The notes under the pieces were generated by a model. That model saw nothing but the letters and a program-made list of their open reading frames with translations, was not told the origin of the DNA and did no database searches. Shown here piece after piece: positions 1-64,000 of a stretch of 64,000 bases of DNA (positions are counted from its first letter, which is position 1; every line of letters starts with the position of its first letter). Where the stretch lies: IMG/VR virus record IMGVR_UViG_3300033121_002101, positions 132,532 to 196,531 of that record; one strand, written 5' to 3'. A program made the translations under genes and the position numbers. Origin of the DNA: a virus. Lineage: Duplodnaviria; Caudoviricetes.

Positions 1-4
1 TTTC

Positions 5-346
5 ATGCTTTTAAAAGAATCTGAAGGGCATATCATTGGTGAGACTTTGCTGTATGAAAAGCTTTCAGTCTATTATAAGATTGGTAAGAACGGCAGAGAT
101 AGAAAATACATCATAGATTTTTATGATGAAAAAAATAAAACAGCTTATGAAGTTAAACCAGCTTCAAGGGTCAACAACAGAATCAATGTTGCAAAAGCAA
201 AAGCAGCACGAGAACATTTAAAAAAATGTGATATAATATACAAAATAGTTTGTGAAGCTGATATTAAAAAGTTAATAACTTATAAAGAAGCTAAGCTAAT
301 AAAAGATGTCTCTTTTAAGATGAAAAGGAAAAAGCGTGCAAAATAG
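5..346 (+). CDS. PD-(D/E)XK nuclease, TnsA N-terminal / T4 gp4-like (possibly 5' truncated)
   Basis: YIIDF...YEVKP and AKAKAARE...YKIVCE motifs; frame open to window edge. Confidence 0.6.
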   Translation: MLLKESEGHIIGETLLYEKLSVYYKIGKNGRDRKYIIDFYDEKNKTAYEVKPASRVNNRINVAKAKAAREHLKKCDIIYKIVCEADIKKLITYKEAKLIKDVSFKMKRKKRAK

Positions 347-902
347 ATTAGCACTTTTTGTTGTTGGCGCTGACGGTTCTGGCAAAACAGAAATAAGTAC
401 ACGTCTGTCTCAAATTACGGGTATAGAAAGATTTAAGTGTCCATCTGAGAAAGAATGGTTTAAGACTAATTCATTTCATAAGAATTTAGCATTTGATGCT
501 TTGCTTCCGTCATTTTGTAAGCAAACAAATACAAGTTTTATAAGTGATAGAGGATACCCATGCGAATGGGTTTATTCTACTTTTTACAAAAGAGAAACTG
601 ATTATGTTTTGCTGAAAAACTTAGATAAAATGTGGTCAGTAAATGGCGGTGCAATCTTGCATATGACAAGATCAGATTATTCAAAAGTTGAAGACGATCT
701 TGTTGATACTAAAGATTTAAAGTCTATTGATAATCTTTACAGAGATTTTTTAAAGCAATCGCTGTTGCCTTCTATGACAGTGTGCACAGATGATTTTGTA
801 GATGATACATCAATAAACTCATGGATAAAAGGATCAACAAATAAAGTTTTAGACTGGCTTATAAAATTAGACACATACCACGGAATGCTGTTTGCACATT
901 GA
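336..902 (+). CDS. deoxynucleoside monophosphate kinase (thymidylate kinase-like)
   Basis: N-terminal P-loop GADGSGKT and ISDRGYP (DR) motif. Confidence 0.75.
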   Translation: MQNRLALFVVGADGSGKTEISTRLSQITGIERFKCPSEKEWFKTNSFHKNLAFDALLPSFCKQTNTSFISDRGYPCEWVYSTFYKRETDYVLLKNLDKMWSVNGGAILHMTRSDYSKVEDDLVDTKDLKSIDNLYRDFLKQSLLPSMTVCTDDFVDDTSINSWIKGSTNKVLDWLIKLDTYHGMLFAH

Positions 903-907
903 GTTTT

Positions 908-2236
908 ATGTCTGACGATAAAAATCTAAAAAAAGATCCAGGTGAAAAATATCAAGAAGATTTTTTATCTGCTGATGGGTCTGTCATTAACAGACGTTAC
1001 GTTGACAGCAATCTGTTGTCACATGATTTAAGAAAAAGAGTAGATGCTGCAATAAGAACAAAAGTAAGGCATATGACAGGATTCAACAAGAAAATAAAAT
1101 TGCAGCAAAGCGGATTGAGAATAGGATATTCTTTTTGGGGTTTTCTTGGTGATCACAAAATGAGTGATGAAGGTGATAGACTTTCAACACCAGACGGTAA
1201 TGCAACATATTCATGGTCTTTTATTCTAGAGGCTGTTAGAAGAGGCCACAGAGTAATACCGATGATGCCAGATAGAGATAAGCCGGCATGTGATGAATAC
1301 GGTGTCGCAAACTTTGAATCAATAGCGCAGGCACATAGAGTTACTGTTTACACACACTTGGTTGAATCTACAGATGTATTTCATGGAAACGGTAACAGTG
1401 AAAATGATAAGTTTCCAGAATTAGATGTGCTTGTACTTGAGTGGAGATTTCCAATAAAGGGAAGAAATTTTGGTTTGTTGCCAGTAGATCCTGGTTACCA
1501 ACCAGATTTTGACAGACAGACTGCGTTACTAAAGCATTACAGTGACAAGAAAACTAAAATAATAATTTGGGATTTAGACTTAAAATTAACAGAAGAAGAT
1601 GAAAAAACTTGGCCGATTTCTTCAATCATTGAAACAAGTGTACATCCAATTCAGCAAGTACACAAGCGCGTGCAAGTTGAACCACCTGTTTATATTGATT
1701 CATTGATGGAATGGCCGACAGTTTTGGCAACAAATATGTTGTCATATATTGGTTCGAGGTATGAACGTGATGATGTAATTGATCACTGGATTAGACCAAT
1801 TGCAAATAGAGAAGGGTGTAGAGGTAAAATACACTTTTACGGAAATTGGATGAAAGATCTATCTGAGTTAACATTGCGTTGGCCTGGAGTATGTTTTAAT
1901 GATAGAGTAACTTTATCTGAGTTTAAAGAGATATTAAGATGTGCAGCAGGAGTTCCTCTGCTTGCAAAAGAAGAATATAGAAAAAGAGGTTTTATAACGC
2001 CAAGAGTATGGGAAGCTCTTGCATTCGGTTCAATTCCTGTTGGACTACACGGTCATGCTGCAATATCAAAATATACTGATTTTGTTGCAAAAGATCCAGA
2101 CAATTTAAAAGAAATTTCACTTGAATTACTTTCAATGAGTCTTGAAGACCGTGATAAAGAAAGAAAAAAAGCAATTGACAAGATTAAATTTATGGATGTA
2201 AAATATTTTATGAATACGTTAGAAGGACTTTTCTGA
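908..2236 (+). CDS. GT-B glycosyltransferase, T4 DNA beta-glucosyltransferase-like
   Basis: C-terminal YIGSR...HFYGNW...KEEYRKRGFITPRVWEALA resembles the sugar-donor domain of T4 Bgt (recalled as NFITLRVWE); ORF track starts at 899, first ATG at 908. Confidence 0.7.
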   Translation: MSDDKNLKKDPGEKYQEDFLSADGSVINRRYVDSNLLSHDLRKRVDAAIRTKVRHMTGFNKKIKLQQSGLRIGYSFWGFLGDHKMSDEGDRLSTPDGNATYSWSFILEAVRRGHRVIPMMPDRDKPACDEYGVANFESIAQAHRVTVYTHLVESTDVFHGNGNSENDKFPELDVLVLEWRFPIKGRNFGLLPVDPGYQPDFDRQTALLKHYSDKKTKIIIWDLDLKLTEEDEKTWPISSIIETSVHPIQQVHKRVQVEPPVYIDSLMEWPTVLATNMLSYIGSRYERDDVIDHWIRPIANREGCRGKIHFYGNWMKDLSELTLRWPGVCFNDRVTLSEFKEILRCAAGVPLLAKEEYRKRGFITPRVWEALAFGSIPVGLHGHAAISKYTDFVAKDPDNLKEISLELLSMSLEDRDKERKKAIDKIKFMDVKYFMNTLEGLF

Positions 2237-2283
2237 TGTGGTTAAAAAGATTTTTTATTAAAGATATTGAGGAAGAAAGTAAT

Positions 2284-2658
2284 ATGGCAAAAAAAGTTTT
2301 TACGTATAAAGTTCATGGTGACGGTGTAAAGCCGGGAGTTGCTCCACACGGTTTAGTTTTAAGGTCTCCAATAGACTTATCACTTAAGCCAGGACAAAGC
2401 ACATCTCTTGACTTACTTGTTTCAGTTGATGCATCATGCTTAGCATTTGTACGTAATCCGATCGCTAATGAAATGATAAATGACGGCGATTTAGTCGTCT
2501 ACGTTTCTAATGCTGCAAGCGGTGTTCTTCTGAACGCAGACGAGCGTCCAGTTTTATTTCTTGCGAATAAGTCGCAGTCAAAAACATTTGATGTATCAGC
2601 AAAAGATGCACTAATTGAGTTAGTGCCTCAGCAAGATGTTACAGTAAAAGGAAGCTGA
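2284..2658 (+). CDS. degenerate trimeric dUTPase-fold protein
   Basis: GLVLRSPIDLSLKPGQ and LFLANKSQSKTFDVSAKDALIELV follow the dUTPase spacing, but catalytic motifs (RSG, GVID.DY) are absent. Confidence 0.45.
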   Translation: MAKKVFTYKVHGDGVKPGVAPHGLVLRSPIDLSLKPGQSTSLDLLVSVDASCLAFVRNPIANEMINDGDLVVYVSNAASGVLLNADERPVLFLANKSQSKTFDVSAKDALIELVPQQDVTVKGS

Positions 2659-2659
2659 T

Positions 2660-2962
2660 ATGCCAAAAGGCCGCCCAAGCTCAGGACCTGCTTCTTTCGG
2701 AAGACACGCAATGAAACAAATAATTGCGCGTGTTGATAGAAAGCAGGTAGATGAACTTTATGGCATGCTTAGAGAAGAAGGCATAAGCTTACAAGCTTTT
2801 ATAGCTTTGTGCGTTAAGATGTACATAGAATCAAATCCAAGTATGAGAGCTATGATTGAATCATACAGGAGAGATTTGTATGTTACTAAAAATGAAAAAG
2901 ATAGTGGTGAAGTGTTTTCTGATGATGAGCGTGCTGCAATCCTTCGTGATATCGAAAGGTGA
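2660..2962 (+). CDS. hypothetical protein, possible ribbon-helix-helix DNA binder
   Basis: IIARVD-helix-GISLQAFI pattern; packed in operon. Confidence 0.5.
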   Translation: MPKGRPSSGPASFGRHAMKQIIARVDRKQVDELYGMLREEGISLQAFIALCVKMYIESNPSMRAMIESYRRDLYVTKNEKDSGEVFSDDERAAILRDIER

Positions 2963-2977
2963 TATAATAAATTAATC

Positions 2978-3376
2978 ATGGGAATGAATAGAAAAATAAA
3001 AAGAGCGTCTATGAGATTTGCTTATGATGTTTTATCCAAAAAGTGGAAAGAGCAGTTGTTTAAGCAAAATTTTTATGCTAGACTTATGGGTAACGATAAG
3101 ATACCTGACAGTATAAAAAATGAGATGGTTGGTCGTAAGCCACCTTTTTCTGTTTTCATGAAAGTTATGAATGGTGTGAGTAATCCTGTTAAAGTTATAA
3201 GTGAATCTACGCCAGTAGAATTTATAACATTCGTAGATGAAAACTTAGAAAGCATGGGCAATAAAATTTTTGTGGCGTGGAATTGTTCCAAACATTCAAA
3301 GAGAGCAAACTACAGATGGCGAAAACACCCCGTTCGTCCCAACAGCAACAGAATGACCAAAGCAAGAAGAAGATAA
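2978..3376 (+). CDS. hypothetical protein
   Basis: ORF in operon; 3' end overlaps next ORF. Confidence 0.6.
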   Translation: MGMNRKIKRASMRFAYDVLSKKWKEQLFKQNFYARLMGNDKIPDSIKNEMVGRKPPFSVFMKVMNGVSNPVKVISESTPVEFITFVDENLESMGNKIFVAWNCSKHSKRANYRWRKHPVRPNSNRMTKARRR

Positions 3377-3474
3377 AGCCAGGAGATAGAGTACGCTTTA
3401 AATTGAAACATTTGATGAATGGAAGCTTTGGAATTGTAATTGAAGTTATTGAAGATAAAAAGAAAAAAGAATAA
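3277..3474 (+). CDS. hypothetical protein, KOW-like
   Basis: IKPGDRVRF...GSFGIVIEV; stop overlaps thyX start. Confidence 0.45.
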   Translation: MELFQTFKESKLQMAKTPRSSQQQQNDQSKKKIKPGDRVRFKLKHLMNGSFGIVIEVIEDKKKKE

Positions 3475-4355
3475 TGACTATATCTGCAAGAATAGACACA
3501 GATTCAATAAATGAATCTGGTGATAGAATAACAACATGGATTTTAAGATATCCACGTTTTATTCATGCTGACTTTATGACTCACAGAGTGTTTAGTAGGA
3601 ATGGATCGTCTTCAAGAGCTAGGCGTGCTACTAACATTCTAAAAGAAGTTGTTTTAGATCCCGTTGTCCCAATAGAGTGGGGCAAAAATGGAAAAGGCAT
3701 GTCAGCAGATAAGACATTAAGCAGTTTTAAATCTTGGCTTTGCAAGAAAATTTGGTTGTCTACAAGATTGCCTGTCGTAGCGTCTGTTTGGCTTTTAAAC
3801 AAGATTGGTTTGCACAAGCAGTGGACGAATAGATTACTTGAGCCGTGGGCTCACATCACTGTTATAATGACTGCAACTGAAATGGATAATTTCTTTGCAT
3901 TACGCGATAGCGATAAAGCACAACCAGAAATTCATAAATTAGCCTCTCAAATGAAGAGAGAATACAACAACTCTATTCCTGTACTTTGCATGAAAGGTGA
4001 ATGGCACATTCCTTTGTTAACACAAGCAGAAAGAGATAGACTTACATCTGTGAATTTACGTTCTAGAGGATTTTTTCTTCCAGATAATACAGGTGAAGAT
4101 CTGAAATGGCTTTCTGAAACAATACGTGTATCAACAGCAAGAGCTGCGCGTGTATCGTACAACAGAACAGAAATGATTAAATCTAAAGAAGAAGATTTAG
4201 ATTTGCATGACAAGTTAAAAAGTGATGGTCATTGGTCACCATTTGAACACTGTGCATCAGCTGAACCTGGTGTAGAATGGGTTGGCAATTTTTATGGTTG
4301 GGCTCAATATAGAAAATCATTTATGAACGAATCAGGTTCAGATAGGAATTCATGA
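3474..4355 (+). CDS. thyX: FAD-dependent thymidylate synthase
   Basis: YPRFIH.DFMTHRVFSRNGSSSRA (RHRxxS motif variant), HKQW.NRLLEP, ARVSY, HWSPFEH. Confidence 0.88.
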   Translation: MTISARIDTDSINESGDRITTWILRYPRFIHADFMTHRVFSRNGSSSRARRATNILKEVVLDPVVPIEWGKNGKGMSADKTLSSFKSWLCKKIWLSTRLPVVASVWLLNKIGLHKQWTNRLLEPWAHITVIMTATEMDNFFALRDSDKAQPEIHKLASQMKREYNNSIPVLCMKGEWHIPLLTQAERDRLTSVNLRSRGFFLPDNTGEDLKWLSETIRVSTARAARVSYNRTEMIKSKEEDLDLHDKLKSDGHWSPFEHCASAEPGVEWVGNFYGWAQYRKSFMNESGSDRNS

Positions 4356-4798
4356 TGAACAATAAGTGCAGATGCAAAGAATTTGAAGAATGTAGACACT
4401 GTACTCATAAAGTTACTAAAAAAATATCATCTATGACAATGGCTGGTTTTTTGAAAACAGAAGAGCTAACAGATAATCTGATCGTTGATATCGACGATGA
4501 AGATATTAAAAGCATTCTCAGAGAATGCTTTGAAACTCTGTCTGACAAAGGAACAGATTACTCAGCAGGTACAAAAGATCGCCTTTATAATTTCAGACGA
4601 GCATCTGAAGAGATTGGTCTTCCAATGAGAAAGATTTTGTACATCTACCTGTGGAAACATTTAAGTGCAGTTACAAAATACTGCAACGATGGAGAACTAA
4701 AGTCTGAATCATTAAAAGGAAGAATAGTCGATGCAATCAACTACTTGCTTCTTCTTTATAAAATTGACTGTGAAGAAACTTTAGCAAGTAAAATTTAA
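4352..4798 (+). CDS. nucleotide-modification-associated domain 1 (DUF1599-like) all-alpha protein
   Basis: KGTDYS...NF...KHL...ESLKGRIVDAINYLLLL pattern. Confidence 0.65.
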   Translation: MMNNKCRCKEFEECRHCTHKVTKKISSMTMAGFLKTEELTDNLIVDIDDEDIKSILRECFETLSDKGTDYSAGTKDRLYNFRRASEEIGLPMRKILYIYLWKHLSAVTKYCNDGELKSESLKGRIVDAINYLLLLYKIDCEETLASKI

Positions 4799-4911
4799 GG
4801 AATTATAATGTTTGCAAATGTAAAAAATTCAACGTGGATTTTTCTTGGAATTGTTCTTTTTCCTTTTTTGCTGTTTTACATTGCTATGAAAGCTATACAA
4901 AGATTTTTTGA

Positions 4912-5391
4912 ATGAATATATTTGTTTTGGATAGAGATCCAGAATTAGCAGCAGCTTATCTTTGTGATAAGCATTGTGTCAAAATGCCGCTTGAATCTGC
5001 TCAAATGCTTTCTACAGTTGTAAACAGTTTTGGCATTGAAACAGAATATAAACCAACCCACACAAAGCATCCGTGTACAATCTGGACAGCTGAGTCATTG
5101 GAAAATTTTCTTTGGCATTCTTTATTAGCAATCTCTCTTTGTAGAGAGTATACTTTTAGATACGGCAAAAAACACAAGTCACAAAGTGTTATCGAAAAGT
5201 GTACAGATATTTGTTTAGATGGTAATATTAAATTTGAACGAAAAGAAATGACAGATTTCGCTCAAGCGATGCCAGAAGAATGTAAAGACAAAGATGCTGT
5301 CGTTGCATATAGAAAATACTATATGATGAAAAAAAATGATATTGCAAAATGGAATAAATGTAGAAGTGCACCAGAATGGTGGGTGATATGA
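4912..5391 (+). CDS. pyrimidine dimer DNA glycosylase / endonuclease V family
   Basis: MNIFVLD...CDKHCVKMPLESAQMLST, HPCTIW, QAMP...AYRKYY. Confidence 0.85.
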   Translation: MNIFVLDRDPELAAAYLCDKHCVKMPLESAQMLSTVVNSFGIETEYKPTHTKHPCTIWTAESLENFLWHSLLAISLCREYTFRYGKKHKSQSVIEKCTDICLDGNIKFERKEMTDFAQAMPEECKDKDAVVAYRKYYMMKKNDIAKWNKCRSAPEWWVI

Positions 5392-6887
5392 AAGTTTGTC
5401 TTATTATTCCGCCATCACCGTTTCTTATGGATGAAAGAGTATTCCCTTCGCTGGGAATACTTCGCGTTGCTTCATCATTAGAAAATCAAAATGTAAAAGT
5501 AGATCTGATAGATCTTTCAGGTGTACAAAATTATCTTGATGTCGTATCGAAATATGTATCTGAGAATGATACTCTGCTGTATGGAATAACATCTACAACT
5601 CCGCAATTTCCTGCTGTTTGCAAAATTGCTTGTTTAATAAAGCAAAAAGAAAACGTTTCTATAACACTCGGCGGGCCGCATGCAACTCTTGTTGCTGCTG
5701 CTGTTAAGGGTGAAGATAAAAGAAATGTTGTCGGAAGAGCACATCATGCTATGAATGACATGACTGGTCGATTCGACACTATAATTGCTGGCGATGGAGA
5801 GATGATACCTCACAACGTAATGTTTGGTGGTGGTATCGTTGATGCAGATGATCCAAATGGAAAGTATTTCATGACAGATTATCAGTACTCAAGTGCTCCA
5901 AAAGAAGCCAGATCTCTCATAGATTTAAGTTCTTATCATTACAAGATAGAAGGACATGAAGCAACAACTCTGATCGCTCAGTTGGGTTGTCCATTCTCAT
6001 GCGGCTTTTGTGGTGGACGTAAATCACCAATGTTGAGAAGAATTCGTTCACGCCCAACATCAACAATCATAAGTGAAATTAGAGACCTCCACACAACGTA
6101 TGGATACACTGGTTTCATGTTTTATGATGATGAGCTCAATGTTTCAAATTCAATGATAGAATTGATGGACTCTATCTATCTTTTACAAAAAGAATTGAAT
6201 ACAGAATTTAGACTTAGAGGCTTTGTAAAAGCAGAACTGTTTACAGATGAACAAGCAGAATCAATGTATAAAGCTGGGTTCAGATGGCTGCTAACTGGAT
6301 TTGAATCTGGTAGTCCTCGTATTCTAAAAAACATCCAGAAAAAAGCTTCTCTTGAAGACAACACTCGTGCAGTTGAAATTGCAAGAAGACATGGACTCAA
6401 AGTGAAAGCGCTGATGTCAATTGGACATCCAGGTGAATCAGAATACACAATAAATGAAACTAAAAATTGGCTGCTAGATGTAAGGCCAGATGATTTTGAT
6501 TGCACGATAATAACGACGTATCCAGGAACTCCATACTATGATGATGCTGTTTTGACAGCTCCGGGCATTTGGACGTATACTGCAAAAAACGGTGACAAAC
6601 TTCATGCAGATGAAGTTGATTATACAATCACCGCTGATTACTACAAGGGCGCGCCTGGGGGTGGTTATAAAGCTTATGTACATACCGACCACCTAACATC
6701 AAGTGAGCTAGTCACACTACGTGACACGCTAGAGGATTCCGTTAGGCATACGCTTAATATACCATTTAACCAATCAGCTGCTGCAATAAATTATGAGCAC
6801 TCGATGGGCCAAAACATTCCTCAGAATATTTTGAGGAGTTCAAAAAATGATTCTAAAAAACGAGTTTACTTGAATCTTGTGAAGTAA
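5388..6887 (+). CDS. cobalamin-binding radical SAM enzyme (class B methyltransferase-like)
   Basis: B12-binding N-terminus (PSLGI, GITSTT, LGGPHAT, GDGE), CPFSCGFC cluster motif, FYDDE, GFESG, GHPGE, YPGTP. Confidence 0.9.
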   Translation: MKVCLIIPPSPFLMDERVFPSLGILRVASSLENQNVKVDLIDLSGVQNYLDVVSKYVSENDTLLYGITSTTPQFPAVCKIACLIKQKENVSITLGGPHATLVAAAVKGEDKRNVVGRAHHAMNDMTGRFDTIIAGDGEMIPHNVMFGGGIVDADDPNGKYFMTDYQYSSAPKEARSLIDLSSYHYKIEGHEATTLIAQLGCPFSCGFCGGRKSPMLRRIRSRPTSTIISEIRDLHTTYGYTGFMFYDDELNVSNSMIELMDSIYLLQKELNTEFRLRGFVKAELFTDEQAESMYKAGFRWLLTGFESGSPRILKNIQKKASLEDNTRAVEIARRHGLKVKALMSIGHPGESEYTINETKNWLLDVRPDDFDCTIITTYPGTPYYDDAVLTAPGIWTYTAKNGDKLHADEVDYTITADYYKGAPGGGYKAYVHTDHLTSSELVTLRDTLEDSVRHTLNIPFNQSAAAINYEHSMGQNIPQNILRSSKNDSKKRVYLNLVK

Positions 6888-6891
6888 TATT

Positions 6892-7206
6892 ATGGAAGAA
6901 ATATCAGAAGAAGATAAAAAGAAAAGAAAAATATCTCTCGGGCCAGCAGAGTTAAGACCTTTTGAAGAAGAAAAAGGTGCATATGCTTTGTATAGACCTG
7001 TATATGTTGACGGGTGGGATGACTCAATAAGAAAGTTTGTCAGGATATCTACAAATGAACCTATTGGGCCTCTAGCTGTTTTTAGACCAGCATCTAAAAA
7101 TGAAAGCGTCGACATGAGAACGTTTGATCCGATTTCTAAGAAAGAAATACAATTACATTGTATTTGGGATCCAAGCGGAACATTTTTAAGAAAACACGAA
7201 CAATGA
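6892..7206 (+). CDS. hypothetical protein
   Basis: packed ORF. Confidence 0.6.
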   Translation: MEEISEEDKKKRKISLGPAELRPFEEEKGAYALYRPVYVDGWDDSIRKFVRISTNEPIGPLAVFRPASKNESVDMRTFDPISKKEIQLHCIWDPSGTFLRKHEQ

Positions 7207-7499
7207 AACGCAGCTTAAAATTTTTTGATGATATAATGTCGAAAGCAGATGGAGAGTGCCCGTCATGTGTTATAGACGGTTGGGTGTGGGTAGATAAAAA
7301 TGAATTTGGAAGCAATTACTTCTATGAAGTAAAAACAGGTAAGTTTTATGATGTTAATCATGATGTTGCACAAGTGTATCCAAGCATAGTAAAAGAAGTT
7401 AATTGGTCACATTTGTCTAAGTTCAAAAGTGATATTGGTGTAAATGATATTATGGATGCTCTTGGCTTTGTAGCATTTTCTGATGAAGAGTTAAAATAG
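7158..7499 (+). CDS. hypothetical protein (likely start ATG 7203)
   Basis: ATGA overlap with previous stop. Confidence 0.55.
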   Translation: MYLGSKRNIFKKTRTMKRSLKFFDDIMSKADGECPSCVIDGWVWVDKNEFGSNYFYEVKTGKFYDVNHDVAQVYPSIVKEVNWSHLSKFKSDIGVNDIMDALGFVAFSDEELK

Positions 7500-7539
7500 A
7501 CATGAAAAAAGTTTTCATTTTTGGTGGGAGAGCATTTAA

Positions 7540-8082
7540 ATGATTTCTATTATGACAGACAAAGGCACAATTGTCGGCGAATTGAAAATGATAAAAGACA
7601 ATGTTGCATATGTCCAGAATGTAATTTCTGGTAGCACTGTTTGTGGCCCTGCATCTACAATAAAGCCAGTTTCTGAAGAGCAGTTAGAAAAAATTGAATG
7701 GTCTATAGAAATGGCAACTACTTTAATAAAATCACAAGAAAGAGTTGCTGGTGAACAAGCTGCAAGTCCACGAAGAAAGCTTATAGACAGATTGTCTGAA
7801 TATGCAATATCAAGTGGTATGCAATTGGCTGAAGCAGGTGCATTTTTTAAATTCACAATCAGCAATTCAGACAACGTAATCTATCTTTCAAAAAGGCTCG
7901 GTAGAATAGACATAGCTGGTTTTGAAGTTAAATCAAATTTGTTTAGACAAATTGATAGAGATGAAGCAAAGAAAAGAAAACTTGGAAGAATATCATCACA
8001 AGCGATTGATATAGATAATGGCTCGATAGAAGATCTGTGGAAAATGTGTGTTGATAGCGCGCTTGTAAAAGATCGTATTTGA
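7540..8082 (+). CDS. hypothetical protein, dispersed family A
   Basis: EAGAFFKFT...VIYLSKRLGRIDIAGF shared with ORFs at 17540, 31190 and 56992. Confidence 0.7.
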   Translation: MISIMTDKGTIVGELKMIKDNVAYVQNVISGSTVCGPASTIKPVSEEQLEKIEWSIEMATTLIKSQERVAGEQAASPRRKLIDRLSEYAISSGMQLAEAGAFFKFTISNSDNVIYLSKRLGRIDIAGFEVKSNLFRQIDRDEAKKRKLGRISSQAIDIDNGSIEDLWKMCVDSALVKDRI

Positions 8083-8139
8083 TGCTTTTGTTCAAATGCA
8101 AACGTTCCGCGTATTTTATAAAGTGTTATAAATTCTAAT

Positions 8140-8355
8140 ATGCATATTTACAAAAATTGTGAAATGCACACTTGGCCACTTGGACGACCAAGTGGTATTT
8201 ATCGTTCTATAGGTTCTGTTGAACATACGCAATGCAACAATTGTCTTGCTATGCGTATTAGATTTTTGACAGACGTAAATGTTGATGGCAAGTGGCTAAC
8301 TGTAGAGCAAGAACAGATTATTGAACCTGTTTTTGATATAAGTCAAGCTAAGTGA
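8140..8355 (+). CDS. hypothetical protein
   Basis: short ORF after AT-rich spacer. Confidence 0.5.
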   Translation: MHIYKNCEMHTWPLGRPSGIYRSIGSVEHTQCNNCLAMRIRFLTDVNVDGKWLTVEQEQIIEPVFDISQAK

Positions 8356-8409
8356 ATTGCTGAAATTTATGTGTAGGAAACAACAAACAGCACGGAGCAA
8401 ACTCATCAA

Positions 8410-9390
8410 ATGAGCCATTTCGCAGGCAAAGCAAGAGTACAAAAAGTATCAGATATTGTCGTACCAGAAAGTTTTTATAAGAGGATTTCTACAGGCATTG
8501 AGACTTTAGATTTGATTCTTGGTGGTGAAGAGCTACCAGGCATTATGCCTGATACAAGTATTCTTGTTTCTGGTAAGCCGGGTTCATGCAAGTCTACGCT
8601 TCTTTTGCAGGTAATGCATAACATTTCAAAGAGCGGAAAAAATTGTCTTATAAATTCTGGTGAAGAAGTACCAGAAAGAATTGCATTGAGAGCTGAGCGT
8701 CTTGGGCTTAAAGACGTAGACTTTTCTGTTTCTACTTTTTCTCATAGAGAAGATTTAGAACTGTATGTTCGTAATGAAGGAATCAATGTACTTGTTGTTG
8801 ATTCTGCGCAAGCGCTTGCAAGCTCTGATGAGAAAGAGCGCGTGCATAAAATTGTTAAGTCATTAACGCAACTTGCGCATGAAGCTAATGTCACAGTTAT
8901 TATCGTTGGCCATGTGACAAAAGCAGATATTTTTGCTGGCAAGAACTCAATTGAGCATGATGTTGATGTTCATTTTAGAATTGCTCTTGACAAAGATTCT
9001 GGCGAAAGAAAAGCGCTAACAACGAAAAACAGATTTGGCCCCGCGCATATTGAATATGATATGCTTGTAGGAAAAAATGGACTAATTGAGTTCATGAAAA
9101 CAGCAGAAGAAGGAGCTTCAGCAAAGGCTCAAGATAAATTTGTCGGAGAAGTCATTAGACTTCTGACAGATGGAGAAAAGCTTAGCGGGTATTCTCATGA
9201 TGAATATGAATCACTAAGACAATTCGGGAGGTCTGGTGGTTTTATGAGAGCAATGCTTTCGCGTGCAGCTGCAGAACTTGAGTCAAAAGGTTATATTGTT
9301 TGTAGACAAGTTATTAATAGACGAGAACACATCTACTTGGATGTACCAAGTGATAAGTATGATGAGCAAGAAGAAGGATTAATTCAATGA
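8410..9390 (+). CDS. RadA/Sms-like RecA-family ATPase lacking Zn finger and Lon domain
   Basis: ISTGIETLD.ILGG, GKPGSCKST, SGEE, VVDSAQ, GHVTK, EHDVD, KNRFG. Confidence 0.85.
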   Translation: MSHFAGKARVQKVSDIVVPESFYKRISTGIETLDLILGGEELPGIMPDTSILVSGKPGSCKSTLLLQVMHNISKSGKNCLINSGEEVPERIALRAERLGLKDVDFSVSTFSHREDLELYVRNEGINVLVVDSAQALASSDEKERVHKIVKSLTQLAHEANVTVIIVGHVTKADIFAGKNSIEHDVDVHFRIALDKDSGERKALTTKNRFGPAHIEYDMLVGKNGLIEFMKTAEEGASAKAQDKFVGEVIRLLTDGEKLSGYSHDEYESLRQFGRSGGFMRAMLSRAAAELESKGYIVCRQVINRREHIYLDVPSDKYDEQEEGLIQ

Positions 9391-9701
9391 TTTTAGATAA
9401 ATTTGACAATTACGAAGCAGCTGGCAATCAACTTTTCTCAGATTATTTTTCTGTTGCTGATGAAGAGACATTTGGAGTATCGCTGATACTATGCTCAGAC
9501 GGTAAGCATACGATGAATTTCACAGTAGATGAAAATGACAATACTGTTGGAATTTTGTCTGTTAGAGATTCAAACGGTAGTCTTGTAGCTTTTTCGAAGA
9601 CATCTGTTGGTGAAGATATTGGTAGGGATTTTGAAGAGTTCATTACAGATTTCTTTTCTTTAAGAAGTAATGATGAACATGGCGATGTCGATTTACATTG
9701 A
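9387..9701 (+). CDS. hypothetical acidic protein
   Basis: ATGA-coupled ORF. Confidence 0.6.
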   Translation: MILDKFDNYEAAGNQLFSDYFSVADEETFGVSLILCSDGKHTMNFTVDENDNTVGILSVRDSNGSLVAFSKTSVGEDIGRDFEEFITDFFSLRSNDEHGDVDLH

Positions 9702-10123
9702 GTAATTTTTTACCAAAAACAGAAAACGGTGGAGTATACTGCTGCACTAAATGCGGCAGTCTTCAAGTTTCTGAATACGTTATATTAGATTCATTTTGTA
9801 GTGAATGTCATGCATCTAGAGATTCACAGGAACTTGTGACATGCGCAGGTTGTTCTATGCCTGTCGTTTTTGATTTTGACAATGACTATCTAAGATGCAG
9901 AAACATGCATGCTTTTTCAGGCGTTCAACCAGTAATGGGAATGTTTGCAAGAGAGCACCCAAGCGGCAAAGTAGGAAGAGTAGTTGCATTTAGTGAAAAT
10001 GCATGTACTATTGAAATGTTAGAAGATAAAAAAAGAAGAACGTTTAAATATAGCGAAAAAGAATTTGCAGCTGTTTTATACAGATCAGATTCTATATTAC
10101 ATTTTTTTGGAAAAATAGTTTAA
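9698..10123 (+). CDS. hypothetical Cys-rich (Zn-finger-like) protein
   Basis: several CxxC pairs. Confidence 0.6.
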   Translation: MSNFLPKTENGGVYCCTKCGSLQVSEYVILDSFCSECHASRDSQELVTCAGCSMPVVFDFDNDYLRCRNMHAFSGVQPVMGMFAREHPSGKVGRVVAFSENACTIEMLEDKKRRTFKYSEKEFAAVLYRSDSILHFFGKIV

Positions 10124-10132
10124 GGAATTTAT

Positions 10133-10390
10133 ATGGATATATACAACGAGACAGATTACAAGAAAGTCATCAAATCTTTAGAGGCTCTATCTAACAAAGT
10201 ATCTGATGTCACGAGATTAATAGATCGTCCAGATGTAGTTGAGCTATTGGAAGAAACGTGCGATATTTTTAGAGAAGCTATAGAGATATTAAAAGACGAT
10301 GTAGAGCCAGAAGAAGAGTATGATGATGTTGAGCCAGAGGAAGACTTGGCTGATTCTGTAGATATTGATGATGAAGAAGACGACGAATAG
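10133..10390 (+). CDS. hypothetical protein with very acidic tail
   Basis: AGGA RBS; DDVEPEE repeat. Confidence 0.65.
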   Translation: MDIYNETDYKKVIKSLEALSNKVSDVTRLIDRPDVVELLEETCDIFREAIEILKDDVEPEEEYDDVEPEEDLADSVDIDDEEDDE

Positions 10391-10396
10391 CGATAA

Positions 10397-12598
10397 TTGC
10401 AACGACTGCATCATATTTATATGATGACCGATCGTTACATTTTAGAAGCAGAAGGCGATGATTTAGATAATGATGTTCCAGAGTTGCCAAAACCGCAACT
10501 AGCTGCCCATCCAGGGCACGATTTTAAGAAAATTACAAACGTAGGAAGAGGAGGTTCAGAGCTTACAAATGTTGTAGGCGATGGGCCTGTTTCTGTTAGA
10601 GGCCCAGACAAGAGACAGATCGGTAAAGACAGACAAAACGTAGTTGCTGTTTTTAACTTTAGAGATAAAGCTAAAGCGATGACAGTACGCCAAGAGTTAC
10701 TTGATGGCAAGCTTGGCTTAGAAGTTCCAAAAGTTGACGGCCCAAGGCCTGCAAGAATAGATAAAGAAAAGAAATATTCAGATCCTGGAAATCTTTACTA
10801 TCAACTGTCAGCGACTGTATTTGTTCCAGAAGATTCTTCTTCTAATGAACTGATCAGAAAACTTAAATCTAGAAAAGCTTCTGATGTACTTGGTCCGTTT
10901 AAAGAGCCAGGAGCTGCAAGATTTGAACTTACTGTTCAAAAAAGATCTGGTGCAACAGAAACGATGATGTTTAAATCAGAAGAAGAAGCAAACAAAGCGA
11001 AAGAAGATATAGAAAAAGGAATTAGAGACAACCCAATAAAAGGTGTAACAGCAAGAAGAGTTGCTCCAGGTGTAAGCACAATTGCAAATCAAGGCCTCTC
11101 TAGAAACAGATTCTTTTCAGACACAGCTGTTCTTTCTAGAAAACATTATGATATGTTAAAGAAAGATCCAGAAAGAGGCCGTTATGAAATTGCCCGTGAC
11201 ATTGGGTTGACACTTGCTCTGACTGGTGTACCAGGTACAATCGGTGACGAAGCAAGATTAGAAAGAAACATGCTTGTTAAGAAAATTGGCCAAGAGAAAG
11301 CCAATTTGCAGATTAAAAACGCAGAAAGCCAATTAGACGATTACATTAAAAGAGTCAAACAATCTCCAACCACTAGAAGTGGTGCTGATATGGAGAAATT
11401 AAAGCCTCAATTCAAAGGGTCTTTCGAAGGCCAGAGGCATACTGTTAAAGGTCGCTTGCAACATTCAATGCATCGTTATGTTGACCCAAAAACTGGCGAA
11501 TTGAAAAAAGCTAGCCGTTCACGTGAATCAAGATCTCCATACGAATTTATTTGGAGTAATAAGTTTGAAGATTGGTTCACGCCGCTTGAGTATGCTGCGA
11601 AAAGAAGAGGTGATGAGCTTCCTACAAAAAAGAGAGCAGAAGCTGAGCCTGTTAGCTTTGACCCAAGCAAAAATGATAGAAAAAAGGGAATGCCAGGAAA
11701 AGAAACTGGTGTGGGTCCCCGCAGACAAGTTGTTCCGCCAGAAGCAAAAGCATATGTTGAACAGTATTTGAAAGTATTCAATGCCGTTGCAAAGTACTAT
11801 TCAGACAGTCCGCTAACAAATGATTTTGCAGAAGCACTCCAAGGTATTATACGTACAGTTAAAACAAAAGGTTCTCCAACGCGTCAATCTTTAGATAAGT
11901 TAGAAAAAGAAGTTGAGAACATGCGCTCGAAATATGAAAAGAGCGGTGAATCGCTTACCATTACAGGAAAAGAAAAACTGCAGCATGCTATTGCAGTTGG
12001 CAAAAAACTTGTTGCGCAACCACCGCCAGAGTACGATGAATATGATTATGGTGCTCAAGGAGAAGAAGAGCCAGATCAAGATTTCGCAAAAGCAGCATCT
12101 AAAGCTGCAAGACTTGGCATTGCAAAAGGTGGCAATGAACCAAAGTCTAAAGGTCATGATTTTAAAGAACCAAGAATGCCAGGAAGACAACAGGTATTGA
12201 CAGCTCCAGGTTTACCAACAAAAATGGTAGAGCCAGGAAAAGCTCCGCCAGAATATCGCAGTCACAGTAAAGACTGGGCAGATCTTGACAATTTGCTTAG
12301 AGGTGCAGATGATTCAGAGTTCTCTGGAGCAAAAGATTCAGATGCAATGAATGCTCTTAGAAGCAAGATAAATGCTCGCAATACTTCTTCAGATGACCCG
12401 AATGTTGTTGTCAAAAAGCCAGTAAGAAAAGCACCACCTGCTTCCAAGTCATTTACAGTTCACCCTGGGCCAACGCGTAAATCACCCAATGGCAACCATG
12501 ACAAAATTAAAAACGTGTCTCCTGACACTCCGTGGAGGGCGTTAGCAAAATTACAAGGTGATGACCAACTGGACGATCAAGAAGATGATAATCAATAA
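10397..12598 (+). CDS. large charged low-complexity protein, possibly virion-internal
   Basis: 733 aa ORF followed by terminator. Confidence 0.7.
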   Translation: MQRLHHIYMMTDRYILEAEGDDLDNDVPELPKPQLAAHPGHDFKKITNVGRGGSELTNVVGDGPVSVRGPDKRQIGKDRQNVVAVFNFRDKAKAMTVRQELLDGKLGLEVPKVDGPRPARIDKEKKYSDPGNLYYQLSATVFVPEDSSSNELIRKLKSRKASDVLGPFKEPGAARFELTVQKRSGATETMMFKSEEEANKAKEDIEKGIRDNPIKGVTARRVAPGVSTIANQGLSRNRFFSDTAVLSRKHYDMLKKDPERGRYEIARDIGLTLALTGVPGTIGDEARLERNMLVKKIGQEKANLQIKNAESQLDDYIKRVKQSPTTRSGADMEKLKPQFKGSFEGQRHTVKGRLQHSMHRYVDPKTGELKKASRSRESRSPYEFIWSNKFEDWFTPLEYAAKRRGDELPTKKRAEAEPVSFDPSKNDRKKGMPGKETGVGPRRQVVPPEAKAYVEQYLKVFNAVAKYYSDSPLTNDFAEALQGIIRTVKTKGSPTRQSLDKLEKEVENMRSKYEKSGESLTITGKEKLQHAIAVGKKLVAQPPPEYDEYDYGAQGEEEPDQDFAKAASKAARLGIAKGGNEPKSKGHDFKEPRMPGRQQVLTAPGLPTKMVEPGKAPPEYRSHSKDWADLDNLLRGADDSEFSGAKDSDAMNALRSKINARNTSSDDPNVVVKKPVRKAPPASKSFTVHPGPTRKSPNGNHDKIKNVSPDTPWRALAKLQGDDQLDDQEDDNQ

Positions 12599-12643
12599 TG
12601 TTATAAAATAAAACAATGATGATAAATTGTCATTATTGAATTT

Positions 12644-12673
12644 AGAGTGCAACGAATTGATCGTTGCACTTTT
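12644..12673 (+). terminator. Rho-independent terminator
   Basis: AGTGCAACGA-attga-TCGTTGCACT followed by T run. Confidence 0.7.
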
Positions 12674-12760
12674 CATTTTATGGATATAAAATTGTCTTTG
12701 GTTGTATTGCTTATAGCAATAATTGCTGTATTAATTGATCTTTATACAAAGGAATAAGCA

Positions 12761-13804
12761 GTGAGTGATTATCATCCAATCGTTGTTAAACTTAAAAATG
12801 TAAGTCCACATCCAAATGCAGATAGCTTGTTTACAGCAGACGCTGGCGGCTATCCTGTCGTTTTTAAATCTGGTCAGTATGCAGAAGGTGATTTAGTTGC
12901 ATACATTCCAATTGATTCTATCGTACCAGACACAGAAGAGTGGTCTTGGCTTGGCGGGCACAGGAGAATCAAAGCTAAGAAATTGCGCGGAATTTATTCA
13001 ATGGGACTTGTTGTCCCTGTACCAAATGGGCTTTCTGAAGGTGATTCTGTTATGGAAGCGTTAGGCCTTCAGAAGTATGAAGCCGATATAGATGTACGCG
13101 CATTCATGAATACAGATAATGAAAAAGATCCTGGATTCATGCCATGTTATACAGATATTGAAAGTCTCAGAAGGTATAAAAGTGTTCTTTTGCCTTCGGG
13201 TTTTGTACGTGAAGAAATTCAAACAGAATTTGGATATACTAAAAAAGTTTTAATGGCTGAGCTTGGTGCTGTTGGTGAAGAAGTTGTTATAACTGAAAAG
13301 ATCCACGGTGCAAATGCACGTTATTGCTGGAAAGACGGAAGGATGTGGGCTGGTTCAAGATCTTGCATTAAAGCAGAAGCAGAAAACAACATGTGGTGGA
13401 GTGCTGCTGAGAACATCTGTTTGAAAGAAAAGCTTGCAACTGTACCAGATGTAGTTCTTTACGGTGAAGTATTTGGTCAAGTACAGGATTTAAAGTATGG
13501 AAAGAAAGGCTTTCATTTAGCTTTCTTTGATGCGTTCGACATTAAGACCGGTAGATATTTTGATTATGATGATTTTGATAAACTTATCACAGATCTTAAA
13601 CTAACGAAAGCCCCTGTTCTTTATAGAGGACCGTGGAGCATGTCTCTTACAGATCTTGCTGAAGGCACTACTGTGATTGGTGATGGAGCCAATGTGATTG
13701 AAGGTTTTGTTGTAAAGCCTGTCAAAGAAAGATATGATGACGCGCTTGGCAGAGTAATCTTAAAGATGGTTGGGCAAGGTTATACGCTTAGAAAAGGTGG
13801 ATGA
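12761..13804 (+). CDS. RNA ligase, DRB0094 family (N-terminal OB fold + Rnl2-like domain)
   Basis: HPNADSL, YIPIDS, KLRGIYSMG; motif I EKIHGAN, YGEVFG, FDA, EGFVVK. Confidence 0.88.
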   Translation: MSDYHPIVVKLKNVSPHPNADSLFTADAGGYPVVFKSGQYAEGDLVAYIPIDSIVPDTEEWSWLGGHRRIKAKKLRGIYSMGLVVPVPNGLSEGDSVMEALGLQKYEADIDVRAFMNTDNEKDPGFMPCYTDIESLRRYKSVLLPSGFVREEIQTEFGYTKKVLMAELGAVGEEVVITEKIHGANARYCWKDGRMWAGSRSCIKAEAENNMWWSAAENICLKEKLATVPDVVLYGEVFGQVQDLKYGKKGFHLAFFDAFDIKTGRYFDYDDFDKLITDLKLTKAPVLYRGPWSMSLTDLAEGTTVIGDGANVIEGFVVKPVKERYDDALGRVILKMVGQGYTLRKGG

Positions 13805-14217
13805 AAATGGTAGACGATGTTAGTGATTTTGTTTCAAATGTTTTGTTTTTAGATGATTCTGAAGACAGACATGTAATTTTTAGGAACTTGGTAGACAGTA
13901 AAACCAAACTGCATGCTGTATACACAGCAGATGAAGCAATCAGTTGTCTGGACAAAATTCGCTTCTACCAAGTATTTTTAGATCATGACTTGTGTGAAGA
14001 AGATATAATGTGTGTTGTTGGCAAACAGACAAAATACAAAACTGGCATGGCAGTCGTTGACCATCTTCTAACGATGCCAAAAGATAAACTACCGTCGCAA
14101 GTTGTAATTCACTCAATGAATACTCCAGCTGTCATGGAAATGTCTAAGAGATTGGATTCAGCTGGAATTAAAAATGTTAGAATCCCGTTCAGTAGGATGT
14201 TAACGTCAGTGCTGTGA
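13801..14217 (+). CDS. cyclic-phosphate processing receiver domain protein
   Basis: LFLDD, FLDHDL, TGMAVV, VIHSMN; coupled to RNA ligase. Confidence 0.78.
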   Translation: MKMVDDVSDFVSNVLFLDDSEDRHVIFRNLVDSKTKLHAVYTADEAISCLDKIRFYQVFLDHDLCEEDIMCVVGKQTKYKTGMAVVDHLLTMPKDKLPSQVVIHSMNTPAVMEMSKRLDSAGIKNVRIPFSRMLTSVL

Positions 14218-14255
14218 TCTATAATGTATCCAGTATCACAAAATAATTTTGTGAT

Positions 14256-14453
14256 ATGATATACAATATAATGAAGGATGTAATACAATTTGGAAATATA
14301 TTAATCCCACCGAATCCATGGCCAGATAGTGTAATGGATTTACTTGTTGAATGTATAGATAACCAAGCAGAAGGTAATCCGCCAGCTTGGCATATGCTAG
14401 AAATTGCTATGAAAAGTGCAATACAAATGTTCCCAAGGAGTGAATTGTCGTAA
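14256..14453 (+). CDS. hypothetical protein
   Basis: packed ORF. Confidence 0.5.
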   Translation: MIYNIMKDVIQFGNILIPPNPWPDSVMDLLVECIDNQAEGNPPAWHMLEIAMKSAIQMFPRSELS

Positions 14454-14779
14454 TGCCAAATAATTTTCGTTTTTTATGGCCGCCCAAAAAAATACCAAGA
14501 GAAGGCACAATAAAAAGACGTGTTGTTGATAGCTTAATAAAAGCAGCAATTAACAAAAAACCGCTAAAATTCTCAGAACTGAGAATGGTATATCAAAATG
14601 TATTTTCTGAGCGTGCTAAAAAATATAAAGGGCATGATTTTAACATCGGCATATATACAAAAACATTCGGTGTGAAAAAAGGAAAAGAAGGGTGGGTTGC
14701 TTCTTCTTTAACACTTTTCCTCGCAGGCTACGATGATCTTATTGAGGATCGAATCAAACGTGAATTAAATGGTGTATAA
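14453..14779 (+). CDS. hypothetical basic protein
   Basis: TAATG-coupled ORF. Confidence 0.6.
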   Translation: MPNNFRFLWPPKKIPREGTIKRRVVDSLIKAAINKKPLKFSELRMVYQNVFSERAKKYKGHDFNIGIYTKTFGVKKGKEGWVASSLTLFLAGYDDLIEDRIKRELNGV

Positions 14780-15080
14780 TATAAATACGTTGAATTCAAT
14801 AAGCAAAAAAATTGAATCAATAAGAAAACAATTAAATGGCAAAAGAATAATTGATGACTGGCTTTCAATTGAAGATGGAACTTTAATACTTTTTTTAAAA
14901 GTTCATATTGATAAACTTGAAGATGCCAGCTGTATAAGAGAAATTATAAAAACAGATTTTATGGGATTTTTTACCAGTTACTATGTCACAGAGTCAAAAG
15001 GTCGTGGGAGAAAAAAAGCAGATGGTAAATCTCCAGTTACTTCAATGACGATAAGAATTTGTCTCTCAAAGGACTATTGA
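14769..15080 (+). CDS. hypothetical protein
   Basis: packed ORF. Confidence 0.55.
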   Translation: MVYNINTLNSISKKIESIRKQLNGKRIIDDWLSIEDGTLILFLKVHIDKLEDASCIREIIKTDFMGFFTSYYVTESKGRGRKKADGKSPVTSMTIRICLSKDY

Positions 15081-15379
15081 TGCAATCTTCTAATTTTAAG
15101 ATAAATGTAAGAGATAATGGGCTTGTAGAATTTTTGTTAGTAAACCCGATTGCTGCAAATCCAAATATGTCTGTTGACGTATCTGAACTAGCAAGAATAA
15201 CTTGCCTTGTTGAGAAGCAGTTGACTGACTTAGAGATACAAACAAACGCAGCATTGACAAAATCTTTTCGTAAAAAGAGTGACGGCACATTTGAACTCTA
15301 TATGTTAACAGCTGCTGTCCCAGGAACTGTACAGATGAGGCATGGTAAGAAAGGTTGGCCTCCAAGAAAAAAGAAGTAA
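15059..15379 (+). CDS. hypothetical protein
   Basis: ends 4 nt before tRNA-Thr. Confidence 0.55.
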   Translation: MSLKGLLMQSSNFKINVRDNGLVEFLLVNPIAANPNMSVDVSELARITCLVEKQLTDLEIQTNAALTKSFRKKSDGTFELYMLTAAVPGTVQMRHGKKGWPPRKKK

Positions 15380-15382
15380 TAA

Positions 15383-15455
15383 GCCCGTGTAGCTCAGCTG
15401 GTAGAGCACTTGATTTGTAATCATGTGGTCGGGGGTTCAAATCCCTTCACGGGCT
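15383..15455 (+). tRNA. tRNA-Thr(UGU)
   Basis: GCCCGTG/CACGGGC acceptor, loop TT-TGT-AA, GGTTCAAATC. Confidence 0.93.
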
Positions 15456-15462
15456 CGAAAAT

Positions 15463-15549
15463 GGAGAGGTGGCCGAGTGGTTTAAGGCGCTTGTCTTGAA
15501 AACAAGAGGGGTTTAAAAGCCCCCGTGGGTTCGAATCCCACCTTCTCCG
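15463..15549 (+). tRNA. tRNA-Ser(UGA)
   Basis: GGAGAGG acceptor, CT-TGA-AA loop, long V arm, GGTTCGAATC, G73. Confidence 0.95.
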
Positions 15550-15552
15550 CTA

Positions 15553-15625
15553 GTATGTGGTAGCCCAAGTAGAGGCATAAGCCTAAAGCTGAAAAAGTGA
15601 AGGTAGTTAGTCCTTCTCACATACA
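15553..15625 (+). pseudogene. degenerate tRNA-like gene (Leu-UAA-like)
   Basis: GTATGTG/CACATAC acceptor, D arm TAGCCCAA..AGAGGC like the short-arm Leu tRNAs, GAAGG/CCTTC stem without TTC. Confidence 0.55.
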
Positions 15626-15641
15626 GTTTTTTAAATGTTAA

Positions 15642-15733
15642 GGCCCTGTAGTTTAATGCAAAACCGATAGGCTTATACCCTATAACAGCGCCAGATTAGC
15701 GCCAGACTGTTGGTTCAAGTCCAACCGGGGTCA
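15642..15733 (+). tRNA. tRNA-Ile(UAU) with ~25 nt variable region
   Basis: GGCCCTG/CGGGGTC acceptor, ATAGG-CT-TAT-AC-CCTAT, GTTGG-TTCAAGT-CCAAC. Confidence 0.82.
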
Positions 15734-15904
15734 CTATGAATATTATTGAAAATATGATTCAAAATGCTTTGAAAGGCAATAAAAGAACGTATTACAAGTT
15801 ATTAAAGCTTGCAAGTGCGTTTGAAAATATGGGAGACGGTGAATCAATCACTGGAACTTATATTAGAAATGTGCTGTCTGGAAGTAATAATCTGAAAGTA
15901 GACA

Positions 15905-16777
15905 ATGTCAATTAGAAAAATTTTAAATGCTGGCATTCATGTCGATATGCCAAAATGGCTTCCAGATAATCTTTGTTATGAAACAATGATGGGATCTGAA
16001 GCGTATGGCGTTGCATCAAATAATTCAGATATGGATGTCTATGGTGCAGTATTCCCGCCGAAAGAATTAGTTTTTCCACATCTTGCCGGAGAAATTCCGG
16101 GATTTGGAAATCAAATTGAAAGATTCAATCAGTGGCAAAAACCTCACATTGAAGCATTTGGAAAGCAGTGGGATTTTAGCATTTATTCTATTGTAAGATT
16201 CTTTCAACTTGCAATGGAAAACAATCCAAACATGCTTGATGCTTTGTTTACGCCATCAAGATGCGTGCTTTCAACGACACATGCGTGGCAAAACGTTAGA
16301 GACAATAGAAAGATATTTCTTCATAAAGGAAGTTGGCATAAACTAAAGGGTTATGCATATAGTCAACTTGCAAAAATTAAGACTAAAAATGCTGTTGGAA
16401 AGCGTTTAGAATTAATTGAGAAATTTGGCTATGACGTAAAGTTTGCTTATCATGTTGTTAGACTGCTTGATGAAGCAGAACAGATTCTTATTACTCATGA
16501 TTTAGATATTGAAAGAAATAGAGAACAGCTTAAAGCAATTAGAGCTGGTGAATGGACATTGGAGCAAGTTGAGAATTGGTTCTCTTCAAAAGAGAGAGAG
16601 TTGGAAACAGCTTACACTAATTCAACATTGAGGCATTCTGCTGATGAACCAGCAATTAGAAAGCTTCTTATTGATTGTTTAGAGCATCATTATGGAAGCC
16701 TATCTACGATAGTAAACACAGTGAGTGATGAAAGAAGATTGCTATCATCGATAGCAAATATGGTAAAAGGATATTAA
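15905..16777 (+). CDS. pol-beta superfamily nucleotidyltransferase (RlaP/YcgL-like)
   Basis: GSEAYG...SDMDVYG, NPNMLDAL, YDVKFAYHVVRLL, LKAIRAG. Confidence 0.85.
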   Translation: MSIRKILNAGIHVDMPKWLPDNLCYETMMGSEAYGVASNNSDMDVYGAVFPPKELVFPHLAGEIPGFGNQIERFNQWQKPHIEAFGKQWDFSIYSIVRFFQLAMENNPNMLDALFTPSRCVLSTTHAWQNVRDNRKIFLHKGSWHKLKGYAYSQLAKIKTKNAVGKRLELIEKFGYDVKFAYHVVRLLDEAEQILITHDLDIERNREQLKAIRAGEWTLEQVENWFSSKERELETAYTNSTLRHSADEPAIRKLLIDCLEHHYGSLSTIVNTVSDERRLLSSIANMVKGY

Positions 16778-16778
16778 A

Positions 16779-17057
16779 ATGGCAAAAAGAGAACGAGAGT
16801 CAATTTTTCAATTGACTGATTGGAGAGGCAACACAATTGAAAGAGGCACGATTGTGTTATACACAAAGTTGAGTGGGCGCAGTGCTGTAATTGCTGAAGG
16901 CGAAGTTGTAGATATCTTTCAGACAAGATCATCAGAATATTCTAGTTTTGAAAAAAGAATAACAATTAAGCCAATTAGAACACCATATCACAGTGCTCCA
17001 AAATATACTGCAAATTCTATTATTTCAAATATAGAAAATGTGACAGCTGTAAAGTAA
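16779..17057 (+). CDS. hypothetical protein
   Basis: DWRGNTIERG phage-type SH3-like start. Confidence 0.6.
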   Translation: MAKRERESIFQLTDWRGNTIERGTIVLYTKLSGRSAVIAEGEVVDIFQTRSSEYSSFEKRITIKPIRTPYHSAPKYTANSIISNIENVTAVK

Positions 17058-17060
17058 TTT

Positions 17061-17342
17061 ATGCAAAGTACGTTCTGTAAAGATTGCGGATCACCAATGG
17101 TAGAGATGATTCTATCTTGGTATTGTCCAAACGATTGCGATAGAAAAACTGTTGAAAAAGATCTTGTTTTTGGTCATATTGATGCATTTGACGCATTATA
17201 TAATAGATCATACAGTGATGAGTTTGCTGCGAATTTTATTTTGCACACGCATAGTATTGTAAATGATTCTGAACAATATTTTATTGGAACATATAAAGGG
17301 CTTTCTATGTCTATTTATGTGAAATATGAAAGCAAGCATTAA
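17061..17342 (+). CDS. hypothetical Zn-ribbon protein
   Basis: CKDCG...YCPNDC. Confidence 0.55.
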   Translation: MQSTFCKDCGSPMVEMILSWYCPNDCDRKTVEKDLVFGHIDAFDALYNRSYSDEFAANFILHTHSIVNDSEQYFIGTYKGLSMSIYVKYESKH

Positions 17343-17539
17343 AATGCAAAGTGCATTCTGTAAATAATTGTTAAGAATATCTTGTTGAGTTAAAGTTGAA
17401 ATCAAAGTAATCAACGAAAAAATCAACGATGTTTATTACGAACAAAATTATGTGATATTATCATTTCATAACGTTGAGCAGGTTTGCTCAAAAAATAAAA
17501 CGGTTCTTAAAAACAAAGAAAGAAAACAGGAGAAAGAAA

Positions 17540-18076
17540 ATGAGTGAGACGAAGAGTAAGGGTCCTGCACTAGATCACACCAAGGTTGCTGAGGTTCTTT
17601 TGCGTGTTGTTGAAACGCATCCAGATGCACTGAAGACAGAAGAGAAGTCTGGCTTTACTAAGGTTGAGAGTGTAGCGACTGGAAACAAGGTATACGTTCA
17701 GCGTAGGGATGATGTTCGTGAAGTTCATCTTAGCGGCTTTGGCGCTGGTCGCGTCGGTACAGTTGAGCCACCACGCAAGAACGGAAAGGTTCAGGCTTGG
17801 CTTGATGTTAACTCGGCAGATCCGTATGCTGTTCTTGAGGAGGTTCTTGTTGAGCTTGCAACTCAGCAAGCTGCTGACAAGCCTGCTGCTGCTCCAAAGG
17901 CTCCTCGTGAGCCGAAGGCTGATAAGCCAAAGGTTGCTAAGGCAGATGCGACTTCTGATGCAGATCGTGTAAGTCGTATTAAGGCGCGCGTTGCAGCATT
18001 GAATCTTGATGGTGATGCTGCTACAGTTCCTGCTGTTGATGCACCGGCAGATGACGCTGTTGTAGCTGATGCTTGA
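17540..18076 (+). CDS. hypothetical protein, dispersed family A, Ala/Lys/Pro-rich tail
   Basis: AGGAG RBS before ATG 17540; EEKSGFTKV...NKVYVQRRDDVREVHLSGF; own terminator. Confidence 0.8.
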   Translation: MSETKSKGPALDHTKVAEVLLRVVETHPDALKTEEKSGFTKVESVATGNKVYVQRRDDVREVHLSGFGAGRVGTVEPPRKNGKVQAWLDVNSADPYAVLEEVLVELATQQAADKPAAAPKAPREPKADKPKVAKADATSDADRVSRIKARVAALNLDGDAATVPAVDAPADDAVVADA

Positions 18077-18109
18077 TTAAGTTGAGGTAAAAAACTTAAT
18101 TGTCCCTAT

Positions 18110-18151
18110 AAAAAGGGAGAGGGAATTGTTTATGTCCCTCTCCCTTTTTTT
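18110..18151 (+). terminator. Rho-independent terminator (bidirectional form)
   Basis: AAAAA-GGGAGAGGGA...TCCCTCTCCC-TTTTTTT. Confidence 0.9.
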
Positions 18152-18172
18152 GATTTAAGGAGCTTAGAAGAG

Positions 18173-18904
18173 ATGCCTAGATTAGGATTTTTTGGAGATA
18201 CACATGGATATATTGAAGATGCTGAGATAGTTTTAGATTTTTTTAAAGGCTATTATGTAGATGAAGTTATTTCTGTTGGTGATTGGGGTTTTAATCTTGG
18301 CACACAATATAATCTTGTATATGAACTCGATCTGATGTTGTCAGAAAGAGACATGAAAATGAGATTTATTGATGGAAACCATGATAACCATATAGCTTTA
18401 AGAGCATTTGATAAGTGCGAATCGAATGTAGCTGAAAATATTACATACATGCATAGAGGTTCTGTTTTCACTTATGATGATGGAACAACTATTGGTTTTC
18501 TTGGTGGTGCACCATCAATTGATAAAAAATATAGATTGGAAAATAATCTTCACTGGTTCAAAGAAGAAGAAATAACAGATAGTGATGTTAATGAATTTAT
18601 CAGAAATGCAACTGATAAAAAAATTGACATTCTTGTTACTCATGATGCTCCTAGACTTCCACCAACAATCTATCAGATAAAAGACGATGTTACATTTTTC
18701 AATTCATCACAAGCTTCATTGAGTAAAATAAAGCAAATTGTTGATTATGCAAAACCTAAACTTTTAATTCATGGGCATTATCATAGATACTATATTGACA
18801 AAATTAATGATACAATGATTGTTGGGCTTGATCATTGCGGTAAACAAGTTGGCGTTTGTACTTTCATTTACCCACAACATTTTATGGCAGATTTATCAAA
18901 ATGA
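18173..18904 (+). CDS. calcineurin-like metallophosphoesterase
   Basis: GDTHG, VGDWG, DGNHD, GGA.SID, VTHDAP, HGHYH. Confidence 0.9.
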   Translation: MPRLGFFGDTHGYIEDAEIVLDFFKGYYVDEVISVGDWGFNLGTQYNLVYELDLMLSERDMKMRFIDGNHDNHIALRAFDKCESNVAENITYMHRGSVFTYDDGTTIGFLGGAPSIDKKYRLENNLHWFKEEEITDSDVNEFIRNATDKKIDILVTHDAPRLPPTIYQIKDDVTFFNSSQASLSKIKQIVDYAKPKLLIHGHYHRYYIDKINDTMIVGLDHCGKQVGVCTFIYPQHFMADLSK

Positions 18905-19059
18905 GCGACACAGTTTACATCATTTATGTAATTCTCAGTGGATTATTTTTCAATATTCTTGATGGCTATCAAAATCGAAAAGCGCATAACGAATACATCA
19001 AATCAAGATTTGATGAATGATCAAATTAATGTAATTCAGTGATGAATTATTATTATTAA

Positions 19060-19776
19060 ATGGATCAACTTACATACGCAAAGTTGTATGCAACTCAAAA
19101 GCATGGCAATCAGATGTATGGTGTTTTGCACTATACACATCATCTTGCTGATGTAGAGAGTGTTTTAAAGAAAGCTAGTCCAATACCGCTTAAAGCATTT
19201 CCATCTAATTGCTTGCTTATAGACAAGCAGTCTAAAATTATTTCTAGATATTCTGAAAAAGAATTCAGCATTCTTGAAATAAATGATGGTAATTGTCTTC
19301 ATTCAGATGATTTGTTTTTTATTAAAGCTCTCGATCATTCACAAGAATATGTAAAATACATTTATCAAGGAGATGCAGATCTCTATTACATTAGAGACAG
19401 AGATGAAAATCTATCTGCTACAGATATGTTTGTGGCTGCATGGCTGCATGATGTTATTGAAGATACTGACACAAAGTATAGAGATGTTGAAGAGCTGTTT
19501 GGACATAATGTTGCTCAGCTTGTAGACGCAGTTACTTCAGTTGAAGGCCCGAATAGAAAGCTTCGTAATGCAGCAACTTATCCAAAGATTAGGAATGCTG
19601 GTATTTGGGCTGTTAGACTTAAACTTGCAGATAGGATTGCAAATGTTTCAAATGGTGGCGGATCTGTAAAAATGTATAGAGATGAGTATAAAGATTTTAG
19701 ACATGCTCTTTATACAGCTGGTGAGAATGAAGATTTGTGGTTTAGATTAGATAATCTAATAAATGGATGTGAATAA
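19060..19776 (+). CDS. HD hydrolase, RelA/SpoT (Mesh1/SAH)-like, with internal insertion
   Basis: HGNQ.Y...YTHHL; AAWLHDVIEDT; FG..VA.LV.AVT; KLADRIAN. Confidence 0.85.
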   Translation: MDQLTYAKLYATQKHGNQMYGVLHYTHHLADVESVLKKASPIPLKAFPSNCLLIDKQSKIISRYSEKEFSILEINDGNCLHSDDLFFIKALDHSQEYVKYIYQGDADLYYIRDRDENLSATDMFVAAWLHDVIEDTDTKYRDVEELFGHNVAQLVDAVTSVEGPNRKLRNAATYPKIRNAGIWAVRLKLADRIANVSNGGGSVKMYRDEYKDFRHALYTAGENEDLWFRLDNLINGCE

Positions 19777-20158
19777 AATGACAAGACCAGAAGAAATTTT
19801 CAATTCAAAAAAAGAATTGATTGGTTATGCATGCGGTAGTTGCATGCGTATTTCAAGCATAGGTGTAAGATTAAAATTTGATAGTTATGATAATATTGAT
19901 GCACTGCAGCTTAGTCTTGATTCTATAAAAGACTGCTGTATATGCAGTGTTTGCGAGCTAAATGAAATAGAATCACAAAATACTACAGTTTGTGCTAAGT
20001 GCAAAGTCAATGAGTTCTTTTCTAATTTAATTGATTTTTTAAATGATTTGAAAGAATCAATTGAACTGAATATAACAAATGAAGTTGTATGGGAAGCTTG
20101 GACAAAATTTAGACGATACTACCAATATCGTAGTACAGGAGATTATTTAAATGGCTAA
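19763..20158 (+). CDS. Cys-rich hypothetical protein (tandem paralogue 1)
   Basis: PEEIFN...GYACGSC...CC.CS.C...WEAW. Confidence 0.65.
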   Translation: MDVNKMTRPEEIFNSKKELIGYACGSCMRISSIGVRLKFDSYDNIDALQLSLDSIKDCCICSVCELNEIESQNTTVCAKCKVNEFFSNLIDFLNDLKESIELNITNEVVWEAWTKFRRYYQYRSTGDYLNG

Positions 20159-20534
20159 TCCACAAGAAGTTTTTGATAAAAATCATAATGTTGTAGCATA
20201 TGCATGCAACGTGTGTGGTGACATAAGAAAAAAATATTATGGTGATGATGATTATGATTCTTTAAAAGAATCATTTGACTCTGCAAATATGTGTTGCACA
20301 TGTTGTAAGTGTAATAGTGTATGTGAAAAAAAATTCTCATATTGTAATAGTTGCGAGTTTAATTTCAAATTAAGATATTTTGGAGAGTTTTTTAGTGATA
20401 TTTCTGAAGCTTACATGTTTGAAATTAAAAATATTGAGCTTTGGAATGCATGGAAGAATTCGCAAGAGAGATATAATTTTATCAATGAAAAGTATTGGAA
20501 AAGTTTGAATGATGAGAACGATAGTAATCGGTGA
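20151..20534 (+). CDS. Cys-rich hypothetical protein (tandem paralogue 2)
   Basis: PQEVFD...AYACNVC...CC.CC.C...WNAW. Confidence 0.65.
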   Translation: MANPQEVFDKNHNVVAYACNVCGDIRKKYYGDDDYDSLKESFDSANMCCTCCKCNSVCEKKFSYCNSCEFNFKLRYFGEFFSDISEAYMFEIKNIELWNAWKNSQERYNFINEKYWKSLNDENDSNR

Positions 20535-21282
20535 TGTACATGGCTGCATTGATGAATTGAAACTTCTTCTAAAAGAAGTAGATTTCAAAAAAGGAAATGA
20601 CAGGTGTATAATTGTTGGTGACCTTGTTGATAGAGGCCCAGATTCTGCTGGTGTTGTTTCATTTTGTGTAGAAAATAGCATTGAATCTGTGATGGGAAAT
20701 CACGATGAAAAGCATATTAGAAATGCTAGAAATTTAGAGAGGCATCCAGATTCAAGAGTTAAACTAACTGATTCTGAGAAAGATATGTGGAAAAAACTTT
20801 CTCAGAATCAGCAACAGTGGCTTTCATCTTTGCCAAATTTAATTTGGATAAATGAAACAACTGTTTGCGTTCATGCTGGTCTTATGACAGACATTGAACC
20901 TAAAGACACTCATCAAAGAATACTTCACAGAATAAGATACGTTGAGCAAAGAAAATCAAAAAGTGGTTCTTTGAATTGGGAAATGTCAAGAATGAAAATA
21001 ACTGATGATGGTGGATTTTTAAGGCCACGAGGATCAGTTCCGTGGACTGATGTGTACGGCGGAAAGTATAATGTCGTTTATGGTCATTGGGCCAGAGAAG
21101 ATGTCAAGATAGACAAATATGAAAATTCATTTGCACTTGGCATAGATACTTCTTCTTGTTTTGGTGGAAAATTAACAGCTGCTATATTTGATAATAGTAC
21201 AACAGAATACAAATTAGTTTCTGTTAATTCTAGTGTTAATACTGACAATGATAGGTTTTATGAAGGAGAATACGATCCGTGA
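20509..21282 (+). CDS. metallophosphoesterase, ApaH/PrpE/PPP-like
   Basis: IGDVHGC, VGDLVDRGP, MGNHD, VHAG, VYGHW, IDTSSCFGGKLTA. Confidence 0.92.
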   Translation: MMRTIVIGDVHGCIDELKLLLKEVDFKKGNDRCIIVGDLVDRGPDSAGVVSFCVENSIESVMGNHDEKHIRNARNLERHPDSRVKLTDSEKDMWKKLSQNQQQWLSSLPNLIWINETTVCVHAGLMTDIEPKDTHQRILHRIRYVEQRKSKSGSLNWEMSRMKITDDGGFLRPRGSVPWTDVYGGKYNVVYGHWAREDVKIDKYENSFALGIDTSSCFGGKLTAAIFDNSTTEYKLVSVNSSVNTDNDRFYEGEYDP

Positions 21283-21485
21283 TTTCTGATTTTAAGGTTG
21301 GCGCAAAGGTTGTAATTGCTGTCGCTGGTTGTGAAATGAATGGAACGATTGTAAATTCTGTTTTCAAATCAAAACAATGGTTTCATACTGTGCTTGTGAA
21401 TGACAAGCATTTCATATGCCAAGAATTAAATCTTAGATATCAATAATCATACTTGAAAAATATTCTAGACTCATAAATAATCATT

Positions 21486-22952
21486 ATGAGTCTAGAAGAT
21501 ATTCCTTCGCATTATTTGATAATGCATCAATTTATTTATCAGGCCGAAGCTCAGCTTAAGTCGCATACAGATATTGGTGCAATTGGTTATACTGGAAAAA
21601 CAAAGCAAGTAGCAAACAAGTTAAGAGAACTTGGTTGGAGACGTGCTGATTACAATAGAGAATCGCTCGATGATGATGGAAATACAATCATCAGAAAGCA
21701 AATCAATAGAGATTCGTTTTGGTATAAGCCAGAACACTGGAAAAAAGATTCAGATATATGGCCGCCAGTTCAACCAATATCTGATGATGCAGAAACATTT
21801 GAACACGTTATCAGACGTGGTAGACGATTGATGTTTCCGCAAGATGTAAAAGAAACAATAATGGATGAACTTGTTGTCTTTATATCAAGCGGCAAAGTAT
21901 CTCAATGGTATGGCGGCGCGGGCGGGCATGAAAGAATGAAAAAAAATGTCAAGGGAAGACTTGACAAACCACGTGATGTTGCAACTGCTTTGCCAGCAGA
22001 TATCGATCCAGTTATAATTGTTCCGCATCACCTTTTGCTTATAACGGCAAGAAGAACAGATCCACAAAATGCTGACTCAGTTGAACGTGGAATGCAACTG
22101 TTTGGATGGGATCGAGCAAATAGAGGTAATAGAGAAAAAGAAATTTGGTTTAATCCAAAGCAATGGGAATTAGCTGTTGGCGGAGCATTGGGTTTGCTTC
22201 CTTTAACGAGTGAAGCAGAACAATATCTTTCAAAACTCGATCCAGAATCGACAAGCCTTACAAAGAGATTTATACCTGATGCATCTTATTTGCCAGATGT
22301 AGAAGTAATGGCATCAGCTGCTATGGAAGTTGCTGCAAATGCAACGAAACGCGGAACATTTACGCCGCCCGCAGCAAGCATTAGGCCTGATCCTAGTGCC
22401 CCAGATAGAAGTAAACCAGGATCACCAACGATTAAAGATATTGACGCAGCGACAAAAGCAAGGGCTGCTGGTAGAGATCCAGAGTCTGGAAGAAAAGTTG
22501 ATGATGATTCTTTCCTCGGACCAATGCCAGCGAAAAGAGCTGGAAATATGGCACCGAAAGGATCTCGTGCTGAAGCTCCACCACTTGGTAAAACAGCTTT
22601 AGGACACCACAAGGCAGTTGGTAAAGATGTTTCAAACATAAACAATCCAAAACCAACTATCAGCAAAGATGAAGAAGACGATGAAGAAGATATTGACATC
22701 GAGCCAGATGAGCCAGAGCCAGATGAGTTTGATGATGAAATAGATGACAATGACGAAGAAGATATAGATGAGCCAGAGATTCCAAAAGGAAGACAATCTG
22801 TGGCTGATTTAGACGCGGCATATAAAGCGCGTGTGGAAAAAGAAAGACAGAGAGCAGCTGCAAAGCGTTCAATGTCTGGATCTAAAAACCCGCCAAAAGA
22901 ACAAAAGCCAGTTTCAAATAAATCAATTCTTTTTGCAGATGATGATGAATGA
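21486..22952 (+). CDS. hypothetical protein with Pro-rich and acidic C-terminus
   Basis: 488 aa ORF. Confidence 0.7.
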   Translation: MSLEDIPSHYLIMHQFIYQAEAQLKSHTDIGAIGYTGKTKQVANKLRELGWRRADYNRESLDDDGNTIIRKQINRDSFWYKPEHWKKDSDIWPPVQPISDDAETFEHVIRRGRRLMFPQDVKETIMDELVVFISSGKVSQWYGGAGGHERMKKNVKGRLDKPRDVATALPADIDPVIIVPHHLLLITARRTDPQNADSVERGMQLFGWDRANRGNREKEIWFNPKQWELAVGGALGLLPLTSEAEQYLSKLDPESTSLTKRFIPDASYLPDVEVMASAAMEVAANATKRGTFTPPAASIRPDPSAPDRSKPGSPTIKDIDAATKARAAGRDPESGRKVDDDSFLGPMPAKRAGNMAPKGSRAEAPPLGKTALGHHKAVGKDVSNINNPKPTISKDEEDDEEDIDIEPDEPEPDEFDDEIDDNDEEDIDEPEIPKGRQSVADLDAAYKARVEKERQRAAAKRSMSGSKNPPKEQKPVSNKSILFADDDE

Positions 22953-23003
22953 TATACATTAACGTTGTTTGATTTTGTTGTTAACAACGTATTATAAATA
23001 TAC

Positions 23004-23333
23004 ATGTTGTTAACACAACCAGAGAATTTTGTCGTATTTACAACTGTTGAAGATGAATGCGACTCACCTCGTGTTGTCGGTATGTTATTGTCAGATGAGC
23101 CTTATAATCTGTATAATGCTTACGTTGACAAACATGTCGGCGAATTTCTTGAAAAATCTAATGATATAGATTTTGCAATTTTTTTGCCTGTTAATTCTTT
23201 TGAAGAATTTAACTGCATTATTGAAGAGTATAAAGAGAATAAGGGTACAATGGCCGTCGCGGGCTTTGGACCTTTTTCTAAAGAAGACCTAGGGATCAGT
23301 AATTGGAGTTCGATTGTTAATTTTCAAAACTGA
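23004..23333 (+). CDS. hypothetical protein
   Basis: ORF after AT-rich spacer. Confidence 0.6.
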   Translation: MLLTQPENFVVFTTVEDECDSPRVVGMLLSDEPYNLYNAYVDKHVGEFLEKSNDIDFAIFLPVNSFEEFNCIIEEYKENKGTMAVAGFGPFSKEDLGISNWSSIVNFQN

Positions 23334-23344
23334 AAGGGATACAA

Positions 23345-24211
23345 ATGACTGACACCAAGGATCTTGTTTCTGCTAATTCTAACGGCTACGGCATCAGTTC
23401 TAAGAATACTTACACTCGTATTAATGGGCAGACTGACAAGTTGCCTGCTGGTCAGTATTCATTCTTTATGGATATGAACGGCAATGTTCATTATGAGCTG
23501 AGTGCGTATTCTTCTGATAAGTTGTTTTTTGAAGATGAAGCTCTTCCAAATCGTATTATGGATGAGATTAAGTCTTGGCTTGATAAACGCGAGCAGTATG
23601 AGAAGTTTGGGTTTATGTATAAGCGCGCGTTCATGCTTCACGGTCCTCCTGGCAACGGCAAGACTTCTTTGATCATTGAAATTTCAAGGTTGTTTGCTGC
23701 AATGTATGATGGCATCACTCTTCGTTTGAAGGGTAATCCGCAGAATCTTATTAATGCAATTAAGGGAATTCGTGAGACACATCCAAATAGACCTGTTTTG
23801 GTCGTCATTGAAGAGATTGATGATGTCTATTTAAACTGGGGTGGAACTCTACTTGATGTTCTGGATGGTGGATTTGATATGTCTGGCGTTTGCTTTGTAG
23901 CAACGACCAATTTTCTTGACAAGCTTGATGCACGTATTCGTTCTCGCCCAAGCAGGTTTGATACCATTGTCGAAGTTGTTGGTCCGTCGAAGAATACTCG
24001 CAAGAAGTATTTGAAGTCTTTGGGTGTTGATACGGAGAAGTCTGAAGAGATTGCAAAGGCAAGCGACGGCATGTCGTTTGCTCACCTCAAGGAATTTGTT
24101 ATTGCAAGTGTAATTCTTGGCCAGAGCGTTTCTTCTGTCAGAGACCGCCTGCAGAGCATGATTGATAATCCTGATAGTTATGAAGATGATGATAACTGTG
24201 TGATTGAATAG
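23345..24211 (+). CDS. AAA+ ATPase
   Basis: HGPPGNGKT, VIEEID, LDVLDG, ATTN, RPSRFD. Confidence 0.92.
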   Translation: MTDTKDLVSANSNGYGISSKNTYTRINGQTDKLPAGQYSFFMDMNGNVHYELSAYSSDKLFFEDEALPNRIMDEIKSWLDKREQYEKFGFMYKRAFMLHGPPGNGKTSLIIEISRLFAAMYDGITLRLKGNPQNLINAIKGIRETHPNRPVLVVIEEIDDVYLNWGGTLLDVLDGGFDMSGVCFVATTNFLDKLDARIRSRPSRFDTIVEVVGPSKNTRKKYLKSLGVDTEKSEEIAKASDGMSFAHLKEFVIASVILGQSVSSVRDRLQSMIDNPDSYEDDDNCVIE

Positions 24212-25388
24212 ACGTATGGATACCAAAATAAATCTAAAAATTCTTAGACTGCATGCGCCGAAAGCTTGCAAAGAAATTGCAAGGTTCGGCATTTTGCCGT
24301 TTTGCGAGCGCAATCTAATCGACTTGAAAGAAGATAAAGATTCAGGTTTGATTTCGCTCCAATATTCTATAACATCTGACATGACAAACGAAGCAGTTAA
24401 AGACTGCAGAGGTTTAGTTCTGTATACTGATGACCCGACATATCCAGTTGCAATGTCATTTAGAAAGTTCTTTAATATTGAAGAACTTGTAGCTGATTGT
24501 GTTGATTTTAAAGATGCAGACATTCTACACAAGATGGATGGCTCTCTTTTGACACTCTATTTTGATCATAGAGCAAACATGTGGAGAGTATCTACAACTG
24601 GCAATCCAGTTGCTGGTGGCCCTTATGGAAATGAAAGAGACAAAACGTTTGCCAAGATGTTTTGGCAAATCTTTAATGAAAGCAAATACTCTCTTCCTGA
24701 TATACCAAAGTGTGAAATGGATGACATCTGGTATTCATTTGAGCTTTGTGATCTGTCTAATAGAATAGTTGTACGTTATGACAGTCCATCTCTTGTGCTG
24801 ATTGGTGCAAGAAGGAGAGTTGCTCTACAAGAACTTTCGCATGATGAATATTCTACACATGCGAAATATTATGGGTGGATTGCTGTAAGAAAAATTAACA
24901 GTAAAGATATAAACAGCATGTCGATTAAGAAAATCGCTGCTGAAACAAATCCTCTTGAGCTTGAGGGATTTGTTGCTGTTGACACAAACTTCAATAGAGT
25001 TAAGATTAAAAACCCAAGGTATGTGTTGATACACAGACTCAAAGGAGAGAGAACTCCACGTGCAATTATAGATCTCTGGAAAGTAGATGGGACAAGCGAA
25101 ATACTTTCTTATTTCCCAGAGTTCTCAGATGACTTCAATAAAATTGAAAGCAAAATTAATCTTCTTATAGAAGAATGCTGCAATGTTTGGAGTGAAACAA
25201 AAAACATTGCAGTTAGAAAAGATTTTGCTGAAAAAGTAAAACATCTTCCTTATTCTGGTATATTGTTTGATTTGTTTACAGTACAACAGACATTCGAAAA
25301 ATATACAGATCTTTTGAATTTCGTTGAAGCAAAGCTAAGAAATATAAACTCAAATACTATTTTGAGAATGATCGGAGTAAAAGACTAG
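24204..25388 (+). CDS. T4 Rnl1-like RNA ligase
   Basis: CRGLVL, FRKFFN, motif I KMDGS, FEL...NRIVV.Y, EGFV, RVKIKN. Confidence 0.9.
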   Translation: MNRRMDTKINLKILRLHAPKACKEIARFGILPFCERNLIDLKEDKDSGLISLQYSITSDMTNEAVKDCRGLVLYTDDPTYPVAMSFRKFFNIEELVADCVDFKDADILHKMDGSLLTLYFDHRANMWRVSTTGNPVAGGPYGNERDKTFAKMFWQIFNESKYSLPDIPKCEMDDIWYSFELCDLSNRIVVRYDSPSLVLIGARRRVALQELSHDEYSTHAKYYGWIAVRKINSKDINSMSIKKIAAETNPLELEGFVAVDTNFNRVKIKNPRYVLIHRLKGERTPRAIIDLWKVDGTSEILSYFPEFSDDFNKIESKINLLIEECCNVWSETKNIAVRKDFAEKVKHLPYSGILFDLFTVQQTFEKYTDLLNFVEAKLRNINSNTILRMIGVKD

Positions 25389-25427
25389 AAGTAGTCTAGA
25401 AGTAGTCTGGCTTAAAAAATCAAAAAT

Positions 25428-25469
25428 AAAAACGGCAAGCTGATCTATTTGATTCAGCTTGCCGTTTTT
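25428..25469. terminator. bidirectional terminator at the strand-convergence point
   Basis: AAAAACGGCAAGCTGA...TCAGCTTGCCGTTTTT. Confidence 0.9.
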
Positions 25470-25638
25470 ATTTTTCTTCGTAAGACAGAACAGTTGGCTT
25501 GAATTCTGTTATTAGCTTTGCTAGTTTTTGATGACTGAATTTTTTGTTTCTGTAATGAGCTACTTGTAAAATCATTGCAAGAAACATCTCGTCTTTTGGA
25601 ATGTTTTCGTTTGCAAGTTCTATTTTTCTTTTGCTCAT
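25468..25638 (-). CDS. short paralogue of ANENIP family
   Basis: MSKRKIELANENIPKDEMFLAMILQ. Confidence 0.6.
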   Translation of the reverse strand: MSKRKIELANENIPKDEMFLAMILQVAHYRNKKFSHQKLAKLITEFKPTVLSYEEK

Positions 25639-25642
25639 TTTG

Positions 25643-25990
25643 CTACTCATCAATTGTCATGGCTTGACGATATGCCCAGCCTACAGTTTCTCCATCAAGA
25701 TTGTCAGTTTCTAAACAAACAGTCCAATTTATTGGTTCATCATTACCAAACATGATGTGTACAAAACTGTCTCGCAATACAGTTGTATCATTCTCTAAAC
25801 GAGCAGCACCAACTGCACATGCATACATTGCTTCTTCTGCTGAACAATGACTGATATAGTTCAGATCTCTATACATTGCGTTTTCGCAGAATCCAATATC
25901 TCTGGCTTTTACGTTCTGCAAAATCATTGCGAGAAACATTTCGTCTTCTGGAATGTTTTCATTCGCTGTTTCTAGTTTTTTCTTGCTCAT
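25643..25990 (-). CDS. hypothetical protein, ANENIP family
   Basis: ANENIPEDEMFLA...YACAVGAA...GND...DGETVGWAYRQAM. Confidence 0.75.
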   Translation of the reverse strand: MSKKKLETANENIPEDEMFLAMILQNVKARDIGFCENAMYRDLNYISHCSAEEAMYACAVGAARLENDTTVLRDSFVHIMFGNDEPINWTVCLETDNLDGETVGWAYRQAMTIDE

Positions 25991-26067
25991 TTTTGTTTCC
26001 TTTGTTATTACTGGTTTATCACTGGTTGTCATCTGATTTAATTAATGGTTGTATATTAACACATTAT

Positions 26068-26108
26068 AAAGATTAAACCAGATAAAAACCAGATGATCTC
26101 AGATGACT
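26068..26108 (-). promoter_or_regulatory. 41 bp duplicated upstream element, copy 1
   Basis: identical to 26980-27020; abuts TATAAT on - strand. Confidence 0.65.
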
Positions 26109-26153
26109 TCAAATTAAATTTGGTTTGTATTTTTTAATTTATCAATTTTCAAT

Positions 26154-26564
26154 TCAAGGTTTCGAAAGGATGAAACAGATATTGCTGTCTGTATATTCAT
26201 CATCTTTGCAAAAATGAATTCCATCACCATCACAATAAATCAAATCCTGAGATATATCAAATTCATTATCTCTAGTTACATAATCAGCTTTTAGTTTGTT
26301 TTCTAGCTCTTCTGGTGAAGATATAACAAAGATTTCAATACTCTTTTTATCTGTATCTTTGTTTTGTTTGATGACAGTGAGATTTCGTGGCCATGTCATT
26401 TTGCGGCCAGCAACATTCTTCAATGCAAGAATGTAATCTCTTGAATTACATTTGTTATCGATTAAAATGTTACCGATTTCAACAATAACTTCTGCGTTAT
26501 TGTTTTCAGATGTTTTAATCAAGTCAAAGATTTTTTTGTCTGCTTCTGACATTTTATTCCTCAA
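26154..26564 (-). CDS. hypothetical protein
   Basis: packed ORF. Confidence 0.6.
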   Translation of the reverse strand: MRNKMSEADKKIFDLIKTSENNNAEVIVEIGNILIDNKCNSRDYILALKNVAGRKMTWPRNLTVIKQNKDTDKKSIEIFVISSPEELENKLKADYVTRDNEFDISQDLIYCDGDGIHFCKDDEYTDSNICFILSKP

Positions 26565-26901
26565 CAGTCATTGCTTGACGATATGCCCAACCAATCGTTT
26601 CTCCATCAATCGTTTCTCCATCTTTTAAATCTGTATTATTGTTCCAGTAATCATCACAATCATTTCCATTTGTAATATAATGAAAGCCAGTACATTTCGT
26701 GTCTTCTTCTAACAAAGCTGCACCAACTGCGCATGCATATATTGCTTCTTGTGGAAAGCAGACGTCTCCATCACTGTTCTTGTAATACGTACCTTTTAAA
26801 AAACTAAGATCTCTAGCTTTTGCATTCTGCAGAATCTTTGCAAGAAACATCTCATCTTCTGGAATATTTTCGTTTGCAAGTTTTAGCTTCTTTTTACTCA
26901 T
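26554..26901 (-). CDS. hypothetical protein, ANENIP family
   Basis: full-length paralogue of 25643-25990. Confidence 0.75.
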   Translation of the reverse strand: MSKKKLKLANENIPEDEMFLAKILQNAKARDLSFLKGTYYKNSDGDVCFPQEAIYACAVGAALLEEDTKCTGFHYITNGNDCDDYWNNNTDLKDGETIDGETIGWAYRQAMTVEE

Positions 26902-26979
26902 TTTAATTTCCCTTGTGTGTTTCTGGTTTGTCACTAGATGACTTCTGTTTTTTACCAATGGCAACCATTATAAATTATA

Positions 26980-27020
26980 AAAGATTAAACCAGATAAAAA
27001 CCAGATGATCTCAGATGACT
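26980..27020 (-). promoter_or_regulatory. 41 bp duplicated upstream element, copy 2
   Basis: AAAGATTAAACCAGATAAAAACCAGATGATCTCAGATGACT. Confidence 0.65.
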
Positions 27021-27058
27021 CCAATATAATTTTGTTGTTTTTATATTGGAATTTCAAT

Positions 27059-27448
27059 CTACCACTGAAACAGTGATGGATTGTCTACAATCAACGGAGC
27101 GCGATACCAATCGCTTTGCACACATTCATCGAACATCGTATCAATAGTTTCGCGAAGTACAACAAGGTCTACAGTTCTATACCAAGAAGGTACCTTGTAT
27201 TCTTCATCACTATCATCTACAACAGAAGCATCAACGCCAGCAGTCTCGAAAACAAGTTCAATTCTTTGATCTCTACTCATATCTCCGATGTAATGAAACA
27301 TAACTGTACCGTCAATCATTGCAAGCAAGCATTTCATGCTTCTTTCTCTGTTTATGTCTTGCTTGCCTTGAGCCCACGAAACAATTGGCTTATTTTCATC
27401 TAGCTTAGACTGTGGATCGAACAACACAACTGTACTGTTAATACTCAT
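27059..27448 (-). CDS. hypothetical protein
   Basis: AGGAG RBS. Confidence 0.65.
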   Translation of the reverse strand: MSINSTVVLFDPQSKLDENKPIVSWAQGKQDINRERSMKCLLAMIDGTVMFHYIGDMSRDQRIELVFETAGVDASVVDDSDEEYKVPSWYRTVDLVVLRETIDTMFDECVQSDWYRAPLIVDNPSLFQW

Positions 27449-27609
27449 TTTTGCTCCTCTGGGAATTCAATAAATGAAAACTTACTTGCACATTTCTTAT
27501 GCCTTCGTGCAAATGAAATTAGCACGAAGTCAAACAAACCAGTATTTGACGCAGACATTGATATTCCGCATTTCAAACATTTCACTCCCTGCATAAAAAT
27601 TTCCTTTCA

Positions 27610-28050
27610 TCAACAAAAATCTCCAACAATCAAATCCCAAGGGCCATCTTCATAGCCAATACATTTTACATGCACATCAATATCACCAACTTTAAATCTA
27701 ACAAGGTTTCTTGGATCTTTGATTGCATCTCTTTGATCAAGCCACTCTTGCGTAATTTCATTCCACCACTTATCTTCACCAATTCTATTGTAGATGATAG
27801 AAAGCATTTCGTCTTTTGTCAAAATGTTTTTGTTTTGATCTTCAACATGAACTGACTGCAAAGAAAGAAATCTTTCAATCTCTTTAATTCCGTTTATGAA
27901 CGGAGGCTTGATATGCAAAGAAAAAGTCCAACCAAATGAACTTTTTCCAATGTGATATCTGAACTTATCAGTCATACTATCGATCATGTAATAATTCATT
28001 TCATTTTCTTTCTTTAAATGTAAGTTTAGGCAGAATGAGTTTCCACCCAA
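27610..28050 (-). CDS. conserved phage hypothetical protein
   Basis: HIGKSSFGWTFSLH motif. Confidence 0.65.
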   Translation of the reverse strand: MGGNSFCLNLHLKKENEMNYYMIDSMTDKFRYHIGKSSFGWTFSLHIKPPFINGIKEIERFLSLQSVHVEDQNKNILTKDEMLSIIYNRIGEDKWWNEITQEWLDQRDAIKDPRNLVRFKVGDIDVHVKCIGYEDGPWDLIVGDFC

Positions 28051-28085
28051 CTGCCTAATTTAATTCATTTAAATTTACGTTAGAA

Positions 28086-28733
28086 TTATTCTTTTATGCG
28101 ATCTTTTCGAAGCACAACAAAGTGTGCATTTTTTGGACGACCTTTTCTGTCTACACCAAACCATGTTAATGCATTTCCTTTTTTGATTGCTCTTTTGTTA
28201 CCACGAGAAGCGCAATCAACAACACCAACAGCAGCCCAACATTCTTTCTTTAATGGGTCCCATTCCGCAGGTACAGAAACAACTACGCCAACGTGGCCAA
28301 CTCGCCCGCCAGGCTTTCCGCGATCAACAGAACCGTAAACAACCAAACATCCTGGCTGAGGCTTATCAACAAATTCAAATTTTTGTTTTAACGTAGATGC
28401 ATCAATTATGATTGCGTCTGTGTTGGCGTAGCCACCATAAGTGTGGAATTCTGTTTTGTCAGATGGTTCTTGTGCTGGACTTTTGCCTGGATCATACCTG
28501 TCAACACCAAGACACCAACACGCAAACCCAACGCAATCGCTTACTTTCTTACCGTCATAATCAGCAGCTGGTGTTTCTCTTTCAGGATCGTCTCCACCAT
28601 TTGGATACTCTAATCTGTATCTTACAGATTCACCGTAGTCACCAGCCATCTTGTTAGCACGGTCTATCGTTTGTTCTGGTGTTAACCCTAAATCAACACC
28701 TCTTTTTCTTGTAGTCATGTGACTACATATCAA
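28086..28733 (-). CDS. NlpC/P60 (CHAP-like) cysteine peptidase, putative peptidoglycan hydrolase
   Basis: SDCVGFACWCLG, PQPGCLVVY, GHVGVV, VVDC. Confidence 0.78.
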   Translation of the reverse strand: MICSHMTTRKRGVDLGLTPEQTIDRANKMAGDYGESVRYRLEYPNGGDDPERETPAADYDGKKVSDCVGFACWCLGVDRYDPGKSPAQEPSDKTEFHTYGGYANTDAIIIDASTLKQKFEFVDKPQPGCLVVYGSVDRGKPGGRVGHVGVVVSVPAEWDPLKKECWAAVGVVDCASRGNKRAIKKGNALTWFGVDRKGRPKNAHFVVLRKDRIKE

Positions 28734-29430
28734 TCAACGAAAATAAATTATCAATTCGTGATGCTAGACGTAGAGCAGAATCTTTGCTGATTACAGGAGC
28801 TCTCCAAGAATTACGAGGGCTATAGATCTGTAATCCAGTACTAACCCACTGAACTGCAAGTCTTGTATCATAATAGTAACCTTTACAGTCTCTAATCGTT
28901 TTGCGAGCAAGTTTCCAAGATGAATCATCAGCGCTTACAGATGAGAAAGGGTCTAGTCTGTAACCAAACAAACATGCACTAAATTTATCATTTCGCTTTC
29001 TTCCGATATCAATAAACTTACAATCCCTGTTTTCAATTACTTGCATCAACGTAAGATAAAAATCATTTGAATTAATATCATCGCAGCAAATTGCAAGTTC
29101 AACGTCTCTGCTTTTCTCAATTACAAATCCAGTTGACTCGCAGATATTACATGATGCATCTTTGCACATCTTACAATGAAAAAGCTCAGTGTCGTAAGGA
29201 ATTTCAGTTGTAACTTTTACTGTTTCGTATGATGCATCAATAATTTTTCTACACTCTTTGCATGTTACGATGTAATGATCGCCATCATATACATCATCAA
29301 TATTCAAATTGACGCGCTTGCCTCCGTAAGACTCTAACAATTCATCATGAACTTGTTCACACATTGCATATGTTCTGTCATAACCATTCTCAAGAATTTT
29401 ATAAAAAAGATGACCTCTGTCTAGTGTCAC
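28723..29430 (-). CDS. hypothetical Cys-rich protein
   Basis: 235 aa; CxxC pairs. Confidence 0.65.
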   Translation of the reverse strand: MTLDRGHLFYKILENGYDRTYAMCEQVHDELLESYGGKRVNLNIDDVYDGDHYIVTCKECRKIIDASYETVKVTTEIPYDTELFHCKMCKDASCNICESTGFVIEKSRDVELAICCDDINSNDFYLTLMQVIENRDCKFIDIGRKRNDKFSACLFGYRLDPFSSVSADDSSWKLARKTIRDCKGYYYDTRLAVQWVSTGLQIYSPRNSWRAPVISKDSALRLASRIDNLFSLIDM

Positions 29431-29927
29431 TGTGCGACTCCTTTTAATAGCGATTTTGCTTCTTCTTCATCATTGCAATATCTTTTTACAACAATTAGAA
29501 GATCATTAATTGGTCCAACAAAATCAACTGTTGGCCAACCGTTTGGACCGTGTGCGCATACAAGTTTAAAACTAACACTTGTACCACTGCACAGTTCTTT
29601 TTCTGCTTTATCGATATCGATAAAATCACAACAGATATCGTTGTTTGGAATGCTAAAGATTTTTTTGCCAAACACTTGCTTAACTCTTTCGTTAAGAAGT
29701 TTCTTCAAGGAAATCTTATCTTCAGGCGAAAGAACTCCGCCCTTATCCATTCCATCAATGTCATATGCAAGCAAATTTAGATCATGTGGAAGTTTCACTG
29801 CGTGCGGATATCTTTCAAGCGTTTTGTTTCTCATTCGAAGAATAATTGGATTACCGATTTTTGAAACAGCAAGAACACCATTACGCACGAATGCATAATA
29901 GTGCACAGACTCTTCTTCAGCAAGCAT
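29427..29927 (-). CDS. hypothetical protein
   Basis: GPNGWPTVDFVG motif; AGGA RBS. Confidence 0.65.
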   Translation of the reverse strand: MLAEEESVHYYAFVRNGVLAVSKIGNPIILRMRNKTLERYPHAVKLPHDLNLLAYDIDGMDKGGVLSPEDKISLKKLLNERVKQVFGKKIFSIPNNDICCDFIDIDKAEKELCSGTSVSFKLVCAHGPNGWPTVDFVGPINDLLIVVKRYCNDEEEAKSLLKGVAQ

Positions 29928-29941
29928 GTAAAATCCTTTTG

Positions 29942-30178
29942 CTAATGTTTTCTATAAAAATGTTTGTACATTTTTTTTGCAAAAAAGAAATTTGGTGCCC
30001 AAAACTTTTTCTTTTGTTTTAAACCTTCAAAACAAGAAAGATATTTTTCACGTGGTGAATAATCTGAAGACTTTATCAACATGTCTTCACATTCATTACA
30101 CCAAAGTTCAAAATAGCCTGCTGTAAAAGGTGACAAGTCACTTACAAGAAACAGCAAATTTAATTTGAATTTATTCAT
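29942..30178 (-). CDS. hypothetical protein
   Basis: packed ORF. Confidence 0.5.
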   Translation of the reverse strand: MNKFKLNLLFLVSDLSPFTAGYFELWCNECEDMLIKSSDYSPREKYLSCFEGLKQKKKFWAPNFFFAKKMYKHFYRKH

Positions 30179-30179
30179 T

Positions 30180-30551
30180 TTATTTCAAACGTTTTGAATC
30201 TGAAAGCAAAACAGCAAACGTAATTGGATCATTTCTTAAAAGATATGAATACTGCTTAACTTGCGGATTACAGATTTGGCAGCTACTTGAGTCACTCTTA
30301 TTTACAAACAAATCGTAACAATCAGCGTAAAATTCTTCAACAGCCCAAGAAAGATATTTTTTAGCATTTTGATAATCTAAAACAGAATCCATTTTTTCAA
30401 GAAAATCAATAACGAATTCTGTCATTTCGTCTTGATCATTTGAAATAACTATTCCATCTGGAAAAAATCGTTTAAAGAAATCAATGCCTGGATCACATGC
30501 ACTAACGTTGTCTAACAATGTTAAATCTACTTTAAATGTTTTTCTTGTCAT
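30180..30551 (-). CDS. hypothetical protein, family B (ISNDQDEM)
   Basis: AC..GI.FF...FP.G..ISNDQDEM shared with 36401 and 59743. Confidence 0.7.
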   Translation of the reverse strand: MTRKTFKVDLTLLDNVSACDPGIDFFKRFFPDGIVISNDQDEMTEFVIDFLEKMDSVLDYQNAKKYLSWAVEEFYADCYDLFVNKSDSSSCQICNPQVKQYSYLLRNDPITFAVLLSDSKRLK

Positions 30552-30954
30552 TTTTTTCCTTTTCTTGTTCTTGTTGCTTCTTAAAAACTTTTTCAAATGT
30601 ATCTTGAATTCTTATTGCAACATCATACATCAATGACGTAACTTTTTTTGCGCTACAATCTTTTGAACGTTCAAACTGAACAACTGCGCGGTATCCTTTT
30701 ACTTTCAATTCATCATTCACAAAATCAAGCAAACGATAAAAACGTACAGACGGTGCGACAGTTGCAGCCATCATCGCAGTTGTTATTGAAAATTCAATTG
30801 CATCTGCTGAATCACATGTTAAGTGTCTTCCGCGCTTATCTACAATCTTTGGTTCTTTTGACCAACCTCTTGATAAAAGCTTTTGAGAAACGACGAGATC
30901 ATCAAGTGTCGACTCTAACTCGTCAAGAGACAGCCATGTACGGCTGTTTTCCAT
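30532..30954 (-). CDS. hypothetical protein
   Basis: packed ORF. Confidence 0.6.
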   Translation of the reverse strand: MENSRTWLSLDELESTLDDLVVSQKLLSRGWSKEPKIVDKRGRHLTCDSADAIEFSITTAMMAATVAPSVRFYRLLDFVNDELKVKGYRAVVQFERSKDCSAKKVTSLMYDVAIRIQDTFEKVFKKQQEQEKEKNDKKNI

Positions 30955-31193
30955 TACGAAAGTCTTTCAACCTCGTAAAGGTCTTTTCTAGCAATTACAT
31001 TGCTAGAGAGATACGAGCCTGCACTAGAAGCTTGCATAATGTCATACAAGAGTGATTGAGCACCCTTGTACTTGTAAACACTTCCATTACAAAACTCTAC
31101 AACAAGACTATCTGCTGTATAGCCAAGCTTGTTGATTAAACTAGAATCAAGTACTTTCGTATGCCATACAATTTCATGTTCTAACATATTCAA
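30954..31193 (-). CDS. KTSC domain protein
   Basis: SSLINKLGY...LVVEF.NGSVYKY...ASSAGSY. Confidence 0.85.
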   Translation of the reverse strand: MNMLEHEIVWHTKVLDSSLINKLGYTADSLVVEFCNGSVYKYKGAQSLLYDIMQASSAGSYLSSNVIARKDLYEVERLS

Positions 31194-31717
31194 TCTACCT
31201 CATCTCCAATGTTTGCATTTGGCGAAATAGCAACACCACGTTCGCGCGCAAAATCCTTAATGAGCTTTGCACGCTTGATCTTTTCCTCGGGCGACTCTGC
31301 AGTAGCAGCACGTCGCTGAGCAATAGAATTCGGAAGCTTAGGAACGAATGCGGACTTCTTCTCAGCAACTTGAGGTGCAGCAGTATTCATCCAAACAAAA
31401 ACACTGCGGAGATTATCGAATGCACCTTCACAATTAGTATCAACTTCCTTGATAGCGCTTCCATTCGACTTACGAATGGGAATGATTCCCTTAAAGACAG
31501 GGGCGCCATCAACTTCTGGAATACCAAAGTTCGGATCAAACGTCAAGTCAATACGACGAACAGTTGCGGATCGAGCAATATAAACACGGTGACCCTGCGG
31601 TCCGCTGATCTTAAAAAATGCAGCTTGCTCACTGCAAGACCAGCGGTCTGTCATTACTTCTTCGAGAAGCTTAGAAATATCGTCCCAAAGGATACCGTTC
31701 TTGCGAGTGCCAGCCAT
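31190..31717 (-). CDS. hypothetical protein, dispersed family A
   Basis: GGAGG RBS; EQAAFFKISGPQGHRVYIARSATVRRIDLTF. Confidence 0.78.
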   Translation of the reverse strand: MAGTRKNGILWDDISKLLEEVMTDRWSCSEQAAFFKISGPQGHRVYIARSATVRRIDLTFDPNFGIPEVDGAPVFKGIIPIRKSNGSAIKEVDTNCEGAFDNLRSVFVWMNTAAPQVAEKKSAFVPKLPNSIAQRRAATAESPEEKIKRAKLIKDFARERGVAISPNANIGDEVD

Positions 31718-31860
31718 AAATACCTCCAATGTTTATTTCATGAATTGAACAATTTCAATTCATTTTATTATCATCGAATGTTGTCGTTTGATGATTTATT
31801 ATAAATCATTTTTTCAACAATGTTTATAAACATTGTTTATGTTCGTTAACGTAAGATATG

Positions 31861-32580
31861 CTATCGATCGTTATGAACAACAAGCAAAAAATAGTATCTC
31901 ATATCTGCTATTAGTTGCTTTTTTGTTGATGCTGGAATACGATAACTCCAGTAGTGGCTGTCAATAATTACTTCTGAACACATTTCTCTGCAAATGATTT
32001 CAGCTTGTTCAATACTGTAATCTTTAAAACAATTGTTATCTCCAGTAAGACAATACAAAACTTCTTTTGGATTATCAATGAATGGATATGACAGCGGATC
32101 AGAATAAACAGTTATGTGCTTGCCTTCAGCCCATCTAAACTTAGAAGGTGCACCTTTCCACGGATTCGGTATACAAATTGATTTAACGGGAGCACTCCCA
32201 ATAAGACCACCCAATCTATCTGAAGAAATAATTGCCATAGCATAAAAGTCTCTACTATCGAGCATCTCTTTCCGTGAGATAGAATCAATGTTATTGAATT
32301 TCATTTCTCCAATATAAACATTATCGCCATTGTAAACAACGTCTTTTAAACAGAAGCCTTTGTTTTTGATAGAAGTATTTACGTATGTTACACTATCTTT
32401 TGCATTTCCAATAAATTCATACAAGTAGTATGCAATTGTGCCAGCGGGCATTTCATCAAATTTGTCAACAAAAACTGCTTTGATGTAACCAAACTTGCAA
32501 TCATCACATTCACTTACAAGGTTGAAGTTAAGAACTCCAGCACCTTTTTTACCACACTTTGGGCAATCAAACATGTTCAT
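31861..32580 (-). CDS. hypothetical protein with N-terminal Zn ribbon
   Basis: CPKCG...CDDC. Confidence 0.65.
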   Translation of the reverse strand: MNMFDCPKCGKKGAGVLNFNLVSECDDCKFGYIKAVFVDKFDEMPAGTIAYYLYEFIGNAKDSVTYVNTSIKNKGFCLKDVVYNGDNVYIGEMKFNNIDSISRKEMLDSRDFYAMAIISSDRLGGLIGSAPVKSICIPNPWKGAPSKFRWAEGKHITVYSDPLSYPFIDNPKEVLYCLTGDNNCFKDYSIEQAEIICREMCSEVIIDSHYWSYRIPASTKKQLIADMRYYFLLVVHNDR

Positions 32581-32622
32581 GTCCTCTCTATTATTTAGTG
32601 AAGAGATGAAAAAGAGAAGAAT

Positions 32623-32829
32623 TTACTCTTCGTCTACGAAATCAGAATATTCATCTGAAGATACACTGACATGTTTGGCATGACGCTTGCGCTCACGCTT
32701 CTCTTGTAGCTCAGCTTCTTGCCACATAATGTCTGCCATCGTTTGATAGCCAGAATTGTAAAGCTCTTGTGCAGAAGCTCGAAGCACTTCAGCAGACCTA
32801 CGCTCAGTTAATTGATTCTTTAGCTGCAT
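32623..32829 (-). CDS. hypothetical protein (paralogue of 54482)
   Basis: LRASAQELYNSGYQTMA. Confidence 0.6.
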   Translation of the reverse strand: MQLKNQLTERRSAEVLRASAQELYNSGYQTMADIMWQEAELQEKRERKRHAKHVSVSSDEYSDFVDEE

Positions 32830-33380
32830 TTTATTTACTTTCTAATGCTATAAACCATTGGACGGCAACCTTCATTGTTGCATCCAGATCCAGCCCTGTT
32901 TACAGAGCACTCAATTGGAACAAGTTCTCTGCGTGGGTTTTCGCTATCCCACTGAACAGATACAGAGCAAGTAACATATCCGTTATCGTCTGTATCACGT
33001 GTTTGACAATTAACGTTATAGTGTGATGCTCATCCATAGTTCTCCTGTGCAAACTGTTCTGCAAATTTCTTTGCGTCTCCCTGTCCGTTTATAATGCTAC
33101 AAGCAGCAATGCTTGCAACAACACAACACGCTAAGAAAATAGAAAATTTATTCATATTACTCTATAACTCCAATCAACTGTTAAGTGCGAAATAAACAAT
33201 TCCCATTACGGAATTTACAAAACCACTGACAGCCATACAGACAAATGAAAATCCACCGATATTACTCGTCCATAAAGAAAGCAAAAAGAAGAAGTAAAAT
33301 AAAAGCAAGAAACACAATAGATAGAACAAGCATGGCAATCAACATATTATAGTTTCCTTTTTTTATTAAGTTACAATTCG

Positions 33381-33453
33381 TGGGCCCTGTAGGATTTGCA
33401 CCTACAACCAACCGGTTATGAGCTGGCTGCTCTGACTGCTGAGCTAAGGGCCC
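33381..33453 (-). tRNA. tRNA-Ile2/Met(CAU)
   Basis: GGGCCCT/AGGGCCC acceptor, CT-CAT-AA; T loop reads GGTGCAAATC. Confidence 0.88.
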
Positions 33454-33659
33454 GCCAACAACAACCATACACCAATCTGCATGTTACTTTGTAATAGAAG
33501 CAGCACGCCTGAGAGTCTTTACAACAAGCGCTCTATCATCTTTGTTTGCTTCTACGAGTGATTTAGAGAAAACATTCACTGCATCTGTAACATTTGCAAG
33601 ATCTTCTTTCTCTAGAGCATGTTCAATGCGTTCTGCGAAACGAAGGATTAAATCCTGCA

Positions 33660-33992
33660 TCAGTCATCATACTCCTGCGTATTCTTCGCAGCTTCCTTCT
33701 TCTTCTGCTTGTTCACAGACTTGCTGCCGCGCTTGGAACGCCTAGCCGCAGCTCGCGTCTCAACAATATAGGCAGGAGTAGCTCTCGGTGGATGCTTCGC
33801 GAAATGCTTGTTGTCAAGCCAGGTGTGAATGGCCTTTACAAGATCGCCGTTGTAACCATCTTCACTCTCTTTGTTTTCAAACTTAGCAAGAAAATTGTGC
33901 GCAAAAGTTTTCATAGAAACTTTTGGCGATAGCTTCTTCCAAGCAAAATGAACAAAACCAAAAGTACTCGGACTAGTGTTCGTATTACCCAT
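33660..33992 (-). CDS. hypothetical basic protein
   Basis: GGAG RBS. Confidence 0.6.
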   Translation of the reverse strand: MGNTNTSPSTFGFVHFAWKKLSPKVSMKTFAHNFLAKFENKESEDGYNGDLVKAIHTWLDNKHFAKHPPRATPAYIVETRAAARRSKRGSKSVNKQKKKEAAKNTQEYDD

Positions 33993-34010
33993 ATGTAACT
34001 CCGTCAGTTG

Positions 34011-34457
34011 TTAAGTAGCAACAAAATTGTCATCGAGGTTTTTTCGCCACGCATGAAACAATTCATCAACATCATTTTGATCAATGTACGGTGGCACTAA
34101 TGCCAATGCAACTGTAATGACACCGCGCTTATACATACAAACACCTGGAATAGTATTGTCACAAACATTATCTGGAATTCCTCCAAGAATATTTGTGACT
34201 TCTGAAAAACCAAAATCATTAGATACTGCTTGAGTCGTAGAAACGATTGCTGGACCGATTGAATCAAACGACGTCCAATCATCTTCTGTATTCCTCCATG
34301 CTCTAATAAGAACACGAACTTCTTTTGGAATTTTTCCACTTGCAACTGCTTTTGCAACTGCATTTAAATGTTTAGCTGTCGCTTTACAATTAACATCAAC
34401 TTTACTTGCAAGACAGCTAATCAGCTTATGGTCTGCTGAATGGTGTTGAATAATCAT
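34011..34457 (-). CDS. hypothetical protein
   Basis: GGAG RBS directly after tRNA-Gly. Confidence 0.65.
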   Translation of the reverse strand: MIIQHHSADHKLISCLASKVDVNCKATAKHLNAVAKAVASGKIPKEVRVLIRAWRNTEDDWTSFDSIGPAIVSTTQAVSNDFGFSEVTNILGGIPDNVCDNTIPGVCMYKRGVITVALALVPPYIDQNDVDELFHAWRKNLDDNFVAT

Positions 34458-34471
34458 TTAACAACTCCGAG

Positions 34472-34543
34472 AGCGAGTGGCGGGATTCGAACCCGCATCT
34501 TACGGCTTGGAAGGCCGACACACTGCCATTGTGCTACACTCGC
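34472..34543 (-). tRNA. tRNA-Gly(UCC)
   Basis: GCGAGTG/CACTCGC, CT-TCC-AA, GGTTCGAATC, U73. Confidence 0.95.
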
Positions 34544-34768
34544 AATATGTAACATGCGTTTATTTTGCATATTACATAATATTACTTATATTACAACATT
34601 TCATCGAACGTTAAATTTTACATTAACGTCCAATGATACGAAGAAAAAGCTGAGGAAGTATCTCAGAGAAGATGATGTAAACAGCTCTAAATATGTGGTA
34701 AACTCCGATGATAATATCGGACATTCCCCACACAATAGCAGCTAACCCTAAAATCATTACTGCTGAAA

Positions 34769-35215
34769 TCATAGAGGTCCTGTCATTCTTTCCAAGTTGC
34801 TTGGAATGATGTTGATGTTCCAAGTAACTTTTTTTGCAGATTGAAGCCCGCCATCAACATACACAGCACCAATTACAGCTTCGACTGCATCTGCAATCAT
34901 GTTGCGGTTATTGCTCAAGTTTGCATTCTTACCGAATGAGCTTCTAATATACTTTGGCAAATTGATATTTCTTGCAATGTCTGCAAGTCGCTCTGTGCGA
35001 ACAAGAGAAGCTCTAACAGTAGAAAGCCAACCTTCATCTCTGTTTGGATGGTAATTGAATAAAGCATCAGCGACTAGAATATCAAGAACAGAATCTCCAA
35101 GATATTCTAGTCGCTCATTGTTTGGCTTGCCAAGGCTTCTGTGTGTCAAAGCAAGACACAGATTGTCAATGTTATACCACCTATGGCCAAGCTGTTTGAT
35201 AAGCTCTGACAGCAT
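34769..35215 (-). CDS. rnc: ribonuclease III catalytic domain without dsRBD
   Basis: ALTHRS, NERLEYLGDSVL signature, EGWLSTVRASLV, ADAVEAVIGAVYVDGG; ends before a dsRBD. Confidence 0.92.
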   Translation of the reverse strand: MLSELIKQLGHRWYNIDNLCLALTHRSLGKPNNERLEYLGDSVLDILVADALFNYHPNRDEGWLSTVRASLVRTERLADIARNINLPKYIRSSFGKNANLSNNRNMIADAVEAVIGAVYVDGGLQSAKKVTWNINIIPSNLERMTGPL

Positions 35216-35216
35216 C

Positions 35217-35627
35217 TTAGTTACACTCGGTGATGATAGGCTTTGCGGAGGTCCAAGCAACAACATCTGCACCAGACATCACGTATGCACCAGCGAGAAT
35301 CTCAGTAACTTTATAACAATCGAATGATGCAGTATACATCATCTCATCATGACCAAGCTTATCGAAAAACAGTTTGCTATCGCGAAACAAACCAGCTTCA
35401 GAATTGACAAAAACATAAGACCTGACAACAAATCCACTGAGGTCAAGATCAAGTTTGACATCAACAGAAACATCTGCAACGAGTGGGTTTACACTGTGGT
35501 CTGCAGAAGTTACAACTGAAATACTGTCGACATGCTGCACAGCAGCATCAACATCTACATGATCATCTGCACCACCAGAACAAGCAGCTACGATAGAAGC
35601 AATAAAGAAAACATTGATGTTACGCAT
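35217..35627 (-). CDS. putative lipoprotein (paralogue of 51353)
   Basis: signal peptide with VAAC lipobox. Confidence 0.65.
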   Translation of the reverse strand: MRNINVFFIASIVAACSGGADDHVDVDAAVQHVDSISVVTSADHSVNPLVADVSVDVKLDLDLSGFVVRSYVFVNSEAGLFRDSKLFFDKLGHDEMMYTASFDCYKVTEILAGAYVMSGADVVAWTSAKPIITECN

Positions 35628-35762
35628 AGCAATATCCTTTTCTGTTAATTACTCGTCACATTAACGAGCAATTAATCGAATAAGATATTAAACACTTTAC
35701 CAAAGACAGGCCACAAGGGTTTCTCTAAGTGTGAAAGAGGCGCAGACTTTTCGCTGCCTAGT

Positions 35763-36044
35763 TTATTCCCAGCACTTCAAACCGTCATCATCTTCGACCA
35801 AATCAAAGATATTGCCAAACCTGTCAGCTAAACAAACATCACAACCTTCATACAAAAGTACAGCTTCAGAAGGCCATGGAACACCATCTCTAATAATGTT
35901 GCTTGCGTAATCAAGCTTTTCCCATTCTGCATATTCAGAGTCTAATTCACGAAGGACTAAAAAAGAATCCTGCATTGTCTCTGAAGGATCTCCAAAAGGA
36001 ATGAATTCACCAAGACCTGAATCGACAACAAAAAGCTGATACAT
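35763..36044 (-). CDS. hypothetical acidic protein
   Basis: coupled ORF. Confidence 0.6.
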   Translation of the reverse strand: MYQLFVVDSGLGEFIPFGDPSETMQDSFLVLRELDSEYAEWEKLDYASNIIRDGVPWPSEAVLLYEGCDVCLADRFGNIFDLVEDDDGLKCWE

Positions 36045-36268
36045 TAGTTCTTATCCTTTTTGTACATTTCATCAAGCATTGTTTTTAACAATGATTCAGC
36101 ATTTGGAATGCCAGAAGTCATATCTCTTATTCGAATAAAAAGATATGATACGATAAGCATAACAGGAAGATCAGGGTAATCATCAAGAAAGCCTATAATA
36201 AGATTATCAACATCTTTAGCCATGTTGATATAGTCTTTATCTTCAATATAAGAAGTAGGCTTTTTCAT
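36044..36268 (-). CDS. hypothetical protein
   Basis: starts right after tRNA-Ile. Confidence 0.55.
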   Translation of the reverse strand: MKKPTSYIEDKDYINMAKDVDNLIIGFLDDYPDLPVMLIVSYLFIRIRDMTSGIPNAESLLKTMLDEMYKKDKN

Positions 36269-36271
36269 TCG

Positions 36272-36344
36272 TCGTCCAGAGCAGATTTGAACTGCCGACC
36301 CCTCGCTTATAAGGCAAGTGCTCTAACCGCTGAGCTACTGGACA
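36272..36344 (-). tRNA. tRNA-Ile(UAU), normal length
   Basis: TGTCCAG/CTGGACG, CT-TAT-AA, AGTTCAAATC. Confidence 0.9.
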
Positions 36345-36400
36345 ATTTATTAATTTAATAATATAACGTTAAAAATTGCATTTCAACGTTCATTACATGA

Positions 36401-36718
36401 TTACTTCAACAGATGAATATCTGAAAGAAATGCAGCTGCATCAAAAACACTAATTTGCTTGTGCAGTTGCTTTCTATCAAAACCAGAAATATAGCAACCA
36501 GCAACTGCACCTTTGTTACAATGCACATCTAACAAATATGCAACATCAAATGCAATATCATCATCGAAATAAATATCAGCAAACAGATCATTCATTTCAT
36601 CTTGATCATTACTGATTTTCAATCCTTCTGGAAAATAATAGTTAAATGTTCCAATAGTTCCATCAAGAGCACCTAGCTCTTCAAGCATAACATCAGTCAA
36701 AATAATGCTTTTATACAT
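36401..36718 (-). CDS. hypothetical protein, family B
   Basis: FPEGLKISNDQDEMNDL. Confidence 0.7.
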   Translation of the reverse strand: MYKSIILTDVMLEELGALDGTIGTFNYYFPEGLKISNDQDEMNDLFADIYFDDDIAFDVAYLLDVHCNKGAVAGCYISGFDRKQLHKQISVFDAAAFLSDIHLLK

Positions 36719-36776
36719 TGTATTTTTACCTTGTTTGTTGGTTTATATTTTGAGAAGCTTATTTGCAATTATTTCG

Positions 36777-36848
36777 TACGCAAAGTAGGGATTGAACCTA
36801 CGACCACTGCCTTGTAAAGGCAGCGCTCTGCCGCTGAGCTATTTGCGC
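36777..36848 (-). tRNA. tRNA-Val(UAC)
   Basis: GCGCAAA/TTTGCGT, TT-TAC-AA, GGTTCAATCC. Confidence 0.93.
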
Positions 36849-36864
36849 TTGTTGTCATAAAAAG

Positions 36865-36937
36865 TGCCCCTACTAAGACTCGAACCTAGATTTCACCGCT
36901 TAAAAAGCGGGTACTTTAACCATTAAGTTATAGAGGC
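36865..36937 (-). tRNA. tRNA-Lys(UUU), divergent body
   Basis: GCCTCTA/TAGGGGC, TT-TTT-AA, GGTTCGAGTC. Confidence 0.85.
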
Positions 36938-36971
36938 AAATAACCACAACCCAATTGTGGTTAACATTTTA

Positions 36972-37142
36972 TTACGTTCTATCAATTTTCTTTTTTGAAG
37001 AACGCGTTCGTCTACTGATTGTATTGCGTTTAGCTATCGTTTGAGGAGAAGTAACTTGTCCAACCCATTCAGTTGGAATCTCTACAAGTTTACCTCTGCG
37101 CATTCTGTAAAATTTTCCATCAACTTCTATTCGTTTAGCCAT
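36972..37142 (-). CDS. small basic protein (56 aa, not in ORF track)
   Basis: manual translation MAKRIEVDGKFYRMRRGKLVEIPTEWVGQVT... Confidence 0.65.
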   Translation of the reverse strand: MAKRIEVDGKFYRMRRGKLVEIPTEWVGQVTSPQTIAKRNTISRRTRSSKKKIDRT

Positions 37143-37153
37143 TTCTCACTTCT

Positions 37154-37408
37154 TTAAAATACAAGAACTTTCTGCTGACTAGTGTTCTTGAACATTGGAC
37201 TGCATCGCTTACAACCAATATTACCACATGGGCCACTAAGATGGCGACCCTTTCGTGCAAGTTTCTTTACTGCTTTCTTTGCACGCTTACTCTTGCTGTT
37301 TACACCAGCAAGCTTCATCTGCTCATAACGAGCACGATTGGCAGCCTTGATCTTACGCTTTGCAGACTTACGCTCTTCAGAACGACGCTTCTTAGAACTC
37401 TTAGACAT
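37154..37408 (-). CDS. very basic small protein with C-terminal H/C cluster
   Basis: AGGA RBS; H...PCGNIGCKRC. Confidence 0.7.
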   Translation of the reverse strand: MSKSSKKRRSEERKSAKRKIKAANRARYEQMKLAGVNSKSKRAKKAVKKLARKGRHLSGPCGNIGCKRCSPMFKNTSQQKVLVF

Positions 37409-37432
37409 TGTAATTTCCTTTTTAAAAAGCCG

Positions 37433-37505
37433 TGACCCCACAGGGATTCGAACCCTGATTTGCAGCTTGAAAGGCTGCCATCCTAAACCCTTAGATGATG
37501 GGGCC
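37433..37505 (-). tRNA. tRNA-Glu(UUC)
   Basis: GGCCCCA/TGGGGTC, CT-TTC-AA, GGTTCGAATC. Confidence 0.93.
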
Positions 37506-37510
37506 AAAAG

Positions 37511-37583
37511 TGGGACCAGTAGGACTTGAACCTACAACCAGCGGGTTAAAAGCCCGTTGCTCTACCAATTGAGCTATGATCCC
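37511..37583 (-). tRNA. tRNA-Lys(UUU)
   Basis: GGGATCA/TGGTCCC, CT-TTT-AA, GGTTCAAGTC. Confidence 0.95.
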
Positions 37584-37669
37584 ATATCTTATAATCAACT
37601 TAATCTACTAGACTAAAACATCCACAATACCCACTGTAAAAGTGGGGTGGCGATGATTATAAGACATTG

Positions 37670-37751
37670 CTCCCAAGGCTGGACTCGAACCAACATTGAC
37701 CTTTCAATCCTCGGTTAACAGCCGAGTGCATTGCCATTATGCTACCTGGGA
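37670..37751 (-). tRNA. tRNA-Asn(GUU) with long variable arm
   Basis: TCCCAGG/CTTGGGA, CTCGG-CT-GTT-AA-CCGAG, V region GATTGAAAGGTCAAT, GGTTCGAGTC. Confidence 0.88.
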
Positions 37752-37756
37752 ATTCG

Positions 37757-37840
37757 TGGATTGCCATGGAATCGAACCATGCTGGCCTTTTGAGCTTACG
37801 ATCTACAGTCGTACCCGCATCCATAACGGTCTATCAATCC
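37757..37840 (-). tRNA. tRNA-Tyr(GUA)
   Basis: TACGA-CT-GTA-GA-TCGTA, V arm, GGTTCGATTC; atypical D arm. Confidence 0.85.
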
Positions 37841-37955
37841 TAGTTGCCAGCCTCACCATGCTGACATGTGCCACTTTACTATAGTACCCTCCTGGCTAGC
37901 AGGCTAATCGTAGAACAAGGTGTGGCATTTACTAGCAGCTTCCTAGTCACTTATC
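37841..37955 (-). ncRNA. candidate structured ncRNA between tRNA-Leu and tRNA-Tyr
   Basis: stems ACTAG/CTAGT, TGCCAC/GTGGCA enclosing CCTG/CAGG, TGTCAGC/GCTGGCA. Confidence 0.4.
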
Positions 37956-37967
37956 ATTTCTCAATCG

Positions 37968-38050
37968 TATCCAAAGCGGGACTCGAACCCGCACGGGCTT
38001 TAGCCCACCGGCTTTTAAGGCCAGCGCGTCTACCATTCCGCCATTCGGAC
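37968..38050 (-). tRNA. tRNA-Leu(UAA), canonical long V arm
   Basis: GGCGGAATGGTAGACGC D arm, CT-TAA-AA, GGGC-TAAA-GCCC V arm. Confidence 0.95.
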
Positions 38051-38157
38051 AAGAAATTTAATTTATAAGTTGTTGTTATCGTTTATATAATATATCTCAT
38101 TGTGATAAACTTAATTTTTTACTTCAATGTTTTACCTATTAAGTTTTAAAAGAAGAG

Positions 38158-38230
38158 TCAGAGTGACAGGATTCGAACCTGCGTGATCTTGCTCCCAAAG
38201 CAAGCGCCTAACCAACTAGACTACACTCTG
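38158..38230 (-). tRNA. tRNA-Pro(UGG)
   Basis: CAGAGTG/CACTCTG, TT-TGG-GA, GGTTCGAATC. Confidence 0.93.
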
Positions 38231-38276
38231 TGACTTGTGTATATATTCTACTATATCACAAGTAAAAACATCGTTT

Positions 38277-38648
38277 CTAGCAGCGTGGATCGTATCCCCA
38301 CCACGGCTTGTACGTCATACCGAACAAAAGAAAAGCAATATCACTGATAATGCATACAGATGCAAGATAGTGCTTTGAGATAAGATTGAAATGATCGTAG
38401 TCAATCTCAGCAATCTTATCAGAATGAATCCTAGGAGTACCTCTAGTCAGAGCTTTGAATGAATAAAGAACTGTCAGACGCTTCTGAAAGAATTTCAGCT
38501 TTGATTGATCATCACGTGATAGTTGATTATGTCTCTTGTGAATACAGCGCTTCAACTCTCTGACAGAGCTCTCATCAAACATAATCATTTCATTGATGAA
38601 CATGCGAGCATCATACCGAGTCTTAATCGACAATAGATTATCAATCAT
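38277..38648 (-). CDS. hypothetical protein
   Basis: coupled ORF. Confidence 0.6.
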   Translation of the reverse strand: MIDNLLSIKTRYDARMFINEMIMFDESSVRELKRCIHKRHNQLSRDDQSKLKFFQKRLTVLYSFKALTRGTPRIHSDKIAEIDYDHFNLISKHYLASVCIISDIAFLLFGMTYKPWWGYDPRC

Positions 38649-38827
38649 TTACTTGGCTCCTTGGGCTGGTATAGAATTTGAAAAACTCTATGCTTACAAT
38701 TTCCATCAATGTCGATTGGAGGAGTTTCAAAGTGTTCTTGTTTATCTTGTTGTTCTGCTGCAGTATCATTCCTCATACACTGCAAGCATTTATCGTGAGT
38801 ACCTTTGCAGAGAATATAGTCACTCAT
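38645..38827 (-). CDS. small Cys-containing hypothetical protein
   Basis: coupled ORF. Confidence 0.55.
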   Translation of the reverse strand: MSDYILCKGTHDKCLQCMRNDTAAEQQDKQEHFETPPIDIDGNCKHRVFQILYQPKEPSK

Positions 38828-39254
38828 ATGCCATACTCATTGCAATAGACTCTTTTACAACTCGTTTTACACAAAACTTTTCAATTTTTTTATTGCCATT
38901 TCGACATCCACAAATAATTCCACACTTTTCAGCAGAGTGAAAAATATATTCACTTCTTTGTGGATGTCTGTTTTCTGTAAAAAATTGACATGCAGTCGGA
39001 TCAATGATTGCACCGTCGGTAATTCTCACACACCACCAATGACCAACACCGTATACTTCACCTCCAACAACTGCTAATTCATGAAAATTATCAGCCATTA
39101 GATATGAAGCATCAACACACAAACCACCGAGGTCACCTTGACTCTTAAGCCAACTAGAATATTTTGTTCTGAACTTATCAACCCAATCTGTATAAAGCTG
39201 ATTGTCAAACTTCATTGGTGGGCTAATAATTTTTTCAGTGCAGTATTCATTCAT
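38820..39254 (-). CDS. hypothetical protein, transglutaminase-like C/H/D arrangement
   Basis: GLCVDAS...GHWWC...IIDPT..QF. Confidence 0.55.
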   Translation of the reverse strand: MNEYCTEKIISPPMKFDNQLYTDWVDKFRTKYSSWLKSQGDLGGLCVDASYLMADNFHELAVVGGEVYGVGHWWCVRITDGAIIDPTACQFFTENRHPQRSEYIFHSAEKCGIICGCRNGNKKIEKFCVKRVVKESIAMSMAYE

Positions 39255-39287
39255 TGTTTGTTCTCCACGTTAAAACAAACTTTATCG

Positions 39288-39395
39288 CGGCAACTGGTTG
39301 GATTCGAACCAACATGAAGTCCTCACGGATATTTCATCTGAAAGGTGCAGATCATTACACCCTGCAGACTCGTGTACCAATTCCGACACAGTGCC
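39288..39395 (-). ncRNA. 108 nt tRNA-like RNA with enlarged anticodon and variable arms
   Basis: GGCACTG/CAGTTGCC acceptor, Leu-type D arm, perfect T arm GTTGG-TTCGAAT-CCAAC, no canonical anticodon loop. Confidence 0.7.
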
Positions 39396-39402
39396 TTATT
39401 AA

Positions 39403-39645
39403 TCAACCAAGAAGAAGCTTTTCACCTTGTTCAGCTTCTTGTTTTGTAAGTTGCTGAACAGAACTTACTACCCTTTCAGAATATATTACTCCATCACATC
39501 TATTCATTGGACAATCAATTGAATAATTGCCAACAATTGAAGACATTCCAGGAACTGTTTCGTTTTCACTAAACTCAACTACAGCACTACATTTATTACA
39601 TGTACCTATATGAACTTTTACTTCTGGCCTTTTAATAATTTTCAT
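39403..39645 (-). CDS. hypothetical Zn-ribbon protein
   Basis: CNKC...CP...C. Confidence 0.6.
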   Translation of the reverse strand: MKIIKRPEVKVHIGTCNKCSAVVEFSENETVPGMSSIVGNYSIDCPMNRCDGVIYSERVVSSVQQLTKQEAEQGEKLLLG

Positions 39646-39648
39646 GAG

Positions 39649-39722
39649 TGATACCGAGAGGACTTGAACCTCTGACAAATGGTTTAGGAAACCACTACTC
39701 TATCCAACTGAGCTACGGTACC
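39649..39722 (-). tRNA. tRNA-Arg(CCU)
   Basis: GGTACCG/CGGTATC, GGATAGAG D loop, TT-CCT-AA. Confidence 0.95.
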
Positions 39723-39737
39723 TTAAAACATTTATAG

Positions 39738-39811
39738 TAGCCCATATAGGATTCGAACCTATGACCTACGGCTTAGAAGGCCGTCGCTCTATCCAGCTGA
39801 GCTAATGGACC
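39738..39811 (-). tRNA. tRNA-Arg(UCU)
   Basis: CT-TCT-AA, GGTTCGAATC. Confidence 0.95.
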
Positions 39812-39841
39812 ATATGAAGCTATAACTATAGCTTCATTGAA

Positions 39842-40060
39842 TTAACATTTTCTAACATCTCTTGGATGCTCTATCTCATAGACAGAACCATTAACAGATT
39901 TGACTTTCATTGAAAAATCTGTTAACTTAACAACCTCACCACAAACTTTACCATCTTCCCATCCATGTCTATGTCTGATGATAGCAACAGTGTCACCAAC
40001 AGAAAATTCATTTGAAAAAATTCTTTGCCGTGGTTGCTGTATGTTTTTTTCAGCTGCCAT
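39842..40060 (-). CDS. hypothetical protein, KOW/SH3-like
   Basis: FSVGDTV...GEVVK. Confidence 0.55.
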   Translation of the reverse strand: MAAEKNIQQPRQRIFSNEFSVGDTVAIIRHRHGWEDGKVCGEVVKLTDFSMKVKSVNGSVYEIEHPRDVRKC

Positions 40061-40109
40061 TTTAAATTTTATTTAAAATAATACATTCAAAACAACGTTT
40101 GAAAGAGCA

Positions 40110-40757
40110 TCACTCAGATTCATCAGTAGATTGCTTGAAGCCTGAGTAGTTGTCGTAATCGACAAGCGTTGCTTTTTCATTTACATTACACAAAAACTTT
40201 GGGCATCCATCAACATTCAAAAGCATTTCATCAATTTCAATAAAAGCGCAAAATGCCTTGTCATCTTTTTCAAGCTGAATCTTATTCGCAAACATAAACG
40301 GATCGACAAGGCGAGCATGTTTACTCTGCTCTTCATCAGAAACACTTGGCAGTTTGAAGTTGTCAATCATCCATTGAAAAGTTTCAACTGTCTCATTAAC
40401 CTTTTCATCGTCGATATTCTTAAACCGTGCAACAACTTCATCACAAACTCTTTCATAATCAGACCAAAGCTTTATCATCTTATCTTTATAGAGCTCATAC
40501 AACTCACTTTCAGGCTGATCACAAATCCAGCAATGCCCGCATGTAGGACACTCTTTGTGGATGTTGTCATGATCGGCACTGTCAGACAAATCATCAATAA
40601 CATCTTCATGACTTCTACTAGAAATCAAAACATTCGAATGTCTTGGAGTGACATTCACTTTGCAAGAAGGACAAAAAATTTCACTCATAATAATTCTCCT
40701 GTTGATGATAGATTGAAATCTACAATCAATCAGAGAAATATTCTCTCTGAGATGCAT
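40110..40757 (-). CDS. hypothetical protein with Zn ribbon
   Basis: CPSC...CPTC. Confidence 0.65.
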   Translation of the reverse strand: MHLRENISLIDCRFQSIINRRIIMSEIFCPSCKVNVTPRHSNVLISSRSHEDVIDDLSDSADHDNIHKECPTCGHCWICDQPESELYELYKDKMIKLWSDYERVCDEVVARFKNIDDEKVNETVETFQWMIDNFKLPSVSDEEQSKHARLVDPFMFANKIQLEKDDKAFCAFIEIDEMLLNVDGCPKFLCNVNEKATLVDYDNYSGFKQSTDESE

Positions 40758-40759
40758 TT

Positions 40760-41197
40760 TTATTTTGCATCAAATTCAGATTCGAGAGCAACAGATGACG
40801 ACTCAGTTTCTCTCAAACAATCATCAAACTCATCTTCAGAGTATTTCTCATCTAAACGCACGATCACAGAACACCCGTCAACACCTTCAACAACACCTCT
40901 TTCTTCTGGCAATCCGACGACAGGAACATTTTTCGGTAAAACAACACGATCACCTTTATTAAAATTTATATTTTTGTACCACTCATCATCTTCAAGAAAC
41001 CAAGTAAAACCAAGATCATCGCGTACTTGAGGTTCACTGCCATCAAAATTTCTGACAATGTCAGAAACATCTGACTTTCCATCCCAATCATCAAGTTGTT
41101 TTTGAAATCCAGCAACTACTGAACTTGCTTCAGCAAATGAATCAACATCAATTGTTGTTAGAAGGCCGCCTCTAGCACCCATGATTTTCAATTTCAT
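40760..41197 (-). CDS. hypothetical acidic protein
   Basis: AGGA RBS. Confidence 0.65.
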   Translation of the reverse strand: MKLKIMGARGGLLTTIDVDSFAEASSVVAGFQKQLDDWDGKSDVSDIVRNFDGSEPQVRDDLGFTWFLEDDEWYKNINFNKGDRVVLPKNVPVVGLPEERGVVEGVDGCSVIVRLDEKYSEDEFDDCLRETESSSVALESEFDAK

Positions 41198-41472
41198 TTT
41201 AAATTCCTATGCTGAAATTCTTTAACGTTGTTCATTTTCTAGTTGTTTACAGTCATTGTATCCATGCAGAACATTGTCTTGAACTAGAGATCCATGCTCT
41301 TTGCCACGTTCATCATAGTACGGAACAAGGACTAAATTGCATGCGCAAAGAAGACCATTCTTTTTGTTAATTTCGATTTGTTCTTTTCCCATTTTTTGTA
41401 CCCCTCTTGTCAAATAGTTGAATTAACATTCAGATATTTGATCAGACTGTACAACAGTCTAAACGAAATTGC

Positions 41473-41898
41473 TCAGTAATCGTAACCTCTATCTCTCTCA
41501 AGATACTCCATCAGCTTCTCATCTTCATTCCAATGCTCATAAGGTCGCATCATACGAGCGCCGAGCTCATTTAGAGAATCAAGAAGAGAATTCATTTCTG
41601 CATCAAAAGCAGCTTGCTTTGCATCATCACGTGATTTATTCATGATGCGAGCAAGTTCAGCTTCTTCTTCAGAATCATATTCTGGTTCATAACACTCTTG
41701 ATCATCAGGGTACCCATATCTCATGCCATGCATAAGATTTTCGTTGTCTTGTTCTTTTTGCATAACATTGATTCTTGCAACAATTGGAGCAATAAGCTTT
41801 TCTCGCTTATCTTTTTCCATTGCAATAAAATCTTCATCAGTATCTTGATCGAAATCTTTAAAAACACCGTCAAGCCATGTCCATCCAGACATTTTCAT
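41473..41898 (-). CDS. highly acidic hypothetical protein
   Basis: AGGAG RBS. Confidence 0.7.
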   Translation of the reverse strand: MKMSGWTWLDGVFKDFDQDTDEDFIAMEKDKREKLIAPIVARINVMQKEQDNENLMHGMRYGYPDDQECYEPEYDSEEEAELARIMNKSRDDAKQAAFDAEMNSLLDSLNELGARMMRPYEHWNEDEKLMEYLERDRGYDY

Positions 41899-41903
41899 TC
41901 TCC

Positions 41904-42332
41904 TTAAAAGTTGTGAGAATTTGCGTAAACAGTTTTTGCAACTGAAAAATCTTCATCGATCAATTGATAGATGTATAAATTCCAGTCGCTGAAATGAAAC
42001 ATTGCGCGTCTGCCGTCCTCGAGACGAACTTCAAAGCCACTGTGATTATAGACAATAGGATAATCACAACCAGGTCTATAAAGTTCAGCAAACTGATGCT
42101 TCAAATCATAAACATAACTTTTCAGCAGTTCATACTTGTGCTTTGTATCTTCGTCTCTAGAAAACGTTCCATTCATGCAATCGATCGTAAGCAATTTAGC
42201 ACTACGTCTATTGTTTCCTGCGTCTTGCCACTCTCTGTAAGACCAATATTTGATAATCGAATCAACTGCTGGTGCATCAATTCTTTTGCACAATTCATTT
42301 ACAACTTCTTTTGTTGACATTTTAACCCTCAA
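41904..42332 (-). CDS. hypothetical protein
   Basis: packed ORF. Confidence 0.6.
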   Translation of the reverse strand: MRVKMSTKEVVNELCKRIDAPAVDSIIKYWSYREWQDAGNNRRSAKLLTIDCMNGTFSRDEDTKHKYELLKSYVYDLKHQFAELYRPGCDYPIVYNHSGFEVRLEDGRRAMFHFSDWNLYIYQLIDEDFSVAKTVYANSHNF

Positions 42333-42643
42333 CTGTTTACAGCAATGTTATTACATTCGTTACAAAGTCCAGTTATGTGAGTTTGTGGTATCTTTTCGCA
42401 ACTAAAACACATTACAACTTCACATTCGCAATCATTCCAGTAAAAACCGCTATATGGAATGTCATTACCATCCCACAAAATCCATGAATAGTTATCGTCA
42501 TCAATATCAATTTTTACAACTGTTCCAAACCTCTCTTTTGTAAGAGATTTAACTCTCAAACCAACAACGATTTCACTTATAGCAAGATCAGAAATTTTCA
42601 TTTTGTTCTCCTGTTGACGAATAAAACTAAATTCATTCGTCAA
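42329..42643 (-). CDS. hypothetical protein
   Basis: AGGAG before internal ATG. Confidence 0.6.
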   Translation of the reverse strand: MTNEFSFIRQQENKMKISDLAISEIVVGLRVKSLTKERFGTVVKIDIDDDNYSWILWDGNDIPYSGFYWNDCECEVVMCFSCEKIPQTHITGLCNECNNIAVNS

Positions 42644-42674
42644 TCAAACAACAAAACGTTTCTATTTCATTTTC

Positions 42675-42896
42675 CTATTGTCTATTTTGTTTCCAAGCCT
42701 CTGCCCAAAAAGGAATTTCATCTTCAAACAATTCAACATCTGACTCACAGTCATACTCTGAATCAGAGATTGCTTTTTGTCTTGCGCGTGACCTGTGATC
42801 AGTGTTAAACCCTTTTGGTACACACCATGAACAAAGGCACGATTTTCTTGTCAATTTTATTGGGCTGTCACTTCTTTTCGCGCCGTATGGCTTCAT
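42675..42896 (-). CDS. hypothetical protein
   Basis: MKPYG start, CLCSWC. Confidence 0.6.
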   Translation of the reverse strand: MKPYGAKRSDSPIKLTRKSCLCSWCVPKGFNTDHRSRARQKAISDSEYDCESDVELFEDEIPFWAEAWKQNRQ

Positions 42897-43123
42897 TAAC
42901 TATCCTTTAATTTTTTCGCAGTCGCAAAAACACCTTTACACCCACTACAACTTAGTGGATCTGTACATTTTCCAGTACAGCGGATATACGATTTGTTGTA
43001 AAATTCTTCTGCAACTGCAACAAAACTATCAAGCAATTTTCTTTTTGCCCAATAGTTTTTTGATTTTAGAATTTCTCTTCCAATTGTCAAAAGAGCTTTT
43101 TGTTTGTTAGTCATTTTAATCAC
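42896..43123 (-). CDS. hypothetical protein (paralogue of 49097)
   Basis: MTNKQK.LL..GR.ILK...C.GC.G. Confidence 0.6.
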   Translation of the reverse strand: MIKMTNKQKALLTIGREILKSKNYWAKRKLLDSFVAVAEEFYNKSYIRCTGKCTDPLSCSGCKGVFATAKKLKDS

Positions 43124-43129
43124 TTAAAA

Positions 43130-43420
43130 TCAAAATCTAAAAGTTGCATAGTGAAGTTCGCCATTTGGAAACAAACATTCAAATGATTTAACTTCATTCA
43201 TATCAATTGGTTTTTCACCAAAGCTGTTTGCGTTTCTCATTGGTGCAACAATAAATTCTTTAACGTCAACACCACAAAAGTACTTTAAATACCCATGTAC
43301 TTTATTTGCTGCATCTTCACAGTTTTCTGCTGCTTGCAAAAGATTCTTTCTTTCTGAAATAAAATCAAAGCAGACAATGTAAAATTGCTTTTCACTCATA
43401 TTCAACCCACTTTTCTCCAT
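43130..43420 (-). CDS. hypothetical protein
   Basis: packed ORF. Confidence 0.55.
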   Translation of the reverse strand: MEKSGLNMSEKQFYIVCFDFISERKNLLQAAENCEDAANKVHGYLKYFCGVDVKEFIVAPMRNANSFGEKPIDMNEVKSFECLFPNGELHYATFRF

Positions 43421-43607
43421 TCCAAACCAATGGTGAACTCTTTTTAAAACTCATTATTAATTTTCCATCTTCAACTGAAAGAAAACAATCACTAAGAAAA
43501 TAGTCACTTGCCATGTCGTTAACAGCAGTAGGAAACATTTCACTAACAACATCGAATGTCGTGTCAATAAATTTAATAGTAGCATTGTTGAATTTAACAA
43601 CTTGCAT
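43392..43607 (-). CDS. hypothetical protein
   Basis: AAGGA RBS. Confidence 0.55.
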   Translation of the reverse strand: MQVVKFNNATIKFIDTTFDVVSEMFPTAVNDMASDYFLSDCFLSVEDGKLIMSFKKSSPLVWNGEKWVEYE

Positions 43608-43624
43608 TTTGATATCCTTTCAAA

Positions 43625-43685
43625 TGATTAGAAAAATTATCCGGCAGTACATTTGTTGTACTGTCGTGTAAACATTCTCTAATCA
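43625..43685 (-). promoter_or_regulatory. intergenic hairpin with CA/GA internal loop (family H2)
   Basis: - strand GTTTA-CA-stem...stem-GA-TAA, shared with 46218 and 50051. Confidence 0.6.
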
Positions 43686-44214
43686 AGCATTCGATTCAAA
43701 ATACTCTCTGATCTTTGAAAGATACTTCACAGCATCATTAGAGCCTTCAATCGTTAAGGAATAAGATTTGGCTGCATCCAACCAAACCACTTGCAAGTAC
43801 ATTTGTACAGCCTTGCAGAGCCAGGCATGTACTCTGTTCCGTAAACATGAGTAGAGTTTGATATTCCTTCGGTGAGCTTGTGACCTTCACCAGAATGCTC
43901 AGCTAACCGATTCTTTTCTCTTTGTGTTAGCTTCATGACAATGTTATTTATTGCTTATTGTCAAATCTCTCTGAGAGAAAGCCTATTGCAATAAGCAAAA
44001 TGCAAATTGTTTGAAATGCAATCACTTTACCTCAACTTAATAACCAAGATATAGATTAGTTCAGGATGTTGTTCTTCATATTTCTTCAAAGACTCTACAG
44101 CTTCTTCTAAAGAAATGAAATCTTCTGGCACTTCATTCCAAGTAAAGCTTGGATGATTTCTCCAAAGAACCATGTAATCCATTGTTTTATCCTTTCACAC
44201 ATTTCGAAAGTTTT

Positions 44215-44592
44215 TCAGCAATACTTTGGCTTGCGAAGCTTTTCCATATACCCAAGATCAGCTTCTTTAAAAAGAACATACCCATTACCACTGAAAAGCT
44301 TTAGAAGGCGCTCTTTTTCATTGTTCACAGCTTGCTCATCATCCCACTTCAGAATATTGTTTTGCATGATTGCAAGATGAGTGCTGTAAGTCTTAATGAA
44401 ATCTTCAGGAATACGAGATCCATATAGATCTTCATCTGAAATTTCATATTCAGTCGTTTCTACCGTTGCAAGAAACGGAACAGCAGCTTCAAGCAGATAT
44501 TGACCATAATACCAACCGCCTTCTTCTGGTCCGCCATACATTTGTCCAACAGTATACACAGAGAGAAAACAAATCTTTTTAGACTCGCTCAT
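44215..44592 (-). CDS. conserved phage hypothetical protein
   Basis: YGGPEEGGWYY motif. Confidence 0.7.
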   Translation of the reverse strand: MSESKKICFLSVYTVGQMYGGPEEGGWYYGQYLLEAAVPFLATVETTEYEISDEDLYGSRIPEDFIKTYSTHLAIMQNNILKWDDEQAVNNEKERLLKLFSGNGYVLFKEADLGYMEKLRKPKYC

Positions 44593-44604
44593 TGTAGCTC
44601 TCCT

Positions 44605-44820
44605 TTATTTTCTGACAATCGTAATTCCACAACTCATGCAAATATTATCACCATTGTCAGCACGTTCTGTACGATCATGGTGACAATAAACTGAATATGG
44701 AAATGCTTCACTGCGACAAGTTTTACAGTTTGGATCAATTGTAAACATGTAAAGCATATTCGGCTTTAAAACAAGTCGAGATGCTTCACAAAGTCTCATT
44801 TCACAAATGTGTTCAGCCAT
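44605..44820 (-). CDS. Cys-rich hypothetical protein
   Basis: packed ORF. Confidence 0.55.
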   Translation of the reverse strand: MAEHICEMRLCEASRLVLKPNMLYMFTIDPNCKTCRSEAFPYSVYCHHDRTERADNGDNICMSCGITIVRK

Positions 44821-45022
44821 TTGGATATTCCTTGTTAAGTCTTGCCAACAAGTTTCTTGTTACAGAATTATATACAAATTCTGCTTCAATACAACTTGTG
44901 TTGTAATTTTCATAGTTTACAACCCATTCATTTTCTTTATCACTGAAAGAAACAGAAACGATGTCTTCAATATCTTGCTTTTGCCTTTCAACAATCAAAT
45001 CAATAATTGCTTGTTTGTTCAT
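44813..45022 (-). CDS. hypothetical protein
   Basis: follows tRNA-Leu. Confidence 0.55.
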   Translation of the reverse strand: MNKQAIIDLIVERQKQDIEDIVSVSFSDKENEWVVNYENYNTSCIEAEFVYNSVTRNLLARLNKEYPNG

Positions 45023-45050
45023 TTTAAAGCCTTTCAGTTAAAATCTTTTG

Positions 45051-45123
45051 TGCTCCCTGTCGGACTCGAACCGACACTAAAAGGATCCTAAATCCTTCGC
45101 CTCTGCCATTGGGCTAAGAGAGC
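45051..45123 (-). tRNA. tRNA-Leu(UAG) with short variable loop
   Basis: GCTCTCT/AGGGAGC, AAGGA-TT-TAG-GA-TCCTT, V loop TTAGT. Confidence 0.9.
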
Positions 45124-45260
45124 TAGTGGTAATCTCTGCGGCAAGTGTATCTGTAGTTAATTACTCTACAGTCATTCTTGACGGGTACCTAGGTTTATTT
45201 TTTGAAGGGTAAACCTACAAATCTGCTGGGTTTATAAGACGCTAGCACCCTGAAATTAGC
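45124..45260 (-). ncRNA. candidate structured ncRNA directly 5' of tRNA-Leu(UAG)
   Basis: ends pair (TAATTTC/GAGATTA); nested stems GGGT/ACCC, TAGGTTTA/TAAACCTA, CAAG/CTTG, CTGTAG/CTACAG. Confidence 0.5.
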
Positions 45261-45263
45261 GAA

Positions 45264-45587
45264 TTAAAAATACATTCGCTCATCAACATAATGACTTTCA
45301 TTAATCATCATCAGCTTGATAATATCACGATGACGAAGATTAACAATGTCAAGAAACTGATCATACACTTTGTCATCTTTTTCAAGAATATCTGCGTACG
45401 CAATACACTTGCCATCAACGTTAAGTGTAGACCCACTCAATCCGCAAGAAGTAAATTCAACTCTGCGAACTGAACCATCAGAGAAAGTTTCAGAAAAGCA
45501 CATTGAACTTACTCCGTAAAGGTCATGAGAAGGTCCAATCGTCTTGTGCTTCTCAGTAAGCTTACGTTTAATAACAAGAGTTGTCAT
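45264..45587 (-). CDS. hypothetical protein
   Basis: AGGAG RBS. Confidence 0.65.
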   Translation of the reverse strand: MTTLVIKRKLTEKHKTIGPSHDLYGVSSMCFSETFSDGSVRRVEFTSCGLSGSTLNVDGKCIAYADILEKDDKVYDQFLDIVNLRHRDIIKLMMINESHYVDERMYF

Positions 45588-45618
45588 TTTTTTCTCCTTA
45601 GAAGATTTTAAATCAGAG

Positions 45619-45692
45619 TGCATCATATAGGATTCGAACCTATGACCTACGGCTTAGAAGGCCGTCGCTCTATCCAGCTGAGCTAATGATGC
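45619..45692 (-). tRNA. tRNA-Arg(UCU)
   Basis: identical to 39738-39811 except acceptor stem. Confidence 0.95.
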
Positions 45693-45982
45693 ATTGTGAA
45701 TGCATAAACTGTTTGTTTGCATTCATATTAAATTATACAACATTGAAGTTGTACATTAATTTGAACATTAGAAGAATTCCTTATTTGTATCCTTTCCAAT
45801 GCTCAACAACTACTTTATAGATTTTATATCTATTACTATTTGCTTTGTTAAATTCTCTTGTTGTACGTCTGTTTAAAAACAAAGTACCAACACAATTTTC
45901 AATGTTTAGTGCGCGAGTTACTCCTTTGTAAACACAAAGCCAAAACTTTTTTCTTTTAATTTTGCCTCTGTATTTCAATTTT

Positions 45983-46189
45983 CTACTCGTGCAGTTCAAT
46001 CAAAAGAACAGGATACTTTTCATGGCGATCGCAAGAATGGGTAATTCTTACGATTCTCAATTGTGGCTGTGTTCTGTTAGGGCCCTCTCCTTCAACATAA
46101 TGACCAATTTGTGGCACACATGCAAGAATTTCTGGCCACCTTACAAGCTTAAACCTGTCAATATTTGTATGACACTTGATCCTGATCAT
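45983..46189 (-). CDS. hypothetical protein
   Basis: AGGA RBS. Confidence 0.55.
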   Translation of the reverse strand: MIRIKCHTNIDRFKLVRWPEILACVPQIGHYVEGEGPNRTQPQLRIVRITHSCDRHEKYPVLLIELHE

Positions 46190-46217
46190 TTTGCAATCCT
46201 TGTTTTAAATTTCATAT

Positions 46218-46276
46218 CTGAAAATTTATCTCTTTCTAAATTCGATTAAGACATTTAGAAAGATGTAAACATTCAG
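46218..46276 (-). promoter_or_regulatory. intergenic hairpin with CA/GA internal loop (family H2)
   Basis: CTGAA-T-GTTTA-CA-TCTTTCTAAAT...ATTTAGAAAGA-GA-TAAAT-T-TTCAG on - strand. Confidence 0.65.
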
Positions 46277-46282
46277 TATGTT

Positions 46283-47113
46283 CTACTTTCTGAAAAGAAC
46301 ATCGACAAGATTCATCCGCAATGTAGTAAGGCGTTCACGAAGTGCATGGACATCTTTCGGAAGATCGAGATCACTTGGCCAAAGCTTGGTGCCATCTGCT
46401 GGTAAATTTGAATCGATATCATAAAGCAAATGATGAATGTCCTTTGCTTCTTGCAAAGAAATATCAACACGCTTTTCAGTATCACAATCAGAGTAAACGT
46501 CTGTTTTCCAAGGCGGAAAACTTACAATACGTTCAGCTTTGTACATGTGGCAACGACCTGCAACTTCATCATTATCAAACCACCCAGTGCTAGTTGTACT
46601 GTCATCAATGTAAAAAGAAAGGTCTCTATCACATATATGCTTGTACGCGTGAATTACTTCAGCAGAAGAATGAAAAACTTTTTTGCTGATGATAGAAGAA
46701 GTTTTGTCTTTGCAGTTAAGATCAACTGCTCTAACAAGCCAATGATCCCAATTTGACATCACCTTTCTGATATCTGTAATTCTACTGAAACCAGATTCAG
46801 ACAACACATCACTGCTTGCATCATCGATACTCAATCCAAATTTCTTTTGCTCATTAAGCAAAGAACATCCACCAGTACCACAATCATGCAAATACCATCC
46901 AGATTCAAAACGGAAAATCGGACCTTCGTATACTCCGAATCGTGGATCGCCGCCAGAACTTTCTTCAATTTGATCATAAACCCAAGGAGCTTCTTCTTTA
47001 AGATCAATTGGATTTACAAGCCTGTTGAAGATTGACACACCATCGATACGCCTATGCATATCATTCCACATGCGGGTTTCATCATACCAACGTCGCCAAC
47101 GTTCGATTGACAT
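46283..47113 (-). CDS. hypothetical protein
   Basis: AGGAG RBS before ATG 47113. Confidence 0.7.
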   Translation of the reverse strand: MSIERWRRWYDETRMWNDMHRRIDGVSIFNRLVNPIDLKEEAPWVYDQIEESSGGDPRFGVYEGPIFRFESGWYLHDCGTGGCSLLNEQKKFGLSIDDASSDVLSESGFSRITDIRKVMSNWDHWLVRAVDLNCKDKTSSIISKKVFHSSAEVIHAYKHICDRDLSFYIDDSTTSTGWFDNDEVAGRCHMYKAERIVSFPPWKTDVYSDCDTEKRVDISLQEAKDIHHLLYDIDSNLPADGTKLWPSDLDLPKDVHALRERLTTLRMNLVDVLFRK

Positions 47114-47146
47114 GAGTTGTTGCTCCTTTTGTTGTAATAAAAGTAG

Positions 47147-47218
47147 TGCTCCCAGCAGGACTCGAACCTGCAACCAACGGATTAAAAGTCCGCTGCTCTA
47201 CCATTGAGCTATGGAAGC
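47147..47218 (-). tRNA. tRNA-Lys(UUU)
   Basis: GCTTCCA/TGGGAGC, CT-TTT-AA, GGTTCGAGTC. Confidence 0.95.
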
Positions 47219-47254
47219 GAAATACAGGCAAGTGATCTAAAAACGAATCACCTT

Positions 47255-47533
47255 TCAGCTTTCAAATCTGTTTCTCAAAGACATGCGATTACCATAGTAG
47301 CATTTAAAATCTATAAAAGAACATGCTTCAATTGCTACGTCATCTGGTATATCTTCATTCAAAAATAATCCAAGCATATCACAAAGCTGGCCAATTTTAT
47401 ATCGATCAAAATGCTGCGCAGCTTCTTCTCTACTACCAAAAACAAAATACCCAAGCACTCTCCCAAGGCCATTGAGACCATCATCTGTCACAATTAAAAG
47501 AAAGTCTTCATTTTTTAGATCTTGCATCTGCAT
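47255..47533 (-). CDS. hypothetical protein
   Basis: AGGAG RBS. Confidence 0.6.
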   Translation of the reverse strand: MQMQDLKNEDFLLIVTDDGLNGLGRVLGYFVFGSREEAAQHFDRYKIGQLCDMLGLFLNEDIPDDVAIEACSFIDFKCYYGNRMSLRNRFES

Positions 47534-47621
47534 TGTGTTTTTCTCCTGTCAACATATTAATACATCGATTAATACGTTGATCAGAGGCATGTCTGTTCGA
47601 CATGCAACCGAACATCAATAG

Positions 47622-47978
47622 TTACTCATTACCGTGAATAAAAGCGATTAGCTCGCAGTCGGCTTCCTCCTCACCGTTACGATCGACAAACACCAAGTGA
47701 TGCCGACCCTGCGCACGAACAACATGCGAATTCATTCGAGCAGCGGTTTGAGTACAACCAACAGTGATGAAGACAGTTGGGTCATTTTCATTGCCGTCAA
47801 CAACGTAGACATCTTGCGAAGATCGAGTAACACTTGCATGCTTCTGAGCAGCATGAGGAATGATCATAGAGATGAGCATGATAACCTTGTTGAGCATCGT
47901 CTTTATCCTCTTGAATGCCATAATCAACCACTGTGATTTGTTATGGCATCCAATGGGATGCGTGAATGTCTCACGCAA
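47622..47978 (-). CDS. hypothetical protein, possibly exported
   Basis: hydrophobic N-terminal stretch. Confidence 0.55.
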   Translation of the reverse strand: MRETFTHPIGCHNKSQWLIMAFKRIKTMLNKVIMLISMIIPHAAQKHASVTRSSQDVYVVDGNENDPTVFITVGCTQTAARMNSHVVRAQGRHHLVFVDRNGEEEADCELIAFIHGNE

Positions 47979-47989
47979 CGATTTGTTAC

Positions 47990-48646
47990 TTATTTTGTAC
48001 GACGATATGAAGCACCAAAATGAAAATCATCATCGCCATCATCGCCATCATCGTCATCATCAGCAATACGCAAGCGATCAGCTTGCTCAGCGTAATCTAG
48101 GTCAGCTTGCTTTAGCTCATCAGTGAAGCGGTCAACCTTCGTTTTATAAAAGCTAACATGCTTTCGAGATTCCTCAAGCTCACGCTTAAGGCTTTCAACT
48201 TCAATGCACTTATCTTCAAATGCCTTGTTGTTGTTTTCAATGAGTTTTGTAATCTCGCTCATCTGATCACCAATGGAAATGATCTGTTGAGTAGATTCAT
48301 TCATTCGCTTTGTACTAGATTCTAGCTGCCTGCGAAGATAATCATTCTCAACATGCAAAGCAGCGATCTCTTCATTCTCTTCGCTGGTGCTTTTCGCTGG
48401 TTGTTCACACAAAAGCGTGAGACCAGCTGAAATACAGCGAAGCCGCTGCATCAAATCTGCATCACTTCCACGCTGAAGATTATTGCATAGATTTGCAAGT
48501 ACATCTTCAGGCAAAATCTTTTCGTATTGTAGCTCAATATCTCTATCAAGCTTTTCTACAATTTCGAGAATATCAAGGGTAAGGTTGATGTCAATGACAC
48601 ACGACATTTGGTTCTCCTTAAAATCTGTAAGCTTCTGCAAGCTCAC
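47990..48646 (-). CDS. coiled-coil hypothetical protein
   Basis: heptad-rich, acidic tail. Confidence 0.65.
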   Translation of the reverse strand: MSLQKLTDFKENQMSCVIDINLTLDILEIVEKLDRDIELQYEKILPEDVLANLCNNLQRGSDADLMQRLRCISAGLTLLCEQPAKSTSEENEEIAALHVENDYLRRQLESSTKRMNESTQQIISIGDQMSEITKLIENNNKAFEDKCIEVESLKRELEESRKHVSFYKTKVDRFTDELKQADLDYAEQADRLRIADDDDDGDDGDDDFHFGASYRRTK

Positions 48647-49100
48647 GAGTTAGAAAGCAATGAATTCCACCACCACACACAGCGTTTTCATCCCATTTAT
48701 CACACTTTTTTGTTTCACCAACGATCCACCTGCTGTGGTCATACCACGAAACAACATCACCATCTTTGAGATTAGTGAAGTTGTGACGGGCATACCAAGA
48801 AGGCTTATGTGCGTCGTGCTCTTTAAACAACAGATTATCAAGAAAATCAATTGCAGCATATGCACCGTGCTGGCCGTTCACTGCTGCTGTACAAGCAGGG
48901 AACGAGTGCATTGTAGCATCATACAAACGAGGGCATCCAGTAATTTCAATAACTTCTACTTCAGGGACTTTGCACTTATTACTACTGATTTTTAGCAGCT
49001 TACTAGAATCACACTTCATCTTGATGATTACATATTCAAAGTCCCATTCAGCAACAGAAATAAATTGAAGTGCTTTCTTCCATACAATTGTAGTGCTCAC
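48618..49100 (-). CDS. DUF5758-like domain protein
   Basis: VWKK...KC...VGE...DKWDE...CGGGIHCFLTRE.A..Y. Confidence 0.6.
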   Translation of the reverse strand: MSTTIVWKKALQFISVAEWDFEYVIIKMKCDSSKLLKISSNKCKVPEVEVIEITGCPRLYDATMHSFPACTAAVNGQHGAYAAIDFLDNLLFKEHDAHKPSWYARHNFTNLKDGDVVSWYDHSRWIVGETKKCDKWDENAVCGGGIHCFLTRELAEAYRF

Positions 49101-49336
49101 TTGTCAAACTCCATGAAGTGATTGGCCAAGCGAATGTTGTACATGCGCCAGATTCCACCACAACCATCACATACATTGCAATCGCAGCTTAGAGTATGCG
49201 CTCGCATACCAGTAGCTGGAAACAACTCAAAAGCAAGAATTCTATATGCTGCAATCATATTGTTTGCAGAAGTTAAGTCTCTATTCTTGAGAATTTGACG
49301 CCCCAAAAACAGCATGATTTTTTGTTTCTCGGTCAT
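49097..49336 (-). CDS. hypothetical protein (paralogue of 42896)
   Basis: GGAGG RBS in tRNA trailer. Confidence 0.65.
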   Translation of the reverse strand: MTEKQKIMLFLGRQILKNRDLTSANNMIAAYRILAFELFPATGMRAHTLSCDCNVCDGCGGIWRMYNIRLANHFMEFDK

Positions 49337-49348
49337 TTGAAACCTCCG

Positions 49349-49421
49349 TGCTCTCTGTCAGATTCGAACTGACAACACAGGGATTTTAAGTCCCCTGCCT
49401 CTACCGTTGGGCTAAGAGAGC
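49349..49421 (-). tRNA. tRNA-Leu(UAA) with short variable loop
   Basis: GCTCTCT/AGAGAGC, GGGGA-CT-TAA-AA-TCCCT, V loop GTGTT. Confidence 0.9.
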
Positions 49422-49459
49422 GTAGCAGAAAAAATCTGCTAATGAACTTAACTTATTTT

Positions 49460-50023
49460 TTAGTGCTCAAAGCGCGCCTTTGCACGCTTATCCATCTGAA
49501 CAATCACTTCATTGTACTCTGCATCATCTTTACTAGCATCGTACATGCCACTGCTTGTAAGGTACTCTTCAAAAACCTCATCCCAACAGCTCTCAGTTTC
49601 ATTCCAAACATTGAAAGAAAGATAGCACCCATTGTCATGAATGAGAAACAAATTCTTTTCTCCATTCAAGACGCCAACGAAACTTCCAAGGTTAAGCGGG
49701 TCCTCGCAGAAAGAAATCGCTGCAGTGATTTGAGATTCGCTGAGATGCTCAATCCCATAGAACTCAACATCAGGCACGCTCTTCTTATTTTCAGAAACCC
49801 AAACACCAGAGTTCTTGTCGAACGTGCTGATTTTAAGATCAGAAGAAGAGCCGAATGAATTTAGAATACGATCCATTCGACCAGTCAGCTTCATCTCAAT
49901 CCACCAATCAGCAGGGTAACTGCCGTTGCGCTTATTCTTGACCTCACTACACAGTGAATTCCACTCGGTTTCATTCTTGCAATTCTCGAACTTAGCAATT
50001 TCATCAGCAGTTAACTTTGACAT
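49460..50023 (-). CDS. hypothetical protein
   Basis: AAGGA RBS; EWN..C..VK..R.G.YP.DWW. Confidence 0.7.
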   Translation of the reverse strand: MSKLTADEIAKFENCKNETEWNSLCSEVKNKRNGSYPADWWIEMKLTGRMDRILNSFGSSSDLKISTFDKNSGVWVSENKKSVPDVEFYGIEHLSESQITAAISFCEDPLNLGSFVGVLNGEKNLFLIHDNGCYLSFNVWNETESCWDEVFEEYLTSSGMYDASKDDAEYNEVIVQMDKRAKARFEH

Positions 50024-50050
50024 TTCTGATTCCTTTCTTGTTTTGTGAAT

Positions 50051-50107
50051 CAAAAGATTATCTCATTTCTGAATAACTTTTTATATTCAGAAAGATGTAA
50101 ACTCTTG
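50051..50107 (-). promoter_or_regulatory. intergenic hairpin with CA/GA internal loop (family H2)
   Basis: CAAGAG-TTTA-CA...GA-TAA-T-CTTTTG on - strand. Confidence 0.6.
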
Positions 50108-50118
50108 TTCAGCAACTG

Positions 50119-50373
50119 TTACTTCAGATACTTTCCTTCAATCGCATTTGCAAAAAAGACATCACTTCGAAGATTAACTGCATCTTCGACAATTGCAGCA
50201 ATATTTTTCCTGCTAACTTCTTGACAAACATGCTGCTGACCATCACGTTTATCATTTATGTACAGCGTCCACGCTGTACCATCTCTGTATTCTGCTAAAT
50301 CGATTTGCAGATAATCTATTGACATCGAGATTGTACTGACGCTATCATCATCTTTTCTCATTTTATTTCTCAC
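50119..50373 (-). CDS. hypothetical protein
   Basis: packed ORF. Confidence 0.55.
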   Translation of the reverse strand: MRNKMRKDDDSVSTISMSIDYLQIDLAEYRDGTAWTLYINDKRDGQQHVCQEVSRKNIAAIVEDAVNLRSDVFFANAIEGKYLK

Positions 50374-50504
50374 TTTCAGTTATCAACTTGCAGGCTCTTG
50401 TAGACATCGCTGCTCATTGTTTTTTCTCATTGATGTTGCATATGTCCTGCACAATCACCTAGTCTCCTAGATGATTCTAGAGGGCATAGAACATACTGTG
50501 TGTT

Positions 50505-50942
50505 CTACTCTAGCTTATTCTCTTTCTTGAACGCATCGAGAAACGTCATTTGTGCGTCTGAATACGTACCGTTGCTATCAACTGCTCCTCGGCGCAGCAA
50601 TTGCAAACCAGCTTCTTCACGAAGCTTATCAATTTCAACACAAGATGCAAAAGTCATTTCTGCATCAAATATGCCGTGATGATAATAATCTTCAATTCGC
50701 TCTTCTTCGTCGCAAAGAAGCCGCTCTAGCACTTCTTTAGAACCATCAGACAGATTCACTGCGTTCTTCTTTGATTCAGCATGCTCAGTGAGAGCAGCTT
50801 TCAAATCGTCAGAAAGCTCTTCAATATATTGTCTAAAAATATGTGATCTGTGACTCTTATCTGTCCAACTCATGTGTTCAACAAGTTCTTCAAGCACAAT
50901 GCTAATGCCTTCAGTGCCATACTTCTTTAGAAACTTGTCCAT
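50505..50942 (-). CDS. hypothetical protein (C-terminus paralogous to 53918)
   Basis: GGAGG RBS in tRNA trailer; LSD...LC..E..IE...EID.LR.E.GL..L.R. Confidence 0.7.
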   Translation of the reverse strand: MDKFLKKYGTEGISIVLEELVEHMSWTDKSHRSHIFRQYIEELSDDLKAALTEHAESKKNAVNLSDGSKEVLERLLCDEEERIEDYYHHGIFDAEMTFASCVEIDKLREEAGLQLLRRGAVDSNGTYSDAQMTFLDAFKKENKLE

Positions 50943-50954
50943 TTGAAACCTCCG

Positions 50955-51026
<72 letters not shown>

Positions 51027-51352
51027 GTACACAAACAACGCATGCAAAAACAAGATCAAACGTTGCGATTGCATGCAACGATACAAAGCTCACGCATTTT
51101 TCGCAAGACAGCTTCGCCACGAACAGATCGAACATTTTCGTACGATCTGTTAATTCGCTTTAAAAGTTCTGCTGGAGCCCAGCCTTTTGTAACAATTGCA
51201 GAATTAACAGAGTTAATCGCAGTTTCTCTTGTGCTTTTATTTCTCATTTTGTGAGTTCTTTCTGGAGTTCTGTGCTCCACAGATAAGACCAATGCAATCA
51301 TTGATCACATCTATGCAACACAAAAAAGCAGCAAGAAATTATTTTTTATTTC

Positions 51353-51805
51353 TTACTGGCCGGGGCACTCAGTTGACAAGGTCCCTTCGGCAAAATCCCA
51401 AGACCCAGTTGATGCATCAAACACGCTGACATCTGCCCAGACAAAAGTCTGTTTATAGCAGTTAAAGCGTGCAGCTACAGCAACACTGTCGACTTTCTGA
51501 CAATCGATAAACACAGTAGACGGCCTTGCATCTTGCCCGGCTTCACTGAGCACAGAGAGCACAGTATGCACAACAGCTGTGTTGCGATTGACACAAGAAA
51601 GCTTGATGAACGCAGTCACATCAACCGAATTGCTGCTCGGCAGATGTGACTCAACATCAACGTGCACATTCATCGGTACATTTGCAGCATCGACGCTTGG
51701 AGTTGAATCAACAACAGAATCAACTGCCGCATCACTGTATTGAGCGTCATCAATGTCAGCGCATGCAGTAGCTGCAATCACAAAAATCAAATACTTGTTA
51801 CGCAT
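51353..51805 (-). CDS. putative lipoprotein (paralogue of 35217)
   Basis: MRNKYLIFVIAATAC signal; DAAV, DC.KV, DV..., TEC shared. Confidence 0.65.
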   Translation of the reverse strand: MRNKYLIFVIAATACADIDDAQYSDAAVDSVVDSTPSVDAANVPMNVHVDVESHLPSSNSVDVTAFIKLSCVNRNTAVVHTVLSVLSEAGQDARPSTVFIDCQKVDSVAVAARFNCYKQTFVWADVSVFDASTGSWDFAEGTLSTECPGQ

Positions 51806-51937
51806 TTTTGTTTCCCTTATCTACCAGAACTTGGTGATGAAATGAACTGCAACATAGACAATTGCAATCCAAAAAAGCAACCAAACGCAAACAAACAAAA
51901 TGTGATCAAGACGCATTGTATTCTCCTTGTTTATTAA

Positions 51938-52004
51938 CTGAAAATCTATCTCTTTCTAGACATCATGCAAACAACAAAATGTCTAGAAAGAGATAGACTA
52001 TCAG
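51938..52004 (-). repeat. 19 bp perfect inverted repeat, H2-related hairpin
   Basis: TCTATCTCTTTCTAGACAT / ATGTCTAGAAAGAGATAGA. Confidence 0.7.
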
Positions 52005-52507
52005 TCCCAGTAGGACTTACTTAGGGCAATGGCTTCCCAGTTTGCAGCCATGTCGATATAGAAATCGACACTGTTTTTGGAGTACCCTTTGAAAGAATAC
52101 CACTCTGCCATAGCAAAGTAATACTCTTTCATGTCATCTTGACTGCACCACGGCCCTGGATACTTTGGCATTTTGAACTCCACCTTCTTCAACTGCTCAC
52201 CGTCGAAGCTGCGCCACTCGTGGAAGTCGCCCTTGTCGTTGTCGTTCAAGTTGTAGACCTGCATGCCTTGTGTGTCGGGATTCCCGCCGAACACCACGTT
52301 GAGCTCGATGGCATCCATGGTCTCGTCGTCCAGCTCGGCCAGTGACCTGAGCTCGCTGATCTGGTCCTCTGTCGCCCCGCACGCCAGGGCGTAGAACCCC
52401 ATGCAGCACATGCGACCATCGGTTGGGCGCAGCAGCATTGACCCGCGGTGATTCCCTCTGAACCACTTCGACCTGACAACCGTGAACTCTGTTGCTTTCT
52501 TGATCAT
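52001..52507 (-). CDS. hypothetical protein, compositionally mosaic
   Basis: GSMLL...GRMCCMGF...QVYNLND; GC-rich 5' two-thirds, AT-rich 3' third. Confidence 0.7.
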   Translation of the reverse strand: MIKKATEFTVVRSKWFRGNHRGSMLLRPTDGRMCCMGFYALACGATEDQISELRSLAELDDETMDAIELNVVFGGNPDTQGMQVYNLNDNDKGDFHEWRSFDGEQLKKVEFKMPKYPGPWCSQDDMKEYYFAMAEWYSFKGYSKNSVDFYIDMAANWEAIALSKSYWD

Positions 52508-52541
52508 CGTATTATCCTTGTTTCTCGAGTGTAGCCAAGTG

Positions 52542-52649
52542 ACAGCCAAGAGATGGCTTGTGGGAGTTTGCGAAAACAGCCACCATGAAAATGAGCTGGC
52601 TCCGATGACCTTCTAGCCACCAGCATCCCACAAGCCATCTCTTGGCTGT
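52542..52649. repeat. 24 bp perfect inverted repeat with 60 nt spacer
   Basis: ACAGCCAAGAGATGGCTTGTGGGA (52542-52565) / TCCCACAAGCCATCTCTTGGCTGT (52626-52649). Confidence 0.85.
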
Positions 52650-52691
52650 TGGACAAGCATGTTGTCCAGCCGAGGCACCAAAAGAAGAAAT

Positions 52692-53282
52692 TTACTTCCT
52701 CTTGTAGACAAACAGACTGTCACGAATGCTATCCCATCTAGGGATATCAACAACCTCAGTACACTCCCATTCATCTCTGAGTAGACTGAAGAACTGATCA
52801 TCACCAGTACAACCACCCCAGCTCTCACCGATGTAGATGAGAGTGTTACCCTTGTATGCAGTAAGAGCATTATAGGCAAAGGGATCATCGTAGCATGGCC
52901 AGCAGAGCATCAGAGCATGCTTGCCGCCACTGTAGTACTGGAGGACAGAGGTATCACCCACTGCCACATCAGTCCACATCGTTTCGAACTCGTAGCCACA
53001 CACGTTCATCTTCGTTGTCGGATCCTTGTCGTAAGCTTCGACAACGATACCACGAGAACGAAGCAAGTAGGCCCAGTAACCAGCGCCAGCTCCCAGTTCA
53101 ACGATCGGACCGTACTTCGCGATCGTATCGAGTGCCTCGTTGTTTGGAATGGCCCATGAGAACTTCTTGACGCACATCTCTCGTGCTCTGAGCCGAGCAA
53201 GAGCACTTCCGGGCTCTCGCCAATCACGATTGCCACCATCGACAGCTTGCCAAGTGTAGATGTACTCGTTGATGACGCTCAT
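52692..53282 (-). CDS. class I SAM-dependent methyltransferase-like protein
   Basis: FSWAIP, IVELGAGAGYWA, LMLCWP, IYIGE...CTG. Confidence 0.72.
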   Translation of the reverse strand: MSVINEYIYTWQAVDGGNRDWREPGSALARLRAREMCVKKFSWAIPNNEALDTIAKYGPIVELGAGAGYWAYLLRSRGIVVEAYDKDPTTKMNVCGYEFETMWTDVAVGDTSVLQYYSGGKHALMLCWPCYDDPFAYNALTAYKGNTLIYIGESWGGCTGDDQFFSLLRDEWECTEVVDIPRWDSIRDSLFVYKRK

Positions 53283-53411
53283 TGCTTTATCTCACTCCTT
53301 CTGGAGTACCATACTCCATACAACATTCTAACTTTCGCTAGACTGCTCTATGCAGTACGATCTTGTGCGGGCAAACAACATCTTTATTGTTTGCTACATG
53401 CCAGTCAGAAC

Positions 53412-53678
53412 CTAGTTGAACTTCATTGAGTTGGCCTCACGCCAACAATCAATGACATACTTTGCTTTCTTGATAGAACATCCGCAACGCATACGGTATG
53501 CTCTTACTGCATTTACCAACTGATAGCTCTTCAGCATTTCAATCTCCATGCTGTTGAGCTCTTGGCACAATGACTGAACGTGAGCTTCACATGCATCAGC
53601 GATCATCTCAGCATCGGCTGAGCTGAGCGTCTTGACGTATGCCAGCACCATTTCGATCGTGATCATTTTAACACTCAT
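53412..53678 (-). CDS. hypothetical protein with L7/L12 C-terminal-like motif
   Basis: VNAVRAYR...GCSIKKAKYVID. Confidence 0.55.
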   Translation of the reverse strand: MSVKMITIEMVLAYVKTLSSADAEMIADACEAHVQSLCQELNSMEIEMLKSYQLVNAVRAYRMRCGCSIKKAKYVIDCWREANSMKFN

Positions 53679-53917
53679 TCTTTCTGGAGCAACATACTCC
53701 TTGCAATCGTCCAGCCACTATGAGCTGGAAAATTTCAAGCATTATGTTCTCTCTGGGATTCTTGCTGCGCAAGGGTCTGAACGATAACGCTCCGACGGCG
53801 CAAGTGAGTAGTTTCGAGGGCGCGGGGGGAAATGGAAAAAGCTCCGCGTCTACGTCTATTTCCGAGAATCCTTCCGCGGAAGTCAAAACGCCCCTCTGCT
53901 CACAATCCGAGGGCTTT

Positions 53918-54358
53918 CTAGCCCTCTTCACTGATCTTCAGCGACGCGACGAACGATTGACGCTCGTACTTGGTCACTTGTCGCATAAGCTCTGGCAGTC
54001 CGAACTCTGCGCGGAGCTCATCGATCTCTCGAGCTCTGCGGAGTACATGGTCGCCGGGCTTCGGCTTGTCTGGCATCGAGGCGATCTCCATCTCGATCTT
54101 GTCTTCCATCAAGCACAGTTGCTGCTCAACGAAGTCAGCTGCTCTGTCAGACAGCTTCAATCGAGGACTCTCGTCCTTCACGATGCAGTGTGTTGGCGGA
54201 GGCAGATGCCGTAGCTCAGTGCAGCCCTTCGACAGTGCATTCCACGACAACACGTGCAGATTCCGTGGATCGAAGTGCGTTGCTTCCTTGTGCAAGAACA
54301 ACCGAGGCTGGTCTGCACGCAGCTCTTCGACAGGAATGACGATGTACTTGTCTTTCAT
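53918..54358 (-). CDS. hypothetical protein
   Basis: follows H1 cassette; AGGAG RBS. Confidence 0.7.
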   Translation of the reverse strand: MKDKYIVIPVEELRADQPRLFLHKEATHFDPRNLHVLSWNALSKGCTELRHLPPPTHCIVKDESPRLKLSDRAADFVEQQLCLMEDKIEMEIASMPDKPKPGDHVLRRAREIDELRAEFGLPELMRQVTKYERQSFVASLKISEEG

Positions 54359-54481
54359 TTCTATTCGCTCCTTCTAGAGCTCTATGCTCCATAGGCAAGA
54401 CCAGCATTTCTACTGATCAAGTCTATGCAGCATGCCACCGTCACCAGTGGCAAACCGCATGCCGTTCGTGATCCAGTTGCT

Positions 54482-54640
54482 CTAGCTGCGGAGCATGTGC
54501 TGCTTGCCCTTGCGCACGATGCTGGCGCTCTCCTCAGCACACTGCGCCAGCGTCTTGTAGCCAGCGGCAGCCAGCTCTTTGGCATCGGCCTCGAGCTGCG
54601 TAACGGTCGGCTTCACGATCAGGTACTTGCGCATCATCAT
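54482..54640 (-). CDS. small hypothetical protein (paralogue of 32623)
   Basis: LEADAKELAAAGYKTLA; follows H1 cassette. Confidence 0.65.
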   Translation of the reverse strand: MMMRKYLIVKPTVTQLEADAKELAAAGYKTLAQCAEESASIVRKGKQHMLRS

Positions 54641-54736
54641 TGGAGTGTATCTTCTTTCTGGAGCTCCATGCTCCATACAACGTTCCAACATTCCGTTGAA
54701 CCGTTCTATGCAACTCAGAACTCTCTCTTCTGCTGC

Positions 54737-54982
54737 TCAACCAGCGTTGTTCTTCTGCAGCAGCAGACCGAGGCCCATCACGATGTGGCGCAGATCGAGC
54801 ACCATCTGCTCCGAACCGCTTCGGAACATCAGATCGACGCTGTAGTTGCAGACCTCAAGGGCCAGCACACAACAATCATCGAATTGCTGCAGACGATGGC
54901 TGATCTCATCGTGCAGCTCGGTGATCCGAGCCAGTTCGCTGTCGTCCAGACGCTCGGCTAGCGGCAGGTTTTCGTTGCTCAC
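54737..54982 (-). CDS. hypothetical protein
   Basis: GTG start overlaps stop of micro-ORF (GTGA). Confidence 0.6.
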   Translation of the reverse strand: MSNENLPLAERLDDSELARITELHDEISHRLQQFDDCCVLALEVCNYSVDLMFRSGSEQMVLDLRHIVMGLGLLLQKNNAG

Positions 54983-55032
54983 TTGCGCGCTCCGAAGAGC
55001 AGCTTGAGCCACATGCGCTTGAGAGGGGTCAT
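54979..55032 (-). CDS. 17 aa micropeptide MTPLKRMWLKLLFGARK
   Basis: follows H1 cassette; paralogue of 56211-56273. Confidence 0.65.
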   Translation of the reverse strand: MTPLKRMWLKLLFGARK

Positions 55033-55127
55033 TTTACTCGTACCTTTCCGGAGCTCTATGCTCCATGCAACGTTCCAACGTTCACCGTTGAACCGCTCCA
55101 TGCAACACGTAACTCAGAAGCAACTCT

Positions 55128-55292
55128 TCAGCCAAGTGCTTCTAGATCTGCAACAATGCGGTCCAGATCTGCTTCTGTCACATCATCACGATCGTTGCGT
55201 GCGATGTGGACAGCCTCACGACAGAAGCGCTTGGCCTCAGCAAGCTTCCAGCGCAGCACTTTGATCTCGTCTTCTGTGCTGTTCTTCTTCAT
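55128..55292 (-). CDS. small hypothetical protein
   Basis: ATG just after previous stop. Confidence 0.6.
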   Translation of the reverse strand: MKKNSTEDEIKVLRWKLAEAKRFCREAVHIARNDRDDVTEADLDRIVADLEALG

Positions 55293-55297
55293 CTCTT

Positions 55298-55531
55298 TCA
55301 CTGGTGCTGCGGGTCTTGCGGATCGATGCGACCATCCATCTGCCACGGCTTCTGCCACTCGAGCTCGAGCAGCTTCCACGCCATCTCGTCGTGCGCCGTG
55401 ATGCCGACGATCTTCGTCGTCTTCGATCTGCCATCGGGCAGAGTGCAGGTGACCGTGACGCTGGGATCCTCGACCACCTCGTCGGAAGCGGTCGGATCGA
55501 ACTTCACACCACTGAGCTGAGTGAGCTTCAC
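55298..55531 (-). CDS. hypothetical protein
   Basis: follows H1 cassette; AGGAG RBS, GTG start. Confidence 0.65.
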   Translation of the reverse strand: MKLTQLSGVKFDPTASDEVVEDPSVTVTCTLPDGRSKTTKIVGITAHDEMAWKLLELEWQKPWQMDGRIDPQDPQHQ

Positions 55532-55625
55532 AGAGATTCTCCTTCAGGACATGCCATATGTCCCACAGGCTACTCAAAGAGATGGTCACCTTGAGTAGTC
55601 TGGGGGCCACACGGGCCACGCCACC

Positions 55626-55763
55626 CTACCACACGCACTGGAAGCAGAGGCGAGGATGCTGGGCAGCGATTCGACTGGCCTTGATGAGCTTGTCGAGCCG
55701 GCGCTTCGCTTCGTACCTCGTGATCTCGAACGAACGGATGACGAAGGTCTTGCTCATGTCCAT
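55626..55763 (-). CDS. small basic hypothetical protein
   Basis: follows H1 cassette; AGGAG RBS. Confidence 0.6.
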   Translation of the reverse strand: MDMSKTFVIRSFEITRYEAKRRLDKLIKASRIAAQHPRLCFQCVW

Positions 55764-55862
55764 GGCTGCTCTGTCTCCTTTCAGGACACGAATGTATCCC
55801 ACAGGCAATCTGAAGAATCAAATCTTCAGACAGTCTGGGCGACACACTCACCCGCCAGCGCT

Positions 55863-56111
55863 CTACTCGCTGCAGTCAGCCGCCTTGTTGTGCCAGGCGA
55901 ATTCCACTGCCGCCTTGAGCGCAGCCTTCTGATTGCTGCTGACGTTCCCACAGATGAAGACCTCGGTCGGGTAGCCATCAGCACCCGTGGTCTTCTTGTA
56001 CAGCTCCCACGAGTACGTCATGGTGTTCAGCCCCCTGATGCGGATCTCGTACTTCGAGATCACGAAGTGGATGTCGATGTACTCAACGTACTGAACTTGT
56101 GCGGTGCTCAT
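55863..56111 (-). CDS. hypothetical protein
   Basis: follows H1 cassette. Confidence 0.65.
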   Translation of the reverse strand: MSTAQVQYVEYIDIHFVISKYEIRIRGLNTMTYSWELYKKTTGADGYPTEVFICGNVSSNQKAALKAAVEFAWHNKAADCSE

Positions 56112-56210
56112 CGCTCTCGCTCAAACTTTCTGGGATTGTTTTGGTCCCATAGAAAGCACGATGTTTAGTCGTGCTTTCTGTGCGGCCAACCATCTCAGTG
56201 GCTTCTGCTG

Positions 56211-56273
56211 CTATCGCTTGGTGCCGAAGAGCAGTCGAAGCCAGAACCGGCGAAGCGGAGTGTGCATCTTCAT
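56211..56273 (-). CDS. 20 aa micropeptide MKMHTPLRRFWLRLLFGTKR
   Basis: GAGGAG RBS; paralogue of 54979-55032. Confidence 0.65.
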   Translation of the reverse strand: MKMHTPLRRFWLRLLFGTKR

Positions 56274-56362
56274 GTCAGTCTCTCCTCACGTTCTTCTCCC
56301 TGTCGATCGAGCGACTAACATTAGTCGCTAAACCGATCGGGCAAGCCCGAGAGTATCCAGCC

Positions 56363-56863
56363 CTACCACACGCTCATGACGAACATGTAGTCGCTGTCGC
56401 TCATGCACGAGGCGGGACGGTCGGCCTCGCGCTCGAGCTCGAGCTCGGCGAGCCAGAGCTCCTCCTGCTCCTTCATCGCCTCGTACATGTCGGCCTCGGC
56501 GCTGTCCCAGGCGATGCGCTCCTCGCGCTCCTCATGCTCATTCATCGCCTCGAGTTGTTCGATGAAGTAATCCTCTTCGACAGACGTCATATCGAACGTC
56601 TCGAACCCGCGGGGGAAGAGGTCGGCGAACAGCAAGGACCGCGACCACTTGATCCGGCCGTGCGCGTAGCTGGTCGGCACCTTCGCCCGCGGCGGGTCGA
56701 GGAGCTGCGGCACGTCGCTGCAGTCGTCGCCGTCACCCAAGCGGGCGAGCTGCTTGCCGTACTGTCGAACGGCCTTGTTGTACTGCTTCGTGACGATCTT
56801 CTTCGCCCGCGGGAACAGCTCCCCGGCGTTCAGATCGCTGTGATACTTCGCGATGCCCTTCAT
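56363..56863 (-). CDS. hypothetical protein, basic N-half and acidic C-half
   Basis: follows H1 cassette; GC-rich codons. Confidence 0.7.
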   Translation of the reverse strand: MKGIAKYHSDLNAGELFPRAKKIVTKQYNKAVRQYGKQLARLGDGDDCSDVPQLLDPPRAKVPTSYAHGRIKWSRSLLFADLFPRGFETFDMTSVEEDYFIEQLEAMNEHEEREERIAWDSAEADMYEAMKEQEELWLAELELEREADRPASCMSDSDYMFVMSVW

Positions 56864-56991
56864 CGGCAGTCTCTTTCTGGGACGATGTATCCCACAGGCT
56901 GTCTGAAGAGTCGCCTCCTCAGGCAGTCTGGGGGTCACACCCCGAGTCGCTCATCCTCTCGGCTTGCTCGCTCGGTCCTGCAACCGCTCGT

Positions 56992-57555
56992 TCACTCCGC
57001 GGCGGGGGCGGTCAGGGCCTCGAGCTCGGCGTCCGAGAGGTCGTCACCGATGGCCGGCTCGTCGGCGACCGGCTCGCTCTGGGTCTCGCTCGGGTGCTCC
57101 TCCGACTGGGCGGCCGCGGAGGCGACCGACTGGGCGCGCAGGGAGGCGATCGCGGAGGCGAGGCTGGGCGCCGGCCCCTTCGAACCCCGGGTGCGGGAGG
57201 AGGCGCCCGGCCGCGTGGTGGCGGTCACCGAGTTGAGGGCGGTGATCGCCTTGCTCAGCCAGTCGGCCGAGACCTTGCGGAGGTCGACCCGGACGGACAC
57301 GTTGCCGTTCTCCCCGGGCTCGAGCACCTTGGCGGCGTCGGCCGGGACCTCGAGGCCCATGGCCTTGAGCTCGTCGAGCCCGCCCCAGGCCCAGCCCGAC
57401 AGGTCGGCGTGCGTGCACACGTCGGACTTGTTGGGCTTGGCGACGTACAGCTTGGCGCCCTTGGGCCCGACGAGCTGCATGTACTGCTTGTTCTCGATGG
57501 CCTGGACGGTGGCGGGGGCCGAGACGATGGCGGTGGCGATGGCGGTGGTCTTCAT
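56992..57555 (-). CDS. hypothetical protein, dispersed family A, very GC-rich codons
   Basis: GAGG RBS; ENKQYMQLVGPKGAKLYVAK...HADLSGW. Confidence 0.78.
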   Translation of the reverse strand: MKTTAIATAIVSAPATVQAIENKQYMQLVGPKGAKLYVAKPNKSDVCTHADLSGWAWGGLDELKAMGLEVPADAAKVLEPGENGNVSVRVDLRKVSADWLSKAITALNSVTATTRPGASSRTRGSKGPAPSLASAIASLRAQSVASAAAQSEEHPSETQSEPVADEPAIGDDLSDAELEALTAPAAE

Positions 57556-57649
57556 GGTCTTTTCCTCACAAGGCGGTTGTTGGGCGCAGCTCTAGTCTCA
57601 CGGCACACCTCTTGCGGGCTGCTCGAGGTCTAAGTACTGTGAGCGCTAA

Positions 57650-57870
57650 ATCCCCAATTATAAGGCAACCGCCTTATAATAATATAATATACTTGAATTG
57701 TGACCTGAATGTCACATGAAAAAATATAATTTCACGTGTCGGAAATGTCACATGAAAAAATATATTTCATGTACCGGGTTCATGTGAAAGTCACTTGAAC
57801 AGAAACTTCGCTTAACCCTCGCGCGAGACGAGGCCCATTTTTCACGTACAGTTTTATTTAAATAAACTTC
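57650..57870. promoter_or_regulatory. AT-rich non-coding control region with palindromes and a 21 bp direct repeat
   Basis: ATTATAAGGC-aacc-GCCTTATAAT (57657-57680); AATGTCACATGAAAAAATATA at 57708 and 57744. Confidence 0.65.
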
Positions 57871-57877
57871 AAGTAAA

Positions 57878-58141
57878 CTAGAGAAGGTCCTTGGTGAGCC
57901 CATAAAGCCTAATATAGGCGTCAGTATGACGTTCAGCATATGGCAAAGCTATGCTACGCGCAGCATGTGACATACCTTCTATTGCTAGACGAGCTTGTTC
58001 ATCTGTTATTTCACTCTTAGCTAGCTTATCACTTATACAGAAACAGCAAATTCCATTGTGATCAGCGCCGCCAGGGTAGTAGATGCATTCTCCAGTGTGC
58101 ATATAATCTCTCTCTATTCTATCGTTTCGTGGGTACATCAC
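57878..58141 (-). CDS. hypothetical protein
   Basis: coupled ORF. Confidence 0.55.
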   Translation of the reverse strand: MMYPRNDRIERDYMHTGECIYYPGGADHNGICCFCISDKLAKSEITDEQARLAIEGMSHAARSIALPYAERHTDAYIRLYGLTKDLL

Positions 58142-58377
58142 AGTGTATTAGAATGTGCACCCTTCCAAGTGAAACTGAATGATAGACACATCCATCCTAG
58201 TAGTGCTTCGATGCACATTATCTTGTTCAATCGAGAATCTCCATATGTAGATCCTGTAGAGCCTTGTTCAATTGAAAAACCCAGACCGAAACGTTTTACG
58301 CCACCAAATGGATGCGCAGTTTTCAACTGTACATAAACATTCCTATCTTCACCCAAATGTATCAATTTTTCATACAT
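58138..58377 (-). CDS. hypothetical protein
   Basis: coupled ORF. Confidence 0.55.
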   Translation of the reverse strand: MYEKLIHLGEDRNVYVQLKTAHPFGGVKRFGLGFSIEQGSTGSTYGDSRLNKIMCIEALLGWMCLSFSFTWKGAHSNTL

Positions 58378-59321
58378 CAGCCAATGCTCCGCGGAATGGG
58401 TACATCATACAGCTCAAACAAGCTGTCAGTATTACACAGTGGCATTCTCTGTTTCCTTAACCACATTGGTATAAGCAGAGCAGCGACAATACCCTTATCT
58501 GGTGGTTTTTCATATTCCTTACGAATCGCAAGCAACAATGAAATCTCAGAATCTTTGATGGCAAATTCTGCGGCGTTATTGTTTTGTTTCGATTCACTTA
58601 CATGATTTGCAATCGATTTTTGCAAAAGAGAAATTTTTCCAGTAAATGAACGCTGCGTTCTGCATTTGAATGCATTTGGAGAAATATAGACTTGTTCCAA
58701 ACTTAATCCAAGATACAAATGATTCATTCCGCAAGAACAGATGGCCGCATAGTCATCACAATTTAGTTTTGCAAGATCTCTTATTTCATCGTCATGCGCA
58801 TACCGATACTCAGGAGAATTTTTGTTTGCTTGCTCTCTTTTCTGATTATTTTCTGTATGCACAATATTCTTCTGACTGTTCATAAGATCGGTAATTCGTT
58901 TCTTTAAATCACCGACATTTCCACACCAGGATATCGGCGTTTTGCATTTGCATGTAGCGCCGCCTCCGAATGAAACTTCTTCAATATATTTTCCAGAATA
59001 CGAATGATTCATTCCGCAAGAGCAAACTGAAATATACGAATTATCTCTTAGCAAAGAAATACTTCTCATATCGTCTGTGTATGGATACCGATATAACACT
59101 AGACTCTGCAGATCACGAACCGTTCCTACCCAAGAACTTTCTGTTTTGCATTTGAACGGTGATCTTGTTTCCAACACGCACAAAATATCTTCTTTTCCGG
59201 GATTACAAAATGAATGATTCATTCCGCAAGAGCAAATTGCGACGTATTCATCATTTGGTAAAGCAGTTAATGACCTTACGTCATCTAGGCCTGGAAACCG
59301 ATAATCTGTAAAGAAGTTCAT
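58377..59321 (-). CDS. protein with three CSCGMNH repeat domains
   Basis: YR...DD.R....L..D.Y...CSCGMNH...KC.T..S..G x3. Confidence 0.75.
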   Translation of the reverse strand: MNFFTDYRFPGLDDVRSLTALPNDEYVAICSCGMNHSFCNPGKEDILCVLETRSPFKCKTESSWVGTVRDLQSLVLYRYPYTDDMRSISLLRDNSYISVCSCGMNHSYSGKYIEEVSFGGGATCKCKTPISWCGNVGDLKKRITDLMNSQKNIVHTENNQKREQANKNSPEYRYAHDDEIRDLAKLNCDDYAAICSCGMNHLYLGLSLEQVYISPNAFKCRTQRSFTGKISLLQKSIANHVSESKQNNNAAEFAIKDSEISLLLAIRKEYEKPPDKGIVAALLIPMWLRKQRMPLCNTDSLFELYDVPIPRSIG

Positions 59322-59330
59322 TGTTTCCTC

Positions 59331-59690
59331 TTAAATGATCGTTACCATGTGCTGGCCGTTGTGAAGTGTCGATAGATGAAACCACTCACCATTTGCATTG
59401 TTGAAGTTTTCATCTAGAAACTTTTTGATTTCACCACCAATCAGCACTTGATCTTCATCAATTGTAAGCCAGCCTGGATTCCGCATTTCTTCGAATTCAA
59501 ATGCTTGACAACATCTGTAAAGAGAATGCGCAAGTATATTCCAGTATTTTACTACCCAGTGTTTTGAAACATAACTTGTAATATCTTTTGCCATGTTTTC
59601 TAGAATTCTCTGCCCAAGCATACTAAAATCGTTATCGCCGAACACGATCAAAACATCTGGTATTCTCTGAATTTCTTGAACTTCTTTCAT
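59331..59690 (-). CDS. hypothetical protein
   Basis: FGDNDF motif. Confidence 0.65.
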   Translation of the reverse strand: MKEVQEIQRIPDVLIVFGDNDFSMLGQRILENMAKDITSYVSKHWVVKYWNILAHSLYRCCQAFEFEEMRNPGWLTIDEDQVLIGGEIKKFLDENFNNANGEWFHLSTLHNGQHMVTII

Positions 59691-59742
59691 TTTGCACTCT
59701 CTTTTTGCACGAAATGTAACTCAGAGTTTCATATTGTAAATT

Positions 59743-60090
59743 TTAATCTCTCAAAAACATGCAATCTGATAAAAACGCGCCGCCTTCATGAGCGTTCATT
59801 ATAGGATACCAGCTATTGTATTTGTTACTGTAAGCATACATTTCTTTATCGCATGCTGTGTTTAGAAAATACGCAAGATATCCTAGCACTGTAAAAGTAT
59901 GAAAATATGAATGTTGCCCGTCATTGTCATACCAATCAATAGAAGCAACAAGATCATTCATTTCATCTTGACTGTTACTGATTTTGACGCCGTTTGGAAA
60001 AGTATCTTCAAACCAGCTTATACCACTTGCGCACGCATTGATTTTTTCTAGATGCTTAACCGTCAAAATCATAGACTTGTATTTCGCCAT
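59743..60090 (-). CDS. hypothetical protein, family B
   Basis: ACASGISWF...FPNGVKISNSQDEMNDL. Confidence 0.7.
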   Translation of the reverse strand: MAKYKSMILTVKHLEKINACASGISWFEDTFPNGVKISNSQDEMNDLVASIDWYDNDGQHSYFHTFTVLGYLAYFLNTACDKEMYAYSNKYNSWYPIMNAHEGGAFLSDCMFLRD

Positions 60091-60091
60091 T

Positions 60092-60379
60092 TTACTTTCC
60101 TTTGATGACTTCGCCAAGCTTTTCAGATATTCTTTTGATATCGTGAAAATCGAGTGTTACAGAATTGAATGAATCATTAAATGTGAGTTCACGAATCTCT
60201 GCAAATGAATGTTCACCATGCTCAATCACACGGAATGATGACAGAGGTCTATCATAAAACTGAAGGGTAATCCATGGCGGTCCGCCATTTGGGTCAGGAG
60301 AACAACACCAGAGTGTCTGTAGCATACCACAAACGACACATATGTCTGTCTCATCACCAGGATCATTGTCGCATATCAT
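60092..60379 (-). CDS. hypothetical protein
   Basis: GGAG RBS. Confidence 0.55.
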   Translation of the reverse strand: MICDNDPGDETDICVVCGMLQTLWCCSPDPNGGPPWITLQFYDRPLSSFRVIEHGEHSFAEIRELTFNDSFNSVTLDFHDIKRISEKLGEVIKGK

Positions 60380-60418
60380 TTTATTCTCCGTTGTATTATT
60401 CGCCTGAATGTTCTATCA

Positions 60419-60655
60419 TTAGTAAATCCGAGCTCCGCAATCTTCGCATTCACTGTGACTATAACCGCCGCCAGCGTAACCAGGATCATAGTGTTTTGTT
60501 TTCTTATCATGATTACACATTGATTGATTTGCTTTATCAAGCCCTTCTAATGCTGACATCATTGCTTTTAATTTTTTAAATGCAATTTTTATTTCTTCAC
60601 GATTTTTTGTAACATTTTCTGGAGACAAATCTATATCTGGAATCTCTGCTTTCAT
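60419..60655 (-). CDS. hypothetical Zn-ribbon protein
   Basis: CNH...CEDCG. Confidence 0.6.
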   Translation of the reverse strand: MKAEIPDIDLSPENVTKNREEIKIAFKKLKAMMSALEGLDKANQSMCNHDKKTKHYDPGYAGGGYSHSECEDCGARIY

Positions 60656-60664
60656 AGTTTGTTC

Positions 60665-60961
60665 TCAATCTTCAATGTGCAATCTGCTTTGTTCGACAAT
60701 AGTATCACGATAAAAACCACACAACTTACAGCAATCAGTAATATTTGATTGCTCAAAATAATGTCGCGGCATAAAACCCATGCAACCAGTTGCTATAGCA
60801 CAATTTATACTCGCGATTATCTCTTCTGTATTTTCTGGTCTTGGGCATTTATTGCAGCGCTTTCCGCCATCTGGATGTTCCCAAGCAACTGGTCTATGGC
60901 ATAAGTCACATGTCTGTGCTTTTTGCCATTTTGTGTTTTTCATTGATTTATTATTATTCAT
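60665..60961 (-). CDS. Cys-rich hypothetical protein
   Basis: CxxC pairs. Confidence 0.55.
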   Translation of the reverse strand: MNNNKSMKNTKWQKAQTCDLCHRPVAWEHPDGGKRCNKCPRPENTEEIIASINCAIATGCMGFMPRHYFEQSNITDCCKLCGFYRDTIVEQSRLHIED

Positions 60962-61125
60962 CGTTGATATTCACTACATTGTACTTTGAAATGATTACGT
61001 CTAATGCTTTTAGCAATTCATCAATAGACTTAACAACCAAATCTGGTTTTGTATTACGCTGAGTGTAGCGTAATCGTTCCATTAGTGGAATAAGTGCACT
61101 CAATTCTTTTTCTATATTTTGCATG

Positions 61126-61515
61126 TTAATCATTAATTTTGAATGGATTGTAAGAAGCAGCAAGACCAATTGCACCAGCTAATACAAAATAATCAGGCTC
61201 TATTATAAACTGTGGAATTTTTTGTAGTGACCACGGAAATATTTGTTGGTGTTCGTAGATATATGCTATTGCAGACCATTGTGATGACGTTCTACAATAT
61301 TTGTCGATCCACACAGTATAACCAAAAAGCATGAAGTTCAACAAATTATTCGTCTTTTGATCATTTGCCGCCATCATCGATCCATCTTGATTCCTCGAGA
61401 TTTTTTGTTTTGACTGCTGTGAGTAATGCATCCCATGCCATGCTTGGTCTATTTCGTACGACGTTTGCAATCCAATGTTGTTGATTGCGTTTTGCAGCAT
61501 CGATAAGTTCGTCAA
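61126..61515 (-). CDS. hypothetical protein
   Basis: packed ORF. Confidence 0.5.
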   Translation of the reverse strand: MTNLSMLQNAINNIGLQTSYEIDQAWHGMHYSQQSKQKISRNQDGSMMAANDQKTNNLLNFMLFGYTVWIDKYCRTSSQWSAIAYIYEHQQIFPWSLQKIPQFIIEPDYFVLAGAIGLAASYNPFKIND

Positions 61516-61574
61516 CTAAACTCATAGTTCACTATCTATTTGCTCAACACGCACCCAGTTACGCTCGGCCGGCT

Positions 61575-62984
61575 TCACTTGCCCACCGTCCCGTCGCAGC
61601 TGCCGGTGTGCCCTTTGGCGAGAGCGCACGGTGGCCCCTGGTCCCCGCGGCGCGTGTCCTTGCCGCACACCTCGGGCGTCACGGGGATGCCCGCGGCGGT
61701 GAGAGTGGCGCGCATGGCGGCGACGCGCGGCTTGCGATGGCTGTTTAGGATGCAGTCCCAGCCGAACAGCTCGCCGCCGACCTCGTACACCGCATCCGAT
61801 GCCGCGTTCTGGTAGTCGCGCGCCACCGCCTCGGGATCCACCGGCGCGACCAGCGTCGCCTCGAGGCGGGCGAGGACGGCGCGGATGCCGTTGCGGTCGC
61901 TGCTGTCGATCGGTGGACACTGCTCGCCGTGGTCGATGCCGTCCGTTCCGACGACGTAGAACAGGCGGATCAGCTCATCCTCGCTCACCCCCGCGAACAC
62001 CGGGTGGGCGGGCGGCGACGTGGGCGGGGCGCCGAGGGAGGCGAGGGCGCGGATCATGGCATCGACGCGAATCGGTCGCTGCGCCTCCGGGAAATGATCG
62101 AAGCTGGAGTTCGGGATCGCCGCGTAGTATGCGCGGCACAGCTCCTCGGCTCGGTCCTGCGCTGGCAGCGTGACGGGGCCAAGGTGAGCAAACACCTTGC
62201 GCGCCAGCCCCGCATGCCCGTGCGCGTCGAGCGCCGCCGATAGCCTCGCCTCGTCCAGCACCGGCCGGGCTTCGAGCTCGGCGACGCGGGTGGTGAGGCG
62301 CGTCTCCTCACGCCACAGCCGCGCTGCCTCGCGCTCCCATAGCTCGGCGCACTCGCGGGCGTTGCGCGGCACGATGCCGTCGGGGCCAACCTGGCGGCTG
62401 GCCAATGCGATATCGCACGAGCCGTTGCATGGGGTGCGGCTCCGCTCGTTCGCGGCCTGCTCCAGCCCGGCGATCCGGGTGCGGCACGCGGCGAAGTGGG
62501 CGCGTTCGGAGGCGAGGTCGGCAGCGAGCATGCCGATTCGCTCGACGGGTTGCAGGGCGCGACCACCGTCACGCAGCGCCACTGAGCCATAGCGAGCGGC
62601 GTCATCGTCGGCGTACGGCACTACGTCAGGAACGCCGGCATCACGCAGCGCGTTCCGCACGCCAGTCAGCATCGAGTCGTATCGGTCGACATGCGCGCGC
62701 AGGACTGACACCTCATCGGCGTGCGTCTGTGCGGCTACGGCGATTCCAGAGCTGACGTCGCGGCGAAACTCGTCGAGCTTGGCGCGCACCTCGGCAAGCT
62801 GCGCGGTCATCTCGTCACGCCGCGCATGCAACGTCGCGCACAGGTCCAGCGCCGCGCCGAGCAGCTCCCGGACGGCCGACGGGGCGGCCTCGTCGAGCAG
62901 CGCGTCGAGCACGTCGAGCCGGTGCCGGTCGTGGGCGGCGCAGGCGGTGGCAAGGGAGGCGGTGATTGTTGGGTCGGTCATCAT
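61575..62984 (-). CDS. GC-rich hypothetical coiled-coil protein
   Basis: GAGG RBS before ATG 62984; ORF track extension to 63239 overlaps the next gene. Confidence 0.7.
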   Translation of the reverse strand: MMTDPTITASLATACAAHDRHRLDVLDALLDEAAPSAVRELLGAALDLCATLHARRDEMTAQLAEVRAKLDEFRRDVSSGIAVAAQTHADEVSVLRAHVDRYDSMLTGVRNALRDAGVPDVVPYADDDAARYGSVALRDGGRALQPVERIGMLAADLASERAHFAACRTRIAGLEQAANERSRTPCNGSCDIALASRQVGPDGIVPRNARECAELWEREAARLWREETRLTTRVAELEARPVLDEARLSAALDAHGHAGLARKVFAHLGPVTLPAQDRAEELCRAYYAAIPNSSFDHFPEAQRPIRVDAMIRALASLGAPPTSPPAHPVFAGVSEDELIRLFYVVGTDGIDHGEQCPPIDSSDRNGIRAVLARLEATLVAPVDPEAVARDYQNAASDAVYEVGGELFGWDCILNSHRKPRVAAMRATLTAAGIPVTPEVCGKDTRRGDQGPPCALAKGHTGSCDGTVGK

Positions 62985-63009
62985 GGTTCCTCGTCGGTGG
63001 GGTAGGTGT

Positions 63010-64000
63010 TCAGGTTCGTGCCTGCATCGCTCGCAGTGATGCAGGCGCGATCCCGTAGGTCCAGGCGTTGGCGGCGAGCGCCGTTGTGAACTCGGGCGGC
63101 ACCGGCAGCGCGAAGTGACGCCCGGTCGCGCACCGGACGCGCACGAAGCGGCTGCCCGGCGCGCCGGGCAGGTCGACCTCGACGAGCGTTCCGATCTGTG
63201 GGTCGGCGTCTTCGTCAATCGTCCGCGCGCCCAGTTCACTGAGCGCGGCGTCCCATCCGATGATCTCCATCCCGGCGCGTCGCTGCTCGACGTTCGTGAC
63301 GGCGATCACCTCACGCGCGGTCGGTTTCGGACCGATGATCCAGTGCGCCGGCACTGTCACGCCGTGCCAGTGGTACAGCGACCATCCGTCGCGCCACGCG
63401 AGCGACGGTCCGTCGGCGCAGTGCGGGCGGCACTCCTCGTCGCGGTTGATCACCGTCGGGAAGTCCGACACGAGGCAGAACTTGGCGTGCATGTAGCGTG
63501 GACCGCCCTCGATCGCCGCGCGCTCCCACCACTGATACTTGTCGTGTTGGGGCAGGCGCAGGCCGAGGACGTCACGCGCGGCGGTGAGGTAGCTATCGTA
63601 CTGCGCCCAGAACGCGCCGCCCTGGTACGCCGAGTACCAGCCGGATACCGCTTCGAGCATCGCGGCTGCGGGCGCGCCCGTATCACGCTCGATCTCGAAG
63701 GCAATCAGGCGAGCCCATCCTGGCGCCAAGTCGTAGGTGGCGTCGGCGGCGGCGGTGGCGTCGCTGGTGGCGGAGTAGGTGGCGTCGCGGGTGGCGTTGA
63801 GGGTGGCGACGTCGGTGGCGACGGCGGTGGCGGAGTAGGTGGCGTCGCGGGTGGCGTTGAGGGTGGCGTTGAGGGTGGCGACGTCGGTGGCGGAGTAGGT
63901 GGCGTCGCGGGTGGCGTTGCGGGTGGCGGAGTAGGTGGCGTCGCGGGTGGCGTTGCGGGTGGCGACGTCGGTGGCGGGGTAGGTGGCGTCGCGGGTGGCG
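63010..64000 (-). CDS. DUF6745-like protein with N-terminal ATxx tetrapeptide repeats (5' end outside window)
   Basis: RPHCADGPSLAWRDGWSLYHWHGV.VP, NVEQRR..MEIIG, VRCATGR.FALPVPP, AWTYG; frame open to window edge. Confidence 0.75.
   Translation of the reverse strand, partial: ATRDATYPATDVATRNATRDATYSATRNATRDATYSATDVATLNATLNATRDATYSATAVATDVATLNATRDATYSATSDATAAADATYDLAPGWARLIAFEIERDTGAPAAAMLEAVSGWYSAYQGGAFWAQYDSYLTAARDVLGLRLPQHDKYQWWERAAIEGGPRYMHAKFCLVSDFPTVINRDEECRPHCADGPSLAWRDGWSLYHWHGVTVPAHWIIGPKPTAREVIAVTNVEQRRAGMEIIGWDAALSELGARTIDEDADPQIGTLVEVDLPGAPGSRFVRVRCATGRHFALPVPPEFTTALAANAWTYGIAPASLRAMQART
63735..64000. repeat. imperfect 12 bp coding tandem repeat
   Basis: GGTGGCG+5 nt units encoding ATRD/ATYS/ATLN/ATDV/ATRN on - strand. 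Confidence 0.9.

Follow-up and report, generated by a model that had tools for sequence, protein, structure and literature searches.

Does the base-modification locus of a 196-kb uncultured phage genome encode the synthesis of a glycosylated DNA base, and does the cobalamin radical SAM enzyme at the end of the locus take part? The window, i.e., the whole 64,000-nucleotide stretch analyzed (positions 132,532 to 196,531 of IMG/VR record IMGVR_UViG_3300033121_002101), cuts through the locus such that the base-modification genes straddle its 5' edge. The ORFs of 336-6887 form a single, closely spaced run on the plus strand (Table 1), and all seven genes named there by a preliminary description were recovered at the coordinates it gave. 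The kinase stop codon (900-902) overlaps a TTG at 899 that was taken as the start of the glycosyltransferase (GT), although an ATG at 908, 6 nt past that stop, may be used instead, and the GT stop overlaps the ATG of the next ORF at 2236. Fairly likely, a module for pre-replicative hypermodification of cytosine flanks the phage's own DnaE gene and the region is its downstream half, with a T4-style gene set that most likely substitutes hydroxymethylcytosine for cytosine and then attaches a sugar to it.

Table 1. Features of the locus (window positions unless marked as genome coordinates).
Feature	Position	Strand	Evidence
Thymidylate-synthase-fold hydroxymethylase	genome 124,648-125,553 (6,979-7,884 nt before the window begins)		
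MazG-like pyrophosphatase	genome 126,485-126,976		
TnsA-like endonuclease ORF	5..346	+	PF08722 at 29.7 bits
YorR/Tmk-like nucleotide kinase, probable 5-hydroxymethyl-dCMP kinase	336..902	+	AF2 model, Foldseek, hhalign
GT-B glycosyltransferase, probable DNA hydroxymethylcytosine glycosyltransferase	899..2236	+	fold, hhalign, synteny
Small protein, dUTPase/dCTP-deaminase-like fold, accessory	2236..2658	+	Atlas structural neighbors
Divergent ThyX, flavin-dependent thymidylate synthase	3474..4355	+	PF02511, phrog_85
phrog_6802 protein, possibly DUF1599/Nmad1-like	4352..4798	+	phrog_6802 match, Atlas lead
Pyr_excise (T4 endonuclease V)-family protein	4912..5391	+	PF03013, phrog_624
B12-binding radical SAM enzyme, probable sugar-tailoring enzyme	5376..6887	+	domains, cluster motif

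Upstream genes and the sugar acceptor

The preliminary description saw no hydroxymethylase in the window and proposed a search upstream of it, which identified a thymidylate synthase (TS)-family gene about 7 kb away followed by genes for a MazG-like pyrophosphatase, the phage DnaE, and an RGP/GT75 sugar-mutase homolog. The TS-family protein matched PF00303 at 106 bits and its best PDB match was the CMP hydroxymethylase MilA (1.5e-39), ahead of any true thymidylate synthase (3e-22 at best). According to published residue diagnostics (PMC13326640), it carries a T4 gp42/MilA-type signature (C146, L143D, and N177D with D169 and G173 retained) that was common to all 13 GT-linked hydroxymethylases and from which RB69 gp48 differs by D169N and G173V. 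Judged by sequence, the protein is most likely a cytosine-specific hydroxymethylase, and because it is encoded upstream of the window, the previously unexplained sugar acceptor is accounted for.

The RGP homolog (PF03214 at 122.8 bits) ends 53 nt before the window and its DDD112-114 and R151-G-x-P motifs, invariant in 13 homologs, aligned with DDx and RGYPF of a solved UDP-arabinopyranose mutase. Any assignment of it as mutase or as transferase is guesswork, as is the identity of the sugar. A functional precedent is Rhizobium phage RL38J1, in which the phage-encoded NDP-sugar pyranose-furanose mutase Glf supplies the DNA sugar (PMC13326640), although the RGP/GT75 family is unrelated to Glf. 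The TnsA-like ORF separating the RGP homolog from the kinase occurred at that site only in L010, L012, and L112 and is probably a mobile insertion.

Kinase, glycosyltransferase, and predicted pathway

The kinase contains a P-loop and gave weak matches to AAA_28 and Tmk. Its AF2 model (pLDDT 85) had 3kb2 (YorR) as best Foldseek match followed by deoxynucleoside kinases and Tmk, and 3kb2 likewise ranks first among published structural matches for DLP3 gp78 (PMC13326640). Alignment of the kinase family profile A3 with RB69 gp45 by hhalign gave a probability of 97% and an E-value of 3.5e-11. Neither a T4 gp1-type kinase nor a canonical Tmk was found in the genome, where this protein was the only nucleotide kinase detected, and it is a probable 5-hydroxymethyl-dCMP kinase homologous to RB69 gp45.

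The GT is a 445 aa GT-B fold protein (model pLDDT 87.5) with T4 AGT and BGT as best Foldseek matches, and the C-terminal FITPRVWE pointed out in the preliminary description indeed aligned with FITLRVWE of T4 BGT. The structure and profile comparison it suggested was partly favorable: hhalign against T4 BGT gave an E-value of 1e-4 (probability 57%), but the VIA Z-score of 21.2 (rmsd 3.4, 302 residues aligned) was tied with those for PimA, BshA, TarM, and other GT4 enzymes. T4 BGT residues D100, R269, and E272, at catalytic and UDP-binding positions, were paired by hhalign with E181, R369, and E372, invariant in 37 family members, such that the catalytic position holds Glu where T4 BGT has Asp. 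No Pfam BGT match was obtained and the CgeB-like PF13524 remained below threshold (E 0.047). A 72-residue N-terminal extension is an extra feature of the GT in this phage's clade. T4-BGT-like GT-B enzymes beside TS homologs are known to glycosylate phage DNA, about 28% of the metavirome GT-B contigs of Pyle et al. lie beside such homologs, and these enzymes, like the phage GT, are BGT-like in architecture and carry a carboxylate where T4 BGT has D100 (bioRxiv 10.1101/2023.12.21.572611). The GT is assigned to a possibly new T4-BGT-like family and is a probable DNA hydroxymethylcytosine glycosyltransferase.

The GT neighborhood was surveyed in 21 viral loci from IMG/VR, which are not independent: four of them (L007, L008, L011, and L013) hardly differ from one another, and general jumbo-phage synteny is common to many. 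Co-travelers included DnaE (17 loci), the kinase (16, directly upstream of the GT in all but one), the RGP homolog (13), the hydroxymethylase (13), and MazG (5). Assignment of the kinase and BGT-like GT-B enzyme to a pyrimidine hypermodification module was supported.

The logic and parts list match those of T4 hydroxymethylcytosine glucosylation (gp56 dCTPase, gp42, gp1 dNMP kinase, and alpha-/beta-glucosyltransferases), including the gp42 residue signature, the BGT fold and active-site positions, and a location beside the polymerase gene as for T4 genes 42 and beta-gt. The phage differs from T4 in a GT outside the Pfam BGT family with Glu at the base position, a YorR/Tmk-like rather than gp1-like kinase, a MazG-like pyrophosphatase, a DnaE polymerase, and the additional RGP/GT75 homolog; the module is probably a variant form of cytosine glycosylation in which the sugar may be a furanose.

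From the folds, conserved residues, signatures, synteny, and gene dissociation computed here, we infer each chemical step as follows. By analogy with T4, the MazG-like pyrophosphatase would convert dCTP to dCMP and the TS-fold enzyme dCMP to 5-hydroxymethyl-dCMP, which the kinase would phosphorylate to the diphosphate and host enzymes to the triphosphate for incorporation by the phage polymerase, with dTMP coming from ThyX. After replication, the GT would move a sugar from a UDP-sugar to the hydroxymethyl group of the DNA by a BGT-like, inverting mechanism with Glu181 as the presumed catalytic base. The RGP/GT75 homolog, having kept its mutase motifs, would most plausibly convert a UDP-pyranose to the furanose donor or, alternatively, add a second sugar. 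The radical SAM enzyme would stand outside this pathway, as a glycan-island sugar-tailoring gene relocated in the phage's clade.

Alternative readings and the radical SAM gene

The same trio of YorR/Tmk-like kinase, GT-B enzyme, and MilA-like TS homolog defines the glycosyl-5-hydroxycytosine clusters of RB69, DLP3, and RL38J1, and MilA also heads the structural matches of the 5hodCMP synthases (PMC13326640); together with the kinase homology to RB69 gp45, this would allow the base to be a glycosylated 5-hydroxycytosine. However, Asp169 and Gly173 are kept in T4 gp42-like form in the phage protein and the 13 linked homologs and the GT had no detectable similarity to RB69 gp46:47. As D169N is absent, 5-hydroxymethylcytosine is predicted rather than 5-hydroxycytosine, which appears quite improbable, by a diagnostic for hydroxymethyl versus hydroxy products that is based on the enzyme panel of one paper (PMC13326640). 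Similarly poor prospects attach to the GT acting on a virion protein, lipid-linked glycan, or small molecule in a neighborhood of merely conserved gene order. This would fit the tied Z-scores, the sub-threshold CgeB-like match, and a large glycan island in the same genome, but the GT directly adjoins the cytosine hydroxymethylase (gap about 20-140 nt) in distantly related phages with 31-34% GT identity (L016, L018, L019, and L020). Among them, L019 stems from G014, a phage whose complete genome of 45.6 kb is not large enough to hold the roughly 18-kb island. The BGT-specific motifs align in the GT, and GT-bearing records do without the island's radical SAM gene.

The preferred reading, cytosine hydroxymethylation followed by glycosylation, leaves the radical SAM enzyme to be placed. 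Its identification as a cobalamin radical SAM enzyme was confirmed by the Radical_SAM (73 bits) and B12-binding (32.5 bits, cut-off 32.1) domains and a CPFSCGFC cluster motif. Its CX3CX2C core and its N-terminal Rossmann domain of the B12 type are shared with class B enzymes such as AprD4, its nearest solved structure (E 2.2e-18), but it fell far below every NCBIfam equivalog cut-off (best PhpK, 97 bits versus 600). AprD4 is a sugar diol-dehydratase. The enzyme's family lies amid sugar genes, with NDP-sugar and glycosyltransferase genes as neighbors in 81 viral loci; a tailored sugar could therefore in principle reach DNA. A part in the DNA pathway, through methylation or other tailoring of the glycosylated base or of its sugar donor, is also favored by the gene's location on the GT strand, 3.1 kb farther downstream and separated by no strong terminator (the first lies at or beyond 8,175), by retention of this arrangement in L112 and L113, the closest relatives, and by other phages known to place heptose from phage-encoded sugar-activating enzymes, including a cytidylyltransferase, on 5hmC (bioRxiv 10.1101/2023.12.21.572611), a paper whose text contains neither "mutase" nor "radical SAM". 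Nevertheless, not one of the 21 GT loci had the radical SAM gene at a distance of 10 kb or less from the GT, and in searches that detected their positive controls it was absent from all 18 GT-bearing records (four at least 90% complete) as was the GT from all 39 radical-SAM-bearing records (eight at least 90% complete). In sister phages L114 and L115, the gene lies within a glycan island collinear with genome 20.9-39.2 kb, between homologs of genome 29,177-29,800 and 29,924-30,907, while G007 has the GT, RGP homolog, Ugd, and three SDR genes with the radical SAM gene absent. Base methylation by this enzyme, as first proposed, was consequently unsupported, with the gene unlinked to the GT in relatives, an outcome the preliminary description had itself named as contrary to its proposal. 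A role in the pathway is unlikely, and the gene is probably a displaced glycan-island member for sugar tailoring outside the DNA module.

Accessory and bystander genes

The remaining ORFs included the DenV-like glycosylase, whose identity was upheld (Pyr_excise 25.9 bits, cut-off 23; phrog_624 4e-58). It was ruled out as a module marker, being widespread among phages (589 phage records, among which cyanophages are numerous) and next to the GT in none of the 21 loci. The dUTPase fold suggested for 2236-2658 was matched as a lead by its Atlas model, whose nearest structures were dUTPase/dCTP-deaminase proteins (TM 0.61-0.65), but the sequence had no Pfam match and dUTPase or catalytic motifs were not seen; its homolog followed the GT only in L010, L012, L112, and L113 (2/21 loci of the main set), and it was also rejected as a marker. 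ThyX was verified (PF02511 54 bits; phrog_85 7e-59) as a divergent sequence below the TIGR02170 cut-off, with THR replacing the ThyX RHR and no match in a PDB sequence search. It is simply a dTMP source, freeing the ThyA-fold enzyme for cytosine, and not a module marker. The Nmad1/DUF1599-like assignment of 4352-4798 found no DUF1599 match in Pfam and kept only the Atlas lead, a neighbor cluster with PF07659 in 37% of members; the protein matched phrog_6802 at 2.9e-13, and 9/21 loci had a homolog at most 10 kb from the GT, at a spacing of 5-9 kb.

Predicted cytosine hydroxymethylation and the linkage of the locus

The preliminary description proposed a glycosylated base and saw no ThyA-like hydroxymethylase in the window; that absence held, but the sugar acceptor that it left unexplained has a candidate source about 7 kb upstream, where a search for a dNMP hydroxymethylase located the only PF00303 gene of the genome (106 bits). 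The best PDB match of this thymidylate synthase (TS) homologue was MilA, a CMP hydroxymethylase (1.5e-39), with true thymidylate synthases following from 3e-22. In an alignment with E. coli ThyA, T4 gp42, RB69 gp48, SPO1 gp29, and gp319 of phage G, the TS homologue had the catalytic Cys146 plus L143D and N177D and kept Asp169 and Gly173, which is the T4 gp42 pattern, while the 5-hydroxy-dCMP synthase RB69 gp48 had D169N and G173V. N177D is described as the cytosine determinant, L143D/E as a marker of a non-methyl product, and D169N as diagnostic of 5-hydroxy-dCMP synthases (PMC13326640). Since D169N of the RB69 gp48 type was absent and the other residues were those of a cytosine-directed, non-methylating enzyme, the TS homologue is by these criteria a predicted dCMP hydroxymethylase. 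The gp42-type signature was present in every hydroxymethylase linked to the glycosyltransferase (GT; n = 13), with N177 replaced by Asp in 13/13 and L143 by Asp in 12/13 and Glu in 1/13.

The interval from the hydroxymethylase to the window contained two ORFs without an assigned function, genes for a MazG-like NTP pyrophosphohydrolase (phrog_12184) and DnaE (1,156 aa), a rubrerythrin-like ORF, and an RGP/GT75 homologue. An alignment-based IMG/VR scan identified 21 GT loci with GTs 31-46% identical, and genes lying up to 10 kb from the GT were counted (see table); as four loci were near-identical, these numbers are not wholly independent. The phrog_652, phrog_2072, and rubrerythrin-like ORFs of the hydroxymethylase-DnaE interval were kept out of the module because they had counterparts in none of the 21 loci. 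The recurring order was hydroxymethylase, MazG, DnaE, RGP, kinase, and GT. In L016, L018, L019, and L020, which are the most distant loci, the hydroxymethylase immediately adjoined the GT; L019 comes from a complete 45.6-kb genome. The GT family is tied to predicted cytosine hydroxymethylases in phages of 45 kb to over 400 kb, which points to a probable cytosine hypermodification module. The proposed system would work in the same way as hmC glucosylation in T4, and some of its parts are shared with the clusters of RB69, DLP3, and RL38J1. Metagenomes have already yielded, in bulk, BGT-like GT-B enzymes next to thymidylate-synthase homologues (bioRxiv 10.1101/2023.12.21.572611). New are the GT family itself, the pairing of this kinase with it in a system of hmC type, and the close linkage of an RGP homologue. 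Glycosylated cytosines shield the DNA of phages against restriction enzymes as well as CRISPR nucleases and hamper sequencing and phage engineering.

Coordinates of features and number of the 21 GT loci with a counterpart within 10 kb of the GT
Feature	Window	Genome	GT loci
Glycan island (sugar-gene block)		20.9-39.2 kb	
RmlB-like NDP-sugar 4,6-dehydratase (SDR)		98,856-99,839	
Hydroxymethylase (TS homologue)		124,648-125,553	13/21
MazG-like			5/21
DnaE			17/21
RGP/GT75 homologue			13/21
TnsA-like endonuclease ORF	5-346		
Kinase	336-902		16/21
GT	899/908-2236		
132-aa ORF	2978-3376		
ThyX	3474-4355		3/21
140-aa ORF			2/21
Pyr_excise-like			0/21
Radical SAM	5376-6887		0/21
phrog_6802 protein			9/21
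KaiC/RecA-like ATPase	8410-9390		
RNA ligase	12761-13804		
GC-rich block	52,000-64,000	also 1-2,000	

An analogous neighborhood was observed in Bacillus phage G (L028, 225,484-242,275), comprising an annotated alpha-glucosyltransferase (gp313), a thymidylate kinase (gp315), a dCMP deaminase-like gene, the TS homologue gp319, and a DnaE-like polymerase (gp329). gp319 was 40% identical to the TS homologue described here and carried the L143D/N177D/D169 signature, which suggests that phage G may have an hmC-type modification as well.

Glycosyltransferase, kinase, and candidate sugar donor

The AF2 model of the 445-aa GT (pLDDT 87.5, pTM 0.81) displayed the GT-B two-Rossmann fold, with a 72-residue N-terminal extension confined to the closest relatives. 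The top Foldseek matches were the DNA-bound alpha-glucosyltransferase of T4 and the beta-glucosyltransferase (BGT) of the same phage, and VIA-align superposed 302 of 351 residues on BGT (1qkj; Z 21.2, rmsd 3.4); PimA and BshA tied with this score, so that fold alone cannot discriminate among the relatives. A BFVD fold search did not discriminate either, returning only generic viral GT-B proteins, including SP-15 glycosyltransferases and proteins named "DNA alpha/beta-glucosyltransferase". Alignment of the GT family profile with BGT by hhalign (210 columns, E 1e-4, probability 57%) paired BGT Asp100, Arg269, and Glu272 with Glu181, Arg369, and Glu372, all invariant in 37 GT homologues, the catalytic position thus holding Glu vs. 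Asp in BGT. In BGT, Asp100, the residue mutated in PDB 1nzd, is the catalytic carboxylate, and Arg269 and Glu272 are UDP-binding. The BGT segment GGSFRSGQR lay opposite the invariant IGSRYER, and FITLRVWE opposite the C-terminal FITPRVWE whose resemblance to BGT had been noticed beforehand. Comparison with T4 BGT by structure and HMM searches thus bore out the fold and the aligned residues but not membership of the Pfam BGT family, which was not matched at E up to 5; no Pfam family included the GT.

The GT is therefore read as the representative of a new BGT-related family, outside GT63 itself and probably inverting. Its synteny with the hydroxymethylase suggests that it may transfer sugar to 5hmC in duplex DNA. 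The family is large, with at least 451 clusters of homologues at 90% identity; characterized members were not found, and tblastn against 50,697 phage records gave no matches.

Sequence matches of the kinase were weak. A model built from an alignment of 12 relatives (pLDDT 85) matched YorR of B. subtilis (3kb2) along with deoxynucleoside and thymidylate kinases, and hhalign of the family profile with RB69 gp45 gave a probability of 97% (E 3.5e-11). The same structure, 3kb2, is the top structural match of DLP3 gp78 (PMC13326640). On account of these matches to RB69 gp45 and 3kb2, the locus has three components, kinase, GT-B, and TS homologue, in common with the 5-hydroxycytosine systems; similarity of the GT profile to either the RB69 gp46 or gp47 half was not found. 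A whole-genome search for a T4 gp1-type kinase or a canonical Tmk found neither, and the kinase is thus likely to be the hydroxymethyl-dCMP kinase, in which case YorR/Tmk-like kinases would serve both hydroxy- and hydroxymethyl-cytosine systems.

The RGP/GT75 homologue (380 aa; PF03214, 122.8 bits), ending 53 nt before the window, belongs to a family known mainly for its part in building plant cell walls. DDD112-114 and R151 (in RG-x-PF) were invariant in 13 phage homologues and aligned with the DxD and RGYPF motifs of UDP-arabinopyranose mutase structure 8cid; PDB 7XPR ("transglycosylase") was also an RGP-like match. In the plant enzymes, the Arg of RGYPF is the reversibly glycosylated residue. 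These motifs are consistent with a pyranose-furanose mutase that would act on a UDP-sugar, making the homologue a candidate sugar-donor enzyme for a GT with BGT-like catalytic residues. A mutase supplying the donor has a precedent in RL38J1, in which the unrelated Glf provides the furanose donor for DNA (PMC13326640), and no link between the RGP family or UDP-arabinopyranose mutase and phage DNA was found in the literature searched. Both near-complete RGP-bearing genomes encoded Ugd and three SDR genes; a full phage route from UDP-glucose to UDP-arabinofuranose nevertheless stays speculative because the SDR matches to UDP-glucuronate decarboxylase were no better than those to 4,6-dehydratases and 4-epimerases. 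That this lineage places a furanose such as arabinofuranose on 5-hydroxymethylcytosine, with the RGP mutase making the donor and the new BGT-like family installing it, is a tentative proposal that we consider rather unlikely; if true, the base would be new to DNA, and an RGP-family enzyme would for the first time have a role in nucleic-acid modification.

The radical SAM gene and the glycan island

The radical SAM protein had a CX3CX2C motif with invariant C205, C209, and C212 (PF04055, 73 bits) and a marginal B12-binding domain (PF02310, 32.5 bits vs. a cut-off of 32.1), in agreement with its initial recognition as a cobalamin radical SAM enzyme. The further suggestion that the glycosylated base may also be methylated was not supported, and co-occurrence with the GT, proposed as a check, was not borne out in the records compared. 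Besides the absence from the GT loci (0/21), no radical SAM gene was found in 18 GT-bearing records and no GT in 39 radical-SAM-bearing records, positive controls having worked in both searches, and the 91% complete genome G007 contained the GT, RGP homologue, Ugd, and three SDR genes without radical SAM. Scores against characterized methylase equivalogs (PhpK, HpnR, TsrM, Mmp10, and others) were 5- to 30-fold below cut-offs, and the nearest solved structure was AprD4, a sugar diol-dehydratase. The methylated glycosyl base was rejected given this dissociation in both directions and the sugar-gene neighbors of the radical SAM genes. Across 81 viral loci from an alignment-based IMG/VR scan, the recurrent neighbors were NDP-sugar 4,6-dehydratase/epimerase (29-37 loci), GT4, UDP-glucose dehydrogenase, RpiB, CmcI-type methyltransferase, GT2, GT11, PfkB kinase, and cupin.

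In the sister jumbo phages L114 and L115, the radical SAM gene was within a glycan island gene-for-gene collinear with that of this genome, flanked by homologues of genes 29,177-29,800 and 29,924-30,907, which are adjacent here with no radical SAM between them. The RmlB-like SDR gene was also displaced from the island, lying 33.7 kb before the window; in the sister phages it was between homologues of genes 34,802-35,347 and 35,365-36,405. The new position of radical SAM after the ThyX and Pyr_excise genes was shared only by the closest relatives, L112 and L113. Based on the island location in the sisters, the sugar-gene neighbors, and the dissociation from the GT, we conclude that the radical SAM protein is a putative sugar-tailoring enzyme of the glycan island, its gene having probably been put beside the DNA module by rearrangement. 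Its removal from the pathway stops an erroneous "methylated glycosyl base" annotation and points a very conserved family (> 4,755 matches, 67% mean column identity) to sugar chemistry. A tblastn search of 50,697 phage records matched only Streptomyces phage SF3 (24% identity), and cobalamin radical SAM, bacteriophages, and nucleotide sugars were not found together in the literature searched. Hint/intein domains occurred in some radical SAM homologues (P0138 and P0158) and in DnaE of a close relative (L113:1-1877); inteins commonly occupy highly conserved, important genes.

Remaining genes of the run and genome setting

The seven genes listed in the preliminary description were all found in the window, and all genes from 5 to about 25,000 were on the + strand. 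The ThyX homologue was divergent, scoring above the PF02511 cut-off (54 bits) and below that of TIGR02170 (58.7 vs. 87.9 bits); its motif, expected as RHR...S...R, read THRVFSRNGSSSR, with the first Arg replaced (THR for RHR), and a PDB sequence search gave no match. It is assumed to work as a normal thymidylate synthase. The suggested degenerate dUTPase in the 140-aa ORF was reflected in ESM Atlas fold neighbors (TM 0.61-0.65) but not in a family match (PF00692, E up to 5), and its sequence showed none of the dUTPase catalytic motifs. The Nmad1/DUF1599-like assignment was not upheld (PF07659 unmatched, E up to 5), its only lead being an Atlas neighbor cluster with 37% DUF1599 members. The DenV-like glycosylase was recovered as Pyr_excise (PF03013, 25.9 bits vs. 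a cut-off of 23, residues 1-83); since this gene is found in 589 phage records, hundreds of them cyanophages, it is not a hypermodification marker. When the first 8 kb were compared at the DNA level with cultured phages, the only match was one of 95 nt, to Yersinia phage YerA41 within the Pyr_excise-like gene.

The window is the final 64 kb (132,532-196,531) of a 196,531-bp record estimated as 96% complete, with a GC content of about 36% apart from a GC-rich block (50-71%) at its two ends. A 12-nt tandem repeat of the GGTGGCGTCGCG type was common to both contig ends, and once these were joined, the junction was crossed by a minus-strand ORF that encodes repeated tetrapeptides (ATRN/ATRD/ATYS). 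The ends represent either a circularly permuted genome broken inside the repeat gene or a foreign/chimeric end. The TnsA-like ORF separating the RGP gene from the kinase was at this site only in some relatives (L010, L012, and L112) and resembled a mobile insertion. The KaiC/RecA-like ATPase and the RNA ligase (PF09414 plus an OB domain) kept their positions relative to neighboring genes in L112. The 132-aa ORF matched no Pfam family and had a very basic, Arg/Lys-rich C-terminus, and its product might be a nucleic-acid binder.

Follow-up and report, generated by a model that had tools for sequence, protein, structure and literature searches.

Introduction

The codon usage of early versus late genes of phage T4, together with the T4 tRNAs, was reportedly the subject of studies by Cowe and Sharp in 1991 and by Kunisawa in 1992, and Lawrence and Ochman are said to have described in 1997, under the name amelioration, how acquired islands decay to the composition of the recipient. 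In a comparison of 14 phages, synonymous codons differed between early and late genes, a difference tied to phage tRNAs and to the pool of tRNAs in the host (PMC5683454). AT-rich T4-like cyanomyoviruses, according to the portion of the account drawn on here, carry tRNAs with AT-rich anticodons for translation in GC-rich Synechococcus (PMC3152331). Moreover, PeSL cassettes, which combine an early promoter with a stem-loop, serve the modular shuffling of genes in T4-type phages (PMC2839356, PMC4122927).

The differences described in studies of codon usage and time of expression (PMC5683454, T4) are modest and lie between temporal classes of genes. In the T4-like phage considered here, by contrast, the GC content of third codon positions (GC3) falls gene by gene from 0.99 to 0.30 within one operon, the other genes lying at about 0.26, and GC-rich sister phages give the direction of change.

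Organization of the locus

The window, that is the whole stretch of 64,000 nucleotides analysed, belongs to a 196-kb genome. The features of the ramp and its surroundings are as follows, the gene models of small ORFs in the ramp being hand-curated.

61575..64000, - strand: island B, 71% GC with abrupt edges, continuing across the contig junction to genome positions 1-1050
57556..57880, - strand: AT-rich early control region with hairpin, promoters and palindromic boxes
56992..57555, - strand: gene 1, 187 aa, GC3 0.99 (GC1 0.67, GC2 0.53)
56363..56863, - strand: gene 2, 166 aa, GC3 0.92, orphan gene
55863..56111, - strand: gene 3, 82 aa, GC3 0.84, protein rich in I, Y, K and N
55626..55763, - strand: gene 4, 45 aa, GC3 0.84, AGGAG ribosome-binding site; the gene call recurs in strain contigs
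55298..55531, - strand: gene 5, 77 aa, GC3 0.83
54737..55012, - strand: gene 6, 81-91 aa, GC3 0.70-0.75
54482..54640, - strand: gene 7, 52 aa, GC3 0.87
53918..54358, - strand: gene 8, 146 aa, GC3 0.68
53412..53678, - strand: gene 9, 88 aa, GC3 0.56
52692..53282, - strand: gene 10, 196 aa, GC3 0.56, phage protein family phrog_19090
52001..52507, - strand: gene 11, 168 aa, GC3 0.75, without a cassette upstream
51353..51805, - strand: gene 12, 150 aa, GC3 0.43, N-terminus lipoprotein-like as judged by eye
51320..51358, - strand: terminator-like hairpin and T run directly 3' of gene 12, folding z-score only -1.5
51056..51247, - strand: gene 13, 63 aa, GC3 0.30, preceded by the last cassette copy
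51255..56945, - strand: ten leader cassette copies of about 90 nt each, found by an nhmmer scan
50954-51026, - strand: tRNA-Lys(UUU), the first of 18 tRNA genes downstream
47622..47978, - strand: 118-aa gene in the tail of the ramp, GC3 0.48
Genome 4.8-6.1 kb, same strand as the operon: three upstream tRNA genes (Ala, Ser, Gln)

Along the - strand from 57555, GC3 of the 13 consecutive small genes, with gene 6 entering at 0.70, correlates with gene order (Spearman rho 0.88, p 7e-5; 0.87, p 2e-8 for 25 genes), the genome-wide median being 0.26. The original prediction had described a codon-usage ramp from GC-rich first genes to AT-rich genes, and the per-gene values confirm it, as does the share of AAA/AGA/ATA/TTA codons, which is 0-0.04 in genes 1-12 and typically 0.05-0.15 in AT-rich early genes. 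Codon-phase plots assign the G/C excess to third positions of the - strand frames. Overall GC, about 0.40 at 51 kb, rises to 0.75 at 57.0-57.4 kb and drops to about 0.41 within some 300 bases (57.4-57.7 kb), forming a sharp edge on the control-region side, and the ramp's tail continues with GC3 of 0.3-0.48 to about 47.6 kb. Gene 11 is the one clear outlier and breaks the monotonic fall. Genome-wide, GC3 above 0.5 is confined to genes of the two GC islands, the ramp (island A) and island B, four evident artefacts being set aside (shadow ORFs opposite island B, one short ORF and one ORF over tRNA genes).

Directly upstream of the operon, a promoter scan found three to four putative tandem sigma-70-like promoters (57788-57676; TTCACA/GTGACA, 17-18 nt, TATATT), sites defined by consensus match only at 9-10 of 12 positions. 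Their motif is unique to the control region in the 196-kb genome, and in the 64-kb window the TTTCATGTGAC box occurs in the control region only, which also holds TCACATGA/TCATGTGA palindromic boxes and a second hairpin overlapping TATAAT. This host-type promoter cluster at 57.7 kb, which recurs in five relatives, probably drives the operon of 51.3-57.6 kb, and the hairpin behind gene 12 is a possible end of the immediate-early unit. For the first gene product, a folded N-terminal domain (AlphaFold pLDDT 84-91 for residues 1-115) and a disordered acidic tail are predicted; a fold search with the model gave no match.

One leader cassette stands ahead of each of genes 2-10 and of gene 13, and the whole-genome nhmmer scan found the cassette in this operon only. 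Each copy combines two hairpins, a long one and a short GGAGC/GCTCC one, with a ribosome-binding site; the conserved blocks TGCATAGA and TATGGAGC lie about 30 nt apart, and the consensus fold shows compensatory changes in 18 of 20 pairs. Among the other phage products is an RNase III-domain protein. Strains differ by insertions and deletions with breakpoints inside cassettes: gene 2 is present in strain contig L154 and missing in L155-L157 and L159, in which 56873 is joined directly to 56135, cassette to cassette, and strain L155 has an extra, specific 81-aa gene between genes 5 and 6. GC3 of this gene (0.78) fits between those of its neighbours (0.82 and 0.75), so that in this single case of a position-matched strain-specific gene GC3 follows position.

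Origin of the ramp genes

As the record is a metagenome-assembled viral contig that ends in a tandem repeat, the GC-rich segment might consist of host or other GC-rich reads misjoined into a phage contig. However, independent studies assembled the same junctions. In their contigs 54868-57876, 55050-57875 and 57427-59734 recur with some 99% identity, a single contig covers 50998-61848 with identical sequence, and further strain contigs agree. Since independent contigs bridge the 57.6-kb boundary, the cassette family occurs before GC-rich and AT-rich genes alike, and control region and gene order are kept in relatives, an assembly chimera is barely conceivable.

Homologues of gene 1 (35-42% identity, GC3 0.99-1.0) are found in five GC-rich contigs behind the same control region, which aligns at the DNA level with the sequence upstream of them. 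In the GC-rich contig L035 homologues of 60419-60655 and of 47622-47978 lie upstream and downstream of the gene-1 homologue in conserved order; in GC-rich relatives the orthologue of 47622-47978 follows shortly after gene 1 and has a GC3 of 0.97. Judged by this synteny and the conserved control region, the GC-rich genes of the ramp are native, as the original prediction held. The argument from cross-zone paralogues on which it had relied did not stand: in BLASTP searches of the AT-rich zone genes 1-11 were without a solid paralogue, gene 7 being weakly similar to ORF 32623-32829 (GC3 0.37), and gene 12 has a solid one (35217-35627, 34% identity). Near-identical copies in unrelated GC-rich genomes, proposed as the observation that would speak against the prediction, did not come to light for genes 1 and 2, which, own strains aside, have no close match among 5.8 billion proteins.

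In the capsid tree the phage (35% GC) groups with L005, its nearest relative, as its sister, within a clade whose capsid genes have GC3 values of 0.76-0.97. For the phage itself the value is 0.37, versus 0.81 in L005, although the two capsid proteins are 82% identical. By this tree the AT-richness of the phage is derived, the genome having drifted to 35% GC within a GC-rich clade, which excludes the ramp as a neutral relic.

A different history would be import and decay, in which GC-rich genes arrived from GC-rich relatives or phages by recombination in the conserved control region and by cassette-mediated insertion, the newest lying by the promoter and older ones having drifted AT-ward. Several observations are in line with such a history: relatives of 58-69% GC have the control region in common almost base for base, cassette-bounded genes are gained and lost between strains, spacer GC lies on the same gradient, and gene 1 resembles its homologues in GC-rich phages in GC1, GC2 and GC3 as well as in its amino acids, so this gene could be a recent import. 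In addition, island B shows that the phage takes up GC-rich DNA. It encodes an orphan protein of 469 aa, a DUF6745 protein into which a 12-nt tandem repeat is inserted, and a protein of 115 aa; the genes of the latter two form a pair that is syntenic, at 60-84% amino-acid identity, in contigs of 69-70% GC carrying the phage recombination genes RecT and RusA. With its foreign composition, an amino-acid make-up typical of GC-rich genomes and homologues in donor-like genomes, island B behaves as an acquired island does and is, on this evidence, an ordinary import from GC-rich prophage-like elements that stands outside the ramp.

Decay of imported genes, however, predicts that GC3 falls first and that GC-type amino acids are kept, and genes 2-11 show the opposite, their amino-acid make-up being nearer that of the recipient at still high GC3; tested as an ameliorating island, they failed. 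In genes 2-7 codons and amino acids are decoupled, GC3 of 0.70-0.92 going with a make-up nearer the AT-rich background. G+A+R+P make up 0.23 of their residues (0.18 in the small-gene background, 0.36 in the GC-rich comparison genes) and F+Y+M+I+N+K 0.24 (0.32 and 0.14), and K/(K+R) is 0.52 (0.63 and 0.21), all three measures differing from the GC-rich set at p < 1e-6. Furthermore, the extra gene of L155 has the GC3 of its position and not that of a fresh GC-rich import, the examined GC-rich relatives yielded neither genes 2-11 nor the cassette, and the lack of close matches to genes 1 and 2 points the same way. Taken together, we regard import and decay as unlikely.

Codon choice and tRNA genes

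The phage has 25 tRNA genes, nearly all for readers of A-ending codons, with four copies of tRNA-Lys(UUU) and two each of tRNA-Ile(UAU), tRNA-Arg(UCU) and tRNA-Leu(UAA). They match codons heavily used in the phage background, where AAA makes up 72% of Lys, AGA 66% of Arg, ATA 38% of Ile and TTA 28% of Leu codons. In genes 2-7 the ratios are 32:1 for AAG:AAA, 23:0:0 for ATC:ATT:ATA, 16:0 for TTC:TTT and 27:1 for CGN:AGA, and TTA accounts for none of 47 Leu codons; GAC:GAT, by contrast, is only 20:15. As GAT is tolerated and the A/T-ending codons named before it are near-absent, avoidance varies by codon family and does not follow GC alone. Of the few codons ending in A or T in genes 1-7, those in A are outnumbered by those in T (20:63; early background 0.42 A; p 8e-4). 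G/C-ending codons are favoured in this phage generally: in two-fold families the capsid gene reaches 0.64 for C and 0.58 for G, versus 0.29 and 0.23 in the late block. Genes 1-7, at 0.80 and 0.90, lie above even the capsid, the most abundant late protein, in keeping with a tRNA pool that shifts in the course of infection.

The host itself appears to be GC-rich, as suggested by the GC-rich relatives, the donors of island B and the codon preference of the capsid gene, and a tRNA set of almost only A-ending-codon readers agrees with this. The proposed tuning of the earliest genes to a GC-rich host tRNA pool thus has partial support, the avoided codons being those of the phage's multi-copy tRNAs. 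The accompanying statement that the tRNA genes begin at 51026 holds for the first downstream one, tRNA-Lys(UUU), and has to be amended for those of Ala, Ser and Gln upstream. The same strand also bears AT-rich early genes upstream (57.9-61.2 kb); protection thus does not extend to all genes of the early strand.

We suggest, with a probability of roughly one half, that selection preserves codons readable by the host in an immediate-early operon and weakens, the further a gene lies from the promoter, up to the start of the phage tRNA genes. The segment of 51.3-57.6 kb would be the phage's own immediate-early operon, its proteins being made before phage tRNAs accumulate and hence translated with the tRNA pool of the GC-rich host alone; with only host tRNAs at hand, selection would hold third codon positions at G/C. 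Selection would be strongest for promoter-proximal genes, made earliest and in the largest amounts, and would fade with distance, so that the ramp would run out at the first of the phage tRNA genes downstream. That the operon is expressed early and relies on the supply of tRNAs is what we infer from the sequence, and the ramp is more safely taken as a trace left by graded selection than as an established means of timing. A GC3 of 0.99 against an AT-biased background requires unusually strong selection at synonymous sites.

Non-coding spacers share the gradient, in a shallower form (GC 0.62 to 0.33), and cassette GC runs from 0.60 to 0.41, so a pure tRNA explanation is incomplete. Spacers and cassettes on the gradient, as well as a gene 1 that is GC-rich at all codon positions, would be expected if selection acted on the GC content of DNA or mRNA itself, for instance through escape from silencers of AT-rich DNA, escape from AT/AU-preferring nucleases or stability of early mRNA, third positions shifting as the freest sites. 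Proteins of the H-NS, MvaT, Lsr2 and MucR type silence AT-rich foreign DNA, and inside a GC-rich host a genome of 35% GC would be plainly exposed to proteins that bind AT-rich DNA. Yet spacer GC is only 0.5-0.6 where adjoining third positions reach 0.84-0.99, GAT is tolerated and TTT, ATT, AAA and ATA are nearly absent, the capsid gene, late in the genome, has the same codon preference, and the control region is still AT-rich, all of which makes selection on GC content as such a doubtful cause. A smooth gradient from one point, non-coding DNA included, in a region that actively recombines could also arise from GC-biased recombination or repair, or from mutational bias, centred on the control region and cassettes and fading outward. 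Such a local bias should lift spacers like third positions and all codon families equally, neither of which is seen, and the AT-rich upstream flank (57.9-61.2 kb) would demand an effect in one direction only; it strikes us as very improbable.

Comparison with known systems

Like the cyanomyoviruses as portrayed in the part of the account drawn on here, the ramp phage is a low-GC myovirus with a set of tRNAs for A/T-ending codons and apparently a higher-GC host (PMC3152331). It belongs to a distant lineage, its capsid protein being at most 36% identical to that of any deposited phage genome, and neither a host-like GC-rich early operon nor a positional ramp appears in that part of the cyanomyovirus account. 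As in amelioration, a block of genes is compositionally unlike the rest of the genome, and island B fits that description well; in the ramp, however, third positions are still GC-rich, amino acids have moved towards the recipient and the genes are syntenic with relatives. The leader cassettes resemble PeSLs in that a repeated intergenic stem-loop, followed by ribosome-binding site and start codon, precedes small orphans in a hyperplastic early region, and in that insertions and deletions between close strains end in cassettes. They differ in that the promoter scan found a sigma-70-like promoter (-35 box, about 17 nt, -10 box) inside none of the ten cassettes, and at their core lies a long RNA hairpin with covariation, which rather resembles a site for the processing or stabilisation of RNA.

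A graded codon usage along the first operon

The source of the window, a metagenome-assembled viral contig of 196,531 bases with an estimated completeness of 96% of which the window is the final 64 kb, has a GC content of about 35% and encodes a T4-type major capsid protein with at most 36% identity to any deposited phage genome. The regions of interest are the following.

57556-57880: control region, next to the start of gene 1
57555 down to ~51 kb, - strand: island A or the ramp, genes 1-13, gene 1 being promoter-proximal
61.5 kb of the window to 1.05 kb of the genome: island B, a second GC-rich block (71% GC) with abrupt edges

GC content, ~0.40 at 51 kb, reaches 0.75 at 57.0-57.4 kb and falls to ~0.41 within about 300 bases, the excess of G and C being located at third codon positions in the frames of the - strand. 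For 13 consecutive - strand genes, curated by hand for frame periodicity, start codon and ribosome-binding site, GC content at third positions (GC3) is, in order, 0.99, 0.92, 0.84, 0.84, 0.83, 0.70, 0.87, 0.68, 0.56, 0.56, 0.75, 0.43 and 0.30, with gene 11 (0.75) as an outlier, and a tail with GC3 of 0.3-0.48 extends to ~47.6 kb. GC3 and position show a rank correlation of 0.88 (p 7e-5, n = 13 genes) or 0.87 (p 2e-8, n = 25 genes). The genome-wide median GC3 is 0.26 and, four evident artefacts aside, only genes of the two islands exceed 0.5. Moreover, the combined share of AAA, AGA, ATA and TTA is 0-4% of codons in the first 12 genes and typically 5-15% in AT-rich early genes. GC3 per gene and the shares of these four codons confirm the gradation from GC-rich to AT-rich codon usage proposed in the original prediction. 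AT-rich early genes and three tRNA genes lie upstream, so the rule of high GC3 is confined to the ramp operon.

The phage recurs in samples of wastewater, sludge and estuary. At 54868-57876, 55050-57875 and 57427-59734 it is matched with ~99% identity by contigs that stem from independent studies of wastewater and estuary, one contig of identical sequence covers 50998-61848, and the control region together with gene 1 or gene 2 is present in six additional strain contigs from other runs. The ramp is not an artefact of assembly. Cover is thin at 51.8-54.3 kb and at island B in three runs (X2, X3, X6), and an X3 contig joins 51283 to 54705 at copies of a leader sequence, with only 27 letters on the shorter side of this junction; neither the missing cover nor the junction was used as evidence.

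Control region and nativeness of the operon

Immediately upstream of gene 1 three or four tandem sigma-70-like promoters were recognized by consensus match. This motif is found in the genome only at the control region, and the TTTCATGTGAC box is found in the window only there. In five contigs of 66-74% GC, the stretch preceding a gene-1 homologue matches the AT-rich control region, its hairpins and its palindromic TCACATGA boxes included, in a nucleotide alignment. In the GC-rich relative L035, homologues of 60419-60655, gene 1 and 47622-47978 follow each other in the order of the window, and in a second one, L153, the homologues of gene 1 and 47622-47978 are arranged likewise. This conservation of control region and gene order in GC-rich contigs argues that the GC-rich gene 1 is native to the lineage. 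Nativeness had originally been deduced from paralogues shared between GC-rich and AT-rich zones; it stands on control region and synteny, whereas the paralogue argument is weaker, as BLASTP against the AT-rich zone yielded no solid paralogue for genes 1-11, with one weak match for gene 7, and a solid one for gene 12 alone. The ramp is real and native, and it is specific to third codon positions. Gene 1, which is GC-rich at every codon position, may be a recent import.

In L035 the genes upstream of the shared control region (L035:1-2200) have 52-57% GC and GC3 of 0.63-0.82, distinctly lower than the remainder with 70-77% GC, and one of them is the homologue of 60419-60655; this hints that AT-rich and GC-rich family members exchange early modules.

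The deposited-phage collection gave no match, in DNA or protein searches, to the island, a neighbouring 20-kb stretch, a 733-aa protein or gene 1, and Pfam and PHROGs returned for the island A genes no informative family besides phrog_19090, a family without known function. For gene 1, no relative was found in IMG/VR with either the single sequence or the family alignment, a metagenome scan gave one additional locus, and the predicted model had no fold match in the PDB. A 16-nt control-region motif was discarded as locus finder as it is unspecific, companion motifs occurring in 0 of the 116 returned loci.

An identical 12-nt tandem repeat is present at the start and the end of the contig, and a single reading frame crosses the junction with homology on both sides, indicating a circular or circularly permuted map without fixed ends at this place, for which reason the idea that the island is the first-injected genome end was dropped. 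The repeat array (window 63685-64000 and genome 1-330) encodes tetrapeptide repeats (A-T-x-x) inside a DUF6745 protein, homologues of which occur without the array in GC-rich phage-like contigs; the assembly break falls in the array.

Direction of the compositional change

The capsid tree pairs the phage with L005 (~58% GC) as its sister and nests it in relatives with a capsid GC3 of 0.76-0.97, its own capsid gene having a GC3 of 0.37 versus 0.81 in L005 at 82% amino-acid identity. In addition, the relative G001 (IMGVR_UViG_3300018089_000001; 185 kb, 66% GC) is collinear with the phage over ~130 kb; searched with window 25-64 kb, it gave no homologue. Nesting in a GC-rich clade and a collinear relative of 66% GC indicate that AT-richness is derived, and synonymous sites outside the ramp are completely turned over. 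Although gene 1 shares only 35-42% identity with its homologues, its GC3 stays at 0.99, which excludes neutral retention of high GC3 and leaves selection or recent import as cause.

Selection or import

Island B is an ordinary import and serves as a contrast to island A. Its amino-acid make-up is that of GC-rich genomes, and a gene pair is syntenic, with 60-84% identity, with contigs of 69-70% GC that bear the phage recombination genes RecT and RusA. A scan of genome contigs with an island B protein gave only matches of 48-52% (a Roseibium genome and a deltaproteobacterial MAG), too low to name a host.

Genes 2-7 (GC3 0.70-0.92) were compared with genes of similar GC3 from GC-rich phages, from which they differ in all three amino-acid measures (p <1e-6).

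Table. Amino-acid usage (columns: measure; genes 2-7; phage small-gene background; GC-rich comparison genes)
G+A+R+P share; 0.23; 0.18; 0.36
F+Y+M+I+N+K share; 0.24; 0.32; 0.14
K/(K+R); 0.52; 0.63; 0.21

The proteins of genes 2-7 contain Lys, Ile, Phe and Tyr, yet these residues are encoded by G/C-ending codons: AAG:AAA is 32:1, ATC:ATT:ATA 23:0:0, TTC:TTT 16:0 and CGN:AGA 27:1, and TTA accounts for 0 of 47 Leu codons, while GAT is still common (GAC:GAT 20:15). Import from a GC-rich source with subsequent decay toward AT is unlikely, since a decaying GC-rich import loses GC3 first and genes 2-7 show the opposite. Furthermore, strain L155 alone carries an inserted 81-aa gene between genes 5 and 6, whose GC3 of 0.78 lies between the 0.82 and 0.75 of its neighbours, suggesting from this single case that GC3 tracks position and not age of arrival. 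GC content falls along the ramp also in spacers (0.62 to 0.33) and in the ~90-nt leaders ahead of genes 2-10 and 13 (0.60 to 0.41), so an influence at the level of DNA or RNA exists as well; selection on GC content itself as cause of the ramp appears improbable.

In two-fold codon families the capsid gene, which among late genes is surely expressed most, uses C at 0.64 and G at 0.58, compared to 0.29 and 0.23 in the late block, suggesting that G/C-ending codons are favoured in the host. The early genes (C 0.80, G 0.90) exceed even the capsid gene, an excess that expression level alone would hardly account for and that fits a tRNA pool that shifts once phage tRNAs appear. Almost all of the 25 phage tRNA genes read A-ending codons, including four Lys-UUU, two Ile-UAU, two Arg-UCU and two Leu-UAA, whereas the 43 tRNA genes of G001 (154.8-165.6 kb) cover G/C-rich and A/T-rich anticodons, which suggests that the tRNA set was remodelled along with the compositional shift. 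In four-fold families the preference for C versus G showed no clear correlation with G001. Two tRNA genes reported by ARAGORN are unusually long, tRNA-Ile(UAU) with 93 nt (15642-15734) and tRNA-Asn(GUU) with 83 nt (37669-37751).

A model for the ramp

What causes the ramp? We favour, at a probability of about one half, a graded selection that keeps codons readable by the host in an operon of immediate-early genes, while the phage elsewhere drifted to AT behind its own tRNAs. A more far-reaching version is tentative: acquisition of a tRNA set for A-ending codons would have released the lineage from the codon usage of a GC-rich host, and genome-wide drift from roughly 60-65% to 35% GC would have followed, sparing the immediate-early operon; translated ahead of the phage tRNAs, this operon would remain a graded refuge for host-like codons. 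The ramp could then be a spatial record of the pace at which the phage replaces the decoding capacity of the cell and, at the same time, a built-in translational delay for the more distal genes of the operon.

It is debated what purpose tRNAs serve in phages and to what extent they release a phage from host codon usage. This phage provides an internal control within one genome: its sisters are GC-rich, and it is itself AT-rich except in its first operon, which follows a conserved host-type promoter and where a probably host-like codon choice loosens with distance from that promoter. If true, graded selection would offer a testable case of tRNA supply that changes during infection and shapes genome composition, and a route from sequence only to the immediate-early genes and the host GC content of uncultured tRNA-rich phages.

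Leader cassettes and gene turnover

Further features are the following.

51255-56945: ten copies of the ~90-nt leader cassette, none elsewhere
56135-56873: stretch with gene 2, missing in some strains
51353-51805, - strand: gene 12
~51.33 kb: terminator-like hairpin, after gene 12
35217-35627, - strand: paralogue of gene 12
34769-35272, - strand: RNase III-domain protein, 167 aa (Pfam E 9e-30)
58377-59321, - strand: 314-aa repeat protein

The long hairpin of the cassette shows compensatory changes in 18 of 20 pairs. A promoter scan found no promoter consensus in the cassettes, which look more like RNA-processing sites. The RNase III-domain protein, which does not contain a double-stranded-RNA-binding domain, is encoded amid tRNA genes and downstream of many long same-strand intergenic hairpins. 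Gene 12 and its paralogue (34% identity) encode small proteins that have a Cys in a signal-peptide-like N-terminus and may be lipoproteins. The 314-aa protein has three internal repeats, each with C-S-C-G-M-N-H followed by a second Cys pair, and looks zinc-binding from these motifs; it had no Pfam match.

Contigs of several independent runs lack gene 2 and join cassette to cassette cleanly in its place, and the extra gene of L155 (L155:2329-2777) brings its own cassette. Breakpoints of gene loss and gain among strains fall inside cassettes, indicating that the region shuffles genes. Such shuffling at cassettes resembles that of the T4-type PeSL cassettes (PMC4122927).

Follow-up and report, generated by a model that had tools for sequence, protein, structure and literature searches.

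What is the function of the structured elements that separate the small genes of this phage, and is it as DNA or as RNA that they act? The elements lie between the cistrons of one long operon in the window (the whole stretch of 64,000 nucleotides analysed), which forms part of a 196.5-kb contig. The phage is of the T4 type and a distant relative of T4 (gp23 family present). Its closest capsid relatives share 31-43% identity and have Flavobacterium, Microcystis and Rhodothermus as hosts. The host-takeover and anti-defence genes of large phages are housed in long early operons made up of small orphan genes. How expression is set for each gene of such operons, and how genes enter and leave them, is poorly known beyond T4 and T7.

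The element family and its operon

A preliminary description of the locus had claimed nine intergenic elements between 53295 and 56940, and all nine are present at their positions on the minus strand. A tenth copy of the same build is found outside this range at 51245-51325, and a degenerate eleventh relative retains the 3′ half only (approximately 52609-52632). The ten copies in the window (E0 to E9) are all on the minus (mRNA) strand and fall within 5.7 kb. At least three sequence subtypes had been proposed; the copies sort into three, namely a GGAG type, a CCCAGAC type and the unique E8. E0 sits in an AT-rich part. The features of the locus are as follows.

34769..35272, minus strand: phage RNase III gene, 167 aa, catalytic domain, no dsRBD
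51245..51325, minus strand: E0, extended hairpin of 25 bp (51325-51268), short hairpin, GAAAG box, ATG 51247; z -5.96
52560..52660, minus strand: degenerate or rearranged relative of the family, preceding a 182-aa gene and inside a 24-bp perfect inverted repeat; z -7.75
53280..53361, minus strand: E1, extended hairpin of 22 bp with GAAA loop, short hairpin of 6 bp, GAAGG box, ATG 53282 (196-aa gene); z -7.92
53676..53751, minus strand: E2, the most divergent of the GGAG-type copies, extended hairpin of 25 bp, short hairpin, GAAAG box, ATG 53678 (88-aa gene)
54356..54433, minus strand: E3, extended hairpin of 19 bp with GAAA loop, short hairpin, GAAGG box, ATG 54358 (146-aa gene)
54638..54725, minus strand: E4, extended hairpin of 26 bp with four purine-purine 1x1 mismatches, short hairpin, GAAAG box, ATG 54640
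55030..55115, minus strand: E5, extended hairpin of 25 bp, short hairpin, GAAAG box, ATG 55032 (opening a 17-codon ORF that overlaps the GTG of a 91-aa gene)
55529..55614, minus strand: E6, CCCAGAC-type extended hairpin of 25 bp, short hairpin of 6 bp, GAAGG box, GTG 55531
55761..55849, minus strand: E7, CCCAGAC-type extended hairpin of 24 bp, short hairpin of 6 bp, GAAAG box, ATG 55763
56109..56189, minus strand: E8, unique subtype, hairpin of 19 bp, short hairpin of 4 bp, GAAAG box, ATG 56111
56126-56135, minus strand: 10-nt motif of E8, one side of the indel joint in run X2
56861..56941, minus strand: E9, CCCAGAC-type extended hairpin of 23 bp with GCGA loop, short hairpin, GAAAG box, ATG 56863
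56873-56882, minus strand: 10-nt motif of E9, opposite side of the indel joint in run X2
57676..57788, minus strand: AT-rich operon head with four overlapping sigma70-like sites

A covariance model (R1) recovered the ten copies only, with nothing further across the whole 196.5-kb genome. The 3′ motif of the elements (YRTGGRR, 5-16 nt, CYNGAARG) has ten matches in the genome, all on the minus strand from 51281 to 56896, whereas shuffled genomes average 0.66 matches and never exceed four. An Rfam search matched no family except tRNA. In IMG/VR, three element patterns gave no match or a single chance match within a gene, and protein-anchored scans gave none or one distant giant-virus match. Two scans of JGI metagenome contigs for relatives and a blastn search of 7 kb against GenBank phages returned no match.

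The genes of the array are orphan or nearly so, and the GC3 of neighbouring genes ranges from 0.30 to 0.98 in a phage of 35% GC. Homologues of the 146-aa gene downstream of E3 exist on Logan and ENA contigs. The 187-aa and 166-aa proteins have almost none, which leaves a recent capture of GC-rich genes from a sampled GC-rich organism unsupported. A chimeric assembly, considered on account of the GC jumps, was rejected because a Logan contig from the run that is the likely source covers 50998-61848 with zero differences, and because the 57600 boundary is also spanned, at approximately 99% identity, by contigs of other studies.

Upstream of the array, the only sigma70-like sites are the four overlapping ones at the operon head. 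On the minus strand from 52600 to 57600 there is no internal sigma70-like promoter site, and no -35/-10 match occurs inside any element. By a sequence criterion, the same interval has no U-tailed terminator and the stems of E1 to E9 are not followed by a T run. The GC-rich stem with a U tract that characterizes intrinsic terminators is not seen; in place of the U tract, the long stems are followed by a short hairpin and then a purine run. The terminator scan matched only the inner stem of E0 (51306-51287), where the T residues are those of the hairpin's own 3′ arm. These scans bear out the lack of sigma70 boxes and U tails noted earlier.

Two overlapping helices on the mRNA strand

Each copy is one long imperfect hairpin, the extended hairpin, in which 19-26 bp are interrupted by 1x1 mismatches. 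Every copy also has the short hairpin, whose stem shows compensatory changes at positions 3 to 6. The short hairpin's 5′ arm and loop double as the 3′ strand of the lower stem. As the upstream flank pairs with this same arm and loop, the long and short helices are mutually exclusive. The two hairpins of the preliminary description both exist, but they are not consecutive modules, since they overlap and exclude each other. Just above the lower stem, an invariant purine-purine mismatch adjoins an invariant C-G pair. Following deletion of the 5′ arm in silico, the short hairpin appears in the best fold of eight of the ten copies and the leader is open.

Three lines of evidence support selection for structure on the mRNA strand, namely covariation, an excess of G-U over A-C pairs, and sense folds of much lower energy in the GGAG-type copies. 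Fold z-scores on the sense strand range from -1.9 to -7.9, and in seven of ten copies no shuffle folds equally well. Alignment A2 has 86.4% of its cells paired; shuffled versions give 65.3% (0/500), and sliding the partner gives 31-44%. Two-sided (compensatory) changes occur at 20 of 25 pairs, and the stem covariation score is 0.679, compared with 0.275 in shuffles (0/500) and approximately 0.1 in slid controls; as these values were computed on paralogues of one genome in three subtypes, the counts overstate the number of independent events. Stems that differ in sequence yet keep pairing, as had been claimed, thus exceed both controls. Both helices covary, and the lower stem does so with the loop of the short hairpin, which is otherwise unconstrained.

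The G-U pairing reported on the coding strand was also recovered, with 31 G-U cells to 10 A-C cells (binomial p = 0.0015). This preference for the sense strand points to a structure that acts as RNA. In E0, E1, E3, E4 and E5, the sense fold is 6.6-19.5 kcal/mol more stable than the antisense fold. For E8 and E9 the antisense fold is the better one, and the sense z-score of E9 is only -1.9.

The distance from hairpin to start codon is only about 30-40 nt. A GAARG box precedes the starts, as expected of the ribosome binding site it had been taken for, but its distance to the start codon varies from 2 to 23 nt (counted by eye on the sequences) and it is therefore not simply such a site. Alternatively, the box and the conserved base motif could be there for a sequence-specific protein, or for another type of promoter.

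Indels in relatives and comparison with known systems

Relatives were compared through assembled contigs of public DNA runs. A close relative in run X2, a sludge metagenome, is without exactly 56126-56872, and its contig joins 56125 to 56873. The missing span comprises one gene, a micro-ORF and one hairpin set. The joint falls at the identical 10-nt motif common to E8 and E9; as only these ten letters are shared, a 31-mer assembler would not have been misled here. Other joins end at 55044 (the end of the E5 box), at 55121 (6 nt from the base of E5) and at 52004 (the base of a perfect hairpin). Among the joints shown, a single one is exact, a further two meet an element on one side, and the others on neither. 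The proposal that gene changes are bounded by the elements thus holds for the E8/E9 indel and by half for two further joints, but not for the remainder, which lie elsewhere. In runs X2 and X4, a contig join with a shorter side of 27-38 nt only suggests that some relatives have an E5-like element immediately ahead of a tRNA gene.

RNase III sites between the early genes of T7 and in the early RNA of SP82 and SPO1 are a precedent for signals of this kind, and the array is this phage's own form of an established phage device. Similar to the signals of T7/T3 (R0.3 to R1.3) and SP82/SPO1, the elements are repeated imperfect hairpins of about two helical turns between early cistrons, with structure kept on the mRNA strand and a purine-rich leader downstream. 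A hairpin of about 20 bp or more, intercistronic in a polycistronic RNA and conserved in structure on the RNA strand, is asked of an RNase III signal, and the hairpins here are of 19-26 bp, so placed and so conserved. In contrast to those signals, with which no sequence similarity was seen, the elements have symmetric 1x1 purine-purine mismatches rather than one large internal loop, a second and mutually exclusive hairpin that overlaps the 3′ strand, and a phage-borne RNase III that lacks a dsRBD. Cleavage, in this array, is predicted only.

Promoter-early stem-loop (PeSL) cassettes are known in T4-like phages (Arbiol 2010, PMC2839356; Comeau 2014, PMC4122927). Shared with these are a T4-type phage, a block of small variable orphan genes, elements just before start codons and relatives that differ by indels. 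As in PeSLs, where recombination between copies adds or removes the intervening genes, one relative here (X2) lacks the unit between two copies, with the crossover in a short conserved stretch before the leader. However, PeSLs carry a sigma70-like promoter (-35, about 17 nt, -10) between stem-loop and Shine-Dalgarno (SD) sequence, and the elements contain no promoter, so they are not PeSLs in the strict sense. The analogy drawn in the preliminary description fails on this defining feature. The elements also differ from PeSLs in having no U-tailed terminator by the sequence criterion, and in their long (19-26 bp), covarying and strand-biased stems with two overlapping helices.

The start-associated sequences (SAS) of Cluster K mycobacteriophages have upstream 17-bp inverted repeats, the ESAS (Pope 2011, PMC3203893), and their function was still awaiting test in 2025 (PMC12699233). 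Both systems combine an inverted repeat, a short asymmetric conserved motif with outer symmetry of the GGG..CCC type and then the start codon, in a single orientation, at non-structural genes only and with lineage-specific repeat subtypes. The SAS, however, is a fixed 13-mer with an SD sequence 3-7 bp from the start, whereas the box here is 2-23 nt away and of other sequence; ESAS arms share a consensus, whereas the inner stems here vary and covary. Integron attC sites likewise are imperfect hairpins that fold from one strand and separate single-gene units. Unlike attC, the elements are accompanied by no integrase in the genome, share no R''/R' core sites between copies, and are located upstream of a start codon with the leader included rather than downstream of the cassette ORF.

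Proposed processing signals and rival explanations

The reading preferred here, for which the chances are judged to be about even, is that the elements are signals for intercistronic RNA processing and 5′-capping, with recombination joints as a by-product. One long early transcript would start in the AT-rich region near 57.7 kb, with the elements as its cis-acting RNA signals. Each signal would first fold as the extended imperfect hairpin, about two helical turns in length, a likely target for a double-strand-specific endonuclease (host RNase III, phage RNase III or both). Cleavage would strip the 5′ strand and the freed 3′ strand would refold into the short GG..CC hairpin. This hairpin would then cap and stabilize the 5′ end of the downstream message, with the unpaired purine-rich leader and start codon behind it. 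The predicted outcome is a set of 5′-capped single-gene messages. As every gene boundary carries the same short motifs, phage recombination may occasionally cross over between them, so that whole gene units would be gained or lost.

A phage RNase III had been mentioned in the preliminary description, and its catalytic domain is indeed encoded, without a dsRBD; it is a candidate processing enzyme for the elements. RegB was not found in a search that lacked a positive control. The earlier interpretation of the elements as processing sites and joints is thus partly supported, by the mRNA-strand structure, the operon layout, the RNase III gene and the one unit-precise indel, but not in its PeSL analogy or in the bounding of all changes by elements.

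It is conceivable, though unlikely, that the elements are translational switches or operators which act without cleavage, built on three overlapping pairings: the upstream flank with the 5′ arm and loop, the 5′ arm with the 3′ arm and, in some copies, the CUCC of the 3′ arm with a GGAG further downstream. The ribosome of the upstream gene would melt the lower stem, allowing the short hairpin to form and freeing the downstream start, or a phage repressor would bind the short hairpin and shut off the early genes. Two covarying, mutually exclusive helices suit such a device, as does the upstream stop codon located 12-14 nt before the hairpin base in E4 to E7. The short hairpin also borders directly on the leader, as known translational operators of T4 do. 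In the best folds of E1 and E3, CUCC is paired with GGAG just downstream, but only four of the ten copies could form this pairing, and the suggested E5-like element before a tRNA gene would not be explained by translation control. A more elaborate version, which is quite improbable, combines such a switch with cleavage. The three-way choice of pairing (flank with loop, 5′ arm with 3′ arm, 3′ arm with SD) would be read by the dsRBD-less phage RNase III at the purine-purine mismatch and C-G pair, and its cut would have two effects, the separation of the messages and the activation of the gene downstream. Phages of very different GC would also exchange single genes through this module as a portable joint, which, if true, would account for a series of orphan genes whose GC3 extends from 0.98 to as low as 0.30 in a phage of 35% GC.

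A primary role at the DNA level, as PeSL-like or attC-like joints that move gene cassettes with the RNA structure incidental, is held to be very improbable. The exact E8-to-E9 span lost in X2, the joins ending at 55044, 55121 and 52004 and the wide spread of GC3 among neighbouring genes all point in this direction, and PeSL crossovers map between the -10 box or SD and the ATG (PMC2839356). Only one of the joints shown, however, has an element on both sides, and an excess of G-U over A-C with covarying variable stems is not expected of plain homology patches. The tyrosine recombinase PF00589 is absent from the 196.5-kb contig (control positive in 14/14 genomes), and T4-type recombination needs no special site. 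The least probable reading makes the short hairpin and GAARG box a non-sigma70 promoter for each gene, with the long hairpin ending or insulating the upstream transcript. It draws on the conserved block of about 24 nt at 2-23 nt from start codons, on the possible copy before a tRNA gene and on the combination of stem-loop and promoter in PeSLs (PMC4122927). The missing -35/-10 matches and U tracts count against it, and it explains neither the flank-loop covariation nor the sense-strand G-U bias. A single-subunit RNA polymerase was not found in the phage, by a search without positive control; a hairpin promoter of the N4 type was dropped, no gene for such a polymerase having been found, and a sigma54-type -24/-12 arrangement fails on spacing by inspection.

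The array shows that T4-type phages can use promoter-less structured joints instead of the promoter-terminator PeSLs. It is a clean experimental case, with ten copies, two overlapping covarying helices, a candidate phage nuclease and a natural indel that places the crossover within a 10-nt motif.

Small shares of the stretch occur in the RNA runs X18 to X20.

Structure and conservation of the elements

The intergenic hairpin element of this array is real, well defined and lineage-specific. The preliminary description gave nine copies on the minus (mRNA) strand (E1 to E9), whose positions hold as given, and a tenth of the same build (E0, 51245-51325) lies in the AT-rich part, beyond the range first stated. 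A relaxed 3′ motif occurs 10 times in the whole genome, all on the minus strand within 51281-56896, compared with 0.66 in shuffled genomes. No further copies were detected in 196.5 kb with a covariance model made from the ten copies, and no Rfam family matched the elements. The CCCAGAC-type elements (E6, E7, E9) are located in the GC-rich half of the array and the GGAG type (E0-E5) in the other half.

In minimum-energy folds all ten copies form a single imperfect hairpin, extended to 19-26 bp and interrupted by two to four, mostly symmetric, 1x1 mismatches. Several of these hairpins are capped by GNRA-type tetraloops. A short hairpin of 4-6 bp is present in 10/10 copies, its 3′ end directly abutting an NGAARG box. 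The long and short hairpins had been described as successive modules, a view that must be abandoned: the flank upstream of the supposed 5′ arm forms base pairs with part of the short hairpin, namely its 5′ arm and loop. The two structures overlap and are therefore mutually exclusive. The stem junction carries a purine-purine mismatch in all ten copies, followed by an invariant C-G pair. The mismatch is G-G in the GGAG type and G-A or A-A in E6 and E9; E7 and E8 fold with one unpaired G at this position. The box does precede the start codon, as expected of the ribosome binding site originally proposed, but its distance to the start varies from 2 to 23 nt; it is thus a component of the element and not a fixed Shine-Dalgarno site.

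In a MAFFT alignment of the ten copies, 86.4% of extended-stem cells are paired, compared with 65.3% in shuffles (0/500 as high), and sliding the partner strand along the alignment reduces this to 31-44%. Two-sided changes are found in 20 of the 25 stem pairs and the covariation score is 0.679 observed against 0.275 in shuffles, although such counts overstate independent events, the copies being paralogues of three subtypes within one genome. The stems vary in sequence yet keep pairing, as first noted. The best argument for the extended form comes from covariation between its lower stem and the short-hairpin loop, a loop left unconstrained by the short hairpin itself. Within the short hairpin, compensatory changes occur at stem positions 3 to 6.

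A palindrome maintained purely as duplex DNA is expected to contain equal numbers of G-U and A-C cells. The stems contain 31 G-U versus 10 A-C (p = 0.0015). Sense folds are more stable than antisense by 6.6 to 19.5 kcal/mol in the GGAG-type E0, E1, E3, E4 and E5; the sense strand is also favoured in E6 and E7, and the antisense strand in E8 and E9.

The phage genome and the operon

The source contig of 196,531 bp, of which the window is the final 64 kb, belongs to an uncultured virus and has an estimated completeness of 96%. The major capsid protein is of the T4 type (Gp23 family, E = 5.7e-77), and the closest cultured relatives, phages of Flavobacterium, Microcystis and Rhodothermus, show an identity of only 31-43%; this is thus a distant T4-like phage. 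The genome is ~35% GC, while the block 52000-57600, with all genes on the minus strand, climbs from ~50% to 70%. An assembly chimera was rejected for this block, as a contig assembled independently from the probable source run matches 50998-61848 with zero differences. The GC/AT boundary is spanned at ~99% identity by contigs of two further studies, one on wastewater (54708-58118) and one on an estuary (55863-57756).

The last 2.4 kb (61600-64000; ~71% GC) encodes a DUF6745 protein at 63010-63729. The probable source run yields fragmented contigs over this part, and in other runs its depth far exceeds that of the phage, so this end is common to other abundant organisms or a tangled repeat. The AT-to-GC boundary at 61600 is spanned by one sludge contig.

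Features bearing on transcription and putative processing of the array
57676-57788, minus: four overlapping sigma70-like sites, in the AT-rich stretch directly upstream of the first GC-rich gene
57650-57870: AT-rich non-coding stretch holding a ~21-nt repeated unit and abutting the sharp boundary with the 73% GC first gene
34769-35272, same strand as the array: phage RNase III of 167 aa, catalytic domain without a dsRNA-binding domain

The AT-rich stretch is likely the operon start. On the minus strand no sigma70-like site follows the head sites until 52538, and no stem with a T run was found between cistrons, in agreement with the earlier reading that the elements lack sigma70 boxes and U tails; the array thus has the look of a single long transcript, with the elements as its punctuation. 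The RNase III anticipated in the preliminary description is indeed encoded. The upstream stop codon lies 12-14 nt from the hairpin base in E4-E7 and 22-167 nt in the other copies.

GC3 declines along the operon (51056-57555, minus) from 0.98 (187-aa gene) through 0.92 and ~0.84 to 0.55, 0.42 and 0.30. The most GC-rich genes (187 and 166 aa) have almost no homologues beyond this phage lineage, which gives no sign that they were captured from a GC-rich organism among those sampled. Two similar minus-strand micro-ORFs have in common a motif that is basic and hydrophobic (P-L-K/R-R, W-L-K/R-L-L-F-G): one of 17 codons (54979-55032), after E5 and overlapping the GTG of a 91-aa gene, and one of 20 codons (56211-56273), between a separate hairpin and E8.

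Three further minus-strand structures were observed. A 22-bp perfect hairpin (51937-52005; -44 kcal/mol, z -9.6) carries an NGAAAG box copy in its 3′ arm, followed by an AAGGAG site and a small ORF. At 52535-52680, two smaller hairpins lie within a perfect inverted repeat of 24 bp (-77 kcal/mol, z -7.75); this repeat includes a degenerate 3′ half of the element near 52632, and the type-2 motif in one arm suggests that part of an element was duplicated in inverted orientation. The unusually long 239-nt gap before E2 (53679-53917) has no clear ORF and contains a GC-rich hairpin directly after the stop codon of a 146-aa gene; it may be what is left of a gene unit, or it may encode a small RNA.

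Contig joins in relatives

Relatives were examined through contigs of four public runs aligned to the stretch, and the region is hyperplastic. In one contig from a sludge metagenome, 56125 is joined to 56873, and ten letters at the join fit either side. E8 and E9 both carry these letters, unchanged, as a motif at their 3′ end, so this relative lacks exactly one unit, made up of the E8 hairpins, the 20-codon ORF, a further hairpin and the 166-aa gene. A shared stretch of only ten letters would not produce a false join in 31-mer assembly. The same relative has 103 unlike letters in place of E1, between conserved genes. A rearrangement join from the same sludge run ends at 52004, the base of the 51937-52005 hairpin. 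Another join, seen in two studies, connects 55044 (the end of the E5 box) to the base right before tRNA-Lys, the shorter side being just 27-38 nt. A further join has its end at 55121, which is 6 nt away from the E5 base. The proposal that elements act as recombination joints thus stands for at least one element-to-element event (E8/E9), but not all joins are bounded by elements.

The tRNA-Lys (anticodon UUU; 50955-51026, minus) lies directly downstream of the array. Contig depth over it is very high in all runs, and it is therefore common to many organisms. Judged from the aligned contigs, it appears to be placed elsewhere in the array in relatives.

Proposed role and related systems

The element fits best as an RNA signal. 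The extended hairpin matches phage RNase III sites in size and placement, and its cleavage would lead to loss of the 5′ strand. Removal of this strand in silico leaves the short hairpin at the new 5′ end in 8/10 copies, with the purine-rich leader open, which would give 5′-capped single-gene messages. Cleavage and capping would amount to the processing model first suggested, in which the short hairpin is now assigned a more precise function.

The main rival is a cleavage-free switch, in which a terminating ribosome or a repressor gates translation; a GGAG downstream offers the CUCC 3′ arm an alternative pairing partner in E1, E3, E6 and E7. A primary role at the DNA level is less likely, since pairing is strand-biased and no tyrosine recombinase was found in the genome by a search whose control worked. 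The elements may also be promoters of an unfamiliar type.

The element is a new version of a known phage device, and gains interest from the crossover that was mapped and from its two helices, which overlap and both covary. The SAS/ESAS units of Cluster K mycobacteriophages, whose function is untested to date (PMC3203893, PMC12699233), have a similar layout, but their motif, spacing and degree of stem conservation are different. PeSLs are alike in location and recombination behaviour, their crossovers falling between the -10 box or SD and the ATG (PMC2839356), although the present elements lack the promoter and terminator features that define them (PMC4122927). Closest in manner of working are the RNase III signals of T7/T3 and SP82/SPO1, cleavage being putative in the present elements.
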